Part shown: piece by piece, positions 1 through 64,000 of the stretch
Layout: the number at the start of each line of letters is the position of its first letter
Position numbering within the stretch: the stretch's first letter is position 1
Virus record (IMG/VR): IMGVR_UViG_3300013131_000042
Span: 3,962 to 67,961 of that record
Source of the DNA: a virus
Direction: 5' to 3' (one strand)
Length of the DNA stretch: 64,000 nucleotides
Translations under genes and position numbers: made by a program
The notes under the pieces: model-generated
Seen by the model: the letters and a program-made list of their open reading frames with translations, nothing else
What the model was told of the DNA's origin: nothing
The model's database searches: none

Positions 1-1
1 C

Positions 2-916
2 TACGACATCTGCATCTTCACGGGCGGTCTGATTCAGTGGTGTGAGCGCGGCCAGTACTCGGTCAGCGCGATGCTCGGCGCCGTTTCCGAGAAACAGCCG
101 GACCTTGTGCAGAACTGCCTGCGCCCTGCCATGAACGCAGCGGACGTTGTATTTAAGCGCAGCGATAAAGGCTGGCGCTTCTACTTCAAGGACGGCAGTC
201 TCGTGATGACCGAGGCGGAGCAGCGCAGGCAGTTCTTCGGCTCGCCGACCGTGGGCAAGAAGGGCACGTGGCAGGAAGCGAACAAGGAGCTGGCCCGTAA
301 CTGGACGGCCTGCTTTGTGAACATCTGGGCAGATGAGCAGGCGCGCAGGACGCAGGTCGAGTTTACGGCCAAGGGGCTCATCTCGAACTTCGTGTTCGGT
401 GAGGCTCGGACGCAGCTGTTCGGGGCAGGCTCGCCACAGAGCAACGCGGGCCTCCCAGGGGCCGTCCGTGCGGCTTTCATCTCCTTCGCGGCCAACAACC
501 CGGCCAAGACGCTCGCAGCCTACAAGGCGGCGCAGGCGGCGAACCTGCCGATGTGGACGCAACCCTGGGCGGTAGAGGTGCTCAAACATCTTACCTACAC
601 GCCCAAGATCGCCATCTACCCGGAGCGGTACAACAAGATCCGTCCCGTCATTGAGAAGCTCTACGGCGTGGATCTGCCTGATATGGCTGAACATCTGCGC
701 GGAGCCGGGGTCTCGAAAGAGGCGCTCATGGGCACGAAGGAAGCGCAAGAACGGCTCATCAAACTGGGGTACAATCTCGGACCGGCAGGTGCAGATGGTA
801 TTGCTGGCGCGAAAACTCGTGCAGCTATCATGGAGTTTCAGGTAAGGAACGCTATGCCTGCTGACGGTGAATTGTCGATGGCGACCGCACTAAAACTGCG
901 GGAACAGACGAAGTAG
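2..916 (+). CDS. Putative endolysin/cell-wall hydrolase with C-terminal peptidoglycan-binding domain (5'-truncated)
   Basis: Frame is open from nt 2 (YDICIFTGG...) so the gene starts outside the window; C-terminus AQERLIKLGYNLGPAGADGIAGAKTRAAIMEFQ...ADG is a typical PG_binding_1 signature. Confidence 0.75.
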   Translation, partial: YDICIFTGGLIQWCERGQYSVSAMLGAVSEKQPDLVQNCLRPAMNAADVVFKRSDKGWRFYFKDGSLVMTEAEQRRQFFGSPTVGKKGTWQEANKELARNWTACFVNIWADEQARRTQVEFTAKGLISNFVFGEARTQLFGAGSPQSNAGLPGAVRAAFISFAANNPAKTLAAYKAAQAANLPMWTQPWAVEVLKHLTYTPKIAIYPERYNKIRPVIEKLYGVDLPDMAEHLRGAGVSKEALMGTKEAQERLIKLGYNLGPAGADGIAGAKTRAAIMEFQVRNAMPADGELSMATALKLREQTK

Positions 917-924
917 AGGAAGCG

Positions 925-1353
925 ATGGACCAAGCAGTAGAGGACTTGTGGGCACAAATTGAAAAGCTCGTGGCTGCAGGTAAAGAGCCTGTTATCCGCA
1001 TTCCACGCGCAGCAGAGATCAAGATTCCGAAGCGCCCCGGCCCAGGGCGCCCACCAAAATACGGCGACGGTGCGAAACCCCTGATGCACACCCCCGCGGG
1101 CCTGCAGATGGGGTGCCGCAATTTCGGGTGCCTGAATCGTATCCGGAGGCGGGAGGCGGCCATCACGTGCAGCGAGCGCTGCAAGCAGGAGTTGCTAGAC
1201 TACTGCCAGCAAACCCTCGCAGTTCTCGAAGGCCAGACTTCCGCCACGGATTATCCGATGAAGTACCGATGTCGCTGGTTCACCAAGCGTCGTACGGAAA
1301 AACTGCGAGAGGTCGGACGGCCGAAGAAGCAGGAGACCGATGAAGCTGGGTGA
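925..1353 (+). CDS. Hypothetical protein with Cys motifs (CxxxxC...CxxxC) and a GRPPKY motif
   Basis: SD-like GAGGA before ATG; basic, possible Zn/DNA-binding protein. Confidence 0.6.
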   Translation: MDQAVEDLWAQIEKLVAAGKEPVIRIPRAAEIKIPKRPGPGRPPKYGDGAKPLMHTPAGLQMGCRNFGCLNRIRRREAAITCSERCKQELLDYCQQTLAVLEGQTSATDYPMKYRCRWFTKRRTEKLREVGRPKKQETDEAG

Positions 1354-1567
1354 TGCAATTAAATCGGTTACATCAGCACTTGGCATTCCGCAGTGCGAGC
1401 CGTGCAAGGAGCGCCAGCGGAAGTTGAATGAGCTGAGCGACTACCTCAACAACCTATTCGGAGGCGAAAATGGACCAGTGGCAACAGTCGGGACCGCTCC
1501 ATCTGATGGAGATGATGGAGATGGCGGACCAGCAAAAGCAGTCGCAGGAGAGGTCCCGCCGCGCTGA
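1340..1567 (+). CDS. Small hypothetical protein (LGD...GIPQCEPCKERQRKLN)
   Basis: AGGAG SD; CxxC motif of a type common in small phage proteins. Confidence 0.55.
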   Translation: MKLGDAIKSVTSALGIPQCEPCKERQRKLNELSDYLNNLFGGENGPVATVGTAPSDGDDGDGGPAKAVAGEVPPR

Positions 1568-1739
1568 ACGTGAGGCCGACGCTGCGATTGCCTTCGCCAT
1601 CGGGACGCGTGACGGGTTTACCCCGACGCAGCAGGAGTTTCGCAACGCGTTTGCAAATATCCGGAAAAACCCCTACGGTAGTGGGCGAGGCTTCGGTTTT
1701 TCCATCGACACCTCTGGGCGTAAACCAAATAACACGTGA
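1470..1739 (+). CDS. Hypothetical protein
   Basis: GGAGG SD upstream of ATG; phage-like codon usage. Confidence 0.55.
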   Translation: MDQWQQSGPLHLMEMMEMADQQKQSQERSRRAEREADAAIAFAIGTRDGFTPTQQEFRNAFANIRKNPYGSGRGFGFSIDTSGRKPNNT

Positions 1740-1747
1740 GGTAAATC

Positions 1748-1972
1748 ATGGCTGTTGCTAAGAAGGCCACGAAGAAGGCCGCTAAGAAGGCGGGCGCTGG
1801 CGGCGCCAAGAAGGCTGCGAAGAAGGTTGGCCGCAAGGCTACGAAGAAGGCTGGTGCAGGCGGCGCGAAGAAGGCGGGTGCCCGTCGCGCTGGTGCGGGT
1901 GGTGCTCGCCGGGCGACGGCACGTCGTGCGGGGGCAGGCGGCGCTGGTAAGGGCGGCACGGGCAACACCTGA
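1748..1972 (+). CDS. Histone H1/protamine-like Lys-Ala-Gly-Arg-rich basic protein
   Basis: GAGGT SD; 74 aa with repeated AKKA and AGAGGA units, no acidic or aromatic residues. Confidence 0.75.
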   Translation: MAVAKKATKKAAKKAGAGGAKKAAKKVGRKATKKAGAGGAKKAGARRAGAGGARRATARRAGAGGAGKGGTGNT

Positions 1973-2060
1973 CCACCACGCGGACAAGGTGGGTGTAGCC
2001 TGAATCGAAACCGCGTTACCAACCGAAAGCAGGCCACCCAACTAACGCAGCAGAGGATTT
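1973..2060 (+). ncRNA. Candidate structured leader RNA (pseudoknot-capable) upstream of the queC-like operon
   Basis: TGGGTG(1990-1995)/CACCCA(2035-2040) plus GCCTG(1998-2002)/CAGGC(2030-2034) stem, crossed by ACGCGG(1978-1983)/CCGCGT(2011-2016). Confidence 0.35.
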
Positions 2061-2768
2061 ATGCCAGTTGTATTCTTTTCTGGCGGGATTGATAGCTCGG
2101 TATTGGCTTACGACATCGCCAAGCGCCCCTTCGCCTACGGCGTCGATTTCGAGTACGAGGACTTGGTGCTCGTGACGTACGGCAAGGACGGCCGCAAGCG
2201 AGCGAACAAGTTTACCGACGAGCTAATCAAAGATGTCCGCGTGACGGTTGACGTTCGCTGGTTCGAATCACCGCTGGAGTCGTATGACCCGGAGATGGTT
2301 CCTGTGGCAGGGCACGGTACGATGGTGCCCTCTGTTGGGCCGTACACGTGGGACCGCCGCTCGATGCCGTACACGCCTGGACTCATGACGTGGCTCGCGT
2401 CGTTGGCGTTTAACCTCGTCTATAGCTGGGAACTGCCCAACGGAAAGCCGCAGGTCTTCTTCGGGTTCCAGTACGAGCCGCAGGCGTGGGCGGCGTATGA
2501 CCGTCGCAAGCTGGCGGCAAACGATACGAGCCCCGCGTACATCGAAGCCCTGAACAAGCTCAGCAAGGTAGCTGGAGAGCCTGCCCATTTTCGTGCGCCC
2601 TTCCTGGATAACCGCATGAGCCGCTACCAGATCGTGGAGCTGGGTAAGTTGCTCAAGGTGCCCCTGAAAGACACGCACTCGTGCATCATGCTGCGTGACG
2701 CGCACTGCGGCAGATGCTGTCAGTGCATCAAACGAGACTTGGCGTTCGGCATTCTGGGGGTCGTATGA
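2061..2768 (+). CDS. Divergent QueC-family PP-loop ATP pyrophosphatase
   Basis: SGGIDS PP-loop and C-terminal HSC-x7-CGRCCQC Zn motif; QueC VPGRN and YPDC motifs replaced by TPGLM and ANDT. Confidence 0.85.
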   Translation: MPVVFFSGGIDSSVLAYDIAKRPFAYGVDFEYEDLVLVTYGKDGRKRANKFTDELIKDVRVTVDVRWFESPLESYDPEMVPVAGHGTMVPSVGPYTWDRRSMPYTPGLMTWLASLAFNLVYSWELPNGKPQVFFGFQYEPQAWAAYDRRKLAANDTSPAYIEALNKLSKVAGEPAHFRAPFLDNRMSRYQIVELGKLLKVPLKDTHSCIMLRDAHCGRCCQCIKRDLAFGILGVV

Positions 2769-3472
2769 GCAAAGAAAGCGCAGTAGTTTTGTTATCTGGT
2801 GGGCAGGATTCAACGACCTGCCTCTTCTGGGCAAAGGAGCGCTTCGGGCGCGTCCACCCGTTGACCATCTATTACGGTCAGCGGCACGAGGCAGAGATCC
2901 AAGCGGCGCGCGTTATCGTCAAGCTCGCGGACATCCAAGATCATCTTGTGGTGCAGGATAGTATTCTCACTAACTTGGTATCTAGTGCGCTACTGCAGCG
3001 CACGGAACAGGCGTCCGTGAAAGAGACGCGTGCAGGCACGGACTTGCCAGCGACCTTCGTACCCGGGCGCAACCTGTTCTTCGCCACGGCCGCAGCCGCG
3101 TACGCGTACGAGATTGGCGCGCATCACGTGGTCCTCGGCGTGTGTGAGACGGACTACTCCGGCTACCCAGACTGCCGCGAACACACGCTCAGGGCGCTGG
3201 AGCAGGCGCTCCGCTACGGCATCTGGGGCGAGGAGCCTCGCTCAGCGAGCCGTAAACACCAGCTGTGGCTGCATACGCCGCTCATGTACAAGACGAAGGC
3301 AGAGAGCGTGCAGATGGCGCGTGAGTTGCCGGGCTGCTGGGATGCATTGGCCCACACGGTGACGTGCTACCTGGGCCGTCGACCAGGGTGCGGTGAGTGC
3401 CCAGCGTGCGTTTTGCGTCGTCGTGGCTTTGAGGAGGCAGGAGAAAATGACCCAGCAAGCGAAATTCACTGA
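2765..3472 (+). CDS. queC: 7-cyano-7-deazaguanine synthase QueC
   Basis: LSGGQDSTT, YGQRH, FVPGRN, DYSGYPDCR, TPL, TCY...CGECPAC motifs; ATG at 2765 overlaps upstream stop (ATGA). Confidence 0.95.
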   Translation: MSKESAVVLLSGGQDSTTCLFWAKERFGRVHPLTIYYGQRHEAEIQAARVIVKLADIQDHLVVQDSILTNLVSSALLQRTEQASVKETRAGTDLPATFVPGRNLFFATAAAAYAYEIGAHHVVLGVCETDYSGYPDCREHTLRALEQALRYGIWGEEPRSASRKHQLWLHTPLMYKTKAESVQMARELPGCWDALAHTVTCYLGRRPGCGECPACVLRRRGFEEAGENDPASEIH

Positions 3473-3905
3473 ACTTGGGCGTGGCGTAACCAAGCCGCAC
3501 GGTGCTGAGGGGCTCGAAATCTTCAAGGCACCGCGTGCTGGCTCGCTCATCGAGTTCAGAATCCCCGAATTTACGTGTCTTTGCCCTGTTACGGGGCAAC
3601 CAGACTTCGCCACCATCTACATCCGGTACCTGCCGTGGGAGAAGTGCGTCGAGTCGAAGTCGCTGAAGCTCTACATGTGGCACTTTCGTGACCGCGGAGC
3701 CTTCCATGAGGCTGTGACAGCCGAAATTTGTGACGCTTTGAACGACCTTTTGGATCCTACGTGGCTGCAAGTGGTCGGAGTCTTCAGTGTCAGAGGCGGA
3801 ATTTACGAAAAAGTAAGTGCAGAGAGGTCGAATGACGACTTTGGCGTGCTCTCAGACGCTGATTTGGCCTACTACCGCTTTAATTTGAGCGATTGTCATG
3901 GCTGA
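3447..3905 (+). CDS. queF: NADPH-dependent preQ0 reductase QueF (unimodular type)
   Basis: EFTCLCPVTGQPDFA with catalytic Cys/Asp, QueF motif ESKSLKLY, FHE, RGG; AGGAG SD before ATG 3447. Confidence 0.93.
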   Translation: MTQQAKFTELGRGVTKPHGAEGLEIFKAPRAGSLIEFRIPEFTCLCPVTGQPDFATIYIRYLPWEKCVESKSLKLYMWHFRDRGAFHEAVTAEICDALNDLLDPTWLQVVGVFSVRGGIYEKVSAERSNDDFGVLSDADLAYYRFNLSDCHG

Positions 3906-5568
3906 AGAAGAGATTCGCTGCCCACTTAGCGACCGAGAGCTGATTGATCGCATCGTTTTGTTCTGTGAGACGCTCTCTGAGGTCGCACTTTACACGTATC
4001 AGTCGCTTTTCTGCCGACGAGTGGTCGAATCCGTCATCGGAAACGAGGGTTCGAACATTACGGGCCTCTGGAGCCGTCAGTCGGGCAAGACTGAGACGGT
4101 TGCGTGCGTGTGTCTGGGCCTTTCGGTGCTCCTACCGGCCTTGGCGAAGGCTTTTCCGGACGATCCGAGGCTGAAACCGTACCATAAGGGCTTCTCTGTC
4201 GGTGTTTACGCGCCTGTTAAGGACCAAGCGGAGATTTCCTTCGGTCGTATGCGCAATAAAGTGCACTCTGAGTACGGAGAGGGCATTTTGCACGACCCCG
4301 AGATTGGGGTTGAGGTCGTCACGAGCCGTGGTGACACGCTTTCCTTCTCCAACGGCTCAACAATTATCGCAAGAACTGCCTCTCCCGACACGCAGATTGA
4401 AGGTAAGACTCACCACCTCATTATTTGCGAAGAGGCGCAGAAATTGTCGCGTACGAAGGTCGAAAAAGAGATTCGACCGATGGCTGCGTCGACCAACGGT
4501 ACGTTCGTGACCATCGGAACTGCGTGGGAGAGTCGTGGTGGCTTTCACCAGTCGATCCAGAAGAACGTGGACGTGCACAAGACTGGCGGGAAGCGCTCGC
4601 ACTTCGAATTCGGGTGGGATATCGTCTGCGACGAGAAAAAGCGGGCATTCCAGAAGGATAAGAACCCGTTTCACCTGAACTACGAGAAGTTCGTCCAGGG
4701 CGAGATTTTTAGACTCGGTGGCACAGATAGCCCTGAGTTCCAGATGAACTTCGAGTGCAAGTGGCAAGAGAGTCGAGCCATTGCCATCAGTAAAAACGTT
4801 TTCAAAGACGCTGCGCTCAACGATGTGGAGTCCGGACCATTCACGCAGACGGGATTCCAGGTGGCGGGCCTGGACATCGGAAAGACCAACGACGCCACCG
4901 TCCTGACCATCTTGGACGTAGATATGCAGCGGCCTATTCGTAACCCCTATGTGCTCGGGGATGCAAACGAGGATAAACAGCTCTATTACCCAAAGATCGT
5001 CGTCGACTGGGTAGAGCTGATGGGCTCGTTCGAAGGCCATTCGGGCCAGTACGCGATGCTTGTGGACTACTTGGCCCGAACTAACGTCAAGGTTATGGTC
5101 ATCGACGCTACTTCGATGGGTGACCCTGTCTACGAGCGCATCGAAGCGATGATTGGCGGGTCCATCATCTGCGTCCCGTACAAGTTCTCCTCAATTAGCA
5201 AGTCGAACCTCTACAAATACTACCTACAAGAGCTTAACTCTGGTCGGGTAAAGTACGCGGCAGGTCCTACGACGCGGCAACGGCATGAGTTCCGCAAGTT
5301 CACCCAGGAAAACTTGGATCTGGACAGGATCGACTATGGCTCGTACGCTGTCTGCCAAGCCCCGGAAGGTGGCCATGACGACTACCCGGACTCTGCTGCG
5401 CTCGCCTGCTGGGCGGAGAAGATTGCTGGGGACGTTGCCTTACCTGAAATCAAGGTAGAATCGGCATCGACAGTGTTCGGTGGCCACGGTCGACGTGGGC
5501 GAGGTCAGAGTGAAGGTTCGGTAACCGTCTCAGGCGGTAGAGGTTCGCGATATGCGCGTCGTGGGTAA
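3898..5568 (+). CDS. Terminase large subunit
   Basis: Walker A SRQSGKT, Walker B ICEEAQ, coupling motif IGT, RNase H-like GLDIG...D and HDDYPD; upstream of portal. Confidence 0.92.
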   Translation: MAEEEIRCPLSDRELIDRIVLFCETLSEVALYTYQSLFCRRVVESVIGNEGSNITGLWSRQSGKTETVACVCLGLSVLLPALAKAFPDDPRLKPYHKGFSVGVYAPVKDQAEISFGRMRNKVHSEYGEGILHDPEIGVEVVTSRGDTLSFSNGSTIIARTASPDTQIEGKTHHLIICEEAQKLSRTKVEKEIRPMAASTNGTFVTIGTAWESRGGFHQSIQKNVDVHKTGGKRSHFEFGWDIVCDEKKRAFQKDKNPFHLNYEKFVQGEIFRLGGTDSPEFQMNFECKWQESRAIAISKNVFKDAALNDVESGPFTQTGFQVAGLDIGKTNDATVLTILDVDMQRPIRNPYVLGDANEDKQLYYPKIVVDWVELMGSFEGHSGQYAMLVDYLARTNVKVMVIDATSMGDPVYERIEAMIGGSIICVPYKFSSISKSNLYKYYLQELNSGRVKYAAGPTTRQRHEFRKFTQENLDLDRIDYGSYAVCQAPEGGHDDYPDSAALACWAEKIAGDVALPEIKVESASTVFGGHGRRGRGQSEGSVTVSGGRGSRYARRG

Positions 5569-6049
5569 TGGAATCGGTATTGATGTACGCGGTGGGACGC
5601 CTGCGCTGCAAAAGCGTATTCGAGAGGCTGTCTCCCGTTACCCGTCGTGGTTTGTCCGAGCCGCACGCGTCGCTCATTTTGAGATTTCGGACGCTCCGGA
5701 AGTGCGAGACCAGCTGGCCATCTACCAGCACGGGACTCGTATTGTTTACATCTGGTCTAAAATTGGTGGGTTGGTGCAGAAGGCGATTGGCCACGAACTG
5801 GCCCACGCCATCGACGACAACTTTGACCAGCCGCACGCCTTCAGTAGTGTGCCGGACTGGCAGCAACTTCACCGTAACCAGAGCAACTTCGACATACCAA
5901 AGTATGGAGAAATTCCGCTGGAATACTTCGCGGACATGGTGACCAAGTACTTCATGTACGGGCCACAGAAACTGTCCACGACGCATCCATCGGAAGTGGT
6001 GTTTATTAGCAACGTGTTTAAGATTCTCCAAGAGGAGTTTGGATCATGA
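5552..6049 (+). CDS. Putative zinc metallopeptidase (HEXXH)
   Basis: GHELAHAID followed downstream by EYFAD, a zincin pattern resembling anthrax-LF-like domains. Confidence 0.7.
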   Translation: MRVVGNGIGIDVRGGTPALQKRIREAVSRYPSWFVRAARVAHFEISDAPEVRDQLAIYQHGTRIVYIWSKIGGLVQKAIGHELAHAIDDNFDQPHAFSSVPDWQQLHRNQSNFDIPKYGEIPLEYFADMVTKYFMYGPQKLSTTHPSEVVFISNVFKILQEEFGS

Positions 6050-6486
6050 GCAAGCTGAGCAAGAAGGACCTTCACACCCCGTTCACCTCGAAGACGATCT
6101 CCAAGCTGATCGGCTTCTTCCTCCGCGGTCAGTCGGAGCAGGCGACCGCTGCGAGCCTCGCGGCTGCGCCTGTCGTTGGCCTCACCCCCGCGACCCAGAA
6201 CGGCAAGATCACGAGCCTTTACCTCGTGTCGTCGAACGCTGCCGCCGCGGGTGAGTCGATGGTCATCGACGTGCTCAAGAACGGCGTGTCGATTCTCACG
6301 TCGACCTACACCTTCAACAACACGAAGAGCGCGGACACGCAGATCGAACTTCCGCTTGCGGCGGCTTCGGCTAACCTTCTGATCGGTGACCGCCTCACGG
6401 TGACGCGTACGTACACCGCGGGTGGCTCGCCGACGATGACGGCGACGAGCGTCGTTGCCGAGTACAGCCCGAACGACAGCGAGTAA
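6046..6486 (+). CDS. Putative virion structural protein (beta-rich)
   Basis: Strong GAGGAG SD, strongly biased codons, Thr/Ala/Ser-rich beta composition (IDVLKNGVSIL...GDRLTV). Confidence 0.6.
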   Translation: MSKLSKKDLHTPFTSKTISKLIGFFLRGQSEQATAASLAAAPVVGLTPATQNGKITSLYLVSSNAAAAGESMVIDVLKNGVSILTSTYTFNNTKSADTQIELPLAAASANLLIGDRLTVTRTYTAGGSPTMTATSVVAEYSPNDSE

Positions 6487-6490
6487 TACA

Positions 6491-6706
6491 ATGTCTAACC
6501 CAGGCGGACGTGGTGGATGGTCATGGGGTGTAACCCCTGAGACGCGTAACCTCATGAGCGACCCGGGGTACTCCCCGACGCTCCGTGAGTCGCTTACGCT
6601 CGGCGTTGGCAAGGCGCACCGGAACGTGGTTTATGCGAACTACGATTTCCGTAACTTCGGACGTTCGTACCTCGGCACGCAAGGACGTATCGGCGAGGAG
6701 GAGTGA
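6491..6706 (+). CDS. Hypothetical protein
   Basis: ATG at 6491 directly after upstream stop; fills the operon. Confidence 0.55.
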   Translation: MSNPGGRGGWSWGVTPETRNLMSDPGYSPTLRESLTLGVGKAHRNVVYANYDFRNFGRSYLGTQGRIGEEE

Positions 6707-6709
6707 GGC

Positions 6710-7198
6710 GTGGGCCTCTACTACGTCCGATATTATGCTGACATGATCCACCCGGATCGGTTCAAGGGCTCCGCAAGGGGCCTACTGATCCGGGGGCTCA
6801 ATTTTATGCGCTGGAAGCTGGAGACGGCTGTCCAGCGTTTGGTGCTTCGTTGGATGCTCGACCACCATGCTGTGGATGCACAGCGTGGCACTGAGCTAAA
6901 ACGGAGCTTCGAGCTTGATGTCGCAGCAGAGAACTTGGAGATGGCGCAAACCTCGCCTCTGAGGGCTGAAGAGGTGCGCATGACCGCTGCGCGTGCAGAA
7001 CGTTACGCGATGGGCGGCGGACTTGTCTCCACCATGGATGCGGCGCTGAAGGAGAACATGGAACTCCCGAAGCGGCCTATGCCCCCACAGAACCTCATCG
7101 CGGCTTTTGGCGGAGAGCCGCGCACTTCTCGTTACGCCAAAGGCCACCGTAGGACGCTCCAGGCGGACGAGTCACATTTCGAGCCTGTAGATGAGTGA
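6710..7198 (+). CDS. Hypothetical protein
   Basis: GTG start with GAGG SD; in operon. Confidence 0.6.
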   Translation: MGLYYVRYYADMIHPDRFKGSARGLLIRGLNFMRWKLETAVQRLVLRWMLDHHAVDAQRGTELKRSFELDVAAENLEMAQTSPLRAEEVRMTAARAERYAMGGGLVSTMDAALKENMELPKRPMPPQNLIAAFGGEPRTSRYAKGHRRTLQADESHFEPVDE

Positions 7199-7448
7199 TC
7201 TTTCGGAAGCTACTTCAGCCATTGGGTGGGTCCTCGCTCACGGAGTAGAGGCCGTCGAGGCTGTTATTATCATCGCGCAATCTCTGGCGCTGCGTAGTCT
7301 CTGGATGGACTGCAAGGCGTGCACGGAAAAGCGTGTGGAAGAGACACGCGAGTTTATCGACATCGCTGAGCGACTTCACGACAAGATACACGGCACTGCC
7401 GATGACTTGGTAAAAGTCGCTCAGTTTATCGAGAAGAGGCGACCATGA
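7191..7448 (+). CDS. Small membrane protein (possible holin-like)
   Basis: N-terminal hydrophobic stretch and charged helical C-terminus. Confidence 0.45.
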   Translation: MSDLSEATSAIGWVLAHGVEAVEAVIIIAQSLALRSLWMDCKACTEKRVEETREFIDIAERLHDKIHGTADDLVKVAQFIEKRRP

Positions 7449-7627
7449 TTAAGGGGAAAGTTAACAAGGAGCAGCTGTGCCTGCGCGAGTCGCTCTCAAA
7501 GCTGGAGACGGCGCTCGTCCGTCTTGACACAGTAAGAGAGATCATTCGTGGAGTTATTACGAACGATGTTGAGCGCGCTGTGCTGTTTGCACAGCCGGAT
7601 GAGGCGCAACCTAAGCAGGTGCACTAA
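7445..7627 (+). CDS. Hypothetical protein
   Basis: ATGA-coupled, in operon. Confidence 0.5.
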   Translation: MIKGKVNKEQLCLRESLSKLETALVRLDTVREIIRGVITNDVERAVLFAQPDEAQPKQVH

Positions 7628-7935
7628 TGCCGACCAACTTCCCCGCAGTGCAGGACGCTACTCTGCAGAAGTTTTTAGACGCGTTAGTTGAGTGCGTACG
7701 TCTTCCTGACGGCTCGGCGCCCGCTGTGGCGCCAAATGCCTTTAAGGACTCCTTGCAGGAGGTGGTGCCGCTCACGTACATCAGCGAGGTCGCTGTCAAC
7801 TTCCGTGTCACCGCAGACGGACTCTCGGCCCTCGTGTCGATCGAACCGCTTGGTGGTTTGCGTGGCGCGTCTCGCGGAGCCTACCCCGTCGCAGGGGTCG
7901 TTGATATTACTACACTCGCCAGCAAGCTGGCCTGA
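7627..7935 (+). CDS. Hypothetical protein
   Basis: TAATG coupling; AGGT SD. Confidence 0.55.
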   Translation: MPTNFPAVQDATLQKFLDALVECVRLPDGSAPAVAPNAFKDSLQEVVPLTYISEVAVNFRVTADGLSALVSIEPLGGLRGASRGAYPVAGVVDITTLASKLA

Positions 7936-7947
7936 TATAGAGTCGCC

Positions 7948-10080
7948 ATGCCCCTCTCGTTTTTCACCAACTCCGGTAACAGCTACGGCAGCGCTCTGCC
8001 GTTTCAGCGCATCGTAGAGCCCGCGCAGCTTGGGTTCTTCCTGGACCTGGAGCAGGCAGAGCTGCTGCGTATCCAGCGGTATAACGAGGGGTGGCGCTTC
8101 TACTTCGGCAAGCACTGGATGTTCAAGCGAGAGGACGGTGAGCCTCTCGTCACCATCAACCTCTTCCGCAAGATCATTGACAAGAGCGTCGCGTTCCTTG
8201 TGGCCAAGGGCTTCAACATCTCGACCCCGGAAACTCTGGAAGAGGTTACGAAGCCTTTTATTGACGAGGTGTGGACGTATAACAAGCGCGACCAGTTTGC
8301 TTGGGACGCCGCCACGATGGGCGCGTGCACGGGCGACGTTTTCGTACTCATCACGTACGAAGACCCGACGCCGATGCAGCAGCGCATCAACCCGTTCTCG
8401 CAGGGCCGTATCCGCGTCAACCTGCTTGGCTCGGAACAGGTCTACCCCACGTGGGACCCGCTGAACACGGATACGCTCGTCGCGGTGCGCATCGAGACGG
8501 TCTACTACGCCGAGCGCGGGACGCGTGAGCTAGACCGGGATGACCGCGTGAATCACGAGGGTCGTCAGCTCTACACGAGGCGTTTTACGCAGATCATCAC
8601 GCCGACGCAGATCGTGGAGCAGTTCCACGGAGAACAGCCTCGCGTGCGCCCGAACGTCCTGGGCGAGATTCCCATGGTGCACATCAAGAATCTGTCGCTG
8701 CCGAAGGAGTACTACGGCCTCAGCGACGGCTTCGACCTGATTGATCTGCAGCGGGAACTCAATGAGAAGGCTACCGATATTTCCGATACTATTAACTATC
8801 ACTCTGCACCTGTCACGGTTATTACTGGAGCTAAAGCCTCGCAGCTGAGCCGTGAAGCGCGTCAGATTTGGTCGGGCCTGCCGAAGGATGCCAACGTCTT
8901 CAACCTGAAGCTCGAAGGCGATCTCACAGCCGCGCACAACTATCTCAAGTTCATCAAGACATCGCTGCACGAGCTGTCTGACGTGCCCGAGAACGCGCTT
9001 GGCGCTTCTCAGCCCATCTCGAATACCAGCGGTGTGGCGCTGCATCTTCAGTATCAGCCGCTCATCGAGAAGACGCGTCGTAAGAAGGTGCAGTACGCGC
9101 CTGGTTTCGAGCAGATTAATTACTTCATCCTGCGCATCGGCATGGCGAAGGGCCTGATTAATCTGCCGTTTGACCTGTGCCGTCACTGCGGCGGTCGCAT
9201 CATCGAGATTGAGACGAAGGACACGGCCAAGGTCTGGAATCCCGAGGCGCAGACTTACGTCGACCAGCCTATTCGGAAGAAGCGCTGTTACCACATCGAG
9301 AAGGGCACTTTCGAGTTCTCAAAGCCGGAAGAGATGCGCCTCAAGTTCTGGCGCAAGTACGGCTTCGGGCAGGAGCTTCGAGAACTGCCGTATGCACAAA
9401 TTGAGAAGGAGATGCGCGGCGGTTTTGAGTCGTTTTGGGACTACGCGGCGCAGCAAGAGAAGAAACTGCAGGCGTGGGTTGAGGCGAACAAGGCCCAACT
9501 GACGCCCCAGCCTGCCCCTGCGGGTGAGGGAGAGCCCGCCCCGCAGGCTGCACCGATGCAGATTCCGCCCGAGCTTGCGAAGCTGCTGGGGCCGCAGCCA
9601 CCCAAGGGTCTGACCCCCGGCGTGATTCCGACGCACGAGATTGACGTGCCGGAGGAGCCGGAGAAGGTTACTGTTACTATCCCGTACGTTAATCCTGATA
9701 CGCAGGAGTACATGTTCTCGGAGACGAAGGAGCTGTTCCTCGTCCCCACGGGATGCCATCGTCCAGCCTACCTGAACCCCTTTGAGTCCACCGTGGACTT
9801 CCAAGAGACGCTGCCGAAGGATGAGGCCATTCAGTCGCAGCTCTACGCGCAGTATCAGGCGTCTGGCTGGGTCGACGCAGACTGGGTCCGTGAGCGCATC
9901 CCTGAGATTGCCGCGGATGCCAGCGAGATTCGTCGCCGCATGAAGAATCAACCCGTGGCGCCTGCAAAGGGTGCGAACATGTACCAGGAGCTGGCGCCAC
10001 CGCAGACGCCGACTGCCTCGGTACCTGATGCGGCGGGAAACCCTGTCTCTGTAACCAATCAACTCGATAATCAGAAGTGA
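7948..10080 (+). CDS. Portal protein (SPP1-like) with internal insertion
   Basis: N-x4-IIDKSVAFL, LGEIPMVHIKN, GLSD..DLIDLQRELN, NTSGVAL...YQPL, F..TLPKD features typical of SPP1-type portals; position after terminase. Confidence 0.88.
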   Translation: MPLSFFTNSGNSYGSALPFQRIVEPAQLGFFLDLEQAELLRIQRYNEGWRFYFGKHWMFKREDGEPLVTINLFRKIIDKSVAFLVAKGFNISTPETLEEVTKPFIDEVWTYNKRDQFAWDAATMGACTGDVFVLITYEDPTPMQQRINPFSQGRIRVNLLGSEQVYPTWDPLNTDTLVAVRIETVYYAERGTRELDRDDRVNHEGRQLYTRRFTQIITPTQIVEQFHGEQPRVRPNVLGEIPMVHIKNLSLPKEYYGLSDGFDLIDLQRELNEKATDISDTINYHSAPVTVITGAKASQLSREARQIWSGLPKDANVFNLKLEGDLTAAHNYLKFIKTSLHELSDVPENALGASQPISNTSGVALHLQYQPLIEKTRRKKVQYAPGFEQINYFILRIGMAKGLINLPFDLCRHCGGRIIEIETKDTAKVWNPEAQTYVDQPIRKKRCYHIEKGTFEFSKPEEMRLKFWRKYGFGQELRELPYAQIEKEMRGGFESFWDYAAQQEKKLQAWVEANKAQLTPQPAPAGEGEPAPQAAPMQIPPELAKLLGPQPPKGLTPGVIPTHEIDVPEEPEKVTVTIPYVNPDTQEYMFSETKELFLVPTGCHRPAYLNPFESTVDFQETLPKDEAIQSQLYAQYQASGWVDADWVRERIPEIAADASEIRRRMKNQPVAPAKGANMYQELAPPQTPTASVPDAAGNPVSVTNQLDNQK

Positions 10081-10088
10081 GGCTAATT

Positions 10089-10391
10089 ATGAAGGATATG
10101 AGCAACTGTTCGGGCTACACGACGGGCGACAAGGGCGGCTCGTGCGGCCCTGTGGGTCACGGCATGTCGAGCTGCGGGACCAAGAAGATGGGCATGGGCG
10201 GCAAGAGCGGCCGTCGCACGAAGGCCACCCCGGGTATGTACTACTCGGACGGCATGGGTGGCATGAGCCACAAGTACATGGCCGGTGACGGGATGGATGG
10301 TATGCCTTCCATGAACACGCATGAGTTCAAGGGCGGCATGAAGGGTAAGACCCCGTTCCTCAAGAAGATGATGGCGAAGAAGGGCAAGTAA
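10089..10391 (+). CDS. Met/Gly/Lys-rich small basic protein
   Basis: GAGG SD before ATG 10089; low complexity; carries HKY...THEF motif. Confidence 0.6.
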   Translation: MKDMSNCSGYTTGDKGGSCGPVGHGMSSCGTKKMGMGGKSGRRTKATPGMYYSDGMGGMSHKYMAGDGMDGMPSMNTHEFKGGMKGKTPFLKKMMAKKGK

Positions 10392-10392
10392 T

Positions 10393-10812
10393 ATGTTCAT
10401 CCCGAATCAGTTCGTCTCGTCGACCGCGTTGCGTCAGCGTGAGTATGACCCCGAGGGTCGTCTGCGTGAGTTTCGCATCACGGGCGGACGCGATTCGGAT
10501 GATGGGGGCATCGCCGAGGCAAACAGCCTCTACGCCACGGATGCCGAGTTTTTCGGGTCGATGGCGCCGTTCCTCAGACGCAATAAGGCACGGGACGCGC
10601 GACGCCGTAACTATGTCATCCAGCCGGGAGGAGCTGCGATCGTGTTCAGCGGTCCTGCCCCGGCGGTGCCCCCCTCGCCCCTGCGGGCGCTTATGCCCTC
10701 TGCGCAAGAGTCCTTCGGCCATAACTCCTACGATGGGACCAAATTTGGTGGCGGAGGAGCAGTGTTTAATGTGAGTGATGCTGGACCTGTGGGTAGGGGC
10801 GGTGCTAGGTAG
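10393..10812 (+). CDS. Hypothetical head-region protein
   Basis: Tightly coupled ORF between portal and scaffold. Confidence 0.6.
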   Translation: MFIPNQFVSSTALRQREYDPEGRLREFRITGGRDSDDGGIAEANSLYATDAEFFGSMAPFLRRNKARDARRRNYVIQPGGAAIVFSGPAPAVPPSPLRALMPSAQESFGHNSYDGTKFGGGGAVFNVSDAGPVGRGGAR

Positions 10813-10835
10813 CCTCGCTCAACCCGAGGTACAGC

Positions 10836-11549
10836 ATGATTCTGAGCAAATTTGCGTTGCAAGCCGTTCTCGTTGCCGCTGAGGTTTTTTCCAGCCCCAC
10901 GCGTGACTTCGAAAAGCTGAGCGGAATTGCAGCTAGCGTTGCGGCCAGTGTCGAGGAGAGCCGCGTGTTGCCGTTCGAGGGTGAGGCCGCGCAAGAGGCG
11001 ACGGTGCTCGCCCTCGTAGCTATTTCGGCGCACGAGAGCCATTTCCGGGACGACATCCGCCAGTGCAAGGTCCGCGGAGACCATGGGGCCAGCGTGTCCA
11101 TGTACCAACTACACAATGGTGTTATTTGGCGCGGCAACAGCCTCAAGGATATCTGTAATAATGAGGTTCTTGCGGGTAAATTGGCGATTCAAGCCTTGGT
11201 AGATGCCAAGCAGCGGCTGAAGACCATTCGCAGCATGTTCCGTGGATATGCTACTGGAAATCCTGCGAAGCCTGCAGCTAGCGCCGATGCGCATCACGGG
11301 CTTTCTGGCATGTTCTTTACGCTTGCCAAACATCCAGACTTCGACATCATTCCTAGTGATAGTAATCGTCGTCTGAGCGCCTCCTGGAGAACTAATGAGC
11401 AAGAAAAAGCCACCTTTGGGGTCAGGCGCTCGTTTCGCCAAGCTGGAGAAGTCTCTGGAGGCGAAGGGGGCGGAGAAGCCGCAGGCGCTTGCTGCTTGGA
11501 TCGGCCAGAAAAAGTATGGTCCTTCCAAGATGGCAAAGATGGCTGCTAA
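10836..11549 (+). CDS. Lysozyme-like/lytic transglycosylase-like protein
   Basis: AISAHESHF (catalytic ES) followed by GD.G.S...YQ motif and later Y.TG; hydrophobic N-terminus; last ~50 aa overlap the next gene. Confidence 0.6.
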   Translation: MILSKFALQAVLVAAEVFSSPTRDFEKLSGIAASVAASVEESRVLPFEGEAAQEATVLALVAISAHESHFRDDIRQCKVRGDHGASVSMYQLHNGVIWRGNSLKDICNNEVLAGKLAIQALVDAKQRLKTIRSMFRGYATGNPAKPAASADAHHGLSGMFFTLAKHPDFDIIPSDSNRRLSASWRTNEQEKATFGVRRSFRQAGEVSGGEGGGEAAGACCLDRPEKVWSFQDGKDGC

Positions 11550-11685
11550 AGAGCGGTCTAAAAAGCACGGAATGCAGATGGGTCCGTCTGGCTATGGCAC
11601 GACGCACGGCCTCGTTCACGTGTATGGCGCTGAGGCGTATGACCCCAACGCTCATGAGTATCTGAGCCCCGCACAGGATTACTAA
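11395..11685 (+). CDS. Small basic head-region protein
   Basis: GGAG SD; Lys-rich G.RF..L...ALAAWIG.KKYG segment; C-terminal HVY...AHEY tag. Confidence 0.65.
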   Translation: MSKKKPPLGSGARFAKLEKSLEAKGAEKPQALAAWIGQKKYGPSKMAKMAAKERSKKHGMQMGPSGYGTTHGLVHVYGAEAYDPNAHEYLSPAQDY

Positions 11686-12140
11686 TGTCGTTGACCAAGT
11701 GGTTCGACGAGAAGTGGGTTGATATCTCCCGTCCTAAAAAGGACGGGGGGTATGAATCCTGCGGCCGTAAAGACGCTTCAGAGGGCAAGTACCCGAAGTG
11801 TCTCCCGGCTGCGAAGGCTGCACGCCTCTCGGAGACGGAGCGCAGCTCGGCCGTTCGTCGCAAGCGTAGTGCGGAGAGCAAGATGGCTGGCAAGAAGGAT
11901 GGAAAGCCTGTATTCGTGGCCACGAAGGCGGAACACGGCGCTTCGGAGCCCACGAACAAGAAGCTCTACGCGCAGGTGAAGTCGGCAGCGAAGAAGAAGT
12001 TCGACGTGTACCCCTCTGCTTACGCTAATGGCTGGCTTGTGCAGGAGTACAAGAAGCGTGGCGGCGGTTATCGCAACACGCATGGCTACACGGCGGACGA
12101 AGAGTGCTGTAACGACAACAGCCACGAGTACCGCAAATGA
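11685..12140 (+). CDS. Basic head-region protein (DUF5872-like)
   Basis: L.KWF.EKWVDI...CGR...YPKCLP and YPSAYANGWLVQEYKKRGGGY segments, recalled from phage DUF5872-like proteins; C-terminal HGY...SHEY tag. Confidence 0.7.
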   Translation: MSLTKWFDEKWVDISRPKKDGGYESCGRKDASEGKYPKCLPAAKAARLSETERSSAVRRKRSAESKMAGKKDGKPVFVATKAEHGASEPTNKKLYAQVKSAAKKKFDVYPSAYANGWLVQEYKKRGGGYRNTHGYTADEECCNDNSHEYRK

Positions 12141-12325
12141 AGCGCAAGCCCAAAGTTAGTGCGCCCGTGAATTTTGGCGAAAACAGCGTCGCGGGCTACG
12201 ACCTTGGGCCTCTCATGCCCTCGAACCGTGCCGAGATTCCGATGAACTCGCACGATCAAATTGAGCGGCTGAATGCCAATGACATCACTGGATTCCGCTG
12301 GGACATCCGGTTTGACGGAGTTTAA
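12137..12325 (+). CDS. Hypothetical protein
   Basis: ATGA-coupled ORF. Confidence 0.5.
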   Translation: MKRKPKVSAPVNFGENSVAGYDLGPLMPSNRAEIPMNSHDQIERLNANDITGFRWDIRFDGV

Positions 12326-12327
12326 CG

Positions 12328-12768
12328 GTGAAGAAAATGGGCCTATCTAAGCGTGACATGAATCGTTTCATGGAAGTCGTACCCGGACCGTCCCCTGTCC
12401 CGGGTCCGTCGCGTTCCGTTGGCGTGGGCGTGGGCGGTCTTCCGCTCTTCCACGAGGGCGGCGTTCGTGCGGGCGGTGACTGGGAGACCCTTCCCTCGGT
12501 CATGGTGCCGTTGCCGAAGCAGGGCTACGACGAGCATCGGTTCCACGGGATGGGGCCATCCAAGGCGTCGATGATGTCGCTTGAAGAGGGCGAGGAAGGT
12601 AGTGAAGATGCAGAAGACATGCCGCCGTCCTCAAAGCCAGCCCCGCCGACCACGGGTAAAATGGGCATGGGCCGGAACGCCAGCTGCGGTTTCCGTGGTT
12701 GTGGATTTGCCTCGAAAGACCATGGTCTTATGGCAAAGCATCGTCTATCGTCCCATGGGCTCAAGTAA
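12328..12768 (+). CDS. Hypothetical low-complexity protein with C-terminal C2H2-like motif
   Basis: GGAG SD; ends CGFRGCGF...LMAKHRLSSH. Confidence 0.55.
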   Translation: MKKMGLSKRDMNRFMEVVPGPSPVPGPSRSVGVGVGGLPLFHEGGVRAGGDWETLPSVMVPLPKQGYDEHRFHGMGPSKASMMSLEEGEEGSEDAEDMPPSSKPAPPTTGKMGMGRNASCGFRGCGFASKDHGLMAKHRLSSHGLK

Positions 12769-12774
12769 TCTTTC

Positions 12775-12795
12775 GTACTGATTTAGTATCGGTAC
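12775..12795 (+). promoter_or_regulatory. Intergenic inverted repeat, copy 1 of GTACTGATTT(C)AGTA motif
   Basis: GTACTGAT-TTAGT-ATCGGTAC hairpin; same core recurs upstream of the capsid gene. Confidence 0.4.
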
Positions 12796-12822
12796 TATCT
12801 CACTGCAACAGGAGACACGAAC

Positions 12823-13149
12823 ATGGCTGTTAATTTTGGCAAGACGACCAACATGGTCGAGGGCTCGCTCGGCTCTGGTGACTACCAGATGTACGGCGTC
12901 GGTAACAACCCGATGGCTTTCCGTGAGGCCACCCGCAAGGGCAAGTTCCCGAGCGACAACACCGGTCCGGACCGCTCGCAGGGTGAGAACTCTGGCGCCG
13001 GTTCGCTCTACTCGGCGATGCTCAATGAGCGCCCGAACATCTCGAACCCGCGTAACCGCGGCCCGGAGCGCGCCCCGTCGCGCGATGGTGCGACCTCGAT
13101 TCCGATCGTCGCGATGACTGCCCGTGGTACGGGCCGCGTCGGCGGCTGA
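12823..13149 (+). CDS. Hypothetical, probably abundant virion/head protein
   Basis: AGGAG SD, strongly biased codon usage like the capsid gene. Confidence 0.65.
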   Translation: MAVNFGKTTNMVEGSLGSGDYQMYGVGNNPMAFREATRKGKFPSDNTGPDRSQGENSGAGSLYSAMLNERPNISNPRNRGPERAPSRDGATSIPIVAMTARGTGRVGG

Positions 13150-13189
13150 TTAACTAAAAGTTTCTCTAAAGGACGTAGGAGCGAAGAAC

Positions 13190-14293
13190 ATGCCTCAGCA
13201 AACTAACGAAGCCCCAAACGTTGAACAGGTCCCTGCAGCTAACGCGGCGTCTACCGACACGATTACTGAGGATACCGAGCGTCGGATTCAGAAGGCTCGG
13301 GAGGAAGAAAAGCGTCGTCTCTATGCTCAGATTGAGCAGGAGAAGGCGGAACGTCTTTCTCTTGAGAAGAAACTTGCGGAGCGTGAGAAGGCGGAGAAGG
13401 AGCAAAAGCTCGCTCAACTTCCCCCGGATCAGCAAGTTGTTGCCCGACTGTCCGAGCTTGAGCAGCGGTTGGCTGCTGAACGTGGTGAGGCGCTCCAGCG
13501 CGAAGCCACGCTTCAGAACCACCTTCGCGCGTTGGGTCTTGTGGCGTACCGCGAGCGGGCGCTTCAGGAAGTTCCCCGTGAAATCCATGACTTCGTCCAT
13601 GGAAATAGCGAGGAAGAAATCGACGTTGCGGTTGATCGAGCCAAGTCGCTTTACGGGTCGTTGGAACAACGTCTGCGAGCTAAGCTGGCCCCCGTCCAGC
13701 CCGCTCCGCAAGCAATGGCGGTGCCGATGGCGCCTCCACCAATGAATCCGGCGTTTGTCGCGCAGCCTCAGTATCCCGTGGCGGGTTTCCCTACGGCCAC
13801 TAACCCCCTCCCGGTCGCGGAGGGGTTGGCAGAGACTGACCTCACTGCCATGACTTCGGAACAGGCAGTCCGCAATGGCAAGTACGGTGGCGAAATGCGT
13901 GATCGTATCCTTGCTCAACTTCGCGGACAGGCCGGTGCGTATCAGCCGACTAACCCCGGTGCTACGCCCCGTCACCTGAGCGGCGTGTCCTATCAGCAGA
14001 TGCCGAACGGTGTCATGCAACCGATGGGTACGCCGATGCAGGCTCCGATGCCTACGCAGATGGTCCAGTCTCCCAGCCCTGTGGGTATGCCCGCCCCCAT
14101 GCCAGTCATGGATGCAGGTGACCCCCGGGCTGCGGCTTTGGCAGCGATTCAACGCACGCACGCAGGACAGAACCCAGTCATGGGAGCACAGCAAGGTGCA
14201 GGTAACGCTCTGGCGGCTGCGCAAGCCTATGCCCAACAGCATGGAATTGCGAACCCGGCAGAAGCCTTCGCCGCGCGGTTCTCTCAGGGCTGA
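13190..14293 (+). CDS. Capsid scaffolding protein
   Basis: Charged coiled-coil N-terminal half and Pro/Gln/Met-rich C-terminus; immediately upstream of the major capsid gene. Confidence 0.8.
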   Translation: MPQQTNEAPNVEQVPAANAASTDTITEDTERRIQKAREEEKRRLYAQIEQEKAERLSLEKKLAEREKAEKEQKLAQLPPDQQVVARLSELEQRLAAERGEALQREATLQNHLRALGLVAYRERALQEVPREIHDFVHGNSEEEIDVAVDRAKSLYGSLEQRLRAKLAPVQPAPQAMAVPMAPPPMNPAFVAQPQYPVAGFPTATNPLPVAEGLAETDLTAMTSEQAVRNGKYGGEMRDRILAQLRGQAGAYQPTNPGATPRHLSGVSYQQMPNGVMQPMGTPMQAPMPTQMVQSPSPVGMPAPMPVMDAGDPRAAALAAIQRTHAGQNPVMGAQQGAGNALAAAQAYAQQHGIANPAEAFAARFSQG

Positions 14294-14303
14294 TCTGACC
14301 TCC

Positions 14304-14324
14304 GTGTACTGATTTCAGTAACAC
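14304..14324 (+). promoter_or_regulatory. Intergenic inverted repeat, copy 2 of GTACTGATTT(C)AGTA motif
   Basis: GTGTACTGA-TT-TCAGTAACAC hairpin just upstream of the capsid SD. Confidence 0.4.
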
Positions 14325-14339
14325 TAGGGAGATTCTAAA

Positions 14340-15323
14340 ATGCCGTCCGTTCTCAATACCGCCAGCACGACTGGCGCCGGTTTTAGCCAGCAGGTCAACG
14401 CGATCCGCGACGTTTACAGCGCGGAAATTTGGTTCGCCGCTCTTCCGATCCTCAAGTTCGACCAGTTTTCGACGAAGAAGACCGAGCTTGGTGTTCAGCC
14501 GGGCCGCACCATCCAACTTCCGAAGTACGGTTCCATCAAGCGTGGTGGCCGTCTCCAGGAAGGCGTCCGTCTCCAGACCCGCGGCATGAGCATGTCTCAG
14601 GCGTCGCTCACGGTCTACGAGCAGGGCAACGCGATCGGGTTCTCGGAGTACCTCCTCCAGACCTCGTTCTTCGACCAGCTCTCGGCTGCGTCGCTTCTCC
14701 TCGGTCGTGACATGGCGGTCGTTCTCGACCTCCAGCTCCGCGACACCGTCGTCTCGGGCACGAACGTCGTGTTCGCGAACGGCCGTGCGAGCCGCACCGC
14801 CCTCATCGCGGGCGACTCCTTTGACACCCAGGTGCTCAAGGACGCGGTCGAGACCCTTGAGACCAACAACACCCCGAAGTGGGCGGGCGACCACTATGTG
14901 TGTTTCCTCCACCCGCACCAGGGCCGTGGCCTCCGTGACGACAACGACTGGATCAACGCTTCGCTCTACGCGGGCGCGACCCAGATTTACACGGGCGAGA
15001 TTGGCCGTTACGAGGACGTTCGTTTCATCTCCACCACGGTGATGCCGAACGGCCGTAACTCGGCTGTCGACCCCAACACGGGCGACTACGTCGACATCGG
15101 CTTCAACCCGGCCCTCGCGGCTGGCTTCGCCGGTAACCAGACCACCATCTATCAGGCTGTCCTCTTCGGTGAGTACAGCTACGGTCACGCGACCGCCCTC
15201 CCGGTCGAACTCCGCGACAACGGCGTCGAGGACTTCGGTCGTGAGCACGGTCTCGCGTGGTACGCCATCTGGGGCCAGGGCGTCCTCGAAAACCCGAACA
15301 TCGTCGTCATCGAGACGGCCTGA
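14340..15323 (+). CDS. Major capsid protein (HK97 fold, N4-gp56-like family)
   Basis: 327 aa; G.TI..PKY, L.EGV, GEIGRYEDVRFI, DFGR.HGLAWY pattern; most biased codon usage in the window. Confidence 0.9.
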   Translation: MPSVLNTASTTGAGFSQQVNAIRDVYSAEIWFAALPILKFDQFSTKKTELGVQPGRTIQLPKYGSIKRGGRLQEGVRLQTRGMSMSQASLTVYEQGNAIGFSEYLLQTSFFDQLSAASLLLGRDMAVVLDLQLRDTVVSGTNVVFANGRASRTALIAGDSFDTQVLKDAVETLETNNTPKWAGDHYVCFLHPHQGRGLRDDNDWINASLYAGATQIYTGEIGRYEDVRFISTTVMPNGRNSAVDPNTGDYVDIGFNPALAAGFAGNQTTIYQAVLFGEYSYGHATALPVELRDNGVEDFGREHGLAWYAIWGQGVLENPNIVVIETA

Positions 15324-15344
15324 TTTTAGATTAGGAGCAATCAA

Positions 15345-15668
15345 ATGGCTAACGTCAACGCTACCCTCCAGACCGTCCCGATGGGCGTGAACCAGGGCAA
15401 CATCTTCTACGTGCTCGCCAACGTGGGCACGGGCCTCGCCGCGGCGGACACGCTCACGGTGACCCTTCCCGCGGAAGTCTCTGCGGACAGCCGCCCGTTC
15501 TCGGTTCTCACGTACGGCCCTGCGGCTGCAAACGTGGTGACCATCGACGCGGACCTCGTCCTCACGAGCCACAACGTGTCGACGGGCGCTACCGTCCTCA
15601 CGGCGGGCGGCAACGTCGCGCTGAACAGCAAGGTCCTTATCGGCTATATCGGCGCCGGTACGGCCTGA
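15345..15668 (+). CDS. Putative capsid decoration/structural protein
   Basis: Directly after capsid gene; AGGAG SD; Ala/Thr/Val-rich. Confidence 0.6.
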   Translation: MANVNATLQTVPMGVNQGNIFYVLANVGTGLAAADTLTVTLPAEVSADSRPFSVLTYGPAAANVVTIDADLVLTSHNVSTGATVLTAGGNVALNSKVLIGYIGAGTA

Positions 15669-15688
15669 AATTAACCAAGGGTTGAATC

Positions 15689-16021
15689 ATGAGCAAGAAT
15701 GAAGCAAAGGTCGTCGTCCGTGAACCTGTCCAGCCGTCGCACCAGGGCTACCAGTCTCAGGAAGCGTTTGAGCAGGCCACGCTGAAGAGTGCAGAAGACA
15801 TCGGCCTTGATCAGCCCGTGGTTGCGGAAATTCTGGTCCAGGCGCCGGAGAAGATGGTGGCGGTGGACCCGGTCGAGATGGAAACGCTCGTCCGGGTTCG
15901 CCCCCGCGAAACTATCCCTTCCATGCGTTACGGCAAGCGCCTGTTTAGTTTCCAGGCTGGGAAGGAAGTGCTGGTTCCGAAGTTCGTCCAGCAACACCTC
16001 CTCGAAAAGGGAATTATCTGA
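15689..16021 (+). CDS. Hypothetical head-completion-region protein
   Basis: C-terminal F.AGKEVLVPKFV..HL.EKG, typical of small post-capsid proteins. Confidence 0.6.
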   Translation: MSKNEAKVVVREPVQPSHQGYQSQEAFEQATLKSAEDIGLDQPVVAEILVQAPEKMVAVDPVEMETLVRVRPRETIPSMRYGKRLFSFQAGKEVLVPKFVQQHLLEKGII

Positions 16022-16434
16022 TGCGATACGGCCTCTGCCACGGCTACGACAGTGAAGACGAGTTCGAGGACTCTGCGCACGAGTACCGTGGCGGGGCCGA
16101 ACCGCATATGACCAAGAAGGACAAGGATCCCCGGGGAGGGCTTACTGCCGCTGGCCGTGCGAAGTTTAACAAGGCCACTGGTGGTAATCTCAAACCGGGG
16201 GTTCGCGGTGCTGCTGACAGCCCCGAGAAAATGCGTAGGAAGGGGTCGTTCCTGCGACGCCACTACGCCAAGAGCGACACCCCGCCGCTCACCAAACCGA
16301 ACGGGGAGCCGACGCGTTACGCTCTGCAGGCACGAGCCTGGGGCGAGCCGTTGCCGAAGAACGAAGCCGACGTTCGAAAACTGGCGGCAAAAGGCGCTCG
16401 ACTTCTTGAGCGTTATCGTAAGACGAAAGACTGA
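16021..16434 (+). CDS. Basic protein (DUF6321-like)
   Basis: KDPRGGLTAAGRAKFN...NLKPGV...RRKGSFLRR, recalled from phage DUF6321-like proteins; N-terminal HGY...AHEY tag. Confidence 0.7.
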   Translation: MRYGLCHGYDSEDEFEDSAHEYRGGAEPHMTKKDKDPRGGLTAAGRAKFNKATGGNLKPGVRGAADSPEKMRRKGSFLRRHYAKSDTPPLTKPNGEPTRYALQARAWGEPLPKNEADVRKLAAKGARLLERYRKTKD

Positions 16435-16436
16435 CA

Positions 16437-17870
16437 ATGCCTCTTGATACCCCGTTGCTCGCCGAACTGCGTCGCCGCATCAAAGATGTCCGCTACTCGC
16501 AGCGGGCGATGGGGGTGGCTGTCTCTGATTCGTACGTGACGAACGCGTACGCTGAAATTACTAACGGTCGGTTTATGGTCAATGTGGTCGGCGGCACGGC
16601 CCCGAACATTGATATCGACCTCGCTAGTTCCCGCTACGACACGGTCGGCAAGCTGTATCAGGCCATCTCGCGCCTGCCCGGCTACACCGTCTCTCTCGAC
16701 GAAGACGCGGAGCAGGACCACCTCTCGACGGACCTGGAGCCCTTCGGCCCCATCGATATCCAGGAGGTTGGTATCAACCTGCGGCATCGGCTGTTTTCGG
16801 ACATCGAGCTGACGGAAATTCTGCAGCAGGCGGTGAGCCGTCACAACCCGACGTTCACGGTTAGCACTCTTCCCCCGCAAGAGAACGTGTTCGTCCTCAT
16901 GCTGGCCCACTCGCAGGTCATCACGGCGCAGGCGTACGACGCCTCAAAGCGCCGGGGAATGGACGCTACGGTGGAGACGCTGCTTGCCATGGCGCAGCAG
17001 ATGGAGACCACGTACGTTGCGGACACGTCGCGTCTCCAGAAGGCGCTTCACTCGCCGAAGGGGCCGAATCCGAACACGCTGGCAGAGGGCGACGTTGTTC
17101 TCGGCAAGTTGTACCGCCGCAGTATGCGCACGGGCTTCATGAGCCCGATCTCGCAGAACCTGCCGCCTAGCGAAGCTATTATCATCGATTTTGACGAGCG
17201 CGATATCGAGGACACGAACGCGCGTATTCGTTGGGAGCGCAACCGCGACATGTCTTTCTTCAGCTACGAGCTGTGGATGGACAGTCAGCCGGAGGTGCAG
17301 CGTTCTCGTGAGGGCCTTGTCTACACCACGACGCCCTTTGCGCAGTTGCCTACCGAGTTCGATGCGGTGGATCGGCGCTCCAGCTCGACGCTCGTCTTCC
17401 GCAGCTTCGGCCCCAACTCCAACTTCAATCGCTCTACCTTCTCCACGTTCGTCGAGGAGTTCGGGCAGTTGATGACGAGCTTCGTGGTGCCTCGGCTGGA
17501 GCCCGAGTCGGTCTACTACTTCCGTCTGTTTATCGTCGACTTGAATTATGAGTCTGTCGGCTCGAACGTGCTGCAGGTGCGTACCAAGACGCTGCGCTGC
17601 CGGTTCACGGAGTATAACTGGACGGATAAAACCTCTGGTCCTCCGGGTACGGTGGTCACGCTCAACTTCGACCCGGCGCGTGGGCAGTTCACCACGGCTC
17701 ATGAGCTACGCATCGGCGACAAGCAGGTAGTGCCGACGATTATTACGCCGTTCCAGGTGTCCTTCGTTGTACCGTCGTTTGTCAATCGACAGGTGCCGAA
17801 GGACCTTGTGGTCACCTCCCCGACCAAGCTGGTGGACGTGCGACGCGAGGCGTTCACGGTGACTGCGTGA
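16437..17870 (+). CDS. Putative neck/head-tail adaptor with FN3-like and IPT/TIG-like domains
   Basis: LRRRI.D and FSDIEL..IL helical adaptor-like segments; W...Y...L.PESVYYFRL (FN3) and SGPPGTVVTL (IPT) patterns. Confidence 0.6.
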   Translation: MPLDTPLLAELRRRIKDVRYSQRAMGVAVSDSYVTNAYAEITNGRFMVNVVGGTAPNIDIDLASSRYDTVGKLYQAISRLPGYTVSLDEDAEQDHLSTDLEPFGPIDIQEVGINLRHRLFSDIELTEILQQAVSRHNPTFTVSTLPPQENVFVLMLAHSQVITAQAYDASKRRGMDATVETLLAMAQQMETTYVADTSRLQKALHSPKGPNPNTLAEGDVVLGKLYRRSMRTGFMSPISQNLPPSEAIIIDFDERDIEDTNARIRWERNRDMSFFSYELWMDSQPEVQRSREGLVYTTTPFAQLPTEFDAVDRRSSSTLVFRSFGPNSNFNRSTFSTFVEEFGQLMTSFVVPRLEPESVYYFRLFIVDLNYESVGSNVLQVRTKTLRCRFTEYNWTDKTSGPPGTVVTLNFDPARGQFTTAHELRIGDKQVVPTIITPFQVSFVVPSFVNRQVPKDLVVTSPTKLVDVRREAFTVTA

Positions 17871-18562
17871 TTCGCTTCAAGCCCAACCTGCAAGAGTTGG
17901 GTGTCTTGAAGGGTCGCCTTCAAGGTCTGCCAGCCGCTGTTCAGCCCATCGCCATGGTGGGCGCGGCGCGTTCTGCGAATCAGTTGGCCCGCATGGTACG
18001 AGAGGCCATCCTGACTCAGTCGGTGCGCATGAAGGCGCTGACGCCGGACTGGAAGGCAGAGAAGAAGCGGCGTGGGCTAGACCCTCGCAAGCTCGTGGCC
18101 ACGCAGGAGTACGTGAACTCCATCCAGGTCTTTCCGGTCCGCGGAGGCTACGCGGTGGGCACAGACTGGGAGTTCGTCTTGGTGCACGAGTACGGCGCAC
18201 CTGCCGCAAATATCCCTGCCCGCCCGCACTGGCGTCCCACGGTTAACAAGTGGCAGAAGACCAGTGGCAAGACTATTAAGATGGAGTTCTACAACGGCAT
18301 TGCCGACTACTTTGCCAAAGGTAAAGCGGCCACCAATAAGCTGGAGCAGGAGGCCAAGCGTCGCTCTTCGGCACAGAAGAAGACGGGCACAGCCAAGCTG
18401 AAGAGCGCCATTTACAAGGTGCTTGGCATCTCGCCTAAGAAGCGTCGCTCTGCAAGCACGGGCGGCGCCGGACGCACTGCAAAGCCAGCGTCGTTTAATA
18501 AAGCCATCGAGGACCTGATTAGGAGCGCGATGGGCAAGCGCGGAGGAACGAGGACCAAATGA
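17867..18562 (+). CDS. Neck/virion morphogenesis protein (HK97 gp10/Mu gpG-like)
   Basis: L..T..Y.NSI...VHEYG....IPARPHWRP motif. Confidence 0.75.
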   Translation: MIRFKPNLQELGVLKGRLQGLPAAVQPIAMVGAARSANQLARMVREAILTQSVRMKALTPDWKAEKKRRGLDPRKLVATQEYVNSIQVFPVRGGYAVGTDWEFVLVHEYGAPAANIPARPHWRPTVNKWQKTSGKTIKMEFYNGIADYFAKGKAATNKLEQEAKRRSSAQKKTGTAKLKSAIYKVLGISPKKRRSASTGGAGRTAKPASFNKAIEDLIRSAMGKRGGTRTK

Positions 18563-19449
18563 TGTTCCTTGAGATTGATTACGCAGTGTATAAACTGCTT
18601 ACTGGCTACCCGCTCGATAAGCAGGGACGACCAGAGGTGGACGCGCAGGGAATTCCTCTGAACCGCGCAGCCTTTGGCGTGGGTTCCTCGGGGCGTAAGC
18701 CGTCGTACGGTATCCGTATCCCACAGACGGTGGCGGGCTTCGATCCGAAGCGTGGCCTTACGAGCCAAGACCCGGAAGCGCTGCGCATGTTCACGAAGGG
18801 CTTCAGTCCGAACACGTTCAAGCAGGTGCCAGTTTACGACGAGAATTTGGAGGGTCGTAAGTTTGCAGACATCTGGCCGTCCGTGACGTTTCGCCAGGAG
18901 TTCTTCGAGTTCAACTCCAGTACGTATGTTACGGAGACGCTGACCTGTCCGGAGCCAGGATCTCCGCAGCAGACGATTCTGAACGCGCGCGGACAGGTGG
19001 TGGCGACCGGCTACGAGTCTTATACGCAAAGACCCCACCCTGAAGCATTTGATGTGTCGTACACCATCACGATTCATGCAAAAAATCGCATTGAGCGTGA
19101 TCTCATCAGCCAGCAGATCCTGAATTTGATTCCGGCGAGAACCGCGCTGGAGGTGGAGTACCAGGACGGCACTACGCACATCTGTGATATGTTGCTGACG
19201 GACACTGCTACGCTGGATTTTAACGCAGCTGACCTGGGAATGAATCTCACGGGAGAAGAGCAGCGTCTGTATACAAGAGCTTTTACATACCTCGTTGAGG
19301 GGTATTTCGACAACACCACCAACCAGTTCGGTATGACTGACGTTACGCGCTACCGCGCTATCACTGAGAGATTGTTCGAGCTGGCCAACATGCAGAACGT
19401 TCTGGTCGAACCGCAGTACAATCCTGACGACTCGTTCGTCGTAATCTAA
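18559..19449 (+). CDS. Putative tail terminator/completion protein
   Basis: Position directly before sheath; WPSV...YTITIHAK pattern. Confidence 0.55.
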   Translation: MMFLEIDYAVYKLLTGYPLDKQGRPEVDAQGIPLNRAAFGVGSSGRKPSYGIRIPQTVAGFDPKRGLTSQDPEALRMFTKGFSPNTFKQVPVYDENLEGRKFADIWPSVTFRQEFFEFNSSTYVTETLTCPEPGSPQQTILNARGQVVATGYESYTQRPHPEAFDVSYTITIHAKNRIERDLISQQILNLIPARTALEVEYQDGTTHICDMLLTDTATLDFNAADLGMNLTGEEQRLYTRAFTYLVEGYFDNTTNQFGMTDVTRYRAITERLFELANMQNVLVEPQYNPDDSFVVI

Positions 19450-19460
19450 GAGGTTTTAAC

Positions 19461-21884
19461 ATGGCGTCGTTTCTCAGCCCCGGAATCAAGGTCACCGAGA
19501 TCGCAAAGGGTCCGGTAGCTTTTTCGAATATCCCGACCGCTATCGGTGGTTTCCTTGCCGAGGCCCAGAAGGGTCCTGCCAACACGGCGAAGCTCGTCAC
19601 GAGCCTCACGGAGGCGCAGGAGATTTTCGGTTCTCGTTACACCACGGGCGTTCTTGAGGATGCCCTTACCGCGTTCTTTAACAACGGCGGTGCTTCTTGC
19701 TATGTCGTGCGTGCGATTTCCAGCACGGCGGCGACGGCTTCGCGCCAGCTGACCACGCCGGGCGCGGCCACGGCGGGTACGCTTTCGTCGAGCGCGGGGT
19801 CCTTCCCGGTCATCCTCGCGAACGGCGACACGTTCATCGGCGAGGTTGATAACGTCGCTGCTGGTACGGTCACCATCGTGGCGCAGCCTGCCCAGGCGAC
19901 GGGCGCTGCTGCGACCTATGCCGCGGGTGGTGCGGGCGACTCCATCGGTATCACCGTGGCGGGCGTCCTCGGCGGCGCGCTCCAGACGGTCAACCTCAGC
20001 TCGGTGGGTGCCACGCAGGCTGACTACCTCGCGGCCCTCAACGCGGGCCTTCTCGGCGTCTCGGCGGTCAACTTCGGCGGCCAGATTCGTCTCGTGAGCG
20101 ACCGTAAGGGTACGGCGGCGCAGATCAACATCGGCTCGCTTGGCGGCGCTGCTGGTGCGAAGACTGGCCTCTCCCTCGGCGTTAGCTCGGGCTCCGGTAA
20201 CGTGGCCGATGTGGCGGCGGTGGCGGCGAGCGAGGTTGCCTCGCTCTTTAACACCACCTTTACCGGCTCGACGACCGTTGCGAACGCGAACAACTCGGTG
20301 ACCTGGACCTCCGGCACGACCGGCCCGACCTCTGAGGTTCAGTTCACGGGCGGTACGGGCGTTGCGAAGATCACGGGCTTCGACAACGCGGCCCACCCTG
20401 GTTCGACGACCGCCCCCACCAACACCGTCCTTGCCACGGCGTCCTCGCCCGGCGCTTGGGGTAACACGGACTGCCAAGTGCAGGCGACGCGTGTGGACAC
20501 CACGGTGACGCAGGTTGGCGCGGTGACCCCCGCCGGTTCGGCCTCGCAGCTGACCCTCGTGTCGGTCGCGCGCCTCGCTGTGGGCGACACCGTCTCGATT
20601 ACCAAGAGCGGTAACACGCAGCGCGCCGTCATCAGCCAGATTGTGCCGTCGCTTAATCGCGTCGTTTTCGTCTCTCCCATCACCATTCCGGTGGGTGGCT
20701 ACACGACGACCGACAACGTGGTGCTGGAGACCTTCACCCTCGCGGTTTACACGCTCTCGCAGGCGCTGGTGGCCTCGTTCACGAATCTTCGCATGTCCGC
20801 GCTCGCGGGCGCGAACTACTTCGTGAACAAGATTAACAACACGTTCAACACGCCTCTCACGGTCACGAACAACAACTCGGTGGCCTCTGACCCGCGCCCG
20901 TCCACGGACGTGGCTCCGGTGGCGATGACGGGCGGTTCGAACGGTGCGGCTCTCGTGTCGGCGGACTGGATCGGAAGCCAAGCGCTCTCGACTGGCATTT
21001 ACGCTTTCGATCAGGCGCAGGATGTCAACTTCATCTCTATCCCGGACATTACCTCGGTTGCGAATCAGTCGACCGTTGGTCCTATCTCGGTGACGGTGCC
21101 GAAGGCGCTGGAAACGTACGTTGCGAACCGTGCCGATCTCATGGCCATCCTCGATGCGCCGGAAGGCTCGTCTGCGTCGCAGGTAAAGACCTACGTCGAG
21201 ACGACCGCCAACTTCGCGTCGGCTTACGAGGCCATCTACTGGCCGTGGGTCAAGGCGCTCAACCCGACCACGGGCTATCTCGACTCCTACAGCCCGAGCG
21301 CGTACATCCAGGGCATTATCGCTCGTACGCACAGCGCTGTGAACATCGGTCAGGCTCCGGCAGGTACGACCTACGGCGTCCTCACGGGTGTGCTCGACAC
21401 GGACACGCGCATCACGCTCGGTAGCGCGACGTACGACTCCATCTACCCGTCCGGCATTAACGCCATCATTCCGCTGCCCGGAAACGGTGTTTGCGCAATG
21501 GGCTCGCGTACGCTCGATCCGACCGGTGAGTTCGGACAAATCTCGGTGCGTATCGTGTTCAACACGCTCAAGCGCCTCCTCAAGGACCAGCTCTTGTTCG
21601 TGCTGTTCCAGAACAACAACGATGACACCCGTTCGGCGGTCACCCGTATCGTCTCGTCGCTGCTCCGTCAGTGGCGTGAGGCGGGTATTCTCGCAGGCAA
21701 CACGGATGCCGAATCGTTCTTCGTCATCTGCGACCGCACCAACAACACGGCGCAGGTGATTGCCTCTGGCAAGCTCGTCGTCCGCGTCGGCATTGCGCCG
21801 CAGCGTCCCGCCGAGTTCCTCGACATCACCCTGGAACAAGACACCCGCGCGACTGAGGCTGCTGCGGCGGCTCAGACCCTCTGA
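19461..21884 (+). CDS. Tail sheath protein
   Basis: N-terminal SPGIKVTE...KGP; C-terminal YWPWV, APAG, GINAI, GSRT, ESFFVICDRTNN, VGIAPQRPAEF. Confidence 0.95.
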   Translation: MASFLSPGIKVTEIAKGPVAFSNIPTAIGGFLAEAQKGPANTAKLVTSLTEAQEIFGSRYTTGVLEDALTAFFNNGGASCYVVRAISSTAATASRQLTTPGAATAGTLSSSAGSFPVILANGDTFIGEVDNVAAGTVTIVAQPAQATGAAATYAAGGAGDSIGITVAGVLGGALQTVNLSSVGATQADYLAALNAGLLGVSAVNFGGQIRLVSDRKGTAAQINIGSLGGAAGAKTGLSLGVSSGSGNVADVAAVAASEVASLFNTTFTGSTTVANANNSVTWTSGTTGPTSEVQFTGGTGVAKITGFDNAAHPGSTTAPTNTVLATASSPGAWGNTDCQVQATRVDTTVTQVGAVTPAGSASQLTLVSVARLAVGDTVSITKSGNTQRAVISQIVPSLNRVVFVSPITIPVGGYTTTDNVVLETFTLAVYTLSQALVASFTNLRMSALAGANYFVNKINNTFNTPLTVTNNNSVASDPRPSTDVAPVAMTGGSNGAALVSADWIGSQALSTGIYAFDQAQDVNFISIPDITSVANQSTVGPISVTVPKALETYVANRADLMAILDAPEGSSASQVKTYVETTANFASAYEAIYWPWVKALNPTTGYLDSYSPSAYIQGIIARTHSAVNIGQAPAGTTYGVLTGVLDTDTRITLGSATYDSIYPSGINAIIPLPGNGVCAMGSRTLDPTGEFGQISVRIVFNTLKRLLKDQLLFVLFQNNNDDTRSAVTRIVSSLLRQWREAGILAGNTDAESFFVICDRTNNTAQVIASGKLVVRVGIAPQRPAEFLDITLEQDTRATEAAAAAQTL

Positions 21885-21899
21885 TAGGAGTAATTAAAA

Positions 21900-22379
21900 A
21901 TGGCACGTGCAGCAGTTGAAGATCCGATTAAGGTATTCCGCTTTCGCCTTGCGATTGACGGTTTCCAGCGCGCCGCGTTCGCGGAAGTGACTGGCATCGA
22001 CCGTACGACGGAAGTCGTGAACTACCGCGAGGGCGGAGATAACACCACGGTTAAGAAGTCGGCGGGTCTCACGACCTTCCCCGATATCACCCTGCGCCGT
22101 GGTCAAATTATCAATGGCACTCCTGGTGGTACGAACGATTTCTACGACTGGGCCAAGCAGGTGTTCGACGTGACCACGAACGGGAACGCCGCGAACTACC
22201 GCAAGGACATCGACATCATTCAGCTTGACCGTGCGGGTGCGCCTGTGCGTAAGTGGCGCGTGCGCGAAGCCTTTGTCGTCGGTTTCAAGCCGTTCTCTGA
22301 CCTTAACGGCCAGACGAACGAGAACTCGATGGAAGAACTTCGCCTCGCACATGAAGGCTGGGAAGGTATCCCGGTCTAA
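21900..22379 (+). CDS. Tail tube protein (T4 gp19/Afp1-like)
   Basis: DP...FRF...F.EVTG...YREGG...GLT.F.DITLRRG...W...E.L.LAHEG. Confidence 0.93.
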   Translation: MARAAVEDPIKVFRFRLAIDGFQRAAFAEVTGIDRTTEVVNYREGGDNTTVKKSAGLTTFPDITLRRGQIINGTPGGTNDFYDWAKQVFDVTTNGNAANYRKDIDIIQLDRAGAPVRKWRVREAFVVGFKPFSDLNGQTNENSMEELRLAHEGWEGIPV

Positions 22380-22403
22380 TACAGCAAATAGAAGGAGCAA
22401 AAG

Positions 22404-23201
22404 ATGGATACAGGCGTTTTCGAACTCCCCAACGCGATTTGCACGGACCACGGTCAGTGGGTACGTGAGATTGAACTGGCGGAGATGACCGGCGAAGAGG
22501 AAGACATCCTGGCGGACCAGACCCGTGTCATTGGCAAGGGGAAACTGGCTCGTCGCGCAGACCAGCGTATGACGGAGATTCTGTCTCGCTGTACGGTGCG
22601 CATGGGGGATTGGACGCGTCCGGACGGTAAAGACCGTTTTAACGCACCTACCTTTTTCGTCAAGGCTTGGGAGAACGCTTATACCAACGACCGCGCCTTC
22701 TCTATCATCAAGCTGCGGCAGGTCTCTCTCGGTGACACCATGCGCATCGAGGAGACCTGCCCGGCTTGTGACAAAGAACTCAAGCGTGTAGTTATCGACC
22801 TCAATGACCTTGAGGCGCATCCAATTCCGTTCGAGACCGCGTGCCAGACCCGCCGCAAAGTTGTGTTGCCAAAAAGTCAGCACGTAATTACTTGGCGCGC
22901 TTTCACTGGCAAAGACGAGTCACTGCTTGAGGAAATTCAAGCAAACCGTAAAGGCGACATGCTTTCCGCGGTACTTCAGGCACGCGTTGTCGAGGTGAAC
23001 AACCTGCCTGTGCCTAACGTGCTGGAGTACGTACAGCGCATGTCCCAGCGCGACCGTCGATTTCTTTCGCAACATATCGACGAAGCCGAAGGCGGGCTGG
23101 ACACTACAGTGCACATTACCTGCGACAGTTGCGGACAGGAATTCACGCGGCAGTTGAACGTAGGTCACAAGAGTTTTTTCTTCCCCTCGGAAGTCGAATA
23201 A
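22404..23201 (+). CDS. Tail assembly chaperone/baseplate hub assembly protein (T4 gp26-like, two CxxC)
   Basis: MTGEEEDIL, CPAC and CDSC motifs, FFFP C-terminus; lies between tube and tape measure. Confidence 0.75.
   Translation: MDTGVFELPNAICTDHGQWVREIELAEMTGEEEDILADQTRVIGKGKLARRADQRMTEILSRCTVRMGDWTRPDGKDRFNAPTFFVKAWENAYTNDRAFSIIKLRQVSLGDTMRIEETCPACDKELKRVVIDLNDLEAHPIPFETACQTRRKVVLPKSQHVITWRAFTGKDESLLEEIQANRKGDMLSAVLQARVVEVNNLPVPNVLEYVQRMSQRDRRFLSQHIDEAEGGLDTTVHITCDSCGQEFTRQLNVGHKSFFFPSEVE
23174..23180 (+). other. Programmed -1 ribosomal frameshift slippery site T TTT TTC
   Basis: XXXYYYZ heptamer in the correct phase at the end of the chaperone; the -1 frame stays open to 23425. Confidence 0.75.
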
Positions 23202-23425
23202 CGCTGGAGAACGAGGTGGCGACATTTGCAGAGCACTGGCAACTGTCGCCCTTCGACACTCTTCGACTTCCGATTGCGCGACGAAAGAGGCTACTGCGCT
23301 GGAAAGAGCGTCACGCTAATCTTGTTGCCCAGCAAGCTCGAAGCCGCACTGAGGAATCTAGCGGTACGTTCACTGCAGAGGACATTAACTACATCTGGGG
23401 CAGTGATTCTGGCGAGGAGTTTTAG
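23174..23425 (+). CDS. Frameshift extension of tail chaperone (DUF6760-like)
   Basis: LENEVATFAEHWQLS...L.LP...RKR resembles the small chaperone-extension domain found before tape-measure genes; no convincing independent start. Confidence 0.65.
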   Translation, partial: FFLPLGSRITLENEVATFAEHWQLSPFDTLRLPIARRKRLLRWKERHANLVAQQARSRTEESSGTFTAEDINYIWGSDSGEEF

Positions 23426-23427
23426 CT

Positions 23428-25848
23428 ATGGCAACAGGCGGCACGGGTGGGATGAAGTACACCATCCAGATGGATATTCAGGCCAACACCAAGGCGGTGG
23501 GGAGCCTGACGCAGTCTGTTGATACGCTGGCAAAGTCGCTCGCGAACCTTCAGAAACAGGGTGACAACGCAGGGAAGGGCATGGCTGGCGGCCTTGCTAG
23601 TGCCAACGCGCAGGGGTACTTCCTTGCGTCTACGTTGGAGCGCGCAGGGCGTCAGTCTCTCTTTTTCGCGAAGGCATTCGCCTCCGCCACTGTGGGTTCT
23701 TTCACAACCCTGCTTCACGAAGCAGCTAATTTGGAGCAGTTTATCATCCGTCTTCAGTCCACTCAAGGCACGACGAAGAAGGATGCGCTCGATATTTTTA
23801 ACTACACTATTAAGGCAACGACGCATCTCCCCATCACCGAGGCGCAGCTCGTACGCATCGCGACTACATTCAAACAACGCGGCATGGATATCCGTGAGGC
23901 ATTCCACGGGAAGACTTATGAGGACATTATCAAGTCCGGGCACGCGGTAGAGGGTCTCGCACAAAGTATGGGTAACGCAGGCAAAGAGGGGGTGGGCCTT
24001 CTTGACCTATTTAGCGACCTTGCGACAACGCAGGGTCAGCTTGCTACGGAAGACATCGGGAAGTTCGTCCGAGAGTTCTCAGAGTTCATGGCGACAGGCC
24101 AGACGCGCTTCCTCCGTACCCGCCTTGATCCTGCACTGCTGCACGAACTCAACTCGACGAAGGCCAACGCTGGCAAGGCGATGGATGTCATCTACGAGTA
24201 CTTGGCAAAGCGCAATGCTCTTGGTGTGTCACGCCTATCGATGCAGACGTTTAGTGGTGTTACTACTAACTTCAAAGGTCTCCCGCAGCGTATCGCAAAC
24301 GCCGTATTCCAGCCGGGACTTGCGGAAGGTATGGCCCGCAAGTTCTCGTTGGCTTTGGCGAAAGCCTTTGAAACGATTAACGAGTACTTTGACGAGTCTA
24401 CAGAGAAGGGCAAACGCTTCTTGCCCGAGCTTCGCAAAATTTTTGATTTTATTGGAGGAGTCGGCATATCTGTTATTAACGGGCTGACCAAAGCCTTTGA
24501 GCGCATGGCTAACTTCATGATCAACAATCCCGGCCTCGGGAAATTTTTGACCATGGTGGGTAGCATTTTGGCGGGTCTTCTTGCGCTGCGCGGTGTGATG
24601 TTCCTGTTTAGGGCATCGCTAATTACGATTGCTTTGGCTGGCAAACTCGTAGCCGGAGTTACCGCTGCGCTAAATATCAGTACAGGATTGCTGGCGCTCA
24701 AGTACGCCGGACTCATCGCAATCGGCGGCATCTTTTTTGCGATGTTCCGCAAGGTTGGCATGGTCATCAGCGCCGTACACGAAGCCATGACCAGCTTTAA
24801 TCCAAACACAGGTATTTGGACGATCGCGCGAAAGACCTATGATGAGCTGCAAAAAGGCGGTCTTATGGGTCTATTTGAGAAGTTGCTAGAGGTAGGACTC
24901 AAGCTCAAGCTAATGTTTGAAGACAAGCTGAGCATGGAGAAAGCCTTTCCCACGCTTGCAGCAGTGCGCAACTTTCTCCGTGATCTCGGGGACGCATTCG
25001 TGCACGTCGTTGATGTAATGCTTGGTGTACGACCTGCGGCTAACGTGTCTAAGGGCGGCATGGCCGCGGTGGGAACAAGTGCCGGAAACCTATCTGTCGC
25101 GATTCAGCGTGTTTCTGAGGTAGGCAGCGAGCTAGCTAAGACCATGTCTAAAGAGATTCCAACAGGAGTGGCGGACGCCATTGACTGGTTTGCCACGCTG
25201 ATTGAGTTCTCAGACAAGGTAATTAGATACGCCCTTAACCCGCTGCTCTTTGCATTGTCGGGTGTGGCCTCTGCCGTAGCTCTAGTAGCTGCGTCGATTG
25301 CGGTCATGCTAGGACGCGGGGAACTTGCCGACAAGATGACTGAGTTCGCAGTTGACGCAGCAAAGAGCGCTGGCAAGGCGTTTACGTGGTATAACCCTGA
25401 GCGCGACGAGGACACGGGGGAGCTGAACGTTGTAAAGTCTCTGCGAGGGCGTGCTACGGCTCTCCGTGCGGGGCTTCCCACCGCCACAGGCCCTGAGCGC
25501 GGTATCTTTCCCGAGGTCGCGAGTGCAACGCTGGCGACTACGTATGTTGACCCCGCTACTGGGCAGTCTGTGCGCGTACCGTACGCAGGTATCAGCGAAC
25601 GAGCGGGTGTGTCCTACGACAGGTCACAGTTTCCAGCGACTTTCGCGGGCGGTTTTGACCCCCTCTCAACTTTCCCAGCGCTGCAGCAGGCTGCATCGTC
25701 CCAAAAAGTCACTGTCAACAGTAATGTCTTTTTGGACGGGCGTCAGATTGCTGCTGTGACCAACAATCAGGCGATTGTTGAGCGTGACAGAAGAGGCGAC
25801 ACGCTCGCGGGGAACATGACCCCCATGTCCTCGCTGGTAACCCCGTGA
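23428..25848 (+). CDS. Tape measure protein
   Basis: 806 aa helical Ala/Leu-rich protein with a central hydrophobic region and C-terminal V.LDGRQIA; canonical position. Confidence 0.88.
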   Translation: MATGGTGGMKYTIQMDIQANTKAVGSLTQSVDTLAKSLANLQKQGDNAGKGMAGGLASANAQGYFLASTLERAGRQSLFFAKAFASATVGSFTTLLHEAANLEQFIIRLQSTQGTTKKDALDIFNYTIKATTHLPITEAQLVRIATTFKQRGMDIREAFHGKTYEDIIKSGHAVEGLAQSMGNAGKEGVGLLDLFSDLATTQGQLATEDIGKFVREFSEFMATGQTRFLRTRLDPALLHELNSTKANAGKAMDVIYEYLAKRNALGVSRLSMQTFSGVTTNFKGLPQRIANAVFQPGLAEGMARKFSLALAKAFETINEYFDESTEKGKRFLPELRKIFDFIGGVGISVINGLTKAFERMANFMINNPGLGKFLTMVGSILAGLLALRGVMFLFRASLITIALAGKLVAGVTAALNISTGLLALKYAGLIAIGGIFFAMFRKVGMVISAVHEAMTSFNPNTGIWTIARKTYDELQKGGLMGLFEKLLEVGLKLKLMFEDKLSMEKAFPTLAAVRNFLRDLGDAFVHVVDVMLGVRPAANVSKGGMAAVGTSAGNLSVAIQRVSEVGSELAKTMSKEIPTGVADAIDWFATLIEFSDKVIRYALNPLLFALSGVASAVALVAASIAVMLGRGELADKMTEFAVDAAKSAGKAFTWYNPERDEDTGELNVVKSLRGRATALRAGLPTATGPERGIFPEVASATLATTYVDPATGQSVRVPYAGISERAGVSYDRSQFPATFAGGFDPLSTFPALQQAASSQKVTVNSNVFLDGRQIAAVTNNQAIVERDRRGDTLAGNMTPMSSLVTP

Positions 25849-25881
25849 TGTGCGCTAACAGCTCTAGCTAGGTGACGTACA

Positions 25882-26439
25882 ATGGCTTTTTCGAATACAC
25901 GTGCTCCGACTCGCGGCTTCTTGATGGTACCCGAGCGTAATAACCTCATGGTGCTGTTTCAGTTTAACCCGGCAGAGTACACTGAGACACACGAGGCCAT
26001 TTACCCCAAACACGCTGTCCCAGGCGCCTCGCACCCTGTGTACCAGTACGGTGCCGGAGGCGAGCGTCTCATCTCGTTCACGCTGTACTTCGACGCAGAC
26101 CTTGGTTTTCGACGACAGGACGCCAATAGCCAAGACTATGTCATCGACAAGAATGTGCTGTCGCTGAAACCACTGCTAAATAAAATTCGCTCGCTCACTT
26201 ACCCTATTGTTAAAAACGTATCTGGAATTCGCCAAATTTACGCGCCTACTGCGTATTTGGAGGTTGGTAACTTGCTCGGCATTGAGCGAATTCAATGCAT
26301 CGTTAAAAAAGCAGATCCTCGGGTGACTTTTTATAGCGCTGGTTTGGAACCTTTGAAGGCGCAGGTCACGATGGAGTTGGCGCAGGTTGTGGATAAGCGC
26401 GTGACGGCACAGCAGATCCAGTTTGGCCGTTACACCTGA
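25882..26439 (+). CDS. Tube initiator/CIS tube-like baseplate protein
   Basis: FQFNPAEY...VPG...P.YQYGAG.ER.ISFTL.FD...P.KA.V.MEL. Confidence 0.8.
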   Translation: MAFSNTRAPTRGFLMVPERNNLMVLFQFNPAEYTETHEAIYPKHAVPGASHPVYQYGAGGERLISFTLYFDADLGFRRQDANSQDYVIDKNVLSLKPLLNKIRSLTYPIVKNVSGIRQIYAPTAYLEVGNLLGIERIQCIVKKADPRVTFYSAGLEPLKAQVTMELAQVVDKRVTAQQIQFGRYT

Positions 26440-26450
26440 TGAGGTAAGTC

Positions 26451-26765
26451 ATGGCTCTTACAAAAGACAGCCGTCTCACGCTAACGGCCGTAATCCAACC
26501 AGTAGACCAGTTCACTCTGCAACCCACTGCCCCGAAGTTTTTGGATCTTCGCCAGCGTGTGGGGCAAGATCGGACAGACTCATTCGCAACAGTCGGGGTG
26601 ACTAATTGGCCGCTGCTGGGTAGTGAGTTGTACGGCGTAGGTCTGCGGTGGTGGGCTGCGGCAGATACGTCTGGTGTAGTTGATCCCTTTGTAGAACTAC
26701 CAAGTGGGACCACCGTGCGTGCGCCTACGATCGAGCGGCTCCTCTTTGATGTACTGAGGTTCTGA
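26451..26765 (+). CDS. Baseplate protein (gp53/tail X, LysM-like)
   Basis: LYG...WWAAAD...DPF.ELP.GT.VRAP. Confidence 0.7.
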   Translation: MALTKDSRLTLTAVIQPVDQFTLQPTAPKFLDLRQRVGQDRTDSFATVGVTNWPLLGSELYGVGLRWWAAADTSGVVDPFVELPSGTTVRAPTIERLLFDVLRF

Positions 26766-28060
26766 TGGCCATCATCCGTGAATACCAACAGGTCTATGCT
26801 CCGCAGGTCTTCTTGAAATCTCTCAACCAGATTTCAGGAGACATTATTGCGAACATGATTGACTTTGAGTTCACGGAAGATCCGCAAAAGATGAACTTGG
26901 TCACGCTACGTATCGCAGATCCAGATTTTGTGTTCACAAACGACAAACGCTTTCAGCAGGGCGTTGGCTACGAGATGCGCTGGGGTTATCTAACCGACCT
27001 TAGCGCCGTCGAGCGTTTTGTTGCCTCTCGAATTACTTTCAGTTTTCCTGACGCAAACAACATGCCTGTTATTACTTTACAGGCTAGTGGTTTTGAGAAA
27101 CTGATGAATTTGACAGGCAATCCGCTCAACTACGGTCCTGTGGCTTCTAGTGAAGTTGCAGCAAAGATTGCAGAGCGGTACAGTTTAAAAGCGGTAATTG
27201 AGCCATCTAAAGATGCCCGTAAGCAAAACCGTATGCAGGGTGCGGATGTCACAGACTTCGAATTTTTGTCATCGTTGGCCAAGAAGCTGAGCTGGGAATT
27301 CTTTATTGAGCAGAACACGCTGTACTTTAGGCCGTTTAGTATCGACAACTATAGGTCTAACAACTTGAACTCCGAAGAGTTGGTGTTTTCGTATCGAGAT
27401 GATGCTACAGGAACTTTGCTCTCATTTGAGCCAGTTGTAAATAAAAAACCAGGTCTGATTGGAACCACTGGCACGGATATTCAAAAAGGAAAGCCAGCAC
27501 AGGCTGCGGTTCCCGCTGACCGGGATATTATCGGCGCTGCTTCTACCTCGGGTCAGGTGTGTACCTGGGGACAGAACATTAGCGAGGAAGAGCGCTTTGC
27601 GTGGATCGCGCAGCAAGAGGCGCTTCGTGGCGGAGGGTCTCGTCCAACACAGCCTCAGAACAAACGTGTCCCTGTGCGCTTTGCGACACCGGAGGAGTCG
27701 GACACCCTGATTCGGTCCAACGCAGAGGCGCTAGCGATTCACCTAAAGTTGAACACAGAGAAGGCGGAGGCTACCTTCGTAGGAAGTCCGCGCCTACGGG
27801 CGCGCAGAATTATTACAGTAAATAACGTAGGGCCGTACTCGGGGCAGTGGCTGATTACGGGTACCACGCACAAAATATCTGCGGACCATGGGTACACGGT
27901 CACTACCACGCTGTCTCGCGCTGCGGCAAAAGACCAGAAGAAGGCCAAAACAGGTCCGCCTGTGTCGTCGCAGGCTGAGGATAGACCAGTTTTCGGTTTT
28001 GGCAGTCCTACCGGAGATGTAGAGACACAGGGTGTGTTGCTGCAAGAGGATAAACGATGA
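26765..28060 (+). CDS. Baseplate hub (late control D/gp27-like)
   Basis: WGY, IAERY.L, Q..TDFEFL..LA, G.PRLRA...G.YSG.W.I...HKI..GY. Confidence 0.85.
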   Translation: MAIIREYQQVYAPQVFLKSLNQISGDIIANMIDFEFTEDPQKMNLVTLRIADPDFVFTNDKRFQQGVGYEMRWGYLTDLSAVERFVASRITFSFPDANNMPVITLQASGFEKLMNLTGNPLNYGPVASSEVAAKIAERYSLKAVIEPSKDARKQNRMQGADVTDFEFLSSLAKKLSWEFFIEQNTLYFRPFSIDNYRSNNLNSEELVFSYRDDATGTLLSFEPVVNKKPGLIGTTGTDIQKGKPAQAAVPADRDIIGAASTSGQVCTWGQNISEEERFAWIAQQEALRGGGSRPTQPQNKRVPVRFATPEESDTLIRSNAEALAIHLKLNTEKAEATFVGSPRLRARRIITVNNVGPYSGQWLITGTTHKISADHGYTVTTTLSRAAAKDQKKAKTGPPVSSQAEDRPVFGFGSPTGDVETQGVLLQEDKR

Positions 28061-28641
28061 GCGCGTACTTTGGTAAGTACAAAGGTTTCGTACGCGATAA
28101 TAACGACCCAGAGAACCGCGGTCGTTTACGTCTATTTTGCCCTCAAATTATGGGGTCGGATGATACCGCTACCTCTTGGTTAGGCTGGGCGGAACCGTGT
28201 CTTCCGTGGATTGGCGGCTTGCCGACGCTTGACTTTGGATCTCCGTACTCCCGGGGCCAGAATGGTGTAGACGAGATCGGTGTATGGGTTGAGTTCCAGG
28301 GCGGTAATCTGGACTTCCCCATCTGGACTGGCTGTTTCATCGTCGCCCCCACAGCGACCGACGCACGCGCACAGCTGGCGCTCACGAGCACGTCTGGCGC
28401 AGTGGGCGGCAGTATCATCGCCAACCCCGGCGGCTCTGACCTGGGCGCGCTGGACCCGCCCAAGCCGCAGATTGCGGACGAGACGCGCCTGCTCGTCAAG
28501 AAAGGTCGGGACATCGTCATCGGATCGCAAAGCGGCGGATTCATCATCATCGGCCCTTCTGGCGTACAGCTTTCCGGTGTACAGGTGACCATCAACGGGA
28601 AGCTGTTCGACGCACTGAGCGGCGAGAACTACTCAGGCTGA
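28057..28641 (+). CDS. Baseplate spike (gp5/gpV OB-fold)
   Basis: YFGKYKG.V.DNNDPE.RGRL...WAEPC...VWVEF.GG..DFPIW.G. Confidence 0.88.
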   Translation: MSAYFGKYKGFVRDNNDPENRGRLRLFCPQIMGSDDTATSWLGWAEPCLPWIGGLPTLDFGSPYSRGQNGVDEIGVWVEFQGGNLDFPIWTGCFIVAPTATDARAQLALTSTSGAVGGSIIANPGGSDLGALDPPKPQIADETRLLVKKGRDIVIGSQSGGFIIIGPSGVQLSGVQVTINGKLFDALSGENYSG

Positions 28642-28651
28642 AGAGGACTCT

Positions 28652-29488
28652 ATGGGCCGTTATGTCTGCGTCACTCCATGTCTTACGCCGCCCCTACTTA
28701 CAGGGCTGACCATCCCTATCCCCCTGGGTGGCGCGGGGAAGTTGACCACTAGCGGCAACCTTAGTTTCAGTGCGGACTGTAACGGTTGTAAGGCGACCAC
28801 GGAAGTTCTTCTGAAACTAGAGCCTGCGCTGGCTGGCATTGATCCGTTCCTCGACCTGATTGGCTGCGTTGCCGCGGCCATCAAGATGCTCAAAGAGATC
28901 CCAAACGCCATTCTGACGTTGGATGCTTCAGCCCTTCTTGACCTGCTGTCGGAGTTGCTTGGCAAGTGCCAGAAGTACATCACGCTGGGTACGTTCCCTG
29001 GCGCGCTCGTGTGCGAGTTCGCAAATTTCACAGACAAGACGTTGAAGCTCATTCGTGCTGCGTTGCTGTGTTTTAACGGGCTTCTAACCTCAGCTCTCAC
29101 ACTAAACATCAACGCAGTAATTCTGCTGGGCGATGTAAATCCGCAGATTCGCCGAAATGGTGAGTGTCTGGCTGCGCGTATTCAACGAAACCTTACTACC
29201 TTGAATACTCGTGCCTCAGTGCTCTCTGACCTCATTGCGGCGCTCCAGGTCATCTTTGATCTGCTAGGTATTGCAGGTCTCTCCTTCGATGACATCAAGA
29301 ACGCGGCTTCGGCGTTCACGGCGTTCCTGCAGTCTGCTGTGCCCAGTGTCCCGGAGGACTTGCAGGCGTATATCCAGCAAGCGGTGGATGCCACGACTGA
29401 GTTCGAGCAAGCGCTCAAGTTCACCACGGATAACATCACCGGTCCCACTGTCGTAGTTTGCCAGACCACGGGGTTCATTCCAGTATGA
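28652..29488 (+). CDS. Hypothetical Cys-containing helical protein in baseplate cluster
   Basis: GAGGA SD; hydrophobic helical sequence between spike and gp25. Confidence 0.6.
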   Translation: MGRYVCVTPCLTPPLLTGLTIPIPLGGAGKLTTSGNLSFSADCNGCKATTEVLLKLEPALAGIDPFLDLIGCVAAAIKMLKEIPNAILTLDASALLDLLSELLGKCQKYITLGTFPGALVCEFANFTDKTLKLIRAALLCFNGLLTSALTLNINAVILLGDVNPQIRRNGECLAARIQRNLTTLNTRASVLSDLIAALQVIFDLLGIAGLSFDDIKNAASAFTAFLQSAVPSVPEDLQAYIQQAVDATTEFEQALKFTTDNITGPTVVVCQTTGFIPV

Positions 29489-29907
29489 GTAGCCTACAGG
29501 GATTTCTGAACACGTTCGGCAGAGGCCCGGCTTACCCGATTCGGTTTGACCCATCGGCGAGCCGTTTTCGCATTTCGCGGGACGAGCAGATTGTGAAGGA
29601 CTCGATTGCGCAGATTATCAGCACTGATATCAGCGAGAGACCTTACCTGCTCAAGAATGGCCAACCATACGGTACGCGTCTTCGGCAGACGCTGTTCAGC
29701 GGGGCAGCGGCGGTAGAGGCGGCGGCCCCGTTTGAGATTGCAAGAGCGCTCGATATCTGGGAACCGCGCGTGGCTGACGTGTCTGTATCCGCGTCCTCTC
29801 AGCCTTCGGGCAGTGGCACGCAGGTCAACATCTTCGTCTCGTTCAGGTATCGAGCCTCTAATCGCTCCGATAACCTCGTCTACCCGTTCTTCGTAGCTAC
29901 GTTGTGA
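29485..29907 (+). CDS. Baseplate wedge/sheath initiator (gp25/GPW)
   Basis: G.AYPIRF...SI..I..T...ER....YG..L...WEPRV...NLVYPF. Confidence 0.9.
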   Translation: MSSLQGFLNTFGRGPAYPIRFDPSASRFRISRDEQIVKDSIAQIISTDISERPYLLKNGQPYGTRLRQTLFSGAAAVEAAAPFEIARALDIWEPRVADVSVSASSQPSGSGTQVNIFVSFRYRASNRSDNLVYPFFVATL

Positions 29908-29914
29908 GGCTGTA

Positions 29915-32071
29915 ATGGCTGCTGGCGCACCGAACTCTCCTGTATTCAACTACACCAGTCTTGATTTCTCCACAGTCAAGTCGGACTTGATTCGGTACGC
30001 CCAGTCGCGTTTTCCGGACGAGCTGTGGACGGATTTTAACGACAGCAACTTCGGCACGTATTTGCTCGACATGATGGCGTACTCGACGGACCTGCTGTCG
30101 TACGCCATCAATGCACAGGTGCTGGAGACGCTGCCGCTGACTGCCGTACGCGAACAGAATATGATTAACATCGGTAAGACGCTGTCTTACCAACTGCGCA
30201 GTGCGACGGCTGCCACGGGTCAGGTTACGCTAGCACTGACGGGTGTCGGAGCGTTCACGATCTCCGAACACCTACAGTTTTCTACGTCTGATAATATTAT
30301 CTTCCAGCCCGTCAATAACGTCCCTGTCGGCGTGGGCGTGACCTCTGTCACCCTGGACGTGGTGGCTGGACGCGAGATTTATCTGGAGACGCTCGGACTG
30401 GCGGACGGTACGCAAGCCGAGTCTTTCCAGCTGTCGCAGACTGCTGTTATTGACGGCACTATCTTTGTGTTTGTGAACTCTGTGCTGTACACGGAGACTC
30501 AGAACATCGTGCTCGCGGGGTCTGGCGCCCAAGTCTACGTCCGTACGGTCGATGACAGTGGGTTCACGACGATTACGTTCGGAGACGGCCAGAACGGCAC
30601 GCTGCTGCCGTTGTCCGCCACCGTCGAAGCGACGTACAAGGTTGGCGGTGGACTATCGAGCACGGTAGCGGCGGGTGCAATTACTAACGTCGCTGGTGAC
30701 TCCACGGGTGCGCCAATCCCGACACAGATTATTAGCGTGTTGAATACCTCCGCCACTACGGGAGGCGGTCCGGCCACGACGTTGACCCAGGCGCGGCAGG
30801 AGCTACCGCTTACGGTCAAGGCGAACGACCGCGCAGTGACTTCGCAAGACTACGCAACCTTCGCCTCATTGGTTACCGGTGTACAGCGCGTCTCTGCGGT
30901 ATCGGGTGTGCTCGTGGGAGGTTCTGCCCCTGTGCTGCTGTTTGTCGTACCGAGCGGTGGCGCCTCGGTAGACCCGCCACAAGGGCCGTCTGCCTCGCTC
31001 AAGACGGATATCCTGACGGCCTTGGCGCCAAAGAAGATGCTGAACAAGCGCATTCAGGTGCTTGGCCCTGTGTACGCTCGGATGCAGATTGACGTAGATG
31101 TGTACGTCCTTGCGGGCTCTTCTGCAGACGTGGTGTACCAGCAGGTGGTGGCAGCGCTCAAGCGTCGGTACGACCCAGGCGTCTCGACCTTCGGCGAATT
31201 CATGGGCCTGCAGGATGCCTATGACACGCTCAGCCCTGCCACGAACCCGGGCGTAGGCCGTGTCGTTTACCGCAAGTTCACGGTGCAGGCGTACGGCGCA
31301 GCCTACGTAAACCGCACGCCTACGGGTACGGGGGATATCGAGTGGATTGTAACCGACCCTGAGACGGCGGATAGGCGCGAATGGAACGTGCTTTTTACGT
31401 CAGCCACTACTTTCCAAGTGCGCGAGCGCTGGCCCGGACGCTTGTCGCGAGTCGAGAGCACTGTCGTATTCGATGACCAAGCCAGCTATCCCGATAACTT
31501 CTTTACGGTCGGCGACTTCGTGCTGCGGCCTCGTCCAGAGGAAAACAGCACGTTCTACCCCGTGCTTGGCAATGACGCCCAGGCTATTACCGTAAGTGGT
31601 AATATCGGAGGGGATGCTGTGCCGGGTGATCCGTACGTGGTTGAGCGGCTCGCCTTCACCACCGGAAAGGTGCTGTCCACGACGTTGACCGCGGATGCCT
31701 CAGCGACCACAACGTTGACGGTGGCCAGCACGGCGGGCTTTGTGGCAGGCGACAAGGTGGTTGTGCGCGACAGCCTCACGGCCACGGCTTCGTACGTTAC
31801 CGCCGCGGTGGTTAACGTCGCGTCGGCCACCTCTATCGTTCTCGACACAGCAGTTACCGCAACTACAGGCTGGTACCTGAGTGCACGCTGGGAAGCGCCG
31901 GATGGTTCTGTGACCTTTGCAGTCGACGCGGGCAGCACGGCGTTCATCATGGGTGACCAGCTGTACGTCGATACCTACGAGCCTACGGACGACATCCAGC
32001 TACGGCCCGAAAACTTCCCCGTGTTGTTTGACAGCGGTCTTACGGTGCGCGTCATTGGTGGGGTGCGCTGA
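29915..32071 (+). CDS. Baseplate wedge protein (gp6/J-like)
   Basis: NYTSLDF...WTDFN.S.FG..L, FGDG.NG, GGG, RAVT..DY. Confidence 0.9.
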   Translation: MAAGAPNSPVFNYTSLDFSTVKSDLIRYAQSRFPDELWTDFNDSNFGTYLLDMMAYSTDLLSYAINAQVLETLPLTAVREQNMINIGKTLSYQLRSATAATGQVTLALTGVGAFTISEHLQFSTSDNIIFQPVNNVPVGVGVTSVTLDVVAGREIYLETLGLADGTQAESFQLSQTAVIDGTIFVFVNSVLYTETQNIVLAGSGAQVYVRTVDDSGFTTITFGDGQNGTLLPLSATVEATYKVGGGLSSTVAAGAITNVAGDSTGAPIPTQIISVLNTSATTGGGPATTLTQARQELPLTVKANDRAVTSQDYATFASLVTGVQRVSAVSGVLVGGSAPVLLFVVPSGGASVDPPQGPSASLKTDILTALAPKKMLNKRIQVLGPVYARMQIDVDVYVLAGSSADVVYQQVVAALKRRYDPGVSTFGEFMGLQDAYDTLSPATNPGVGRVVYRKFTVQAYGAAYVNRTPTGTGDIEWIVTDPETADRREWNVLFTSATTFQVRERWPGRLSRVESTVVFDDQASYPDNFFTVGDFVLRPRPEENSTFYPVLGNDAQAITVSGNIGGDAVPGDPYVVERLAFTTGKVLSTTLTADASATTTLTVASTAGFVAGDKVVVRDSLTATASYVTAAVVNVASATSIVLDTAVTATTGWYLSARWEAPDGSVTFAVDAGSTAFIMGDQLYVDTYEPTDDIQLRPENFPVLFDSGLTVRVIGGVR

Positions 32072-34620
32072 TGGCTTTTACGCTTACGTTAGCGTCGATG
32101 CCCGCACAGCGTCAGCTTTTGCTGACGTTTAACACGAACGTGCAGACCATCGTGCCTGCGGGCACTGCTGCGTACGACATCAACTCGTACACGCTGTCGA
32201 ATAACGCCTCGGTTACGGCTGTTGTACAGATTAGTGCTAACACTATTCTGCTGTACACGACGGAGCTGCAGAGCGTCATCAATTACAGAGTGACAGTCAC
32301 GGGAGCGCTCACAAACACGTTGGGCGACCCGCTGACGGTGCGCACGGCTGTCTTCGTGTCCTACACGCTGACGCCGCCGTACGTGGTGGCCAGCCTCGTG
32401 GCTAGCTCTGGACCGCGCGGGCGACGCGTCGACCTGCGGTGGGAGAATCCTGCGGGCGTCGATGCTATCCGCATTATCAGAACGCTGCGTAGCTGGCCGT
32501 TTGACTTCACGGAGCCGACGCCGGGGGCTGTTACGGTATTCGAGGACCTCTCTTCTGCAGAGTTCTTCAGTGACGTAGGACTTGGCTATGTGGCGGTGCT
32601 GGCTGCGAATACTGTAGTCGGTGTTGCAACCGTCTCGGTTCCGTCTTCCTATCTTTTTAATCCAGGTGATACTGTTCAACTGGTGTCCGTAGACGGACCG
32701 TACCTTGAGGAGACGAAAGTCATTCTCTCTGTCGGCGTAGGAAGTCTTACGTTTACTACGCCACTCGCGCAGGTTTTCTTGGCGGGCTCTCACATCGGAT
32801 ATCCGGAGCCGTTGAATGAACAGACGTACTATTACTACACCGTGTTGGTGAGTAATGCGGGACCGCTCGCACTGACTGCCTATGACCTCACGGATGCTAG
32901 CAGGGCCTACGCACTCTCAGTTGCTGTGTATAATTCGAAGGATAATTTCCTTTGGCCAAACACGCCTGCTATCTATCGCGAGATGGATGCGCTACCTGTT
33001 GCACAGGGCGGCGGCGGCGGCACGCTCGACAAACTTTACGAAGTGATGGGCGGGTGGTTGAACGTCATGCGAGGCAACGCCAACGCGATTGCGCTGCGCA
33101 ATGACCCAGATATGGCGCCCATTGACGCCCTCATTGCGGCGAACTCAGCGCTGGGCTTCTCTGGTGAAGGCCAGACGTATGACTTCGACGCGCTGCGACG
33201 CACCTTCTCCAGCATTACATCTGTCTATAAAAAGAGAGGGTCGTGCCCCGGTGTACAGCAACTGGCGCAGTTGCTTGTTCGCTGGGCCGTCGTCTGTGTG
33301 GAGTTCGGACAGGGTAACTGCATTGGCCTGACCAACATGAAGACGTGGGACGGCACGTCTGAGCTGGATACCGGGGAAGACTCGGTGACGAATGCCATCA
33401 CGCAGGTGGTGATCTCGGCCGCAGGCTCGGCGGTCATCACTGACCCTGAGAAGGGCACGCCTGTGCCTCCCGTGCCGTGGGATGTGGTCAACCGCTGGGC
33501 ACGAGGTAAGGCGCGCGACAGCATGGGCAACGTCGTCTGTGTCGCGAACAGCGGCTACATTGCAGGCGTTGCAGGGACGCTGACCACGCAAGACCTGTAC
33601 GCGTACGTGCAGCTGGCTGCACCTGTGCTGGTGGGCGCCACGACCATTGTGGTTGACGATATCCGTGGCTTTCAGCCAGGGCAACGTATTCAGCTTGTTA
33701 ATAACGTTCCGTATGCGCCTAACGCGTACCGCTCAGAGATTGTCGATGTGGCAATCGGCGGCGTGAACGTTGCCACCAACACGATTACCCTGCGCCGTCC
33801 TACGCAGTACGCCTACGCGTCTAGTTCACGTGTCAGCCTGCAGACCACCATCTTCCGGAAGGAGTTTGAGGGTTTGGCTACGGCGGTAGGTGTGTCCACC
33901 CTGACGGATAGCAACGCCCTCTGGGTGGAGAATCAGTGGATCGGATACAAGCTGCTGTACATTGACGGCGTGGTGCGGACCATCGTCAGCAACACGAGCC
34001 AAGTGCTGACGGTTACGGGCGCTCCAATGGCCGCGTCTGGCTCGAACGACTACCGCATCGCCTACGGCTTTTCGGCAGGCACGTTCAGCACGGCGACGGC
34101 CTACTTGCGGTACTACGTCGGCAACGGCGTCCACACGGACATCTTCGAGCCGACCTGGAGCGTGAAGCTCGTGGCGGAACCGAATGACCCGCGTAACCGT
34201 CTCTGGCAGGGGCCTGGGTCGACTCTTCTTGGAGCCTGGGGACCCACGGATGCAGGTATTTACGTGACCAGTACATCACAGGGTGGTGGTCTGGGCGTCG
34301 TGGCGCGTGGCAAAGAGGGGTCGGTCGGGCTTCAAAAGAGCAAGCTGGTACTGGACCCTATTGGCTACCGAAACCCAGGAACGCCATCTTTGGTCGGATA
34401 TTATCTGAACCCCAACCAAAACCAGACGACCTTTTTTGAGATCCTGATCGACAACGGCACGAGCCTTGTGGTCGCGGGTGATATTTCCTCGTTCGTGGTC
34501 TCAGGCCAGCCTTACTATGTGCTATCCAAGCGTGACATGAACCGTTTCTTGGCCCTGCAAAAACGGGTCTTTTACGAGTTCACCGACACTGACGTTCGGC
34601 CCCGACTCCTCCTGGTGTAA
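32071..34620 (+). CDS. Baseplate wedge/tail protein I-like (gp7-like) with FN3-like domain
   Basis: P.IYREMD...DPD.AP...YKKRGS..GV tail-I-like segment; W.NP...YYYTV FN3-like segment. Confidence 0.7.
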   Translation: MAFTLTLASMPAQRQLLLTFNTNVQTIVPAGTAAYDINSYTLSNNASVTAVVQISANTILLYTTELQSVINYRVTVTGALTNTLGDPLTVRTAVFVSYTLTPPYVVASLVASSGPRGRRVDLRWENPAGVDAIRIIRTLRSWPFDFTEPTPGAVTVFEDLSSAEFFSDVGLGYVAVLAANTVVGVATVSVPSSYLFNPGDTVQLVSVDGPYLEETKVILSVGVGSLTFTTPLAQVFLAGSHIGYPEPLNEQTYYYYTVLVSNAGPLALTAYDLTDASRAYALSVAVYNSKDNFLWPNTPAIYREMDALPVAQGGGGGTLDKLYEVMGGWLNVMRGNANAIALRNDPDMAPIDALIAANSALGFSGEGQTYDFDALRRTFSSITSVYKKRGSCPGVQQLAQLLVRWAVVCVEFGQGNCIGLTNMKTWDGTSELDTGEDSVTNAITQVVISAAGSAVITDPEKGTPVPPVPWDVVNRWARGKARDSMGNVVCVANSGYIAGVAGTLTTQDLYAYVQLAAPVLVGATTIVVDDIRGFQPGQRIQLVNNVPYAPNAYRSEIVDVAIGGVNVATNTITLRRPTQYAYASSSRVSLQTTIFRKEFEGLATAVGVSTLTDSNALWVENQWIGYKLLYIDGVVRTIVSNTSQVLTVTGAPMAASGSNDYRIAYGFSAGTFSTATAYLRYYVGNGVHTDIFEPTWSVKLVAEPNDPRNRLWQGPGSTLLGAWGPTDAGIYVTSTSQGGGLGVVARGKEGSVGLQKSKLVLDPIGYRNPGTPSLVGYYLNPNQNQTTFFEILIDNGTSLVVAGDISSFVVSGQPYYVLSKRDMNRFLALQKRVFYEFTDTDVRPRLLLV

Positions 34621-34622
34621 AT

Positions 34623-37600
34623 ATGGCTGACATTACCAAAGACTCGTTTAACGAAGCAAATGATTTCACCAAGGTCGTGTTCCAGCGTGGACGCGACCTT
34701 ATGGACTTCGAACTCAACGAGTTCCAGGACATCCTCCGCGTGTTCTCGGCGCGTCTGGGGCAGGTAGGTGTCGGGCTGTGGCAGGCAGCGGCCTCCATCA
34801 GCTATCCGTACTCTTCGGACAACGGCCTGGAAGTCGTAGTGTCGCCGACCTCTACGCCGAACGAGGTGCAGATTAACGCAGGCACGTTCATCGTGGACGG
34901 TATCGTCCAGGACTACCTGCTGCCCACGACGTTCGTGCTGCCCGCTCCGGCCGGGACTATCCAGTACGACATCGTGTACATCGCGGTGGTCGAGAGCGAG
35001 GTTGCTGACCCCAACGCGGTGCCGCAGATTGGCCCCACGACGGTGCGTCGCCAGTTGACCACGACGGTGCTGACCTACCGCACGGCGTCGCTGCCGTTCG
35101 ACCCGTCGTTCCCCGTGAACCCTGCGACGTGGCTGTGGCAGGGGCAGACTCGGTACTACCCGATTGCTGTGGTTACGCGCCCCGCGCTGACTGCGGTGGT
35201 TACGGCCGCAGACATTCTCGACCTTCGCCGTCAGACGCCTTCTCGCACGCTCGCTGAGGCGGCACGGGTTGCGGACTTCAAGCTGGAAGCGCTCATCACG
35301 CCCTCGCTTGAGACGCCAGTGCGCGATGTCAACGGTATCGATAACCAGCTGATTGTTGACATTAACAAGAACAATAGCGCAAGCCTTATCGCACTGAACG
35401 ACGTGCTGACCGTTCGTTCGCGACAGCAGAGCGGCTCTGCGCAGACGATGGCGACGCTTACGCGCTACGCCACGACCACGACAGGTGTCGCGGGACGGCT
35501 CGCGCTCGGTACGAACTACGCGCTCTACGGTACGTCGACGCTCCGTCTCCAGGACGATAACATCGTCAACACTGGCTACCCTGCCCCTGTCACCGACAAG
35601 TTCGTGCGCCTCTCCTCGACCGCGAACGGAGCCTCTGTTCTCCGTATCGGCGAGCAGGGTGCTGTTGTCCAGAACACGACGCTGGCGCTGAGTTCTCAGA
35701 ACCTGCTGAAGTCGATTAACGGCCGTGTTCACGTGTCTGTCGGCGACGGCACTGTGTCGTTTGGTGACTTCAACGGAAGCAACGCCATCCAGCTGGCCAT
35801 GGACTTCTACGTCGCGGCAGTGGCCGCAGGTGCCGTCATCGGCTCTTACGAGATTGACGTAAAGCGCGGCACGTACGTTATTGCTTCGACGATCAACATC
35901 CCCGTAAATTCGGTTATCACGCTGACGGGAGATAATGCCCGCTCAACTGTGGTGCAGGTGCTGCTTGCAGCAGGCAGCGGTTTTGCCCTGCTGACCAACT
36001 CTGCTGTGGAGTTTAGGCGTCTGCAGGTCGAGGGTGGCGGAAGCACGACGGCCCTCGTGTCGGTTGGCTCGGGCGTATCGTTTATCACCGAAGACTGTAT
36101 TTTCGAAGCCGCCAGCTTTGGTGTTGTGGTGCAGGGGGCAACCTCCCTGCTGTTCATGCGTACGCTGTTCCGCGCATCTCCAGGTGTTGCGGATACGCCG
36201 CTTGTTCAGCTGCGCGTGGGCGCCACGGTCTCCGGCGGAGACTATGTCTTCAAGGACTGCGGATTCTACACGCAGGGCACGAACGACATTCCCATCGTGC
36301 GCGTGCAGGGCTCGGGGTCTTACGCCACGTCGAGCAGCATTCGATCGGTACAGTTTATCGGATGCTCTGCGGCGCTTGGTGGCGGCATCAACACAGGGTC
36401 TGCGTTTAACCCAAGCGCTGTAAATACCGGCTTGCTGGACTTTGTACCGAACGGCGCAAACATCAACAACGTTTACTCCAAGACTGGTGTGGATCGTGTC
36501 GTTATTCGTGACTGCTCGATTTCAGCCACTGCGACCGCAACCACTGACTGCCTGACGGCACTGCGCATCACGGCAAACCGCGTGGGCGATTTTAGCGGTA
36601 TCTTGTTCACGAGTGGTTTTCTCACCGTGGACTATCTGCAGATTACAGGCTTGACGGTCACAATCGATGGAACTACTGGTCTCAGTGCTGTAAACACGAT
36701 TAGTCCTGTCATTATCGGGCTGTATCACGCACACATTGATATTGAGGATGTCACGATCCAGAGTGTTACGTCGTCTGTAGGCGGCGCAAACAACGGCAAG
36801 ATTCCGTATGACGCTTACACGTACTTCACCCCTGACGGTGCAGTAGCTCCTGCGCCGAACACGGGCGCCAAAGCGCTCAACGCTATTGCGGGTGTCGAGT
36901 CCGCTGCTGTGGCAATTGCAAACCGCTGGTTTGGTGCGGTGCACTACGCACTCACGGAAATCGCAACGCGTAATCCGCAACCTACGACGCTCATCTCTAA
37001 CCTCCGTATCTTTGGTTTTGAGCGTGGCGGTACGTCGGTGCACAGCTGTGGCGGTGAGTTGCTGGTTCACGCATCGGGCACGTACGCGTACATCTCTGAC
37101 CTGGAGGTGTCGAACTACAAAAACTCTAGCGCTACGACGCGTCTATTTGCGCCAGAGAGCCGTGTGCGGCTTATGACCACGCGCGTGGAGATCAGCGGTG
37201 TTAACAAGCCAATTATGGATGCACGCCGCGTAAATATGACGGGCTATTACGCACGTCAAGGCGCTGTGGTGTCGCTCTCCATTACGAACCCCGGCAGTGG
37301 GTACACAGATGGTTTCTACGCCGGGTACGTGACTTCGGGCGCGGGCTCTGACCTGCGTGTAAATGCGCTCGTCCAGGGCGGCGTTGTGACACAGGTGCAA
37401 ATTGCCAATCCAGGGTACAACTGGACTGTGAGTAATGTTGTATCCGTTGTACTGCCCACAGGTACGGGAGCCCAGTTTACCGTCACTGCCGTGTCTCCAG
37501 CGTCGCAGTGGTTGTCTGGGTCTTCGTTTACAGGCGCCAGTGGTCAGCTGTCGTCGGTCAGCGATGCGGCCTACCTGCTCCTTTCGGACCGCACGACCAA

Positions 37601-38366
37601 CCCGCCCTTCCCCGAAGTGTCGCACGCATCTATCAGCCTCTCTGACGTAGACATTTCTGGATACCAGACGGAGACGGCTGTTCCCCAGGGAGCCGCCATC
37701 GGCTCGTACGCAGTAGGCTCGGACTCCATTACGGTAAATAACTCTCGTCCAAATGTAGGTCGCGGTATTTATTTTGGGGCGCCGAACACCGCGCCTAACG
37801 CGAAGTATGCAGTGCTTACTATCAACGGCTGCGCACTGCTGCCCGACAACTCCGCGGACGGCAACGGTATGAGCGGCACGATTACTGTGGACTGCGGGGC
37901 AGACCAACTCACCGTCTGCAATAACACCGTTGCAGGCAGTGCTGTCGGCAACGATGGACCGGTCACCGTCGCACAGTACGACGCGGACTATGCGGGCAGC
38001 ATGGAACTGACGGGAAATGTATTTGGATGTTTTGGCCCAGACGGCACGTCTCCCGCAAGCGTAAGTCTGAGGTTCTTGTGCAATTTCTGGCCTCTCGGTG
38101 CACAGGTGGTGCCCCGTGCCGTGGTTTACGGGAACGCGTGCCGCAAGTCTCTCGGAGGTACCGGCACCGTGCAGTACGGCATCTACTTCAATAACAAACG
38201 TATTAGCGCTTCCGGCACGCTTCCCAACACCGATCAGATCACCCTGTCGTCTGTGAACGGGCGAGGGCTTGCCACAATCGAGAGCGGCTACGGAAACACT
38301 CCTATGCACTTTGTTAAGGGCTCTCAAATTGTCGATAACGACGCCTTCCTCTGGACGGATACCTGA
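34623..38366 (+). CDS. Tail fibre/spike with baseplate-attachment N-terminus and beta-helix (pectin-lyase-like) body
   Basis: N-terminus F..VVFQRGR.L.D.ELNE.Q (DUF4815/DUF6519-like); GDF...IQ.A...VKRGTY start of a beta-helix. Confidence 0.75.
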   Translation: MADITKDSFNEANDFTKVVFQRGRDLMDFELNEFQDILRVFSARLGQVGVGLWQAAASISYPYSSDNGLEVVVSPTSTPNEVQINAGTFIVDGIVQDYLLPTTFVLPAPAGTIQYDIVYIAVVESEVADPNAVPQIGPTTVRRQLTTTVLTYRTASLPFDPSFPVNPATWLWQGQTRYYPIAVVTRPALTAVVTAADILDLRRQTPSRTLAEAARVADFKLEALITPSLETPVRDVNGIDNQLIVDINKNNSASLIALNDVLTVRSRQQSGSAQTMATLTRYATTTTGVAGRLALGTNYALYGTSTLRLQDDNIVNTGYPAPVTDKFVRLSSTANGASVLRIGEQGAVVQNTTLALSSQNLLKSINGRVHVSVGDGTVSFGDFNGSNAIQLAMDFYVAAVAAGAVIGSYEIDVKRGTYVIASTINIPVNSVITLTGDNARSTVVQVLLAAGSGFALLTNSAVEFRRLQVEGGGSTTALVSVGSGVSFITEDCIFEAASFGVVVQGATSLLFMRTLFRASPGVADTPLVQLRVGATVSGGDYVFKDCGFYTQGTNDIPIVRVQGSGSYATSSSIRSVQFIGCSAALGGGINTGSAFNPSAVNTGLLDFVPNGANINNVYSKTGVDRVVIRDCSISATATATTDCLTALRITANRVGDFSGILFTSGFLTVDYLQITGLTVTIDGTTGLSAVNTISPVIIGLYHAHIDIEDVTIQSVTSSVGGANNGKIPYDAYTYFTPDGAVAPAPNTGAKALNAIAGVESAAVAIANRWFGAVHYALTEIATRNPQPTTLISNLRIFGFERGGTSVHSCGGELLVHASGTYAYISDLEVSNYKNSSATTRLFAPESRVRLMTTRVEISGVNKPIMDARRVNMTGYYARQGAVVSLSITNPGSGYTDGFYAGYVTSGAGSDLRVNALVQGGVVTQVQIANPGYNWTVSNVVSVVLPTGTGAQFTVTAVSPASQWLSGSSFTGASGQLSSVSDAAYLLLSDRTTNPPFPEVSHASISLSDVDISGYQTETAVPQGAAIGSYAVGSDSITVNNSRPNVGRGIYFGAPNTAPNAKYAVLTINGCALLPDNSADGNGMSGTITVDCGADQLTVCNNTVAGSAVGNDGPVTVAQYDADYAGSMELTGNVFGCFGPDGTSPASVSLRFLCNFWPLGAQVVPRAVVYGNACRKSLGGTGTVQYGIYFNNKRISASGTLPNTDQITLSSVNGRGLATIESGYGNTPMHFVKGSQIVDNDAFLWTDT

Positions 38367-38368
38367 CT

Positions 38369-38671
38369 ATGGCTGACCCCGTTACCGCCGTTAGTGGAAT
38401 TCAAGGACTCACTGGGGAAATCACGGTCCCCGTCCCTCCCAACGCCCCGGCGGCGATGGGTCCAGCAACGCTGGTGGGAAATGCGGGTCTGGTTCTGCAA
38501 GCTAGTCCGTCGAATATCGCGCCTGTTTACGTGGGCAACTCGACTGTGACTATCAGCTCTGGGCTCTGGCTTTTGCCGGGGTCCTCCATGTTCATCCCCG
38601 TCAACGACGCCTCGGACGTGTACGTGATTGCCGCGGTGGCGGGTCAGCTCGTTCGCGGAATGGAGCTGTGA
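38369..38671 (+). CDS. Small beta-rich virion protein (paralogue A)
   Basis: LQA..N..VYVG...L.PGSS..IPV...VYV pattern shared with the next gene. Confidence 0.65.
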   Translation: MADPVTAVSGIQGLTGEITVPVPPNAPAAMGPATLVGNAGLVLQASPSNIAPVYVGNSTVTISSGLWLLPGSSMFIPVNDASDVYVIAAVAGQLVRGMEL

Positions 38672-38672
38672 G

Positions 38673-39011
38673 ATGAGTGTTGTTACCCACGCACAAGGCT
38701 TTCCTGCAAGTGGCGGCATTGGCGCAAACGTCGGCGCCAGTGTCGCAGCATCAGGCAATATCTCGGTCACTACTGCTGTAGCCCAGCTGGTGCCTTTCCC
38801 GGTACGCAAGGCAATTGTCGGAGTGCTGATTCAGTCACGGTCGACCAATGCGGCGATTGTTTATATTGGGCCGTCTACGATGAGCGTAGCAGGGGATGGT
38901 GGTGTCGAACTGCGCGCAGGTTCGTCAATTTTCTACCCTATTAGTGAGGTAGATTCGCTGTATGCAGTTGCCGCAAGCGGCACGATGACGGTGGCAGTTC
39001 ACTGGGTGTAA
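38673..39011 (+). CDS. Small beta-rich virion protein (paralogue B)
   Basis: IQS..N..VYIG...LRAGSS..YPI...LYA; GGAG SD before ATG 38673. Confidence 0.65.
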   Translation: MSVVTHAQGFPASGGIGANVGASVAASGNISVTTAVAQLVPFPVRKAIVGVLIQSRSTNAAIVYIGPSTMSVAGDGGVELRAGSSIFYPISEVDSLYAVAASGTMTVAVHWV

Positions 39012-39021
39012 GAGGTAAACA

Positions 39022-42000
39022 ATGTCTGGTCTGATTTACATCGAGAATCCCGAGCTTGTCGCTGGTGTTAGTGGCTCGGGCACGATCAACCGTTTGCCTC
39101 TGTGGACCGGCATCTCGACGCTCGGAAACAGCGCACTCACCCAGCTGGGGACGTTGGTCGGCGTAAACGTAGCGGTACCTACAGCGGGTTTGAGCCTGCC
39201 TGCTGGTACGACGGCTGCGGCCTCGATGAATTTTGCGACCGGATCGGCGCCCACGACGCCTAACGCGGGCGACTTGTGGTTCGACGGTACGTATCTCTAC
39301 CTTCGGGCAGGAGGCATCAACCAGCCGCTCAACGCGCCGTACGGCACGGGTACGCAGGACCGTCTCAGCAAGTGGGGACCCGGCGGCCTTGGCTTGACGG
39401 ACACTGTTATCGTTCAAGATAACTCTCTCGGGTACATGAATACCCGCGTCGTTACGACGACGGAAACTAACGTGCTTGCGCTCGACTCAAATGCGGGCGT
39501 AGGTCGTAACTTCACCTTCCGCAGCGGTGGCCTCGACCGCTTCGCGATGCGGGTAACCGGGACAGAGAGCGGCAGCGACACGGGCGGTGATTGGTCGCTC
39601 CGTCGCTACGATGACGCAGGCGTGTCTCTTGGACAGCCGCTTACGGCTGTACGTAAAGACGGACGTGTTTATACGAGCGATAACTTCGGTGCGGGTACGG
39701 ACCCGGGCACCGGTAGCGCTATTTTCTCCTTGACGGGGCTCGTGGGCGGTAGTGGTTACGCGGCTAGCGCATCTGGTGTGGCGCTGACGGGCGGCTCTGG
39801 TACCGGCGCTACTGCGTCTATTGTTGTCAGCGGTGGTGCCGTTACCTGGGTCAACCTGGAGAGCCCCGGACAGGGGTATCAGGCCGGTGATGTTTTGTCG
39901 ATTACTGGCGGCACTGGTACTATCCAAGTGCTGTCTGTCTCGAAGGTGTCTCGTGTATCGGGACTGCTGTCCGCTAGCGGCCGTATCGGCGCAGGAACGA
40001 CCCAACCAACCGCAGGCATTGACTCAAGGTTTGGCGCGGTCGTCACTGGATGGCAACGTCGATCGCAAATCCTCTCGTCAGGAACAATCACCACCGCTGA
40101 CGCCTACATGCTGACGATCGGCGGAAACGGTCTCGAAGATATCGACGTTTCTAGTGCGACGACCCTGACAGGAATCGGTGTCTTTCCGCGACTCACGTCA
40201 TCAACGTCGCGCGCCGTGAGTGCAATTCGCGCCGAGCCACAGCTAGTTGTTACGTCGGGTAGCACGGCTAGATTCTCCCTCGTGTTCTCTGGTCTTTTGC
40301 AGCGTTCCAGCGCAACGGATCTCAACACAAATACAAATCTGCGAGGGATGCAGCTTAACGTCGGCAATAACAATGCCGCGGTTGCGTACACGACACCGGA
40401 AATTAGCGGCGTTCTGGTTTTTGCCAACAATACCCAGGCGGCGGGCTCCGTCGTCACAGCGCAGGATGGGTTTCGTGCGACGATCTCGCAGGGAGTGACT
40501 TCCGCGGGAACCGTAACTACTTCATCGCTTTTTCGTGGTGTTTTCTTCAACGTAAGTTCCGTTGTCTACACGACGTTCTACGGCCTGCGGCTAGAAAATG
40601 CGTCGATCACGGCGCCGGGAACGCGCCCAGTCAACTACTGGGGCATTAGCCAGGAGGATGCGTTTGCCAAGAACGTCTTCGCGGGCAGTACCGCCATTGG
40701 TCTGGCTGCAGGTACGGTAGCCGCTGCTTTCTTGGAACTTGCGGCGGGAACAACTGCCTCGGCACAGATTCGTTTTCGTACGGGTGTTGCCCCCTCAAGC
40801 CCTGCGACGGGTGACCTCTGGTTTGACGGTACGGACTTCAAGGCCCGTAATGGCGCCGGTACGCAAACCGTCGCGTATGTCGGAGGCCCTGGTGTAGGCA
40901 CTGTTACGGGCTCCGGCACGTCCGGCACCATCCCCCGCTGGACGGGCGCAACTCCGTCGACGACGTTGGGGGATAGCGTCATGGTGCAAGTGGGGTCCGG
41001 CATCGGGCTCGGCACCTCGACGCTCTACACGGGCACCAAGCTGCAAGTCGCAGGGTCCGGCGGTATCGCCGCGATCACGTCCGAGGACACGAACGGCGGC
41101 GGCAACTTCCTGCGTTGGCTCGCCGACACGACGAACAACCCGCTGATCAACTGGACGACGGGCAGCGCGCTGCGCTTCGCCACGTCGACCAGCGCCTTCG
41201 GTACGTTCGCCGAACGCGCCCGCATCGACTCGTCGGGCAACCTCAGCCTCGGCGCAAGCCCGAGCAGCGGAAATCGCATCCTTCTTGGCGGCATTGGAAG
41301 CGGTACGAGCTACGTGAAGGCGAACGAGGCTGTTGTCCAGATGGGCAACATCTTTGCGGGCACTCTGCAGCTACTGACGAATAACTCGCCGCAAATGACG
41401 GTGACCAGCGTTGGCGATGTGGGTATCGGTACGAACAGCCCCGGCGCCAAGTTGGACGTTAACGGCGCTGCGCGTGCCCAATACGGCGTTTTCACGGCAG
41501 GCGTCTCTGCCTTCCTCTCGACGACGGGCGCACTGTACACGTACTACACGTCCGGCACGGGAATCGTTGCGGCGTTTGCGGATAACAGCAGTACAGCCGC
41601 TCCGCTTGACCTGTTTTCGGGCAGTGTGCGCGGTCTGCGCGTAACGACTACTGGTAACGTAGGTATTGGACTCACTGTTCCGCAGACTCGTGCAGAGATT
41701 AACTACGGCACGTTGATTGCGGTTGCGCCATCTACGCCAAACACCACTACTGCGGTCACGCTGAGCGCCAACGACCCTGGCACTACGGCGGCGGGCAGTG
41801 GCGTACTTATGCAGCTGCGGCCCATCACTAACCGTGGTGCGGCGGTGGCTATTGGTGCAATCAACGAGAGTACGAATAAGGACGGTGGCGGCGCTCTCAC
41901 GTTCTACTACAACAACGGTAACGGTACTGTAGCGGAGGCAATGCGGCTGTCGTCGGCTGGTAATCTCGGTATTAACGTTACGCCAAACGCGTCATACAAA

Positions 42001-42978
42001 CTGCATGTTAACGGCACGATTGCTGCGTGGGACGGTACGAATGGACGCGTTGCACTGACACCGTCCGGTTCAGCACTTACGGGCTACGTTGACTGGCGTA
42101 ACGGTGCAGGTACGCGCCTCGGCTACATGGGCGGCGGCAGTTCTACAAACCTGAATCTCAACCTGGAGAACAGCGCTAACCTGCTGATCAGCGGCGGCAA
42201 CGTCGGCATTGGGATAACAACTTCTCCGAGTGCAACTCTTGAGGTTGGCCGAACCACGCTAGGGGTTGTTGATATAAGGCTTAGCAGCGCTGGAACAGCG
42301 TACATGAATTTGTACGCGGGCAGCGGTGTCGGAGCCGCGGTACTTATGTCTGTGCAACCTGAGCCCCTTGTTCTGGGAACGGCAAATTCCGAAAGAATGC
42401 GCATTGACTCTGTAGGCAACGTCGGCATCGGTGGCACGCCTACGACGTACAAGTTGGAGGTGCTCAGCTCGGATCTGAGTGTCTACGATGTGCGGGTCGG
42501 GCGTGGCGCTGCGGGAGATGATCAAAGCACGGTGGTTGGTCGTATCGCACTTGCGTCCAATACGACGGGTGGCAAGAACACGGCCATCGGCTATGCCACT
42601 CTGAACCTTGCCTCGACTGCCAACTACACGGTCGCTATCGGAGCCCAGGCATTGCAACTGCAGACCGGTGGCGACGGTAACGTAGCCATTGGTTATCTGG
42701 CAGGCGGTGTTCTTACGACCGGACAAAATAACACTATTATTGGTACTAACGCCTGCGTAGCAAACCTCATTACAGGTTCTAGCAACATCGTTATTGGTTC
42801 CGGTGCGGACACGCTGTCAGGAAGCGCAAGTAACAAACTTGTTATTGGCAGTAGCGCGAACTACGTCGCTACGGATGGTGGACCTACGACCTACTACGCT
42901 ACCGCAGGTTCGTCTGATGGTTACATCATTATAAATCTAAACGGCAGAGAAGTAAAAATCGAAGTATTTAAGGTCTGA
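39022..42978 (+). CDS. Long tail fibre protein
   Basis: 1318 aa Gly/Thr/Ser-rich with repeated GNVGIG, MRIDS.GN and GDLWFDGT modules and C-terminal N.AIG repeats. Confidence 0.85.
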   Translation: MSGLIYIENPELVAGVSGSGTINRLPLWTGISTLGNSALTQLGTLVGVNVAVPTAGLSLPAGTTAAASMNFATGSAPTTPNAGDLWFDGTYLYLRAGGINQPLNAPYGTGTQDRLSKWGPGGLGLTDTVIVQDNSLGYMNTRVVTTTETNVLALDSNAGVGRNFTFRSGGLDRFAMRVTGTESGSDTGGDWSLRRYDDAGVSLGQPLTAVRKDGRVYTSDNFGAGTDPGTGSAIFSLTGLVGGSGYAASASGVALTGGSGTGATASIVVSGGAVTWVNLESPGQGYQAGDVLSITGGTGTIQVLSVSKVSRVSGLLSASGRIGAGTTQPTAGIDSRFGAVVTGWQRRSQILSSGTITTADAYMLTIGGNGLEDIDVSSATTLTGIGVFPRLTSSTSRAVSAIRAEPQLVVTSGSTARFSLVFSGLLQRSSATDLNTNTNLRGMQLNVGNNNAAVAYTTPEISGVLVFANNTQAAGSVVTAQDGFRATISQGVTSAGTVTTSSLFRGVFFNVSSVVYTTFYGLRLENASITAPGTRPVNYWGISQEDAFAKNVFAGSTAIGLAAGTVAAAFLELAAGTTASAQIRFRTGVAPSSPATGDLWFDGTDFKARNGAGTQTVAYVGGPGVGTVTGSGTSGTIPRWTGATPSTTLGDSVMVQVGSGIGLGTSTLYTGTKLQVAGSGGIAAITSEDTNGGGNFLRWLADTTNNPLINWTTGSALRFATSTSAFGTFAERARIDSSGNLSLGASPSSGNRILLGGIGSGTSYVKANEAVVQMGNIFAGTLQLLTNNSPQMTVTSVGDVGIGTNSPGAKLDVNGAARAQYGVFTAGVSAFLSTTGALYTYYTSGTGIVAAFADNSSTAAPLDLFSGSVRGLRVTTTGNVGIGLTVPQTRAEINYGTLIAVAPSTPNTTTAVTLSANDPGTTAAGSGVLMQLRPITNRGAAVAIGAINESTNKDGGGALTFYYNNGNGTVAEAMRLSSAGNLGINVTPNASYKLHVNGTIAAWDGTNGRVALTPSGSALTGYVDWRNGAGTRLGYMGGGSSTNLNLNLENSANLLISGGNVGIGITTSPSATLEVGRTTLGVVDIRLSSAGTAYMNLYAGSGVGAAVLMSVQPEPLVLGTANSERMRIDSVGNVGIGGTPTTYKLEVLSSDLSVYDVRVGRGAAGDDQSTVVGRIALASNTTGGKNTAIGYATLNLASTANYTVAIGAQALQLQTGGDGNVAIGYLAGGVLTTGQNNTIIGTNACVANLITGSSNIVIGSGADTLSGSASNKLVIGSSANYVATDGGPTTYYATAGSSDGYIIINLNGREVKIEVFKV

Positions 42979-42987
42979 GAGGAAATC

Positions 42988-43302
42988 ATGTTTTCTACCA
43001 TCACTCCCGTTAACGTTTACCCCAACGCCTGCTCTGTCCTGTCCGTAGACCAAGCGGTCGTGCGTCTCGGTATGGGCGCCACCGTCTACTGGCAGCTGTA
43101 CACGGCGGAAGGGCTTCAGACGCAGTCGAACACCACCCCGATGCCTGCGGAAGTCTACGCCCAGTGGGGCGATGACGATAAGTTCGCCTTCGAGTGGCTG
43201 GCTCAGAAGGAAGGACTTACCATTACCGGCCCCATCACCATGGACCCGCCCTGGATGCCTCCCGCGCCCGAGCCTACGCCGGAACCTGCGCCTGAAGGTT
43301 GA
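42988..43302 (+). CDS. Putative fibre assembly/accessory protein
   Basis: Directly after fibre; Y..WG.DD motif, Pro-rich tail. Confidence 0.55.
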   Translation: MFSTITPVNVYPNACSVLSVDQAVVRLGMGATVYWQLYTAEGLQTQSNTTPMPAEVYAQWGDDDKFAFEWLAQKEGLTITGPITMDPPWMPPAPEPTPEPAPEG

Positions 43303-43376
43303 TCCCTTCACAAAACGCGTAGACGTGTTACCGTGCCAAAGCTAAAGCCGTAGAGGCCCCAGCAAAGGAACCGAAC

Positions 43377-43592
43377 ATGACCCCGACGCCTGATCAGAAG
43401 CAGATTGAGACCCAGAACCGTGCCCTCTCCACGCTCGTGGCGGCGGCGCGACTTGCCCAGTCCAAGGGCGCCTTCACTCTCGAAGAGTCGACGGCTATCC
43501 TTGAGGCGATTCGCGTGTTCGAACAGCCGCCCCCGGGCGCTGCGCCGCAGGCTTCGGCCGAAGTCGTGGCTCCGGCGGCTGGCACGGCCTGA
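43377..43592 (+). CDS. Small hypothetical protein
   Basis: AAGGA SD; LV.A..LAQ.KGAFTLEES segment. Confidence 0.6.
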   Translation: MTPTPDQKQIETQNRALSTLVAAARLAQSKGAFTLEESTAILEAIRVFEQPPPGAAPQASAEVVAPAAGTA

Positions 43593-43613
43593 CCGACACG
43601 ATGTGATAGAACC

Positions 43614-43647
43614 AGGGCAGAGGCTACGGTCTCTGCCCTTTTTGTTT
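43614..43647 (+). terminator. Rho-independent terminator
   Basis: AGGGCAGAGGC-TACG-GTCTCTGCCCT stem with c(UACG)g tetraloop followed by a T-rich tract. Confidence 0.8.
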
Positions 43648-43656
43648 GGAGGACCC

Positions 43657-44604
43657 ATGCCCCAGCCCGGCGATACGGTAGAACTCTACCGAGATATTAC
43701 TGAAAACGGTATTCGCACAGACCCCGCGACTCTAACGCTCACGGTTACGACCCCGTCTGCGGTCTCCACCGTGTACACCTACCCATCGTCTCCGAACATC
43801 ACGAAGACGGAGACGGGTAAATTCAAGGCGGCAGTCACCGTCAACGCCGCTGGTATTTGGGCCTACACGTGGGCCTCGACGGTGCCCACGACGACGTTCA
43901 CGTCCAAGTTCCAGGTTGACCCGCTGTTCGAGAGCGTGACTTACACGGTCACGAATCTCGTAGGCGGCGCGGCTTTGCCGAACGTACTGCTGGAGTTTTT
44001 CGACTCGTCCTCGAACTTGGCTCCGAGGGCTACGGCCAGGACCAACGCGCTTGGGCAAATCACCGCGCGCCTTCTTCCGGGCGTCTACCGTGTGGAGGGG
44101 CAGCTGACCAAGGCGGCGCCGCTCCGCACGCAAATCACCGTGCTCGACACCAATGGTGTCACGCCGCAGACCTTTGCGGGCACGATGTCGCTCTACACGA
44201 TTAACAACCCTGTTGCTGCGCAGGTCTGCCGCCTGTTCGGCTTCATGGTCGACAGCCTTGGCGTACCGCTTCGTGGTGTCGAAGTGATGCTGACCACGGT
44301 CGGCATGGGCTGGAACAAGCCCTTCGTCAACGGGCAGGCCACCGGTATCGACCCGCTCAACCAAGCTGTGGCCACCCAGTGGCGCAGCGTCTACACCGAT
44401 AACAACGGCTTTTGGGAGACGGATGTGCCCGTGGGAGCGCTGCTGCGGGTACGAGTTCCTGTAATTTACTACGACAAGATTTTCCGCGTACCGGAGGAGA
44501 CGACGCTGAACATCAAGGATGCGCGCACCGACGCTCTTACGATGGATACGGGGATCACCAATGAGGTGCCCTATACCGGTGGCTACGCGGGCAATCCGCA
44601 CTGA
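43657..44604 (+). CDS. Ig-like/carboxypeptidase-regulatory-like domain virion protein
   Basis: GGAGG SD before ATG 43657; DP.TLTL.V..P...G.W.Y.W, TNALG...L.PG.Y and TDNNG.W transthyretin-like repeats. Confidence 0.65.
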   Translation: MPQPGDTVELYRDITENGIRTDPATLTLTVTTPSAVSTVYTYPSSPNITKTETGKFKAAVTVNAAGIWAYTWASTVPTTTFTSKFQVDPLFESVTYTVTNLVGGAALPNVLLEFFDSSSNLAPRATARTNALGQITARLLPGVYRVEGQLTKAAPLRTQITVLDTNGVTPQTFAGTMSLYTINNPVAAQVCRLFGFMVDSLGVPLRGVEVMLTTVGMGWNKPFVNGQATGIDPLNQAVATQWRSVYTDNNGFWETDVPVGALLRVRVPVIYYDKIFRVPEETTLNIKDARTDALTMDTGITNEVPYTGGYAGNPH

Positions 44605-44612
44605 GGTAGACC

Positions 44613-44861
44613 ATGCACGAGAAGGTAGAAGTCTGGATGGCGTTTGCTTGGCCTGCGATCAGCTTTGTGCTGAACGCGTTCTGGGCGCAGAAGACGGAGG
44701 AGTGGTGGCAGGAGTGGGCAGAGCCGAAGGGCTTTGGCGGCATGTGCCTGCTCACCTTCAAGTCCATCTGCCAGAAGTACGGGTCGGACTGCGGTCCTGA
44801 CCTGAACGCTTTGAAGAGCCGCAAAAAGCCTGAAGAAACGACGAACGACCAGCCTGTTTAA
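44613..44861 (+). CDS. Small membrane protein (possible holin)
   Basis: GAGG SD; one N-terminal hydrophobic helix, charged C-terminus; end of structural operon. Confidence 0.45.
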   Translation: MHEKVEVWMAFAWPAISFVLNAFWAQKTEEWWQEWAEPKGFGGMCLLTFKSICQKYGSDCGPDLNALKSRKKPEETTNDQPV

Positions 44862-44869
44862 TAAACTTG

Positions 44870-44917
44870 TTGACTGCGCGTCCTCTGGCTGTGTAGAAAC
44901 TACTACGTTTCTGACAG
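44870..44917 (+). promoter_or_regulatory. Candidate sigma70-type promoter of the replication module with overlapping inverted repeat
   Basis: TTGACT at 44870, weak -10 (TAGAAA) 18 nt later; AGAAAC/GTTTCT inverted repeat 44895-44912. Confidence 0.35.
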
Positions 44918-44932
44918 TTCAGAGGACGCAGC

Positions 44933-46327
44933 ATGTTGATTCGCCTGAAGCGCCGGGAGAGCCCGGCTGACGTAATCGTACGCGGGGCCATGGTGCGCGC
45001 CCCCAAACACCTTGTGAACATCGACAAGGTCCGCAACGACCTGAAGCTCAGGAACGCCGCCTACTGGCAGGCCATGCAGACCGGAGCCCCGACGCAGGGC
45101 CTGGAGCCCTTCCTGGAGCTGTTTCGGGAGACGGACGAGTGGGTCGAGGTTCCTCGGCACTACCCCCTGCCCTTGCTCGCCCCAGCGCCTGCCACGACCA
45201 CGCAGGTCCTCACGGGTCGACCACTGCAGGCGGGGCCGCTCTCGAAGATTGAGCCCCGGGACGAGGTGCAGGTCGAGTCGGTGGACGCGCTACTGGCGGA
45301 CCGGACCGACAAGATTCTCGCGCTCGGCTGCGGGAAGGGGAAGACGTTTGTCAGCCTCTACTCGGCGGCAAAGGGGAAGCGTTACCCCATCCTGGTGGTC
45401 GTCCACACCAACGCTCTCCTCGACCAGTGGCGTCAGCGCATCACAGACTTTCTGGGGATCGAGCCAGATGATGTCGGCCACATTCAAGGTCCCACTGTCC
45501 GCTGGAACGGGTACGGGATCGCGGTTGCAATGCTGCACAGTCTGGTACAAAAGCAGTACGAGGACGGCTTTTACAAGTACTGGAATTTGGTCATCTTCGA
45601 TGAGGTTCATCGTATCGGGGCCAAGACGTTCATCCAGGCTGCTAGCATGTTCAACGCCGAGCGCTGGGGCCTTTCTGCCACCCTGCAGCGTGCAGACGGT
45701 ATGGACAAGGCCATCCACCTGCATCTCGGACCGGTAGCCTACGAAGACCTGCGTCAGCCGCTGGAGCCGACCATCTACTTCGTGCCCACTAACCTGCAGA
45801 TTAATATGCAGCGTTACATCTTCCGTGGTGGGCGCGTTAATTTGGCGCAGCTGATGACGACGCTGGCGGACCACCCAGTGCGCAACCAGAAAATCATGCA
45901 CTGGCTGGACAAAGCAGTGAAGGATGGGCGTACGGTGCTCGTGCTCGGGGAGCGCCTGAGCCAGCTGTCAACGCTCTGCGAGATGATGACGAGCACGGAA
46001 TCGAAGGCCATTCACGTGGGTTCGATGACGCAGGAAGAGCGCCGGGATGCGCTGACTAAGCAGGTGGTCTTTGCCACGCAGCACTTGGCGAAGGAGGGGC
46101 TCGACCGGCCCGCTTTCGACACGCTGTTCATCCTCATCCCGTTCGGCGGAGATGGCCGTCTGCAGCAGTCGGTAGGCCGTATCCTCCGCACGTTCGATGG
46201 CAAGAAAGACCCAAAGGTTCTGATTTTCGAGGACGATATTAGTATCATCAAAGCCCTCGGAAATAAGATGAGGCGTAACTTGAAGAAGATGGGCTATCCC
46301 GCAAAAGAGCTGAAGAAGAAGGAGTAG
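44933..46327 (+). CDS. Superfamily 2 DExH helicase (UvsW/XPB-like)
   Basis: GCGKGKT, DEVH, LSAT, EGLD, QSVGRILR. Confidence 0.92.
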   Translation: MLIRLKRRESPADVIVRGAMVRAPKHLVNIDKVRNDLKLRNAAYWQAMQTGAPTQGLEPFLELFRETDEWVEVPRHYPLPLLAPAPATTTQVLTGRPLQAGPLSKIEPRDEVQVESVDALLADRTDKILALGCGKGKTFVSLYSAAKGKRYPILVVVHTNALLDQWRQRITDFLGIEPDDVGHIQGPTVRWNGYGIAVAMLHSLVQKQYEDGFYKYWNLVIFDEVHRIGAKTFIQAASMFNAERWGLSATLQRADGMDKAIHLHLGPVAYEDLRQPLEPTIYFVPTNLQINMQRYIFRGGRVNLAQLMTTLADHPVRNQKIMHWLDKAVKDGRTVLVLGERLSQLSTLCEMMTSTESKAIHVGSMTQEERRDALTKQVVFATQHLAKEGLDRPAFDTLFILIPFGGDGRLQQSVGRILRTFDGKKDPKVLIFEDDISIIKALGNKMRRNLKKMGYPAKELKKKE

Positions 46328-46330
46328 TAG

Positions 46331-46750
46331 ATGAGTATCAAGTTCGAGGTGCGTGACCGGCTGTACGAGGGATACAAGCCCTCAAAGCCTGCCCGATGGG
46401 CGATGGTCGAGCGGAAAGGGCGACGCATGTTCGTCCAAGAGCTGAACGAGGAGATTGAGCTGTTCTCCATCAAGACGCTCGCAGAGGCGCTCGACCGGGA
46501 GCAGAAGCAAATCTACCTGTGGGAGAAGGAGCGCAGTTTTCCGAAGCCGCTCTTCGAGATCGCACAGGATAAGTCTCGCCGTTACTACAGCCACACGCAG
46601 GTGCTGAACTGCCACCACCTGTGGCGCCGCAAGTATAACGGTATGAAATACTTTAAGAACACGGACTTGTTCTTGAGCTTTATGGCCGACATTAAACGCG
46701 TGTTCTACGCACGTACCCTGGTAGTTGGAGCGAACGGAGAGTTGCCATGA
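46331..46750 (+). CDS. Putative HTH DNA-binding protein (MerR-like)
   Basis: FSIKTLAEALDRE..QIYLWE....PKP......RRYYS. Confidence 0.6.
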   Translation: MSIKFEVRDRLYEGYKPSKPARWAMVERKGRRMFVQELNEEIELFSIKTLAEALDREQKQIYLWEKERSFPKPLFEIAQDKSRRYYSHTQVLNCHHLWRRKYNGMKYFKNTDLFLSFMADIKRVFYARTLVVGANGELP

Positions 46751-47157
46751 GTGATGAGAAGGTTGATTTCGACAGCGAGGACATCAAGCCTATCGACGAG
46801 AAGACCGTGATGACGGTTGCGGGCTTCAAGCGTTACCGCAAGCGCGTAACCAACGACCTTAATAACGTGCTCTTTGAGCTGCAGAAGGGGGTAATCGACG
46901 GTCAAGTGCGAATTAACCTTGTGTGGAACTCGATTAACGCTATCATTAGGTCTCTGCACATCGTGGGGCTCATCACCGACGAGCAGATTGTCGAGGCGGG
47001 GCGCCAACTTATGCAGGAGCACGAGAAGAACATGGAGGAGTTCAAGGCCGCTCACGCAGAGAAGCGACCGCCGAACCCCGAGAATGTAACGAAGACGCCT
47101 GTGGAGCACTTCCGCGATGTGATCGTTCCACAGGTGCGCAAGCCAGAGAACAACTAG
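46747..47157 (+). CDS. Hypothetical protein
   Basis: ATGA-coupled; GGAG SD. Confidence 0.6.
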   Translation: MSDEKVDFDSEDIKPIDEKTVMTVAGFKRYRKRVTNDLNNVLFELQKGVIDGQVRINLVWNSINAIIRSLHIVGLITDEQIVEAGRQLMQEHEKNMEEFKAAHAEKRPPNPENVTKTPVEHFRDVIVPQVRKPENN

Positions 47158-47166
47158 GAGACGACG

Positions 47167-47637
47167 ATGAAGATCAAGACGCAGAAGAAGACGGAGAAGA
47201 AGGTGCAGGACCGCTCGGAGTTGGAGACGCTTTGCCAGCGCATCGTCAACTTGGAGCAACAGATCCGCGAGTGGGAGGAGTCGTACGAGAACGTCTTCAC
47301 CCACTGGCGTGAGTTGATGACGGAGAAGGAGGGCGTGACGGAGGCCATCAAGACCGAGGCACGCAAGTTCTCCACGCCCGGCAACACGGAAGTCCTCGCT
47401 GAGAGCGCGAGCCTTTTCGTGTCCGTGCAGGGCCGTCTGAGCCCACTGGAGTACGACTACTCGAAGGCGTCGCTCATGTGGCCGTCCGAGGTGTTGGCCA
47501 AGGTCACGACCAGCCAGATCGACACGAAGAAGTTGGCTGGTTTTATTGAGGCCGGTATTCTCGACAAGGACACCGCTGCGAAGGCTGCGCTGCCGCGCAC
47601 GCCGCAGACGCCTGCCGTCACCATCAAACTTCCGTGA
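47167..47637 (+). CDS. Hypothetical coiled-coil protein
   Basis: AGGAG SD; coiled-coil then IDTKKL segment. Confidence 0.6.
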   Translation: MKIKTQKKTEKKVQDRSELETLCQRIVNLEQQIREWEESYENVFTHWRELMTEKEGVTEAIKTEARKFSTPGNTEVLAESASLFVSVQGRLSPLEYDYSKASLMWPSEVLAKVTTSQIDTKKLAGFIEAGILDKDTAAKAALPRTPQTPAVTIKLP

Positions 47638-47645
47638 GGTCTGTC

Positions 47646-48005
47646 ATGCCGAAAATCATCAAGCGCAACGCGCAAGGAAACGTCCACAGTGCTGTCGTTG
47701 TGCGAAACAACACGACGAAGCAAGAGGTCGCCCGTGAAGAGCAGGATCGCAAACTGCCGCCGGTCGATGTCGCCCCTGGAAAGGCCATCGCGTATGTCCG
47801 TGTTGTGGATAGCGTGAAGCTCTCTCACAATTACCACAGCCTCGGTATCGATGTCGGGGTGGAGATGCCTTTCGAGGTCACCCCTGGTGAGGTAGACCAG
47901 TTGATCCCTGCCCTTGAAGCTGTGCACGCGCTGGTCGAAGACGAGCTGGCGCAGCGCACCAAAGACTTGCGGCAGTTCCTCATCCAGCTCTCCTCCGGAC
48001 GGTGA
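47646..48005 (+). CDS. Hypothetical protein
   Basis: GAGG SD before ATG 47646; NYHSL.IDVG motif. Confidence 0.6.
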   Translation: MPKIIKRNAQGNVHSAVVVRNNTTKQEVAREEQDRKLPPVDVAPGKAIAYVRVVDSVKLSHNYHSLGIDVGVEMPFEVTPGEVDQLIPALEAVHALVEDELAQRTKDLRQFLIQLSSGR

Positions 48006-48478
48006 CAATGCGAGTCGTAAGAGTGGTCAAACGCCCGTGCTCCGAAGTGCTCTCGAAGCTGGAGAGCAAGTTCGAGCGCAAGCCGAACCTGAAGCTCTTG
48101 CGGCCCGCATACCAACACGCTCAACGGGTGCCCGTGAACCGCTGGTCCGCCATCGCGTTCACGGCCCTGTTCTGCCGTAAGTACTACGACCGTTATCGCA
48201 GGGACTGGAAGGGCGGCGAAAGCCTGCTCATCGTCCACCAGACCTTGCGCAACTTCGTGACACGGGTCGGCAAGCAGGACGCTCGCAAAGCGATTGAGGC
48301 CATCTTCTCGACACAGTTCCACTGGGTCACAGGCCACCTGAACGCTCTAAATAACGACAACTTCTTTTCGTCGTATCTCGTGCCCGTCATGGCGCGGACT
48401 GAGCGCAAGGCGGGCGAGCAAGCAGAGTGGACTGGAGAGGTGACGCAGCAGGCTACATATCAGCAAGTCTATCTATAG
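48002..48478 (+). CDS. Hypothetical protein (possible replication initiator/loader partner)
   Basis: Immediately upstream of the DnaC-like ATPase; role inferred from position only. Confidence 0.45.
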   Translation: MTMRVVRVVKRPCSEVLSKLESKFERKPNLKLLRPAYQHAQRVPVNRWSAIAFTALFCRKYYDRYRRDWKGGESLLIVHQTLRNFVTRVGKQDARKAIEAIFSTQFHWVTGHLNALNNDNFFSSYLVPVMARTERKAGEQAEWTGEVTQQATYQQVYL

Positions 48479-48488
48479 GACGCAGCAA

Positions 48489-49070
48489 ATGACGAAGTAT
48501 GGGATTCCGAAGCGCTTCTCCGAAGCGACGCTGAACTCTATTAGCCCTGAACAATTTACGATGGTCTATAACTACGCAGAGAACCTGCGTAGCCGTATTC
48601 GGGATGGCGAGGGCCTCATCCTGTCAGGACCACCAGGAGTCGGAAAGACCTGGGCGATGGCTGGCCTCACGCAGCACTACACGAAGGTGGTGCCGAGGGC
48701 AGACTACGTGTTCATCACAGCGCCAGAGTTCTTCGATGCCTACAGCCTGTTTCGTGTGGACGAGACGGAGCCTAGCGGCTGGGACAGCTACAGAGCGCAG
48801 TCCTTTGCGCTGACTGCGGAGACAATACACTGGCTCGTAATTAACGACCTTGGTAAAGAGTACCGAGGTGGCAAGCTCTCAGAGCAGATTCCGCACAAGC
48901 TGGGCAAGGTGCTGCGCTCTCGCAGCGAGCGTAACTTGATTACGCACATGACCACGAATCTGACGCCCACGGCTTTTAAGGAAGCCTACGGCGACTCGAT
49001 TGCCAGCCTCGTGTCTGAGAGCACTACATTCTTCACGGTCACCGGACCTGACCGTCGAAAGGCCAACTGA
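48489..49070 (+). CDS. DnaC/IstB-like AAA+ helicase loader
   Basis: GIPKRF, GL.LSGPPGVGKT, LVINDLGKE, TTNL, G.DRRK. Confidence 0.88.
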   Translation: MTKYGIPKRFSEATLNSISPEQFTMVYNYAENLRSRIRDGEGLILSGPPGVGKTWAMAGLTQHYTKVVPRADYVFITAPEFFDAYSLFRVDETEPSGWDSYRAQSFALTAETIHWLVINDLGKEYRGGKLSEQIPHKLGKVLRSRSERNLITHMTTNLTPTAFKEAYGDSIASLVSESTTFFTVTGPDRRKAN

Positions 49071-50344
49071 TGTCGTACGATAAAGAGAGAGCTATCCTCA
49101 CCAAGATTATTGAGTCTGGTGATATCAACTACGTCGTACGTAACCGTATGACGCACGAGCACTTTACGCAGGATGACCACCGCACGGTGTTCAAGTTCCT
49201 CGTGTCGTCTTACGAGCAGTACGGCACGGTGCCGTCGCTGGCGCTGGTGCGCGATGTCTACCCGGACTTTCACCCCGAAGAGACGGACGACGCCGCGGAG
49301 CTGATTATCGGGACGGTCAAGCAGCGGAAGCTGTACGAAGACCTGACCAAAAGCCTGTCGACCATCGCGGCAACGGTGCGCGCAGACCCCGAGGGTGCGC
49401 TCAGGCGCCTCCAGACGGACGCCGCGGTGCTCAGCCTGGAGAACGCGTCCTCGGAAGAGGAAGACGCCACGGCGGCCCACCAGCAGGTCAAGGCGGCGTA
49501 CGAGCGGTCCAAGAAGCTCAAGGGTCTTCTTGGCTACGCGTGGCCATGGGAGCGTCTTAACGCAGCGACCCGTGGTATCCGCAAGGGCCAGTTCATTGGG
49601 CTCTACGGTCCTGGCGGTACGATGAAGACGTGGCTGCTTACGTACATCGCGCACTACATGCACTTCACGTTCGAGAAGCGCCCCATCTTCTTCACGTACG
49701 AGATGCCCGTCGAGGACATCCGCTACCGCTGGGCTGCGCTCAGGGCTGGCATTAACTACGAGCGCTTCCAAGACGGCCATCTGACGCCGGATGAGGAGGC
49801 GAAGCTCTATAAGACGCTGGAAGAGCTGGCGGAAGAAGAGGTTCCGTTCATCATTACGGAGCTAGAGTCCTCCGGCCAAGCGGCACTCACGGAAATTCGT
49901 GCCAAGGCTCAACAGCATAGAGCAGATGTTATTCTCATTGACGGTCTCTCATTCCTAACGGATAGCGTGGGTGAGTGGTCGTCGTTCGCCGAGGTGACGC
50001 GTGGCCTCAAGACCATGGCCCGCCGTACGCGTATTCCGATTATCGCTACCCACCACGCCAACCGTCAACGCGGCAAAGTTAAAGCCGAGGATAACGAGAC
50101 TTCCGATGTCGCTTTCGGCGATGCTCTTTCACGTGATGTTGACGTGCTTCTTCGTATCGTGCGCACTCCCCAGCACGAAGAAGCCGATGAGCTGATGATC
50201 GCCATCAAGAAGGTCCGTGAAGGCAAGCGCTGCAGTTTCATTCTGCACGCGAAGCCTGCGGAGAACTTCTCACAGAAATTCGGCGACGTTGTCGAAGCGC
50301 TGCCACAAGTATCAGAGGACGAAGAAGACGGTCTGCTCGCATGA
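49070..50344 (+). CDS. dnaB: Replicative DnaB-like helicase
   Basis: Walker A GPGGTMKT, FTYEMP, ILIDG, LK.MAR...IPII...HANR, D.DV.L, KVREG. Confidence 0.88.
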   Translation: MSYDKERAILTKIIESGDINYVVRNRMTHEHFTQDDHRTVFKFLVSSYEQYGTVPSLALVRDVYPDFHPEETDDAAELIIGTVKQRKLYEDLTKSLSTIAATVRADPEGALRRLQTDAAVLSLENASSEEEDATAAHQQVKAAYERSKKLKGLLGYAWPWERLNAATRGIRKGQFIGLYGPGGTMKTWLLTYIAHYMHFTFEKRPIFFTYEMPVEDIRYRWAALRAGINYERFQDGHLTPDEEAKLYKTLEELAEEEVPFIITELESSGQAALTEIRAKAQQHRADVILIDGLSFLTDSVGEWSSFAEVTRGLKTMARRTRIPIIATHHANRQRGKVKAEDNETSDVAFGDALSRDVDVLLRIVRTPQHEEADELMIAIKKVREGKRCSFILHAKPAENFSQKFGDVVEALPQVSEDEEDGLLA

Positions 50345-51444
50345 GTGGAGTAACTCCGGAGAAGCTGCAGAAGTGGTTGGTTGAGGCGGGAGCACAGCGC
50401 ATCAGGCTGTCTCCCACCGGCAACTTCATTTCGACGTGCCCGTTTCACGCCGATACGAGCCCATCGTTCTCGATTCACGGAACGACTGGGCTTTACCACT
50501 GCTTCTCCCAAAGCTGCGGAGCTGTTGGCAATGCGTTTACGTTCGTTACGAGGGCGCTCGGCTGGACGCGGGACAGGGCTATCGAAGAACTCGGCGCCTG
50601 GGACGGGGATGACGCAGACAAGGTCGTCGCGGAACTCCTCACCTTCCCAGACTACGCAGATCGATTTAAGTCCGGAGACCTTGGCCCAACTGAGACTTCT
50701 ATTTCAGCCCACCAACTCGGAGCATATAGTTTCTGCCCACGATACCTCCTCAATAGAGGATTTGATAAAGCTGTGCTTTCCGCTTGGGAAGTGGGATATG
50801 ATCTTACCACTGGCCGGGTTACTATTCCTGTGCGGTCTATGGATGGGCTGCTCGTGGGGATCAGCAAGCGCGCCGACGAGGGTACCCCCGGAGCCAAGTA
50901 CGTCCACCTCGGGTTCAACAAAGGATCCTTCCTCTACGGAGCCGACCAAGCCCCGCGTGGTTCCGAGGTCTGGGTCGGGGAAGGACAACTGGACGCCATT
51001 GCCCTCGACCAATTCGGACTGCCCAGGGGGTTCGCCGTGTCAACGATGGGTGCCCTCGTAAGCGAAGCGCAGATTAAACTACTCTCTGTTTACAAGCGCG
51101 TCGTCCTGTGCTTTGACAACGACATGAACGGCGTCATGGCGACTCTACGGGTTGGCCATGGCCTCACGCAGACCGCTGTCGAGCAAATACTTGTCGCCGA
51201 CAAATTTCCACAAGACATAAAAGACCCTGCCGACCTACTACTTGCTACTGATAAACAGCGCTCTACTTTTATAAATGAACTAACTCCATACGAACTCTGG
51301 TCTGTCAACACACTACTCACAATCTCAGAAGGTAAGAACAATGCGAGGCTTTGGCGCAGTAAAGGAAGTGAAGAAGGAGATGGACGAGCGACGCGCTTCG
51401 TTCGGCGGGAACCGCGTCCAGGACTTCATCATCAAAGACGGTGA
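50341..51444 (+). CDS. dnaG: DnaG-type primase
   Basis: CPFH.D..PSF...YHCF..SC zinc finger; TOPRIM EGQLDA and FDND; KDP. Confidence 0.9.
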   Translation: MSGVTPEKLQKWLVEAGAQRIRLSPTGNFISTCPFHADTSPSFSIHGTTGLYHCFSQSCGAVGNAFTFVTRALGWTRDRAIEELGAWDGDDADKVVAELLTFPDYADRFKSGDLGPTETSISAHQLGAYSFCPRYLLNRGFDKAVLSAWEVGYDLTTGRVTIPVRSMDGLLVGISKRADEGTPGAKYVHLGFNKGSFLYGADQAPRGSEVWVGEGQLDAIALDQFGLPRGFAVSTMGALVSEAQIKLLSVYKRVVLCFDNDMNGVMATLRVGHGLTQTAVEQILVADKFPQDIKDPADLLLATDKQRSTFINELTPYELWSVNTLLTISEGKNNARLWRSKGSEEGDGRATRFVRREPRPGLHHQRR

Positions 51445-52264
51445 AGAGGTTGAGATTTGGTTTAACGGCACGTCCGATGAGCCGCTCCTCTTCAAGGAAC
51501 ACACGGCTCGCGCGACGGTGAACGGCAAAGAGCGCTTCATGCGCGAGATTTGTGCCGCGGATATGGAGAAGCACGATGGCTGCGTCTTCTGCTACCTCCA
51601 CCAGAACGGCGACAAGCGCATCGGCAAGGCGTCTCACAAGGCCGCATTCAACGTTATCGATACCCGCTGGGTTCACAAGATCACGGAGATGCGTGATGGC
51701 CGTGAGCGCACGATGACGTTGCCGTGCTCGGACGACAGCAAGTGCGAGCACTGCCGTAAGCGCGTTCCGCGTGAGCGTGCCGGGCAGCGTCGCTGGGCGG
51801 TGAGCCTGACGACGGCACAGGCGCTTGCTGGCGTGAACGAGGCTCTGGAGCGCCGCTGTGCGTGCGGCGGCAAGCTCAAGAAGGTTGGTTACGTCGGCCC
51901 CAAGGGCAAGGTCCTTCCGGATATCGACGATGTGGATAACCCGGAAGAGTGGGAGGCCAAGCACGAGTGCAACAAGTGCAAGAAGCCGACGCCACTCAAC
52001 ATCTTCTCGGTGCCCGTCACCGTCCGCCGTATCGGCTCTGACATGAAGACGACCTATAACTTCATGCCGGGCGCACAGCAGGACATGGAAGACTGGATGA
52101 CGGAGCTGGAGCCCTACGACCTGGAGACGACCGTCAAAGCCTTCCCGGCGGCATCGCAGGCAGAGCGTATCGGCGTGGCGAATCCGTTTGCCTCCGGTGC
52201 GCGTAAGCGTGCTACGGAATCTTACGGCTCTGGGGATGAAGATCCTTGGGAGTCGGACTCCTGA
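51341..52264 (+). CDS. Putative single-stranded DNA-binding protein with several Cys clusters
   Basis: Between primase and polymerase; V.R.G...TTY.F OB-fold-like motif; acidic/aromatic tail DEDPWESDS. Confidence 0.7.
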   Translation: MRGFGAVKEVKKEMDERRASFGGNRVQDFIIKDGEEVEIWFNGTSDEPLLFKEHTARATVNGKERFMREICAADMEKHDGCVFCYLHQNGDKRIGKASHKAAFNVIDTRWVHKITEMRDGRERTMTLPCSDDSKCEHCRKRVPRERAGQRRWAVSLTTAQALAGVNEALERRCACGGKLKKVGYVGPKGKVLPDIDDVDNPEEWEAKHECNKCKKPTPLNIFSVPVTVRRIGSDMKTTYNFMPGAQQDMEDWMTELEPYDLETTVKAFPAASQAERIGVANPFASGARKRATESYGSGDEDPWESDS

Positions 52265-52299
52265 CGCAGCAAACGACGTACAACTAGACGAGGTATAAG

Positions 52300-54309
52300 A
52301 TGCGAGTGCGAGTGCCCATTCGACGGCGTTCGGTGTTCCCGAACGTCGATGGTGTCTTCATCGCAGACACGGCTGAGAAGTGCCAACAGGCACTGCGCAT
52401 GATCGCAGACTGGCCGGTGGTTGGTGTCGATACGGAAGCGTACGGCGCCAACCTCCGGGAGCAGTCTCCCGTCTACCACGCGAAGCCGGTCTCAATTCAG
52501 TTTGCCGGAGCTAAGGGCGCACAGATTTTCGTGCCGCTATGGGACCACTACCTTCCACTACTCAACGTGCTCAAGCCGTTCCTGGCCGAGGAGACGGAGC
52601 GGAAGGTTCTCCACAACGCGAAGTTCGACATGCATGTCCTCGCGAACGCTGGCGCTCCGATGCGCGGCCTTCTCGGGGACACGCTTGTCATGCACTACCT
52701 GTATTACAACGGCGAGCAGTTCCACGGCCTCAAGGAGGCGGTAAAGCAAATCTTCGGCGAGGAGACTGTCGAGTACAGCGACACGTTCAAGAAGCCGGTG
52801 CTCAAGAAGAACGGTGAGCCGTCTGCTTCGCGCACTTACGTGCCGTCGCTTGTCGAGGTGATTAAAGAGCCCGCAGGTATTGAGACCTTGGTCCGCTACT
52901 CGGTCAAGGACCCTTGGTACACTGTGCGGCTCTTCCAGCACTTGGAGGAGAAGCTGCGCGCAACGCAGTGGACTAAGCAGGGCTCGTACTACGACTATTA
53001 CCGTAAGTTCGAATTGCCGTACACGGACGTGCTCTACCAGATGGAGCGCCGCGGCTGTCTTATCGACATGCCGTACCTGGAGAAGGCCAAGACCGACGCT
53101 GAAAAGAAGATCGAAGAGATCAAGTTCAAGTTCGGTCACGAGTGCGCCAAGCGTGGCGTCGCCACTACCTACATCGAGAAGTTCTCCATGGACTCCCCGA
53201 AGCAGGTGGCGGAACTGCTCGAAGGACAGCTCGGCGTGCACATCCCGGACCGTACCGCCAAGGGTGCGCCGTCCACGAGTGAGGGCTCTCTCGCCAAGAT
53301 TCGTGGCGCAGGGAAGCCCGTCGTAGACCTACTGCTCGAATACCGCGGACTCGTGAAGCTGCAGGGCACGTACCTCGAAGCCTTCAGCAATCTTGCTCCG
53401 CAATACAACGGTCGTCTCCACACGACGCTCCGCCAGACAGGCACGGCTACGGGTCGTCTGTCGTCCAGCGCGCCGAACCTCCAGAACATTCCTGCGTCCG
53501 AGAAGGATGTATTCGGTATTCGTAAAGCGTTTATCGCTCCGAAGGGCATGGTCATCGGCGACATCGACTTGTCGCAGATTGAAGTGCGTCTCGCGGCCCA
53601 CTTCACCAAGGATGCCACACTGCTCAAGGCTATTCGCGAGGACTGGGATATTCACGCCCTCACTGCTACGCGTACGAGCGATGCCGTGGCGGACTTCGTG
53701 GTTGGCAAAGAGGTCAACGCCGACCTGCTGCACGAAGTGAAGAAGAAGTTCCCCGATGAGCGCCGTAAGGCCAAGCCAATCCTTTTCGGCACGTTCTACG
53801 GCATGGGTCCAGCGAAGTACGCAGACCAAGTCGGCGTGTCTGTCGAGGAAGGCAAGTTCGCCCTGGAGCGCTTCTTCTCCCTCTATGGCGGCCTTCGTGG
53901 CGGCATTAACTCCATCCAGAAGTACTGCTACGAGCACGGCCACATCCGTACGTTGCTGCGTCGCTACTGCCAGATTCCATGGATTCGTTCGGAGCAATTG
54001 GAGCTGCGCAAGCAGGCAGAGCGGCAGGCGTTCAACTACACGATTCAGGGCTCGGCCGCAGACCTGCTTCGCATGTCCATGCTTCTTATCGAGAAGGACG
54101 AGCGCCTCAAGCAGTTGGGCGTACGCATGACGCTGCAGATTCACGACGAACTGCTCTTCGAGGTGCCGAAGGGCGCTGAGCAGGAAGTCAAACCAATTAT
54201 CGAAGAGTATGTTTCACACCCGTACCGCGCTCTCGGCATGAAGGATCTCCTCGTCGACACACCTGCGGAAATCGGGTTCGCACCTACTTGGGCGGAGGCA
54301 AAGGCATGA
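52300..54309 (+). CDS. polA: Family A DNA polymerase with 3'-5' exonuclease domain
   Basis: ExoI DTE, ExoII HNAKFD; TATGRLSSSAPNLQNIP, motif A DLSQIE, motif B RRKAK..FG..YG, motif C QIHDEL. Confidence 0.95.
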   Translation: MRVRVPIRRRSVFPNVDGVFIADTAEKCQQALRMIADWPVVGVDTEAYGANLREQSPVYHAKPVSIQFAGAKGAQIFVPLWDHYLPLLNVLKPFLAEETERKVLHNAKFDMHVLANAGAPMRGLLGDTLVMHYLYYNGEQFHGLKEAVKQIFGEETVEYSDTFKKPVLKKNGEPSASRTYVPSLVEVIKEPAGIETLVRYSVKDPWYTVRLFQHLEEKLRATQWTKQGSYYDYYRKFELPYTDVLYQMERRGCLIDMPYLEKAKTDAEKKIEEIKFKFGHECAKRGVATTYIEKFSMDSPKQVAELLEGQLGVHIPDRTAKGAPSTSEGSLAKIRGAGKPVVDLLLEYRGLVKLQGTYLEAFSNLAPQYNGRLHTTLRQTGTATGRLSSSAPNLQNIPASEKDVFGIRKAFIAPKGMVIGDIDLSQIEVRLAAHFTKDATLLKAIREDWDIHALTATRTSDAVADFVVGKEVNADLLHEVKKKFPDERRKAKPILFGTFYGMGPAKYADQVGVSVEEGKFALERFFSLYGGLRGGINSIQKYCYEHGHIRTLLRRYCQIPWIRSEQLELRKQAERQAFNYTIQGSAADLLRMSMLLIEKDERLKQLGVRMTLQIHDELLFEVPKGAEQEVKPIIEEYVSHPYRALGMKDLLVDTPAEIGFAPTWAEAKA

Positions 54310-55373
54310 AGGTTAAGAAGGCAACTACCGCGGCTACTAACGACGTTACGAAGCAGGAAAAGATTCGCTTGCTCATCGACCAGTGCAACAAGTCGTTGGG
54401 TACGGAGGGCAAAATTTATGTCGGTACACAACACACGAAGCTCGAAAGAATCCCCACGGGTGTCCTCGCGTTCGACACCATCACGGGTGGAGGTCTCGTT
54501 CGAGGTCAGCTCTTGGAGCTTTACGGAGAAGAATCGAGCGGAAAAACTCTCCTCTCTCTCCTATCTGCCGCTGCGGTTCAAAAGGTTGGCGGAGTCGTCG
54601 TCTGGGTCAAAGGCGAGTCATTCGACGCGGCGTGGGCTGAGCGGCTGGGTGTTGACCTGTCTAGCTTGGTGCTGGTCGAAGCTGCGACCGGCGACACGGC
54701 GCTAGAGGCGGCCATGACCATGGTCGAGAGCGGCTACGTCGACCTGCTTGTCATGGACTCGTATCAGGCCCTGGGCACGCGCAGGGAGAGCGAGGCGGGG
54801 GTTGAGGCGGAGTCCTACGGCGGTGGCGGCGCGAGCCAGATGTGGGGTCGCGTGATGCGCCGAGCCTACGCAGCGGCCAACGGAGGACCTGCTGCTCGTA
54901 CGTGCTTTCTGGGTATCTCTCAGGTCCGCGCCAAGATTGGCGGCTTCTCCCCCAACGGCCAGCCCGACCCCGAGCCCACGGGTATCAAGGCGCTGCGTCA
55001 CTGGAAGGGAATCTCCGTGCAGTGCAAGAAGGGTGAGCCAACTTACAACGACGGTAGCAAGGAGAAGCGCTTCATTGTCGCGCGTGAGTTCAAGCTGCGC
55101 TGCGTGAAGAACAAGACCTTCCCGCCGGAGCGTACGGGCGCCTTCACTTTTTACTTCCGTAACTGGCAAGGCGTGCCGTTTGGGGTAGATAAAGCTCTCG
55201 AAGCCTGCCGTCTCGGACGCTACACGGAGGTTCTTACCTCCAAGGGTTCGTGGATTGAAGGCTGCGGTCTGCGTGCACAGGGAGAAGAGGGGTTCGTTGC
55301 CCAGCTTCGGGCTAACCCCAAGGCGATGCAGACTCTGACGAAGGCTATTATGGAAGCAGTGGTACGAGAATGA
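54306..55373 (+). CDS. recA: RecA-like recombinase
   Basis: IPTG...D...GGG..RG...E.YGEESSGKT, VMDS, SQVR.KIG, KNK..PP, GSW...QG. Confidence 0.92.
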   Translation: MKVKKATTAATNDVTKQEKIRLLIDQCNKSLGTEGKIYVGTQHTKLERIPTGVLAFDTITGGGLVRGQLLELYGEESSGKTLLSLLSAAAVQKVGGVVVWVKGESFDAAWAERLGVDLSSLVLVEAATGDTALEAAMTMVESGYVDLLVMDSYQALGTRRESEAGVEAESYGGGGASQMWGRVMRRAYAAANGGPAARTCFLGISQVRAKIGGFSPNGQPDPEPTGIKALRHWKGISVQCKKGEPTYNDGSKEKRFIVAREFKLRCVKNKTFPPERTGAFTFYFRNWQGVPFGVDKALEACRLGRYTEVLTSKGSWIEGCGLRAQGEEGFVAQLRANPKAMQTLTKAIMEAVVRE

Positions 55374-55606
55374 ACCCCCTGGATGGCGGCTGCTGGGCTG
55401 TGAAGTGCACGAAATACGACAAGGTGGAGATTGTCATCCTCACCCCGTCCTGGATCAGTGCACGCAACGCAGCGGCCAAGTACTTTAACTGCCACGTAAA
55501 TGATTTGAGGTTGAACTATGCCAAAAGGCAGGCTCTTAAACCCGGCGCGGTCTGCTTCACAGTCACAGAGGCGCTCGAAGTTGCAGGAAAAATCCACAGC
55601 AAATGA
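55370..55606 (+). CDS. Hypothetical protein
   Basis: ATGA-coupled ORF. Confidence 0.45.
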   Translation: MNPLDGGCWAVKCTKYDKVEIVILTPSWISARNAAAKYFNCHVNDLRLNYAKRQALKPGAVCFTVTEALEVAGKIHSK

Positions 55607-55883
55607 CATTCGTGGTCGCACTCAGCCCGGCTCTGGGAATCAGTGGCACAGCAAGTGCGATGTGAAGAGCGCCAACTGGCTGGTTGAGTGCAAGACGACG
55701 CAGCAGAGTTCTTTCCGGATCACCGATCTCATGTGGAAAGTGCTGCGTCTAAATGCGCTACGAGAGGGCAAAATCCCGGCGCTCCAGGTCGATCTCCAAG
55801 GGGAGAGGCTTGTCGCGATTCCGTACGACGTGTGGATCGATTTGGTTGCTGTTGATACTGGGAGTTCGAATGCTGAGCATTAA
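55518..55883 (+). CDS. PD-(D/E)XK nuclease (Holliday-junction-resolvase-like)
   Basis: GR.QPGSG....K.DV....LVECK.T...S motif. Confidence 0.75.
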   Translation: MPKGRLLNPARSASQSQRRSKLQEKSTANDIRGRTQPGSGNQWHSKCDVKSANWLVECKTTQQSSFRITDLMWKVLRLNALREGKIPALQVDLQGERLVAIPYDVWIDLVAVDTGSSNAEH

Positions 55884-56598
55884 GCTGAAGAAGTCGTTGA
55901 TGCAGGCCGAAGGGTCTGTCGATAAAGAACTGTTGAAGGCTGAGCCGCCGTCCACGGTGGCCTACATCGATGCGGTGCTGCGGGAGCGAACGCGCGAGCG
56001 TAAGTTCTTCCGACCGTCCATGCTGCACGGTTGCGACCGACAGAACGTTTTCCACTACACACGCTCGCCATCGAAGCCGCAGCGTCAGGAGCCGCGCATG
56101 ATGCGTATCCTCGACAACGGTACGGCGGTGCACGAGGTTCTCCAGGGTTACCTCAGTGACCATCCGGACGTGTGGTTCGCCCCGGAGTCTCGTATTCTCG
56201 TGGAGATTAACGACGCCTGGGTGCGTGGCTCGTGCGACGGAGTGCTTATCCGTCGTAGCGATGGGTACCGCTGGGGCATCGAAATCAAGACGATTGCTCA
56301 TGACGAGTTCATGAAGCTCTCGAAGCCCAAGAAAGAACACATTGCGCAGGCTATGATTTACATGGCGGTGCAGAAGCTGTACTGGATTACGATTATCTAC
56401 TGGGATAAAGACAAACAACACCTAAAAGAGTATCCGATTGCCTTTGACCCGGTGCTCTGGAAACAAACGCAAGAGCGTATTAAACACTTGGTTTCATACG
56501 TGCACGCGAATACCCTGCCTGATTATGACAAGAGCACTTGCAACACGTTCTTCTGTCAGTACGTCGACCACTGCAGATCCAAGGGAGCCCCGGTATGA
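55870..56598 (+). CDS. Cas4-like PD-(D/E)XK exonuclease
   Basis: PS.L.GC.R, G...HE, G.CDG, EIKT, H..Q...YM, C-terminal C...C.Y...C Fe-S ligands; GGGAG SD before ATG 55870. Confidence 0.85.
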   Translation: MLSIKLKKSLMQAEGSVDKELLKAEPPSTVAYIDAVLRERTRERKFFRPSMLHGCDRQNVFHYTRSPSKPQRQEPRMMRILDNGTAVHEVLQGYLSDHPDVWFAPESRILVEINDAWVRGSCDGVLIRRSDGYRWGIEIKTIAHDEFMKLSKPKKEHIAQAMIYMAVQKLYWITIIYWDKDKQHLKEYPIAFDPVLWKQTQERIKHLVSYVHANTLPDYDKSTCNTFFCQYVDHCRSKGAPV

Positions 56599-57026
56599 AG
56601 AAGTGGATTTCAATTTTTGCGCTGAGCAGTGCGCTTTCTGGCTGTTGGCTGATGGCGCCGAATCACGTCGAGAACACGACGGCTTCTGTACTGCAGGCTA
56701 CGTCGACTTCGATCGAGGCTGCTCAGAGCACTGCGGTTTTGTACTACCGTTTTGAACAGCAGCGCATCATCAACGACGGCCTGCGCGACGGTCTTACCAA
56801 AGAACAAGTGCTCAATAAAATCAGCGAGCTTCGCATCAAGTGGTCGCCCACGTGGATGCTCTTTGAAGAGGCCCGCGTTGCGTACAACGAACTGCTTGAC
56901 CTGCTGAAGCTCGTGGCGGCGGGCACGAAGAAGCAGGAAGACTTGGCCCCGGCCTATTCGAAGCTGCAGGAGAAGCTCAGCGCCGCTGAGTTTGCTATGG
57001 CGACGGCACGAGGAGACCACCCATGA
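56595..57026 (+). CDS. Putative lipoprotein
   Basis: MKKWISIFALSSALSGC lipobox signal peptide. Confidence 0.7.
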   Translation: MKKWISIFALSSALSGCWLMAPNHVENTTASVLQATSTSIEAAQSTAVLYYRFEQQRIINDGLRDGLTKEQVLNKISELRIKWSPTWMLFEEARVAYNELLDLLKLVAAGTKKQEDLAPAYSKLQEKLSAAEFAMATARGDHP

Positions 57027-57229
57027 GCATTGTCGAGCTTTACAAGCTGTTGAACATCATCATCTCTTTGGCCCCGGACGCGGCTGATGCCGTGAAGAGG
57101 GCACTCGAAGGCTGGGGCAAGGCCAGCAACACCGACATCGATCTCTCTCAGCTGAAGCCCATCAAAGAGGCACAGCACAAGAAGGTGGATGCGGATATCG
57201 ATGCTGAGATTGAAAGGCTGTTCAAGTGA
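57023..57229 (+). CDS. Small hypothetical protein
   Basis: GAGGAG SD; ATGA-coupled to the lipoprotein. Confidence 0.6.
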   Translation: MSIVELYKLLNIIISLAPDAADAVKRALEGWGKASNTDIDLSQLKPIKEAQHKKVDADIDAEIERLFK

Positions 57230-57609
57230 GCGAGAAGGAGTTCACGGTCGGGGATCTTAGTATCCCCGATTTTATTAAGATTCTCACTAACGCCATCAAG
57301 CGTCCGGATAACGCGGAGCCTGTGATGGCGGACCTTACCGTCAAGGACTTCCTGCAAGAGATGACGACGGTGGTGCAGGGCAAAGCCTTTCGAGGCGCCC
57401 AGCAGGAGCAGCTGATTGGCCAGCAGGTGATGCAGGACTGGGCCGGGCTTCGGAACGTGCTGGCCGTCACGCAGCCCTACAGGCTTGAGTCGCAGGCGGA
57501 CTATGACAAGTTCGTCAAAGACCTGGGCGAGTCCATGAAGGGCAAAGCGCGGCTCGTAGTGGCCGTTGCTCTACTCCAGCCAGACGGAAGCTATGGGCCT
57601 GTTGGATAG
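57226..57609 (+). CDS. Hypothetical protein
   Basis: GTGA-coupled ORF. Confidence 0.55.
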   Translation: MSEKEFTVGDLSIPDFIKILTNAIKRPDNAEPVMADLTVKDFLQEMTTVVQGKAFRGAQQEQLIGQQVMQDWAGLRNVLAVTQPYRLESQADYDKFVKDLGESMKGKARLVVAVALLQPDGSYGPVG

Positions 57610-57701
57610 GTGTGAGTTCTGTGGGTGTCGTATTCGCGGTAACGTGGACGACCCAGTCATCTGGATTAAAGAAGGCGTACTCTGCCAACGGTGTCTGAAA
57701 G

Positions 57702-58274
57702 ATGATCGACGAAGCAAACGACGTAGCAACGAAGCCTCGGCTCAAGGTGACGGTCAAGCGGGCGCAGCCGTCCCCACCGCAGGAGCCACCCCGCATGGTC
57801 GAACAAAACACACTCCAGGAAATACGGAAGAAGTTCGACAAAATGCAACTACGCCTGCCAGCAAGACCATTATCCGGGTCAGGAGAGCCCTTAAATCCAC
57901 AACTGCCCCCTGATTTGACTATCCTCACTGACATCAAATTAGGGCAGTTGTTCAGCGAGTTCTGTTGTATGGCGCAGTATGCGCAGCTACAGTTGGCCAT
58001 CAAGGCAGTCGAGACCAGCGCGAAGAAGCGGCTTGAACGAGTTGTACGCGCACAAGCTCGGCTGACGAAAGAAGGCACAGTAGGAGAGCAGGAAGCTCAG
58101 GTCGAGATAGACCCCTCGGTACGAGATGCGGCATTTCATACCCTCGTTCAAGAGGGCACTGAAGCGATGACGAACGCGATGTTGCAGGGCTATATGATTG
58201 GGCGAGACGCTTGCAGCAGAGAACTAACGAGACGACAATGGACGATAAAGGATTCACTCGGCGGCGGCAGGTAA
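57702..58274 (+). CDS. Hypothetical helical protein, possibly UvsY-like recombination mediator
   Basis: Long helices with GTV...EAQV..DP; near RecA; the assignment is inference. Confidence 0.45.
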   Translation: MIDEANDVATKPRLKVTVKRAQPSPPQEPPRMVEQNTLQEIRKKFDKMQLRLPARPLSGSGEPLNPQLPPDLTILTDIKLGQLFSEFCCMAQYAQLQLAIKAVETSAKKRLERVVRAQARLTKEGTVGEQEAQVEIDPSVRDAAFHTLVQEGTEAMTNAMLQGYMIGRDACSRELTRRQWTIKDSLGGGR

Positions 58275-58564
58275 CCGGAGAACAAGAACTCCGGGTCGCC
58301 AACTCCACGGACGTGCGCTACCTCGCCACGGCCATCCTTCGTTACTTGGATGAGGGCAAGCGGGTGTACTTGTCCTGCATCGGCGTCCAAACTATTAGTC
58401 AAGCATGTAAGAGCGTCGCTGTGGCAAACGGCGAGCTGGCCCCGCAGGGCTACGTGCTGACGCTTCTCCCGACGTTCCAGGTGAGGAACTTCGAGGACAA
58501 CGGGGAGACTGTGGAGCGCACCGTACTGCGGTTCGCTCTGCACGAGCAAGCAATCGGCCTGTAA
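58238..58564 (+). CDS. spoVS: SpoVS-family (Alba-like fold) nucleic-acid-binding protein
   Basis: LRVA.......LA.AI......IG...SQA.K.VAVA.G.LAP.G..L...P.F......ERT aligns by eye along B. subtilis SpoVS. Confidence 0.85.
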   Translation: MDDKGFTRRRQVTGEQELRVANSTDVRYLATAILRYLDEGKRVYLSCIGVQTISQACKSVAVANGELAPQGYVLTLLPTFQVRNFEDNGETVERTVLRFALHEQAIGL

Positions 58565-59235
58565 TGGGCCGCTATCAGCGCCAGAAAGGCAAGAGAGGGG
58601 AGCGCCAGACAGCCACCGAGCTGCGCGAGGCGTTCCCCTCTCTCGCTGATGGGATACGACGCGGCTGGCAAACGCGCAGCGGCAGCGACGAGCCTGATGT
58701 TATGGGCTTGCCTGGGTATTGGTTGGAGGTTAAAACCGGCGCTATGCCCAACCCGCGTGCTGCTCTGAAGCAGGCGGACGAGGCACGTGGAGACTCCGAG
58801 CGGCCCATCGCTATTATTCGTGATGATAGAAAGAAGCCGTTCGCCGTTCTCTACTGGGAAGACCTAATTGAGTTACTGAAGTATAAGTTGGAGAGGGTGC
58901 AGCATGACGACGAGAGACCTGATGTACGTGCGCGGCGTGGACGGCAAGATGTATCTGGAGGTGCCGACCCCCGAGGGAACCAAGTACGCAGAGGCCGAAA
59001 AGGGTCTCTCGTTCAAGGAACTGCCGAACGGGAAGTGGATGGCGGTGCGGGACATGGACCTGCACGCTCGGCAGCAGATGGCGGGGAGCCACAAGGACTT
59101 CTTCGACGCGAAGGAAGCGCGCCACCGGATGAAGCGAGTGGACGCGCTGGAGAAGCAGTTGGAGCAGATGGCGATGGACCGGGCGGACCCCGGCGTGTCG
59201 CCCAACGTCAGGTACGTGTCAGACGGAGAGTCTGA
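58564..59235 (+). CDS. PD-(D/E)XK nuclease (Hjc-like resolvase) with long overlapping tail
   Basis: R.KGKRGER...PDV......LEVK...Q...PI...R; the domain ends near 58900. Confidence 0.75.
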   Translation: MGRYQRQKGKRGERQTATELREAFPSLADGIRRGWQTRSGSDEPDVMGLPGYWLEVKTGAMPNPRAALKQADEARGDSERPIAIIRDDRKKPFAVLYWEDLIELLKYKLERVQHDDERPDVRARRGRQDVSGGADPRGNQVRRGRKGSLVQGTAEREVDGGAGHGPARSAADGGEPQGLLRREGSAPPDEASGRAGEAVGADGDGPGGPRRVAQRQVRVRRRV

Positions 59236-59449
59236 GCGGCTCTTTGCGGAGTACGCGGCTGCTGCACGGGAAGGGCGGGGCAAGGAGAGCCCGTTCCAGC
59301 CACTGCAGTCCTACGGTCAGAAGCTCATTACGAAGACGGGGAAGGCGATTCGGCCCCTGCTCAAGGGTGAGATTGGGATGATTGGCTCGACCATCATCTG
59401 CTTGGAGCAGGGTTATGGCACGGGTAACTTCTCGTCTGGAGGCATCTGA
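58904..59449 (+). CDS. Hypothetical protein
   Basis: GAGGG SD; normal codon usage in this frame. Confidence 0.6.
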   Translation: MTTRDLMYVRGVDGKMYLEVPTPEGTKYAEAEKGLSFKELPNGKWMAVRDMDLHARQQMAGSHKDFFDAKEARHRMKRVDALEKQLEQMAMDRADPGVSPNVRYVSDGESERLFAEYAAAAREGRGKESPFQPLQSYGQKLITKTGKAIRPLLKGEIGMIGSTIICLEQGYGTGNFSSGGI

Positions 59450-60108
59450 TGGCGCTCGAAGTAGGTACGATTAATCGAGACACTACCTATCCGTTTAACG
59501 ACACGGGTACGGGTATGGCGTTTGCGCTCTACCAAGCGCTCAAGGCGTACAAGGTCGACCTCTCTAAGCGAGATAATTTGCCCGCAGCTACGGGCACGGT
59601 TCTCGTACGCGGCGGACGTAACCTTGTGTTGACTGCCCCCGATGGCTCGACGTTTCCCGCGCTTGTGTCGACCACGGACCCGCGACGCAACAAGGTCTCT
59701 ATCGGGACTGAGTCTCGGACGGTGCAGCAAATCATCGGCACGGACACGGTTATCGTGGACGCGTTCTTTCCGAACAACGGCTACTCCGGGCCGTACTCTA
59801 CGTATAACGACTACGATAACAAGCCCTCGTACTACACGGGAACGACGGCTCAGTGGAACGCGCTGACGCCTATCGAGCAGTGGCGTGTGAACATCGACTA
59901 CAGCACGAACAAACAGCTCGATGAGCAGATGCGTACGGCGCTGGCGCTGGCCAATGGTCTAGTGCCCTATGTTGTAGCCAACGCCGAGGTGTCTGTGCTT
60001 ATCCCAAGCACCCTGGCAGGGCTTCAGAAGTTGCCGACGCTCATCCTTCCTGGGGAACTCACGGATGCGTCTGGTGTGGATCGTACGCTGTCGGGAGGTG
60101 TTCAATGA
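59449..60108 (+). CDS. Hypothetical protein (possibly structural)
   Basis: GGAGG SD; TGATG coupling. Confidence 0.6.
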   Translation: MALEVGTINRDTTYPFNDTGTGMAFALYQALKAYKVDLSKRDNLPAATGTVLVRGGRNLVLTAPDGSTFPALVSTTDPRRNKVSIGTESRTVQQIIGTDTVIVDAFFPNNGYSGPYSTYNDYDNKPSYYTGTTAQWNALTPIEQWRVNIDYSTNKQLDEQMRTALALANGLVPYVVANAEVSVLIPSTLAGLQKLPTLILPGELTDASGVDRTLSGGVQ

Positions 60109-60353
60109 TGCAGAATTTTGAGGCCACGTGCTGTGGCTCGGCGGACGAGCGCAAACAAGTTATCGAGCGCGTAACCAAGGCGCTGGTGCAAGGCCACACA
60201 GGCTTGGCGATGCTCTACGAGACCTTTGCCAAGCAAGAACCTCCCCATGGTGTGAAAGGCACGGAGGAGGAGGCGGAGTTCCGTGCGGAGGCAGAGCGGC
60301 AGCTGGAGCTGGCTAAACAGAGCGGGGAGATGCTCGTACCGGAGGGCCTATGA
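60105..60353 (+). CDS. Hypothetical protein
   Basis: GGAGGT SD; coupled to queD. Confidence 0.55.
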   Translation: MMQNFEATCCGSADERKQVIERVTKALVQGHTGLAMLYETFAKQEPPHGVKGTEEEAEFRAEAERQLELAKQSGEMLVPEGL

Positions 60354-60736
60354 GCCTCAAGTACCGTATCGGCAAGACGATCAAGTGGGAAGCGGCGCAC
60401 CAGCTGAAGGGCTTGCCTGATGACCACCCGTGCTCGCGTCTGCACGGGCACTCGTACAGCGCAGACATCGTGCTGCGCTCAGAACTTCTGGACGATGTCG
60501 GGTTCGTGCTCGATTACAACATCCTCAAAGAAGTGCGGAACATGCTCGACCACCGGAACCTCAATGAGATTCTGGAGACGAACCCCACTGCCGAAAACAT
60601 CGCTGCATTTATCTACTCGGTGATGTGCGACATCCTGCGGCGTATGGACGCAGAGACCGAAGTATTTGTGGAGTCTGTTCGCGTCCGTGAGACGGAGTCG
60701 ACCTGGGCTGAGGTTACGGGAACACCGCCACAATGA
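60350..60736 (+). CDS. queD: 6-carboxy-5,6,7,8-tetrahydropterin synthase QueD
   Basis: AAH...CSRLHGHSY, LDH..LN, PTAENIA, VRET. Confidence 0.95.
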   Translation: MSLKYRIGKTIKWEAAHQLKGLPDDHPCSRLHGHSYSADIVLRSELLDDVGFVLDYNILKEVRNMLDHRNLNEILETNPTAENIAAFIYSVMCDILRRMDAETEVFVESVRVRETESTWAEVTGTPPQ

Positions 60737-61473
60737 AACTCGTCACTTTCCAGTCTCCCATCTTCTCCACGCTGCAGGGAGAGGGCTCGCTCGTCGGTAT
60801 GCCGTCCGTATTCGTGCGTCTGCACGGCTGCGACTACAGCTGCGAGTGGTGCGACACGAAGAAGTCGTGGGAGCCTGGGAGTGCCTCGATCGATATGCCG
60901 CTGGAGCAGGTTATCGACCGCATTAAGTCGTTCAACCTACTCCACCTTGTAATCACTGGCGGCAATCCGTTGCTGCAAGTCAATGACGTGGCGGATCTGG
61001 CCGCAGCTGTTCGTCAGGCATGGTGGGACCGTGAGAAGCGCATGTGGCGCCCCGGGATGCACGTGACGGTGGAGACACAGGGCTCGGTATTCGACCAGAC
61101 GGCGCTTTATCACATCGACTTGCTGTCACTGTCGCCCAAGCTGCATGTGCCCGGCTGGCAAGCCCTCGTGTGGCCGTGGCTGGAGAGCGCGCAGAGTCTG
61201 ACCTTCGATGTGCAGCTGAAGCTCGTCGTGACGAACCGCGAGGACTTTAAGGCGGCGGTCGAGTTCTTCGAGCACGTGCGCTACCGCTGGGAGCGGGAGC
61301 AGTCGATAAAGCCTCTGCCGATTATGATTATTCAGCCGGAGTCTTCTGCGGGTCGCAGACTCGTAGACAACGTGCGCGCTTGGTACGAGGAGTACATGCG
61401 CAACGTCGTGCGCTACCCCATCCCGGTCCGAATCATTCCGCAGTTGCACAAAACTTCTCTCCATGTAATCTAA
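60733..61473 (+). CDS. queE: 7-carboxy-7-deazaguanine synthase QueE (radical SAM)
   Basis: F.TLQGEG...FVRL.GCDYSCEWCDT, ITGG.P, ET.G, SPK, QP, PQLHK. Confidence 0.95.
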   Translation: MKLVTFQSPIFSTLQGEGSLVGMPSVFVRLHGCDYSCEWCDTKKSWEPGSASIDMPLEQVIDRIKSFNLLHLVITGGNPLLQVNDVADLAAAVRQAWWDREKRMWRPGMHVTVETQGSVFDQTALYHIDLLSLSPKLHVPGWQALVWPWLESAQSLTFDVQLKLVVTNREDFKAAVEFFEHVRYRWEREQSIKPLPIMIIQPESSAGRRLVDNVRAWYEEYMRNVVRYPIPVRIIPQLHKTSLHVI

Positions 61474-61477
61474 CCTT

Positions 61478-61681
61478 ATGGTTAGAGTGCTGCTGCATGA
61501 CTTGGAGACCGGGGAGATACAGACGTATCACTCGGATATCGTCGTGTTGCTCAGCCGTGAAGAGCAAGTTCTAACTGTGTGTGCGCGGGGCGTGGTAGAT
61601 AACGAGGAACTATGCGAAGTGCTCGGCGCCGCGCAGGCGCACCTGGAACTGCTGGACGAGGAGCGGGAGCTGCTGAACTAG
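61478..61681 (+). CDS. Small hypothetical protein
   Basis: Fills the gap between queE and folE; acidic. Confidence 0.45.
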   Translation: MVRVLLHDLETGEIQTYHSDIVVLLSREEQVLTVCARGVVDNEELCEVLGAAQAHLELLDEERELLN

Positions 61682-62241
61682 AGGCGGCGATTGAGACGTT
61701 TCTGCGTGGGCTGGGTGCGTTCGAGGACGACGCGGAGCTGCTTGACATCGGAAACACGCCCAAGCGCGTCGCAAAGATGTTCAAGGACGAGTTACTTGCC
61801 TCGTACCGAGACGGAGCGCTGGACGACCTGAACCAGCGCTTCACGCTCTTCGAGGCCCGGGGCTCGCACGAGATGGTCACGGTGGGGCCGGTGCCGTTTT
61901 CGAGTCTGTGTGCCCACCACCTGTTGCCGTTTCATGGCGTTGCCCATGTCGGATACATCCCCGACAAGTGGCTGGTCGGGCTCTCTAAGATTCCACGGGT
62001 GGTCGAGCACTTCGCGCGTCTTCTGCAGATGCAAGAACGCATGACGACGCAGATTGCAGATTACCTTGACGCTAACCTACATCCGCAAGGTCTAATCGTG
62101 CTTGTAGAGGCGCGGCATCTGTGCATGGAGTGCCGTGGCGTCAAGACATCGGGAGCTATCACACGCACAAGTGCGCTTCGTGGCGTGGCAAAATCCAGCT
62201 CGGAAGTGCGAGAAGAATTTTATCGCTTGCTATCTCGGTAG
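61612..62241 (+). CDS. folE: GTP cyclohydrolase I FolE
   Basis: TPKRVA, SLCAHHLLPF.G, GLSKIPR, QERMT, HLCM..RG; exact start uncertain. Confidence 0.95.
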   Translation: MRSARRRAGAPGTAGRGAGAAELEAAIETFLRGLGAFEDDAELLDIGNTPKRVAKMFKDELLASYRDGALDDLNQRFTLFEARGSHEMVTVGPVPFSSLCAHHLLPFHGVAHVGYIPDKWLVGLSKIPRVVEHFARLLQMQERMTTQIADYLDANLHPQGLIVLVEARHLCMECRGVKTSGAITRTSALRGVAKSSSEVREEFYRLLSR

Positions 62242-62270
62242 GCGTCTGTATAGTGCTCTCACTACCGAGA
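62227..62270 (+). promoter_or_regulatory. Candidate sigma70 promoter with 9-bp inverted repeat
   Basis: TTGCTA(62227)-16 nt-TATAGT(62249); perfect TCTCGGTAG/CTACCGAGA inverted repeat (62233-62241/62262-62270) flanks the -10. Confidence 0.45.
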
Positions 62271-62276
62271 GGACGC

Positions 62277-62615
62277 ATGAAACACCACCTGACGCTGTAC
62301 GCGCCCGCAAACCCAAACCGCATGGATCCCAACACCTGGAAGCGTGTTGTAAACGGTCAAGTCGTGTGGAACGGGCCGCTCTCGGGCACGGCATGGCGAC
62401 TTGCCTACGCGGATAAACCGGGTAAGAAGCCAGCCCCTGCATATAATGATTGCTCTTTCATGGGGCGCAATGTACACCAGGATGTCTGCGCGGCTGCTAT
62501 CTACGAGCCGTGTAAAAAGTGCCGGGTACCGAGGATGTACACTGGGGTACGTCTTTTCCTACCGGCATCTGTAAAACAAGCACTGCTCAATACGCTGCAC
62601 AAGTCGAAGAAGTAA
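62277..62615 (+). CDS. Hypothetical protein
   Basis: GAGGA SD before ATG 62277; Cys/His motifs. Confidence 0.55.
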   Translation: MKHHLTLYAPANPNRMDPNTWKRVVNGQVVWNGPLSGTAWRLAYADKPGKKPAPAYNDCSFMGRNVHQDVCAAAIYEPCKKCRVPRMYTGVRLFLPASVKQALLNTLHKSKK

Positions 62616-62619
62616 GGAG

Positions 62620-62802
62620 ATGCACATGATGAATTGGTTGGGTCGTGAATTTTGGGTTGCACTTCGTGGCGATTTTATGAAGTGTATGCGATACTGCGAA
62701 CGCCACATCGCAGACATTGATCGTAAGCAACGGCAAGAGCTTGGTGTTGCCAACCGGACTAACCACCGGGTCTCTCCCTCCAAGAACAAGGTCTGGAACT
62801 GA
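62620..62802 (+). CDS. Small hypothetical protein
   Basis: AAGGAG SD. Confidence 0.45.
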   Translation: MHMMNWLGREFWVALRGDFMKCMRYCERHIADIDRKQRQELGVANRTNHRVSPSKNKVWN

Positions 62803-62811
62803 GGAATCATC

Positions 62812-63252
62812 ATGAACATTAAGAAGAAGATTGTGAAGAAGGCTGTCGCAAAGGTTGCTCCGAAGGCTGCTGCCAAGGCCCCGAAGGCTGCTCCGGTGAG
62901 CCGCGTGAAGATCGTCGAGGAGCTTTCCGGTAAGGCCAAGAAGATCGTCTCTGACATCGACAAGGCTGTGGCGGCGATCGAGGCGGCGAAGGCGTCCATC
63001 CAGTCGTCCCTCCCGGCTCTCCAGGAAGCGCTCGGCGCGGCGACGTTCGTCCACCCGACCCAGGGCATCATGACCATCATGGAGCGTGGCGGTGCGTGGT
63101 TCTGGCGTCCGAAGCCCTCGGGCGGTGGCCGCAAGAAGAGCACGGAGCCCAAGGCTGCGCCCAAGAAGGTGGAGAAGAAGGCCGCGGCTGCGCCCGTCAA
63201 GAAGATCATCCGCCGCAAGGCTGCTGAGACTCAGGCGAGCGACGACGAATGA
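62812..63252 (+). CDS. Lys/Ala-rich basic protein with histone-H1-like termini
   Basis: GAGGA SD; AKVAPKAAAKAPKA and KAAPKKVEKKAAAAP tails around a folded core; highly biased codons. Confidence 0.75.
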   Translation: MNIKKKIVKKAVAKVAPKAAAKAPKAAPVSRVKIVEELSGKAKKIVSDIDKAVAAIEAAKASIQSSLPALQEALGAATFVHPTQGIMTIMERGGAWFWRPKPSGGGRKKSTEPKAAPKKVEKKAAAAPVKKIIRRKAAETQASDDE

Positions 63253-63608
63253 GCCAGCGGTGGGCGACGCACCGGTCGCCCCGGTATGAGCCAACCGAAA
63301 ATGGTTACACCCGTAGGATCGTCTACTGCAACACGGAGTACTTTGCGTACCCTACCGCGGAGCGGTCCTACGGGGGTTGCAAGCTGCATAAAGGTATCAC
63401 TAGCTACGCTAGGTGCATTAGTTGTAGCGATAACGACGGCACTCTCGATATTCGTTACGACACGATACCGGACCCCGTCATACAGGCTTGCATTTATCGA
63501 GACACTACTTATGATGCCCGACGTGGCGGATGTAAGGTCTGTCTCGAACGAACCGAGTGTATTAACAAGTCTCTCAAGAAGAAGTTCAGGCTAAGGGTAA
63601 TTAAATGA
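63249..63608 (+). CDS. Cys-rich hypothetical protein
   Basis: ATGA-coupled; several CxxC-like motifs. Confidence 0.5.
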   Translation: MSQRWATHRSPRYEPTENGYTRRIVYCNTEYFAYPTAERSYGGCKLHKGITSYARCISCSDNDGTLDIRYDTIPDPVIQACIYRDTTYDARRGGCKVCLERTECINKSLKKKFRLRVIK

Positions 63609-64000
63609 CGCACACGAAGGAACAACTCAACGAGATGAAACTCCCCCAGCTTCGCGGTATCGCGAAGGACCTCGGAGTGAACTCGGCGGGGCTCCGTCCC
63701 GCGGACCTCGTCCGTGAGATTCTCAAGGCACAGGACGCAGCCAAGCCCGCAGCGAAGACTGAGAAGAAGGCGGAGCCGAAGAAGGCCGCCGTCAAGGCCG
63801 CCCCTGCCAAGAAGGCAGAGGACCCGGTGCTCAAGGCTCTCAAGGCCATTGTTGAGCGCATGGACGCCATCACCGGTAAGGTGAACGCGCTCGCCGAGTA
63901 CTGCGACATGGAGGCGCTCGGAGACGCGGACATCGACCTCGATTTCAGCGTGGCCCCTGTGGCAGCGCCGGTTGTTGAAGAGACCGAGGAAGAAGAGACC
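63605..64000 (+). CDS. Rho-N/HeH-like domain protein with K/A-rich linker and acidic tract (3'-truncated)
   Basis: Missing from the ORF track because it has no stop in the window; translates MTHTKEQLNEMKLPQLRGIAKDLGV..GLR.ADLVREILKAQ then KKAEPKKAAVKAAPAKK and EETEEEET. Confidence 0.7.
   Translation, partial: MTHTKEQLNEMKLPQLRGIAKDLGVNSAGLRPADLVREILKAQDAAKPAAKTEKKAEPKKAAVKAAPAKKAEDPVLKALKAIVERMDAITGKVNALAEYCDMEALGDADIDLDFSVAPVAAPVVEETEEEET

Follow-up and report, generated by a model that had tools for sequence, protein, structure and literature searches.

A divergent QueC-fold protein encoded beside canonical queC and queF in a phage is a candidate 7-deazaguanine-tailoring enzyme

A phage record (IMG/VR IMGVR_UViG_3300013131_000042; the 64,000 nucleotides analysed here, positions 3,962 to 67,961, are called the window) carries queC, queF and a second QueC-type gene side by side. 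The product of this second gene, QueCdiv, keeps the ATP and zinc sites of QueC around a rebuilt substrate pocket and therefore probably carries out a new reaction in the pathway of the modified DNA base preQ1. The reading that we favour, at a rough probability of 40%, is that QueCdiv is an active adenylate-forming ligase that produces a further 7-deazaguanine derivative for a phage dPreQ1 DNA-modification pathway. From 5′ to 3′ the genes run QueCdiv, canonical queC, true queF and large terminase (TerL), and the features discussed below are:

1748..1972, + strand: small basic Lys/Gly/Ala-rich protein, 74 aa, N-terminus MA (ORF; GAGG before the ATG)
2061..2768, + strand: QueCdiv, a divergent QueC-fold PP-loop/zinc protein, 235 aa (ORF, family scores, alignment, model, tree)
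2765..3472, + strand: canonical QueC (Pfam QueC 223.9 bits; TIGR00364 206.7 bits, cut-off 150.3; YGQRH, VPGRN and YPDC)
3447..3905, + strand: QueF, unimodular preQ0 reductase yielding preQ1 (PF14489 104 bits; TIGR03139 137.6 bits, cut-off 86.9)
3898..5568, + strand: terminase large subunit, TerL (Terminase_6C and Terminase_6N matches)
60350..60736, + strand: QueD-like 6-carboxytetrahydropterin synthase (phrog_2389, E 5.3e-19)
60733..61473, + strand: QueE-like radical SAM enzyme, CDG synthase (Radical_SAM, Fer4_12; phrog_2076, E 4.7e-33)
61612..62241, + strand: FolE, GTP cyclohydrolase I (PF01227, 188.6 bits)

QueCdiv begins at an ATG with AGAGGA four bases 5′ of it, and its TGA shares the sequence ATGA with the queC start codon at 2765. 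The most likely queF start, inferred from its Shine-Dalgarno site, is the ATG at 3447 with GAGGAGG ahead of it; an alternative GTG lies upstream at 3393. The TerL ATG (3898) in turn overlaps the stop of queF, which puts all three deazaguanine genes into the packaging operon. A first-pass annotation made from the sequence had proposed that two QueC-fold genes are translationally coupled and are followed by a true queF, and both proposals hold: the stop/start overlap between QueCdiv and queC recurs in all five junctions read, the neighbouring queC matches the Pfam QueC model over its full length (E 2e-66) and passes its equivalog model, as queF does its own, and the order QueCdiv-QueC-QueF-TerL is found in six of six viral carrier records (the window's own record, G001 to G004 and L214). 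The frame and position of QueCdiv are kept in phages with TerL identities of only 53–60%.

By family models, QueCdiv belongs to the PP-loop ATP pyrophosphatase superfamily and to PF06508 in the broad sense (the pyrophosphate-binding SGGxDS loop of the Rossmann-like fold, Pfam and Foldseek), and it does not reach the equivalog score of canonical QueC, the preQ0 synthase. The Pfam QueC model matches residues 155–230 only (2.4e-14; 53.8 bits, cut-off 22 bits), and TIGR00364 gives 40.7 bits against its cut-off of 150.3, again over the C-terminal part only, compared with 206.7 for the adjacent queC. Profile–profile comparison of the QueCdiv family with canonical QueC returns a probability of 99.95% and an E value of 3.1e-38 at 16% identity, which on sequence grounds puts homology far beyond chance.

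What QueCdiv retains is the PP-loop (SGGIDS, residues 7–12) and the zinc site, with Cys 208, 216, 219 and 222 invariant and a C(x)7C spacing in the window protein where QueC has C(x)8CxxCxxC. Its translation reads Y40-G41-K42, T104-P105-G106-L107-M108 and A153-N154-D155-T156 in place of the pocket motifs. In the profile alignment, the QueC VPGRN position is TPGLM in the window protein and TPGLH in the family consensus, with Arg replaced by Leu, and the YPDC position is x-N-D-T-S-P, of which only the Asp is retained, and that invariantly. The residues around the first zinc Cys are SCI, SCL or SCV in the family versus (S/T)CY in QueC. YxQxHxxE is absent: beyond strand 2 the alignment conserves none of Y, Q, H and E. 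Pfam, TIGR00364, the alignment and the profile comparison thus agree with the earlier description of a protein that keeps the PP-loop and zinc cysteines and loses the QueC pocket motifs. One detail of that description needs correction: YGQ is indeed gone, but it is lost rather than changed to YGK, because the Tyr varies among QueCdiv members. In the available text of PMC13329287, Y35A, R99A, Y131A and Y189A each abolish the function of E. coli QueC; none of these four residues has a conserved counterpart in the QueCdiv family. By signature, QueCdiv is no preQ0 synthase.

The AlphaFold2 model of QueCdiv has a pLDDT of 93.7. Its top Foldseek matches are Cap9 (9nto_B, E 2.4e-07) and QueC (2pg3, E 3.9e-06), and among solved relatives found by profile Cap9 is again best (E 4.5e-11, with QueC at 2.5e-08). 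In the profile alignment to 9nto_B, D155 of QueCdiv aligns with D117 of Cap9. In Cap9 this Asp makes a hydrogen bond to the conjugated deazaguanine, and Y115 and R86 stack against the base (available text of bioRxiv 2025.04.06.647259). Both stacking residues are essential in E. coli QueC and both are replaced in QueCdiv, so its ligand may not be a deazaguanine. Conserved residues specific to the family have appeared instead: a D18...P23..Y26-G27 motif, W143 and D147.

A complete scan of 1.84 billion cluster representatives gave 45 matches at E ≤ 1e-10, of which 22 had E ≤ 1e-30. The QueCdiv clade is rare, comprising about 26 further cluster representatives whose sources are viral or metagenomic only. 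Of the 30 best matches, 26 were aligned together with the window protein (n = 27); P0026, P0029, P0031 and P0033 were omitted as partial. Members are 232–271 aa long and 27–73% identical to the window protein. Thirteen positions are invariant in 27 of 27 (S7, G8, G9, D11, S12, D155, P180, S207, C208, C216, G217, C219 and C222), and a further eleven are at least 90% conserved (D18, P23, Y26, G27, N118, W143, D147, N165, R185, P201 and T205). Judged by this conservation, QueCdiv is a selected gene and not a decayed copy. The invariance of the PP-loop argues for an active ATP pyrophosphatase, so the earlier proposal of an ATP-dependent ligase is a reasonable one.

A quick tree gathers the QueCdiv rows in one clade (SH-aLRT 91), with P0011 entered as G004 and with P0034 and P0032 outside the core clade; the five co-encoded QueC proteins form a separate group (99), among ordinary phage QueC. 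This separation, like the score of 40.7 bits set against 150.3, agrees with the view that the paralogue stands apart from ordinary QueC. Recent duplication of the adjacent queC was considered as an origin and rejected, the two paralogues lying in separate clades of this quick tree.

Other searches defined the reach of the family. A word-index search with the alignment listed only 13 clusters at E ≤ 1e-40, all labelled 'hypothetical protein', and the GenBank phage collection gave 98 matches, all less than 30% identical. Scanning viral contigs with the single protein yielded no relative, megablast of window positions 1–12000 against GenBank phages gave no match, the ESM Atlas returned generic QueC clusters only, and no fused form of 476–2000 aa was found at E ≤ 1e-10. 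The matches listed for a metagenome scan with a PP-loop pattern were all ordinary QueC-like genes, none of them more than 31% identical. A back-translated APFLENRM pattern hit five stretches of viral sequence, two of them true members and one of these new; in prokaryote genomes it hit 32 stretches, none of which is QueCdiv by the family model. Because this pattern is narrow and misses the window gene itself, the absence of QueCdiv from cellular genomes is only weakly shown by this search. A QueCdiv-like phage clade is not described in the available text of the 2026 PF06508 survey, whose supplementary network tables (PMC13329287) could list the family; the family was likewise not found in the portions of the literature available, where Supplementary Data S1 of PMC10516641 could list it. 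Vibrio phage V07 has two QueC-like places, one of them inside a 463-aa annotated CDS.

QueCdiv is encoded among genes of deazaguanine metabolism. [quoted passage not shown] DpdA-like proteins matching phrog_887, 'queuine tRNA-ribosyltransferase', are encoded by the relatives G001 (E 3.5e-27), G002 (1.7e-34) and G004 (2.1e-35), which are more complete than the window's record. That record, 72% complete, has no match to PF01702 (DpdA), and it ends just before the site corresponding to the DpdA-like gene of G001; in G000 to G003, too, PF01702 has no match even at E ≤ 1, the DpdA-like protein being matched by the PHROG model. A Pfam scan of 27 window ORFs showed no methyltransferase or formyltransferase family, so a known preQ1 tailoring enzyme was not seen there.

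The linkage of QueCdiv to queF may reflect one inherited cassette instead of repeated selection, which is possible because the six carrier records belong to one phage group: the TerL tree places them, along with G009, in a single clade, in which L214 and G001 are almost identical. G009 lacks the QueCdiv cassette although it lies in this clade. Records without QueCdiv are mostly fragments, 10–72% complete. Co-occurrence with QueF was accordingly rejected as independent evidence, given the single TerL clade of the carriers and the fragmentary state of the non-carriers. One 98% complete relative, G005, has two non-canonical QueC-like genes around TerL and no QueF above the cut-off, so a second QueC-like gene can exist without preQ1; its second QueC-like gene scores 99 bits on the QueCdiv family model against 282–306 for members and is not a member.

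QueCdiv resembles several known systems and coincides with none. It is like canonical QueC in fold, SGGxDS PP-loop, C-terminal four-Cys zinc site, length, the Asp of YPDC and the accompanying deazaguanine gene set. It differs in lacking YxQxHxxE, the VPxRN Arg, the YPDC Tyr and Cys and the Tyr after the first zinc Cys, in having two insertions (about 69–100 and 137–152) and a new D...P.RYG motif, and in forming a separate clade. Gat-QueC and QueC* of phages provide routes to dG+ and to the proposed dADG; like QueCdiv, they are phage QueC variants, and they alter which 7-deazaguanine enters DNA. Gat-QueC, however, carries a fused N-terminal class-II glutamine amidotransferase domain, of which Pfam and NCBIfam find none in QueCdiv, and the QueCdiv match to phrog_10428 covers the QueC-like end only. 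Gat-QueC and QueC* moreover substitute for QueC, whereas QueCdiv stands beside a canonical one.

Cap9 of type IV CBASS (PDB 9NTO) shares with QueCdiv the PP-loop, the zinc site and the base-binding Asp (D117). According to the available text of PMC13329287, Cap9 is minimal, at about 185 aa, and keeps the QueC pocket as Y/FxQ, RN and YxDC; QueCdiv, by contrast, has 235 aa (family range as above), has lost all three motifs and is a phage gene, not a defence-island gene. Neither a CD-NTase nor a Cap10 TGT-like partner, the context of Cap9, is present among the QueCdiv neighbours scanned. QatC, the 'divergent specialist', likewise retains the ATP loop and zinc site and has swapped its substrate motifs for family-specific ones, but it has about 400 aa, N- and C-terminal extensions and its own motif set (available text of PMC13329287). 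QueCdiv is shorter, the QatC motifs are not seen by eye in its alignment, and the PADLOC QatC model gives it E 0.044; its neighbours are QueC, QueF and TerL, with no qatA (ATPase), qatB or qatD (TatD nuclease) nearby. When membership of the Cap9 or QatC groups, raised by the first-pass annotation, was compared by model score, length and neighbours, QueCdiv fitted neither, and it did not fit Gat-QueC.

A functional analogy comes from DpdM, a phage preQ1 methyltransferase, and DpdN, a proposed formyltransferase, which both decorate the preQ1 aminomethyl group (available text of PMC10516641). They are extra preQ1-decorating enzymes of QueF-encoding phages, the role proposed for QueCdiv, but have other folds and chemistry; QueCdiv would use ATP and form an amide through an adenylate. 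Under our preferred reading, QueCdiv would have given up preQ0 synthesis while remaining catalytically competent through the retained QueC fold, PP-loop and zinc. It would still bind a guanine-like 7-deazapurine, in a rebuilt and probably roomier pocket, and would spend ATP on an amide whose partner is not ammonia. The CDG carboxylate might be activated and then joined to a larger amine, or another carboxylate might be activated and then coupled to the aminomethyl group of preQ1. Either way phage DNA would come to contain a 7-deazaguanine derivative additional to the eight that are known. Against this reading stand the near-neutral pI of the family (median 6.5, range 4.5–9.0), which gives no hint of DNA binding or of direct action on DNA, the weak support for a QueC–QueCdiv complex described below, and the lack of a DpdA match in the window's own, incomplete record.

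QueCdiv could alternatively be a partner subunit of QueC in a heteromer that aids preQ0 synthesis without any new base, for example by performing or gating one of the two half-reactions that use ATP, or by passing the product to QueF. We regard this as unlikely, although the overlapping stop and start codons suit equimolar subunits. Prediction of the QueC–QueCdiv complex lends weak support, with a score of 0.52, the best of three controls scoring 0.00, at least 85% of contacts agreeing between runs and a partner pLDDT of at least 77. Of 80 solved complexes 58 reached the score mark used, as did 2 of 110 mismatched pairs; at or below 0.60 lay only 7 of the 80 solved complexes and both mismatches. 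QueC is homodimeric, and because QueC and QueCdiv are paralogues the pass may merely mirror solved QueC-family homodimers. The Cap9 core homodimer described in the available text of bioRxiv 2025.04.06.647259 also counts for pairing within this fold. An accessory or pseudo-enzyme subunit would, however, hardly keep the whole PP-loop in 27 of 27 members together with a new conserved pocket set, and QueC needs no partner of this kind, since the deazaguanine clusters of phages such as Streptococcus virus MS1 and Rhodococcus phage Finch have just one QueC each, a canonical one.

There is a small chance that QueCdiv acts outside the deazaguanine pathway, with a nucleotide, tRNA or metabolite as the substrate of a different PP-loop reaction. 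The loss of the signature QueC residues and of both base-stacking residues speaks for this, as does the breadth of PF06508, which takes in enzymes that belong to other pathways, LarE and GMP synthase-like clusters among them (available text of PMC13329287). Such a role sits poorly with the place of QueCdiv inside an overlapping queC-queF operon in six of six records, with the invariance of the Asp aligned to the base-binding Asp of Cap9, and with the QueC-type four-Cys zinc site, which the LarE and GMP synthase clusters lack (same text).

We give a similarly small chance to QueCdiv being a protein deazaguanylase like Cap9 and QatC, which would place ATP-activated CDG on a protein amine, either of the basic MA... 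protein encoded upstream or of a host protein as counter-defence. The rank of Cap9 as best solved relative by both profile and Foldseek favours such an activity, but the Cap9 and QueC matches are limited to the shared C-terminal third of QueCdiv. The PADLOC QatC model reaches only 10.6 bits, and the PADLOC QueC model gives QueCdiv 38.2 bits, no better than canonical QueC at 45 bits. QatC provides an example of a QueC fold with a fully remodelled pocket that still performs this conjugation chemistry (available text of PMC13329287), yet CD-NTase, QatA, QatB and QatD were all unseen around QueCdiv. Lys/Arg-rich C-terminal tails in some members (P0011 and P0030) count for the deazaguanylase role as well.

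Pfam, NCBIfam and PHROG all give no match for the candidate target, ORF 1748–1972. In five of five records checked, QueCdiv is directly preceded by a small basic MA... ORF that has a Shine-Dalgarno-like site, and removal of Met from a Met-Ala start leaves a free alpha-amine under the rules of N-terminal processing. The known deazaguanylation targets, however, begin with Gly after Met removal, not Ala (available text of PMC13329287 and bioRxiv 2025.04.06.647259). Comparable Lys-rich ORFs also adjoin TerL in phages that have no QueCdiv, beside a canonical-type QueC (L221) or other QueC-like genes (L216 and L222), and on this ground a QueCdiv-specific link was rejected, and the suggestion that the upstream protein is the target gains no specific support. 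By their position, the Lys-rich ORFs seem to belong to the packaging module, and the product of ORF 1748–1972 perhaps binds DNA.

It is very unlikely that the phage uses QueCdiv to conjugate a 7-deazaguanine to this Met-Ala protein, with DpdA perhaps placing the conjugate in DNA. The bond would run from CDG to the N-terminus, as with Cap9 and QatC, or from the Gly-rich C-terminus of the protein to the preQ1 amine, and the genome would then covalently carry a basic protein, or the conjugate would act as a decoy against deazaguanylation-dependent host defences. The kept ATP site and Asp, the rebuilt pocket and the conserved basic ORF are compatible with such a conjugate, and nothing specific favours it. 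That QueCdiv is a decaying or inactive duplicate without a function of its own is highly improbable: its score far under the QueC equivalog cut-off could suggest decay, but the intact frame, the conserved position, the confident fold prediction and the 13 invariant and 11 near-invariant positions, kept despite the low identity of some members, argue against degeneracy.

Collectively, the sequence observation that began this analysis is confirmed and its interpretation partly supported. To our knowledge, eight natural 7-deazaguanine DNA bases exist in phages, and every additional enzyme to date (Gat-QueC, DpdM, DpdN and DpdL) has been the sign of a new base. That QueC-fold enzymes of two bacterial defence systems attach a nucleobase to proteins has also been known since 2025. 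QueCdiv adds a third lineage with a remodelled QueC fold, one that belongs to phages, is conserved and holds a constant place in the queC-queF operon, and is therefore a candidate for making a ninth deazaguanine derivative or a phage-made protein–nucleobase conjugate. If QueCdiv only assists QueC, the pair would be the first heteromeric QueC.

The window (bases 3962-67961) comes from a linear IMG/VR virus record that is 67,961 bp long and an estimated 72% complete, and almost all window genes lie on the + strand. The gene for the divergent QueC-fold protein (QueCdiv, 235 aa) lies in a tight operon with those for QueC, QueF and the large terminase (TerL); QueD, QueE and FolE are encoded at the opposite window end, in the replication module.

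Genes of the window discussed here
71-916, endolysin-like gene with peptidoglycan-binding domain; three small genes follow, then the operon
1748-1972, Lys/Gly/Ala-rich ORF, 74 aa; first member of the operon
2061-2768, QueCdiv; operon
2765-3472, QueC; operon
3447-3905, QueF; operon
3898-5568, TerL; last listed gene of the operon
60350-60736, QueD; replication module
60733-61473, QueE; replication module
61612-62241, FolE; replication module

Read directly, the junctions show AGAGGA 4 bases 5′ of the QueCdiv ATG, an ATGA overlap common to the end of QueCdiv and the start of queC, an ATG at 3447 within the 3′ end of queC behind GAGGAGG, and a queF end 8 bases past the TerL ATG. In the replication/recombination module, a SpoVS-like protein (58211-58564; PF04232, E 8.3e-14) adjoins a RusA-like resolvase (58564-59235). 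Two ORFs have no Pfam or PHROG match: 51341-52264 (307 aa), kept in the related viral record G001 (39% identity) between primase and DNA polymerase, and 59449-60108 (219 aa), directly 5′ of queD and without a counterpart in G001.

The first-pass annotation had described two QueC-fold genes, the first divergent and the second canonical, and Pfam, TIGR00364, profile–profile and Foldseek comparisons bear this out. Gene 2765-3472 encodes an ordinary QueC, matching Pfam QueC over its full length (223.9 bits) and TIGR00364 at 206.7 bits (cut-off 150.3). For QueF, the equivalog model of the unimodular form gives 137.6 bits (cut-off 86.9), and its translation contains the stretches EFTCLCPVTGQPD and ESKSLKLY, which correspond to the catalytic Cys and the NADPH motif. 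The matches of QueCdiv to Pfam QueC (residues 155-230, 53.8 bits) and to TIGR00364 (40.7 bits, cut-off 150.3) are limited to its last third, yet comparison of its family profile with the canonical QueC profile (probability 99.95%, E 3.1e-38, 16% identity) shows homology over the whole length. The AlphaFold2 model built from the family alignment has a mean pLDDT of 93.7, and Foldseek at E ≤ 0.001 returns just two structures for it, Cap9 (9nto_B, E 2.4e-07) and QueC (2pg3, E 3.9e-06).

The QueCdiv family is rare. A HMMER search of 1.84 billion cluster representatives returned 443 proteins at E ≤ 0.001, 45 at ≤ 1e-10 and 22 at ≤ 1e-30; the top hits match over their full length, whereas ordinary QueC proteins match in the C-terminal part only. 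A word-index search at E ≤ 1e-40 gave 13 unnamed clusters of 1–8 member sequences, and 50,697 GenBank phage records contained no family member, all 98 matches being less than 30% identical. The family alignment contains the window protein and 26 of its best 30 hits (27–73% identity to it); four partial ones were left out. Invariant are S7, G8, G9, D11 and S12 of the PP-loop, D155, P180, S207 and the zinc-site positions C208, C216, G217, C219 and C222; D18, P23, Y26, G27, N118, W143, D147, N165, R185, P201 and T205 are at least 90% conserved. Across 199 fetched loci, the family model gives members 282–306 bits and all other QueC-like ORFs at most 100.

In the 2026 PF06508 study, the canonical signature consists of SGGxDS, YxQxHxxE, VPxRN, YPDC, a conserved Lys and a four-Cys site, and Y35A, R99A, Y131A and Y189A were shown to abolish E. 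coli QueC function (PMC13329287). In the profile and family alignments, YxQxHxxE has no conserved counterpart in QueCdiv, VPGRN corresponds to TPGL(H/M), and YPDC to x-N-D-T(S-P), with the Asp alone retained; an aliphatic residue follows the first zinc Cys. In the profile hit, the counterpart of the invariant Asp is Cap9 D117, which, according to the Cap9–CdnD structure paper, hydrogen-bonds the conjugated deazaguanine while Y115 and R86 stack on it (bioRxiv 2025.04.06.647259). By the motif, profile and Cap9 alignments, QueCdiv has thus retained its ATP machinery together with the residue that recognises the guanine-like edge. Both stacking partners are lost, and conserved aromatic and acidic residues of its own and two insertions are gained. 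We read the pocket as probably rebuilt, not dead.

Of the proposed comparison by HMM and phylogeny with QueC, QatC, Cap9 and Gat-QueC, the model scores set QueCdiv apart from ordinary QueC, Cap9 and QatC, and a quick tree sets it apart from ordinary QueC; no fused form of at least 476 aa was found. We rejected identity with Cap9, since the PADLOC 'QueC' model scores 38.2 bits over the C-terminal part only, no higher than the 45 bits for the canonical QueC, and identity with QatC, whose PADLOC model gives E 0.044. According to the PF06508 study, Cap9 has about 185 aa and retains the QueC pocket, and QatC has about 400 aa with different motifs and neighbours, both unlike QueCdiv (PMC13329287). 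In a quick IQ-TREE tree of 61 sequences, the careful search being unfinished, the QueCdiv rows form a clade with an SH-aLRT of 91, below the tool's 95% star. Its sister group (SH-aLRT 99) comprises six members with NP.RYG and W-insertion features, and the five co-encoded QueC proteins form a separate clade (99) in the ordinary QueC half, adjoining QueC of Streptococcus virus MS1 and Rhodococcus phage Finch; the topology is thus indicative only. The sister group (protein hits P0035, P0036, P0041, P0049, P0054 and P0032; alignment A3) has a GFQ...W...D insertion in common with QueCdiv and an HFT..D..H motif of its own.

The family occurs in six viral records: that of the window, G001 (100% complete with terminal repeats, 81,362 bp), G002, G003, G004 and the 14.9-kb contig of locus L214, almost the same phage as G001. 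The order QueCdiv–QueC–QueF–TerL holds in 6/6, with a stop–start overlap between QueCdiv and QueC at all five junctions read. In the other carriers, TerL is 53–60% and QueCdiv 40–43% identical to the window's. G001 is colinear with the window and extends beyond its right end, where it encodes a 389-aa protein matching phrog_887, 'queuine tRNA-ribosyltransferase' (E 3.5e-27); G002 and G004 also have such a protein. It escapes detection by Pfam TGT in G000–G003, in line with the distant phage DpdA (transglycosylase) subfamilies that PMC10516641 found with HHpred only. Given this gene set, including the phrog_887 protein in relatives, the lineage would be equipped for preQ1 insertion into DNA, and QueCdiv appears to be the sole component without an assigned role.

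G001 (L200 12203-13153, −), G004 (L209) and G002 (L210) have, besides the DpdA-like gene, a second ORF matching only the C-terminal third of phrog_887 (about 290–495 of 509), which looks like a separately encoded DpdA C-terminal domain. In G004 (L167 1728-4157), QueF and TerL share one uninterrupted 809-codon frame, either a fusion or a frame with an internal TerL start. The TerL match of G002 (L005, ~12144-13141) is in two pieces about 1 kb apart, a gap that suggests an insertion in the terminase gene, such as an intein, an intron or a homing endonuclease.

Catalysis by PP-loop enzymes starts with adenylation of a carboxylate or carbonyl oxygen, after which AMP is displaced by a nucleophile. 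QueC uses ammonia for this step, Cap9 and QatC a protein N-terminus (PMC13329287; bioRxiv 2025.04.06.647259). From the pocket anatomy, the invariant Asp of QueCdiv would hold a 2-amino-4-oxo deazapurine, and the enzyme would make an amide bond to some partner bulkier than ammonia, at CDG or at the aminomethyl group introduced by QueF, yielding a further-modified base for phage DNA. What is observed is the gene set, the pattern of conservation, and the loss or retention of defined residues; substrate, partner and product we infer, and we give the reading that QueCdiv makes such a 7-deazaguanine base a probability of roughly 0.4. Against it, every context is drawn from a single phage group, whose members have the cassette either whole or not at all, so the QueF linkage is not independent evidence; the family pI is about neutral; with both stacking residues lost, the ligand may not be a deazapurine; and G005, a 98% complete record, has a pair of non-canonical QueC-like genes but no QueF above the Pfam cut-off. 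In that record, labelled a provirus (L222), the genes at 4813-5511 (FGQ, GRN, Trp insertion) and 8105-8773 (YGQ, GRN, CGDC replacing YPDC) flank TerL, a 'two QueC' arrangement different from QueCdiv–QueC.

The conserved translational coupling would also fit QueCdiv acting as a partner of QueC, which we consider doubtful. A predicted QueC–QueCdiv complex lends weak support: it scores 0.52 (best of three controls, 0.00), on a scale whose mark is reached by 58/80 solved complexes and 2/110 mismatches, scores of ≤ 0.60 comprising only 7/80 solved complexes and both mismatches. Contacts agree by at least 85% between runs, with partner pLDDT at least 77; however, the chains are paralogues in a family with solved homodimers, so the score may reflect likeness only, and the invariant PP-loop disfavours a passive subunit. 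That QueCdiv acts on a substrate outside the deazaguanine pathway is unlikely.

About as unlikely is a protein deazaguanylase. In 5/5 records a small basic ORF that begins Met-Ala and has a Shine-Dalgarno-like site lies directly 5′ of QueCdiv, and some family members have Lys/Arg-rich tails, but known deazaguanylation targets expose Gly, not Ala (PMC13329287; bioRxiv 2025.04.06.647259). The upstream Lys-rich protein, named at first pass as an example of a possible target, has no specific link to QueCdiv: similar ORFs adjoin TerL in relatives without QueCdiv, beside a canonical-type QueC (L221) or other QueC-like genes (L216, L222). A decaying copy is highly improbable, the degenerate paralogue that the first-pass annotation named as its refutation being at odds with PP-loop and zinc positions invariant in 27 sequences. 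The remaining probability is reserved for readings beyond these five.

Small, very basic Lys/Arg/Gly/Ala-rich ORFs recur beside QueC-like genes just 5′ of TerL across the phage group (window 1748-1972, which no family matched; L004 2280-2561; L005 9761-9922; L006 9757-9891; L211 1094-1333; L221 2430-2660; L222 5637-5750 and 5754-5864; L216 3128-4234 and 4939-5889). Met-Ala starts predominate, and a Gly-rich tail closes many of the ORFs; a QueC-like gene of L216 lies between those for two long proteins whose Lys-rich tails are near-identical. Their products may be DNA-binding or packaged proteins.

Neither such a phage clade nor a second QueC beside QueC and QueF is described in the accessible portions of the 2026 PF06508 survey (PMC13329287) or of the 2019 and 2023 papers on phage deazaguanines; the supplements of the survey and of these papers may list one. 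QueCdiv would thus represent a third remodelled QueC lineage, and a phage-borne one.
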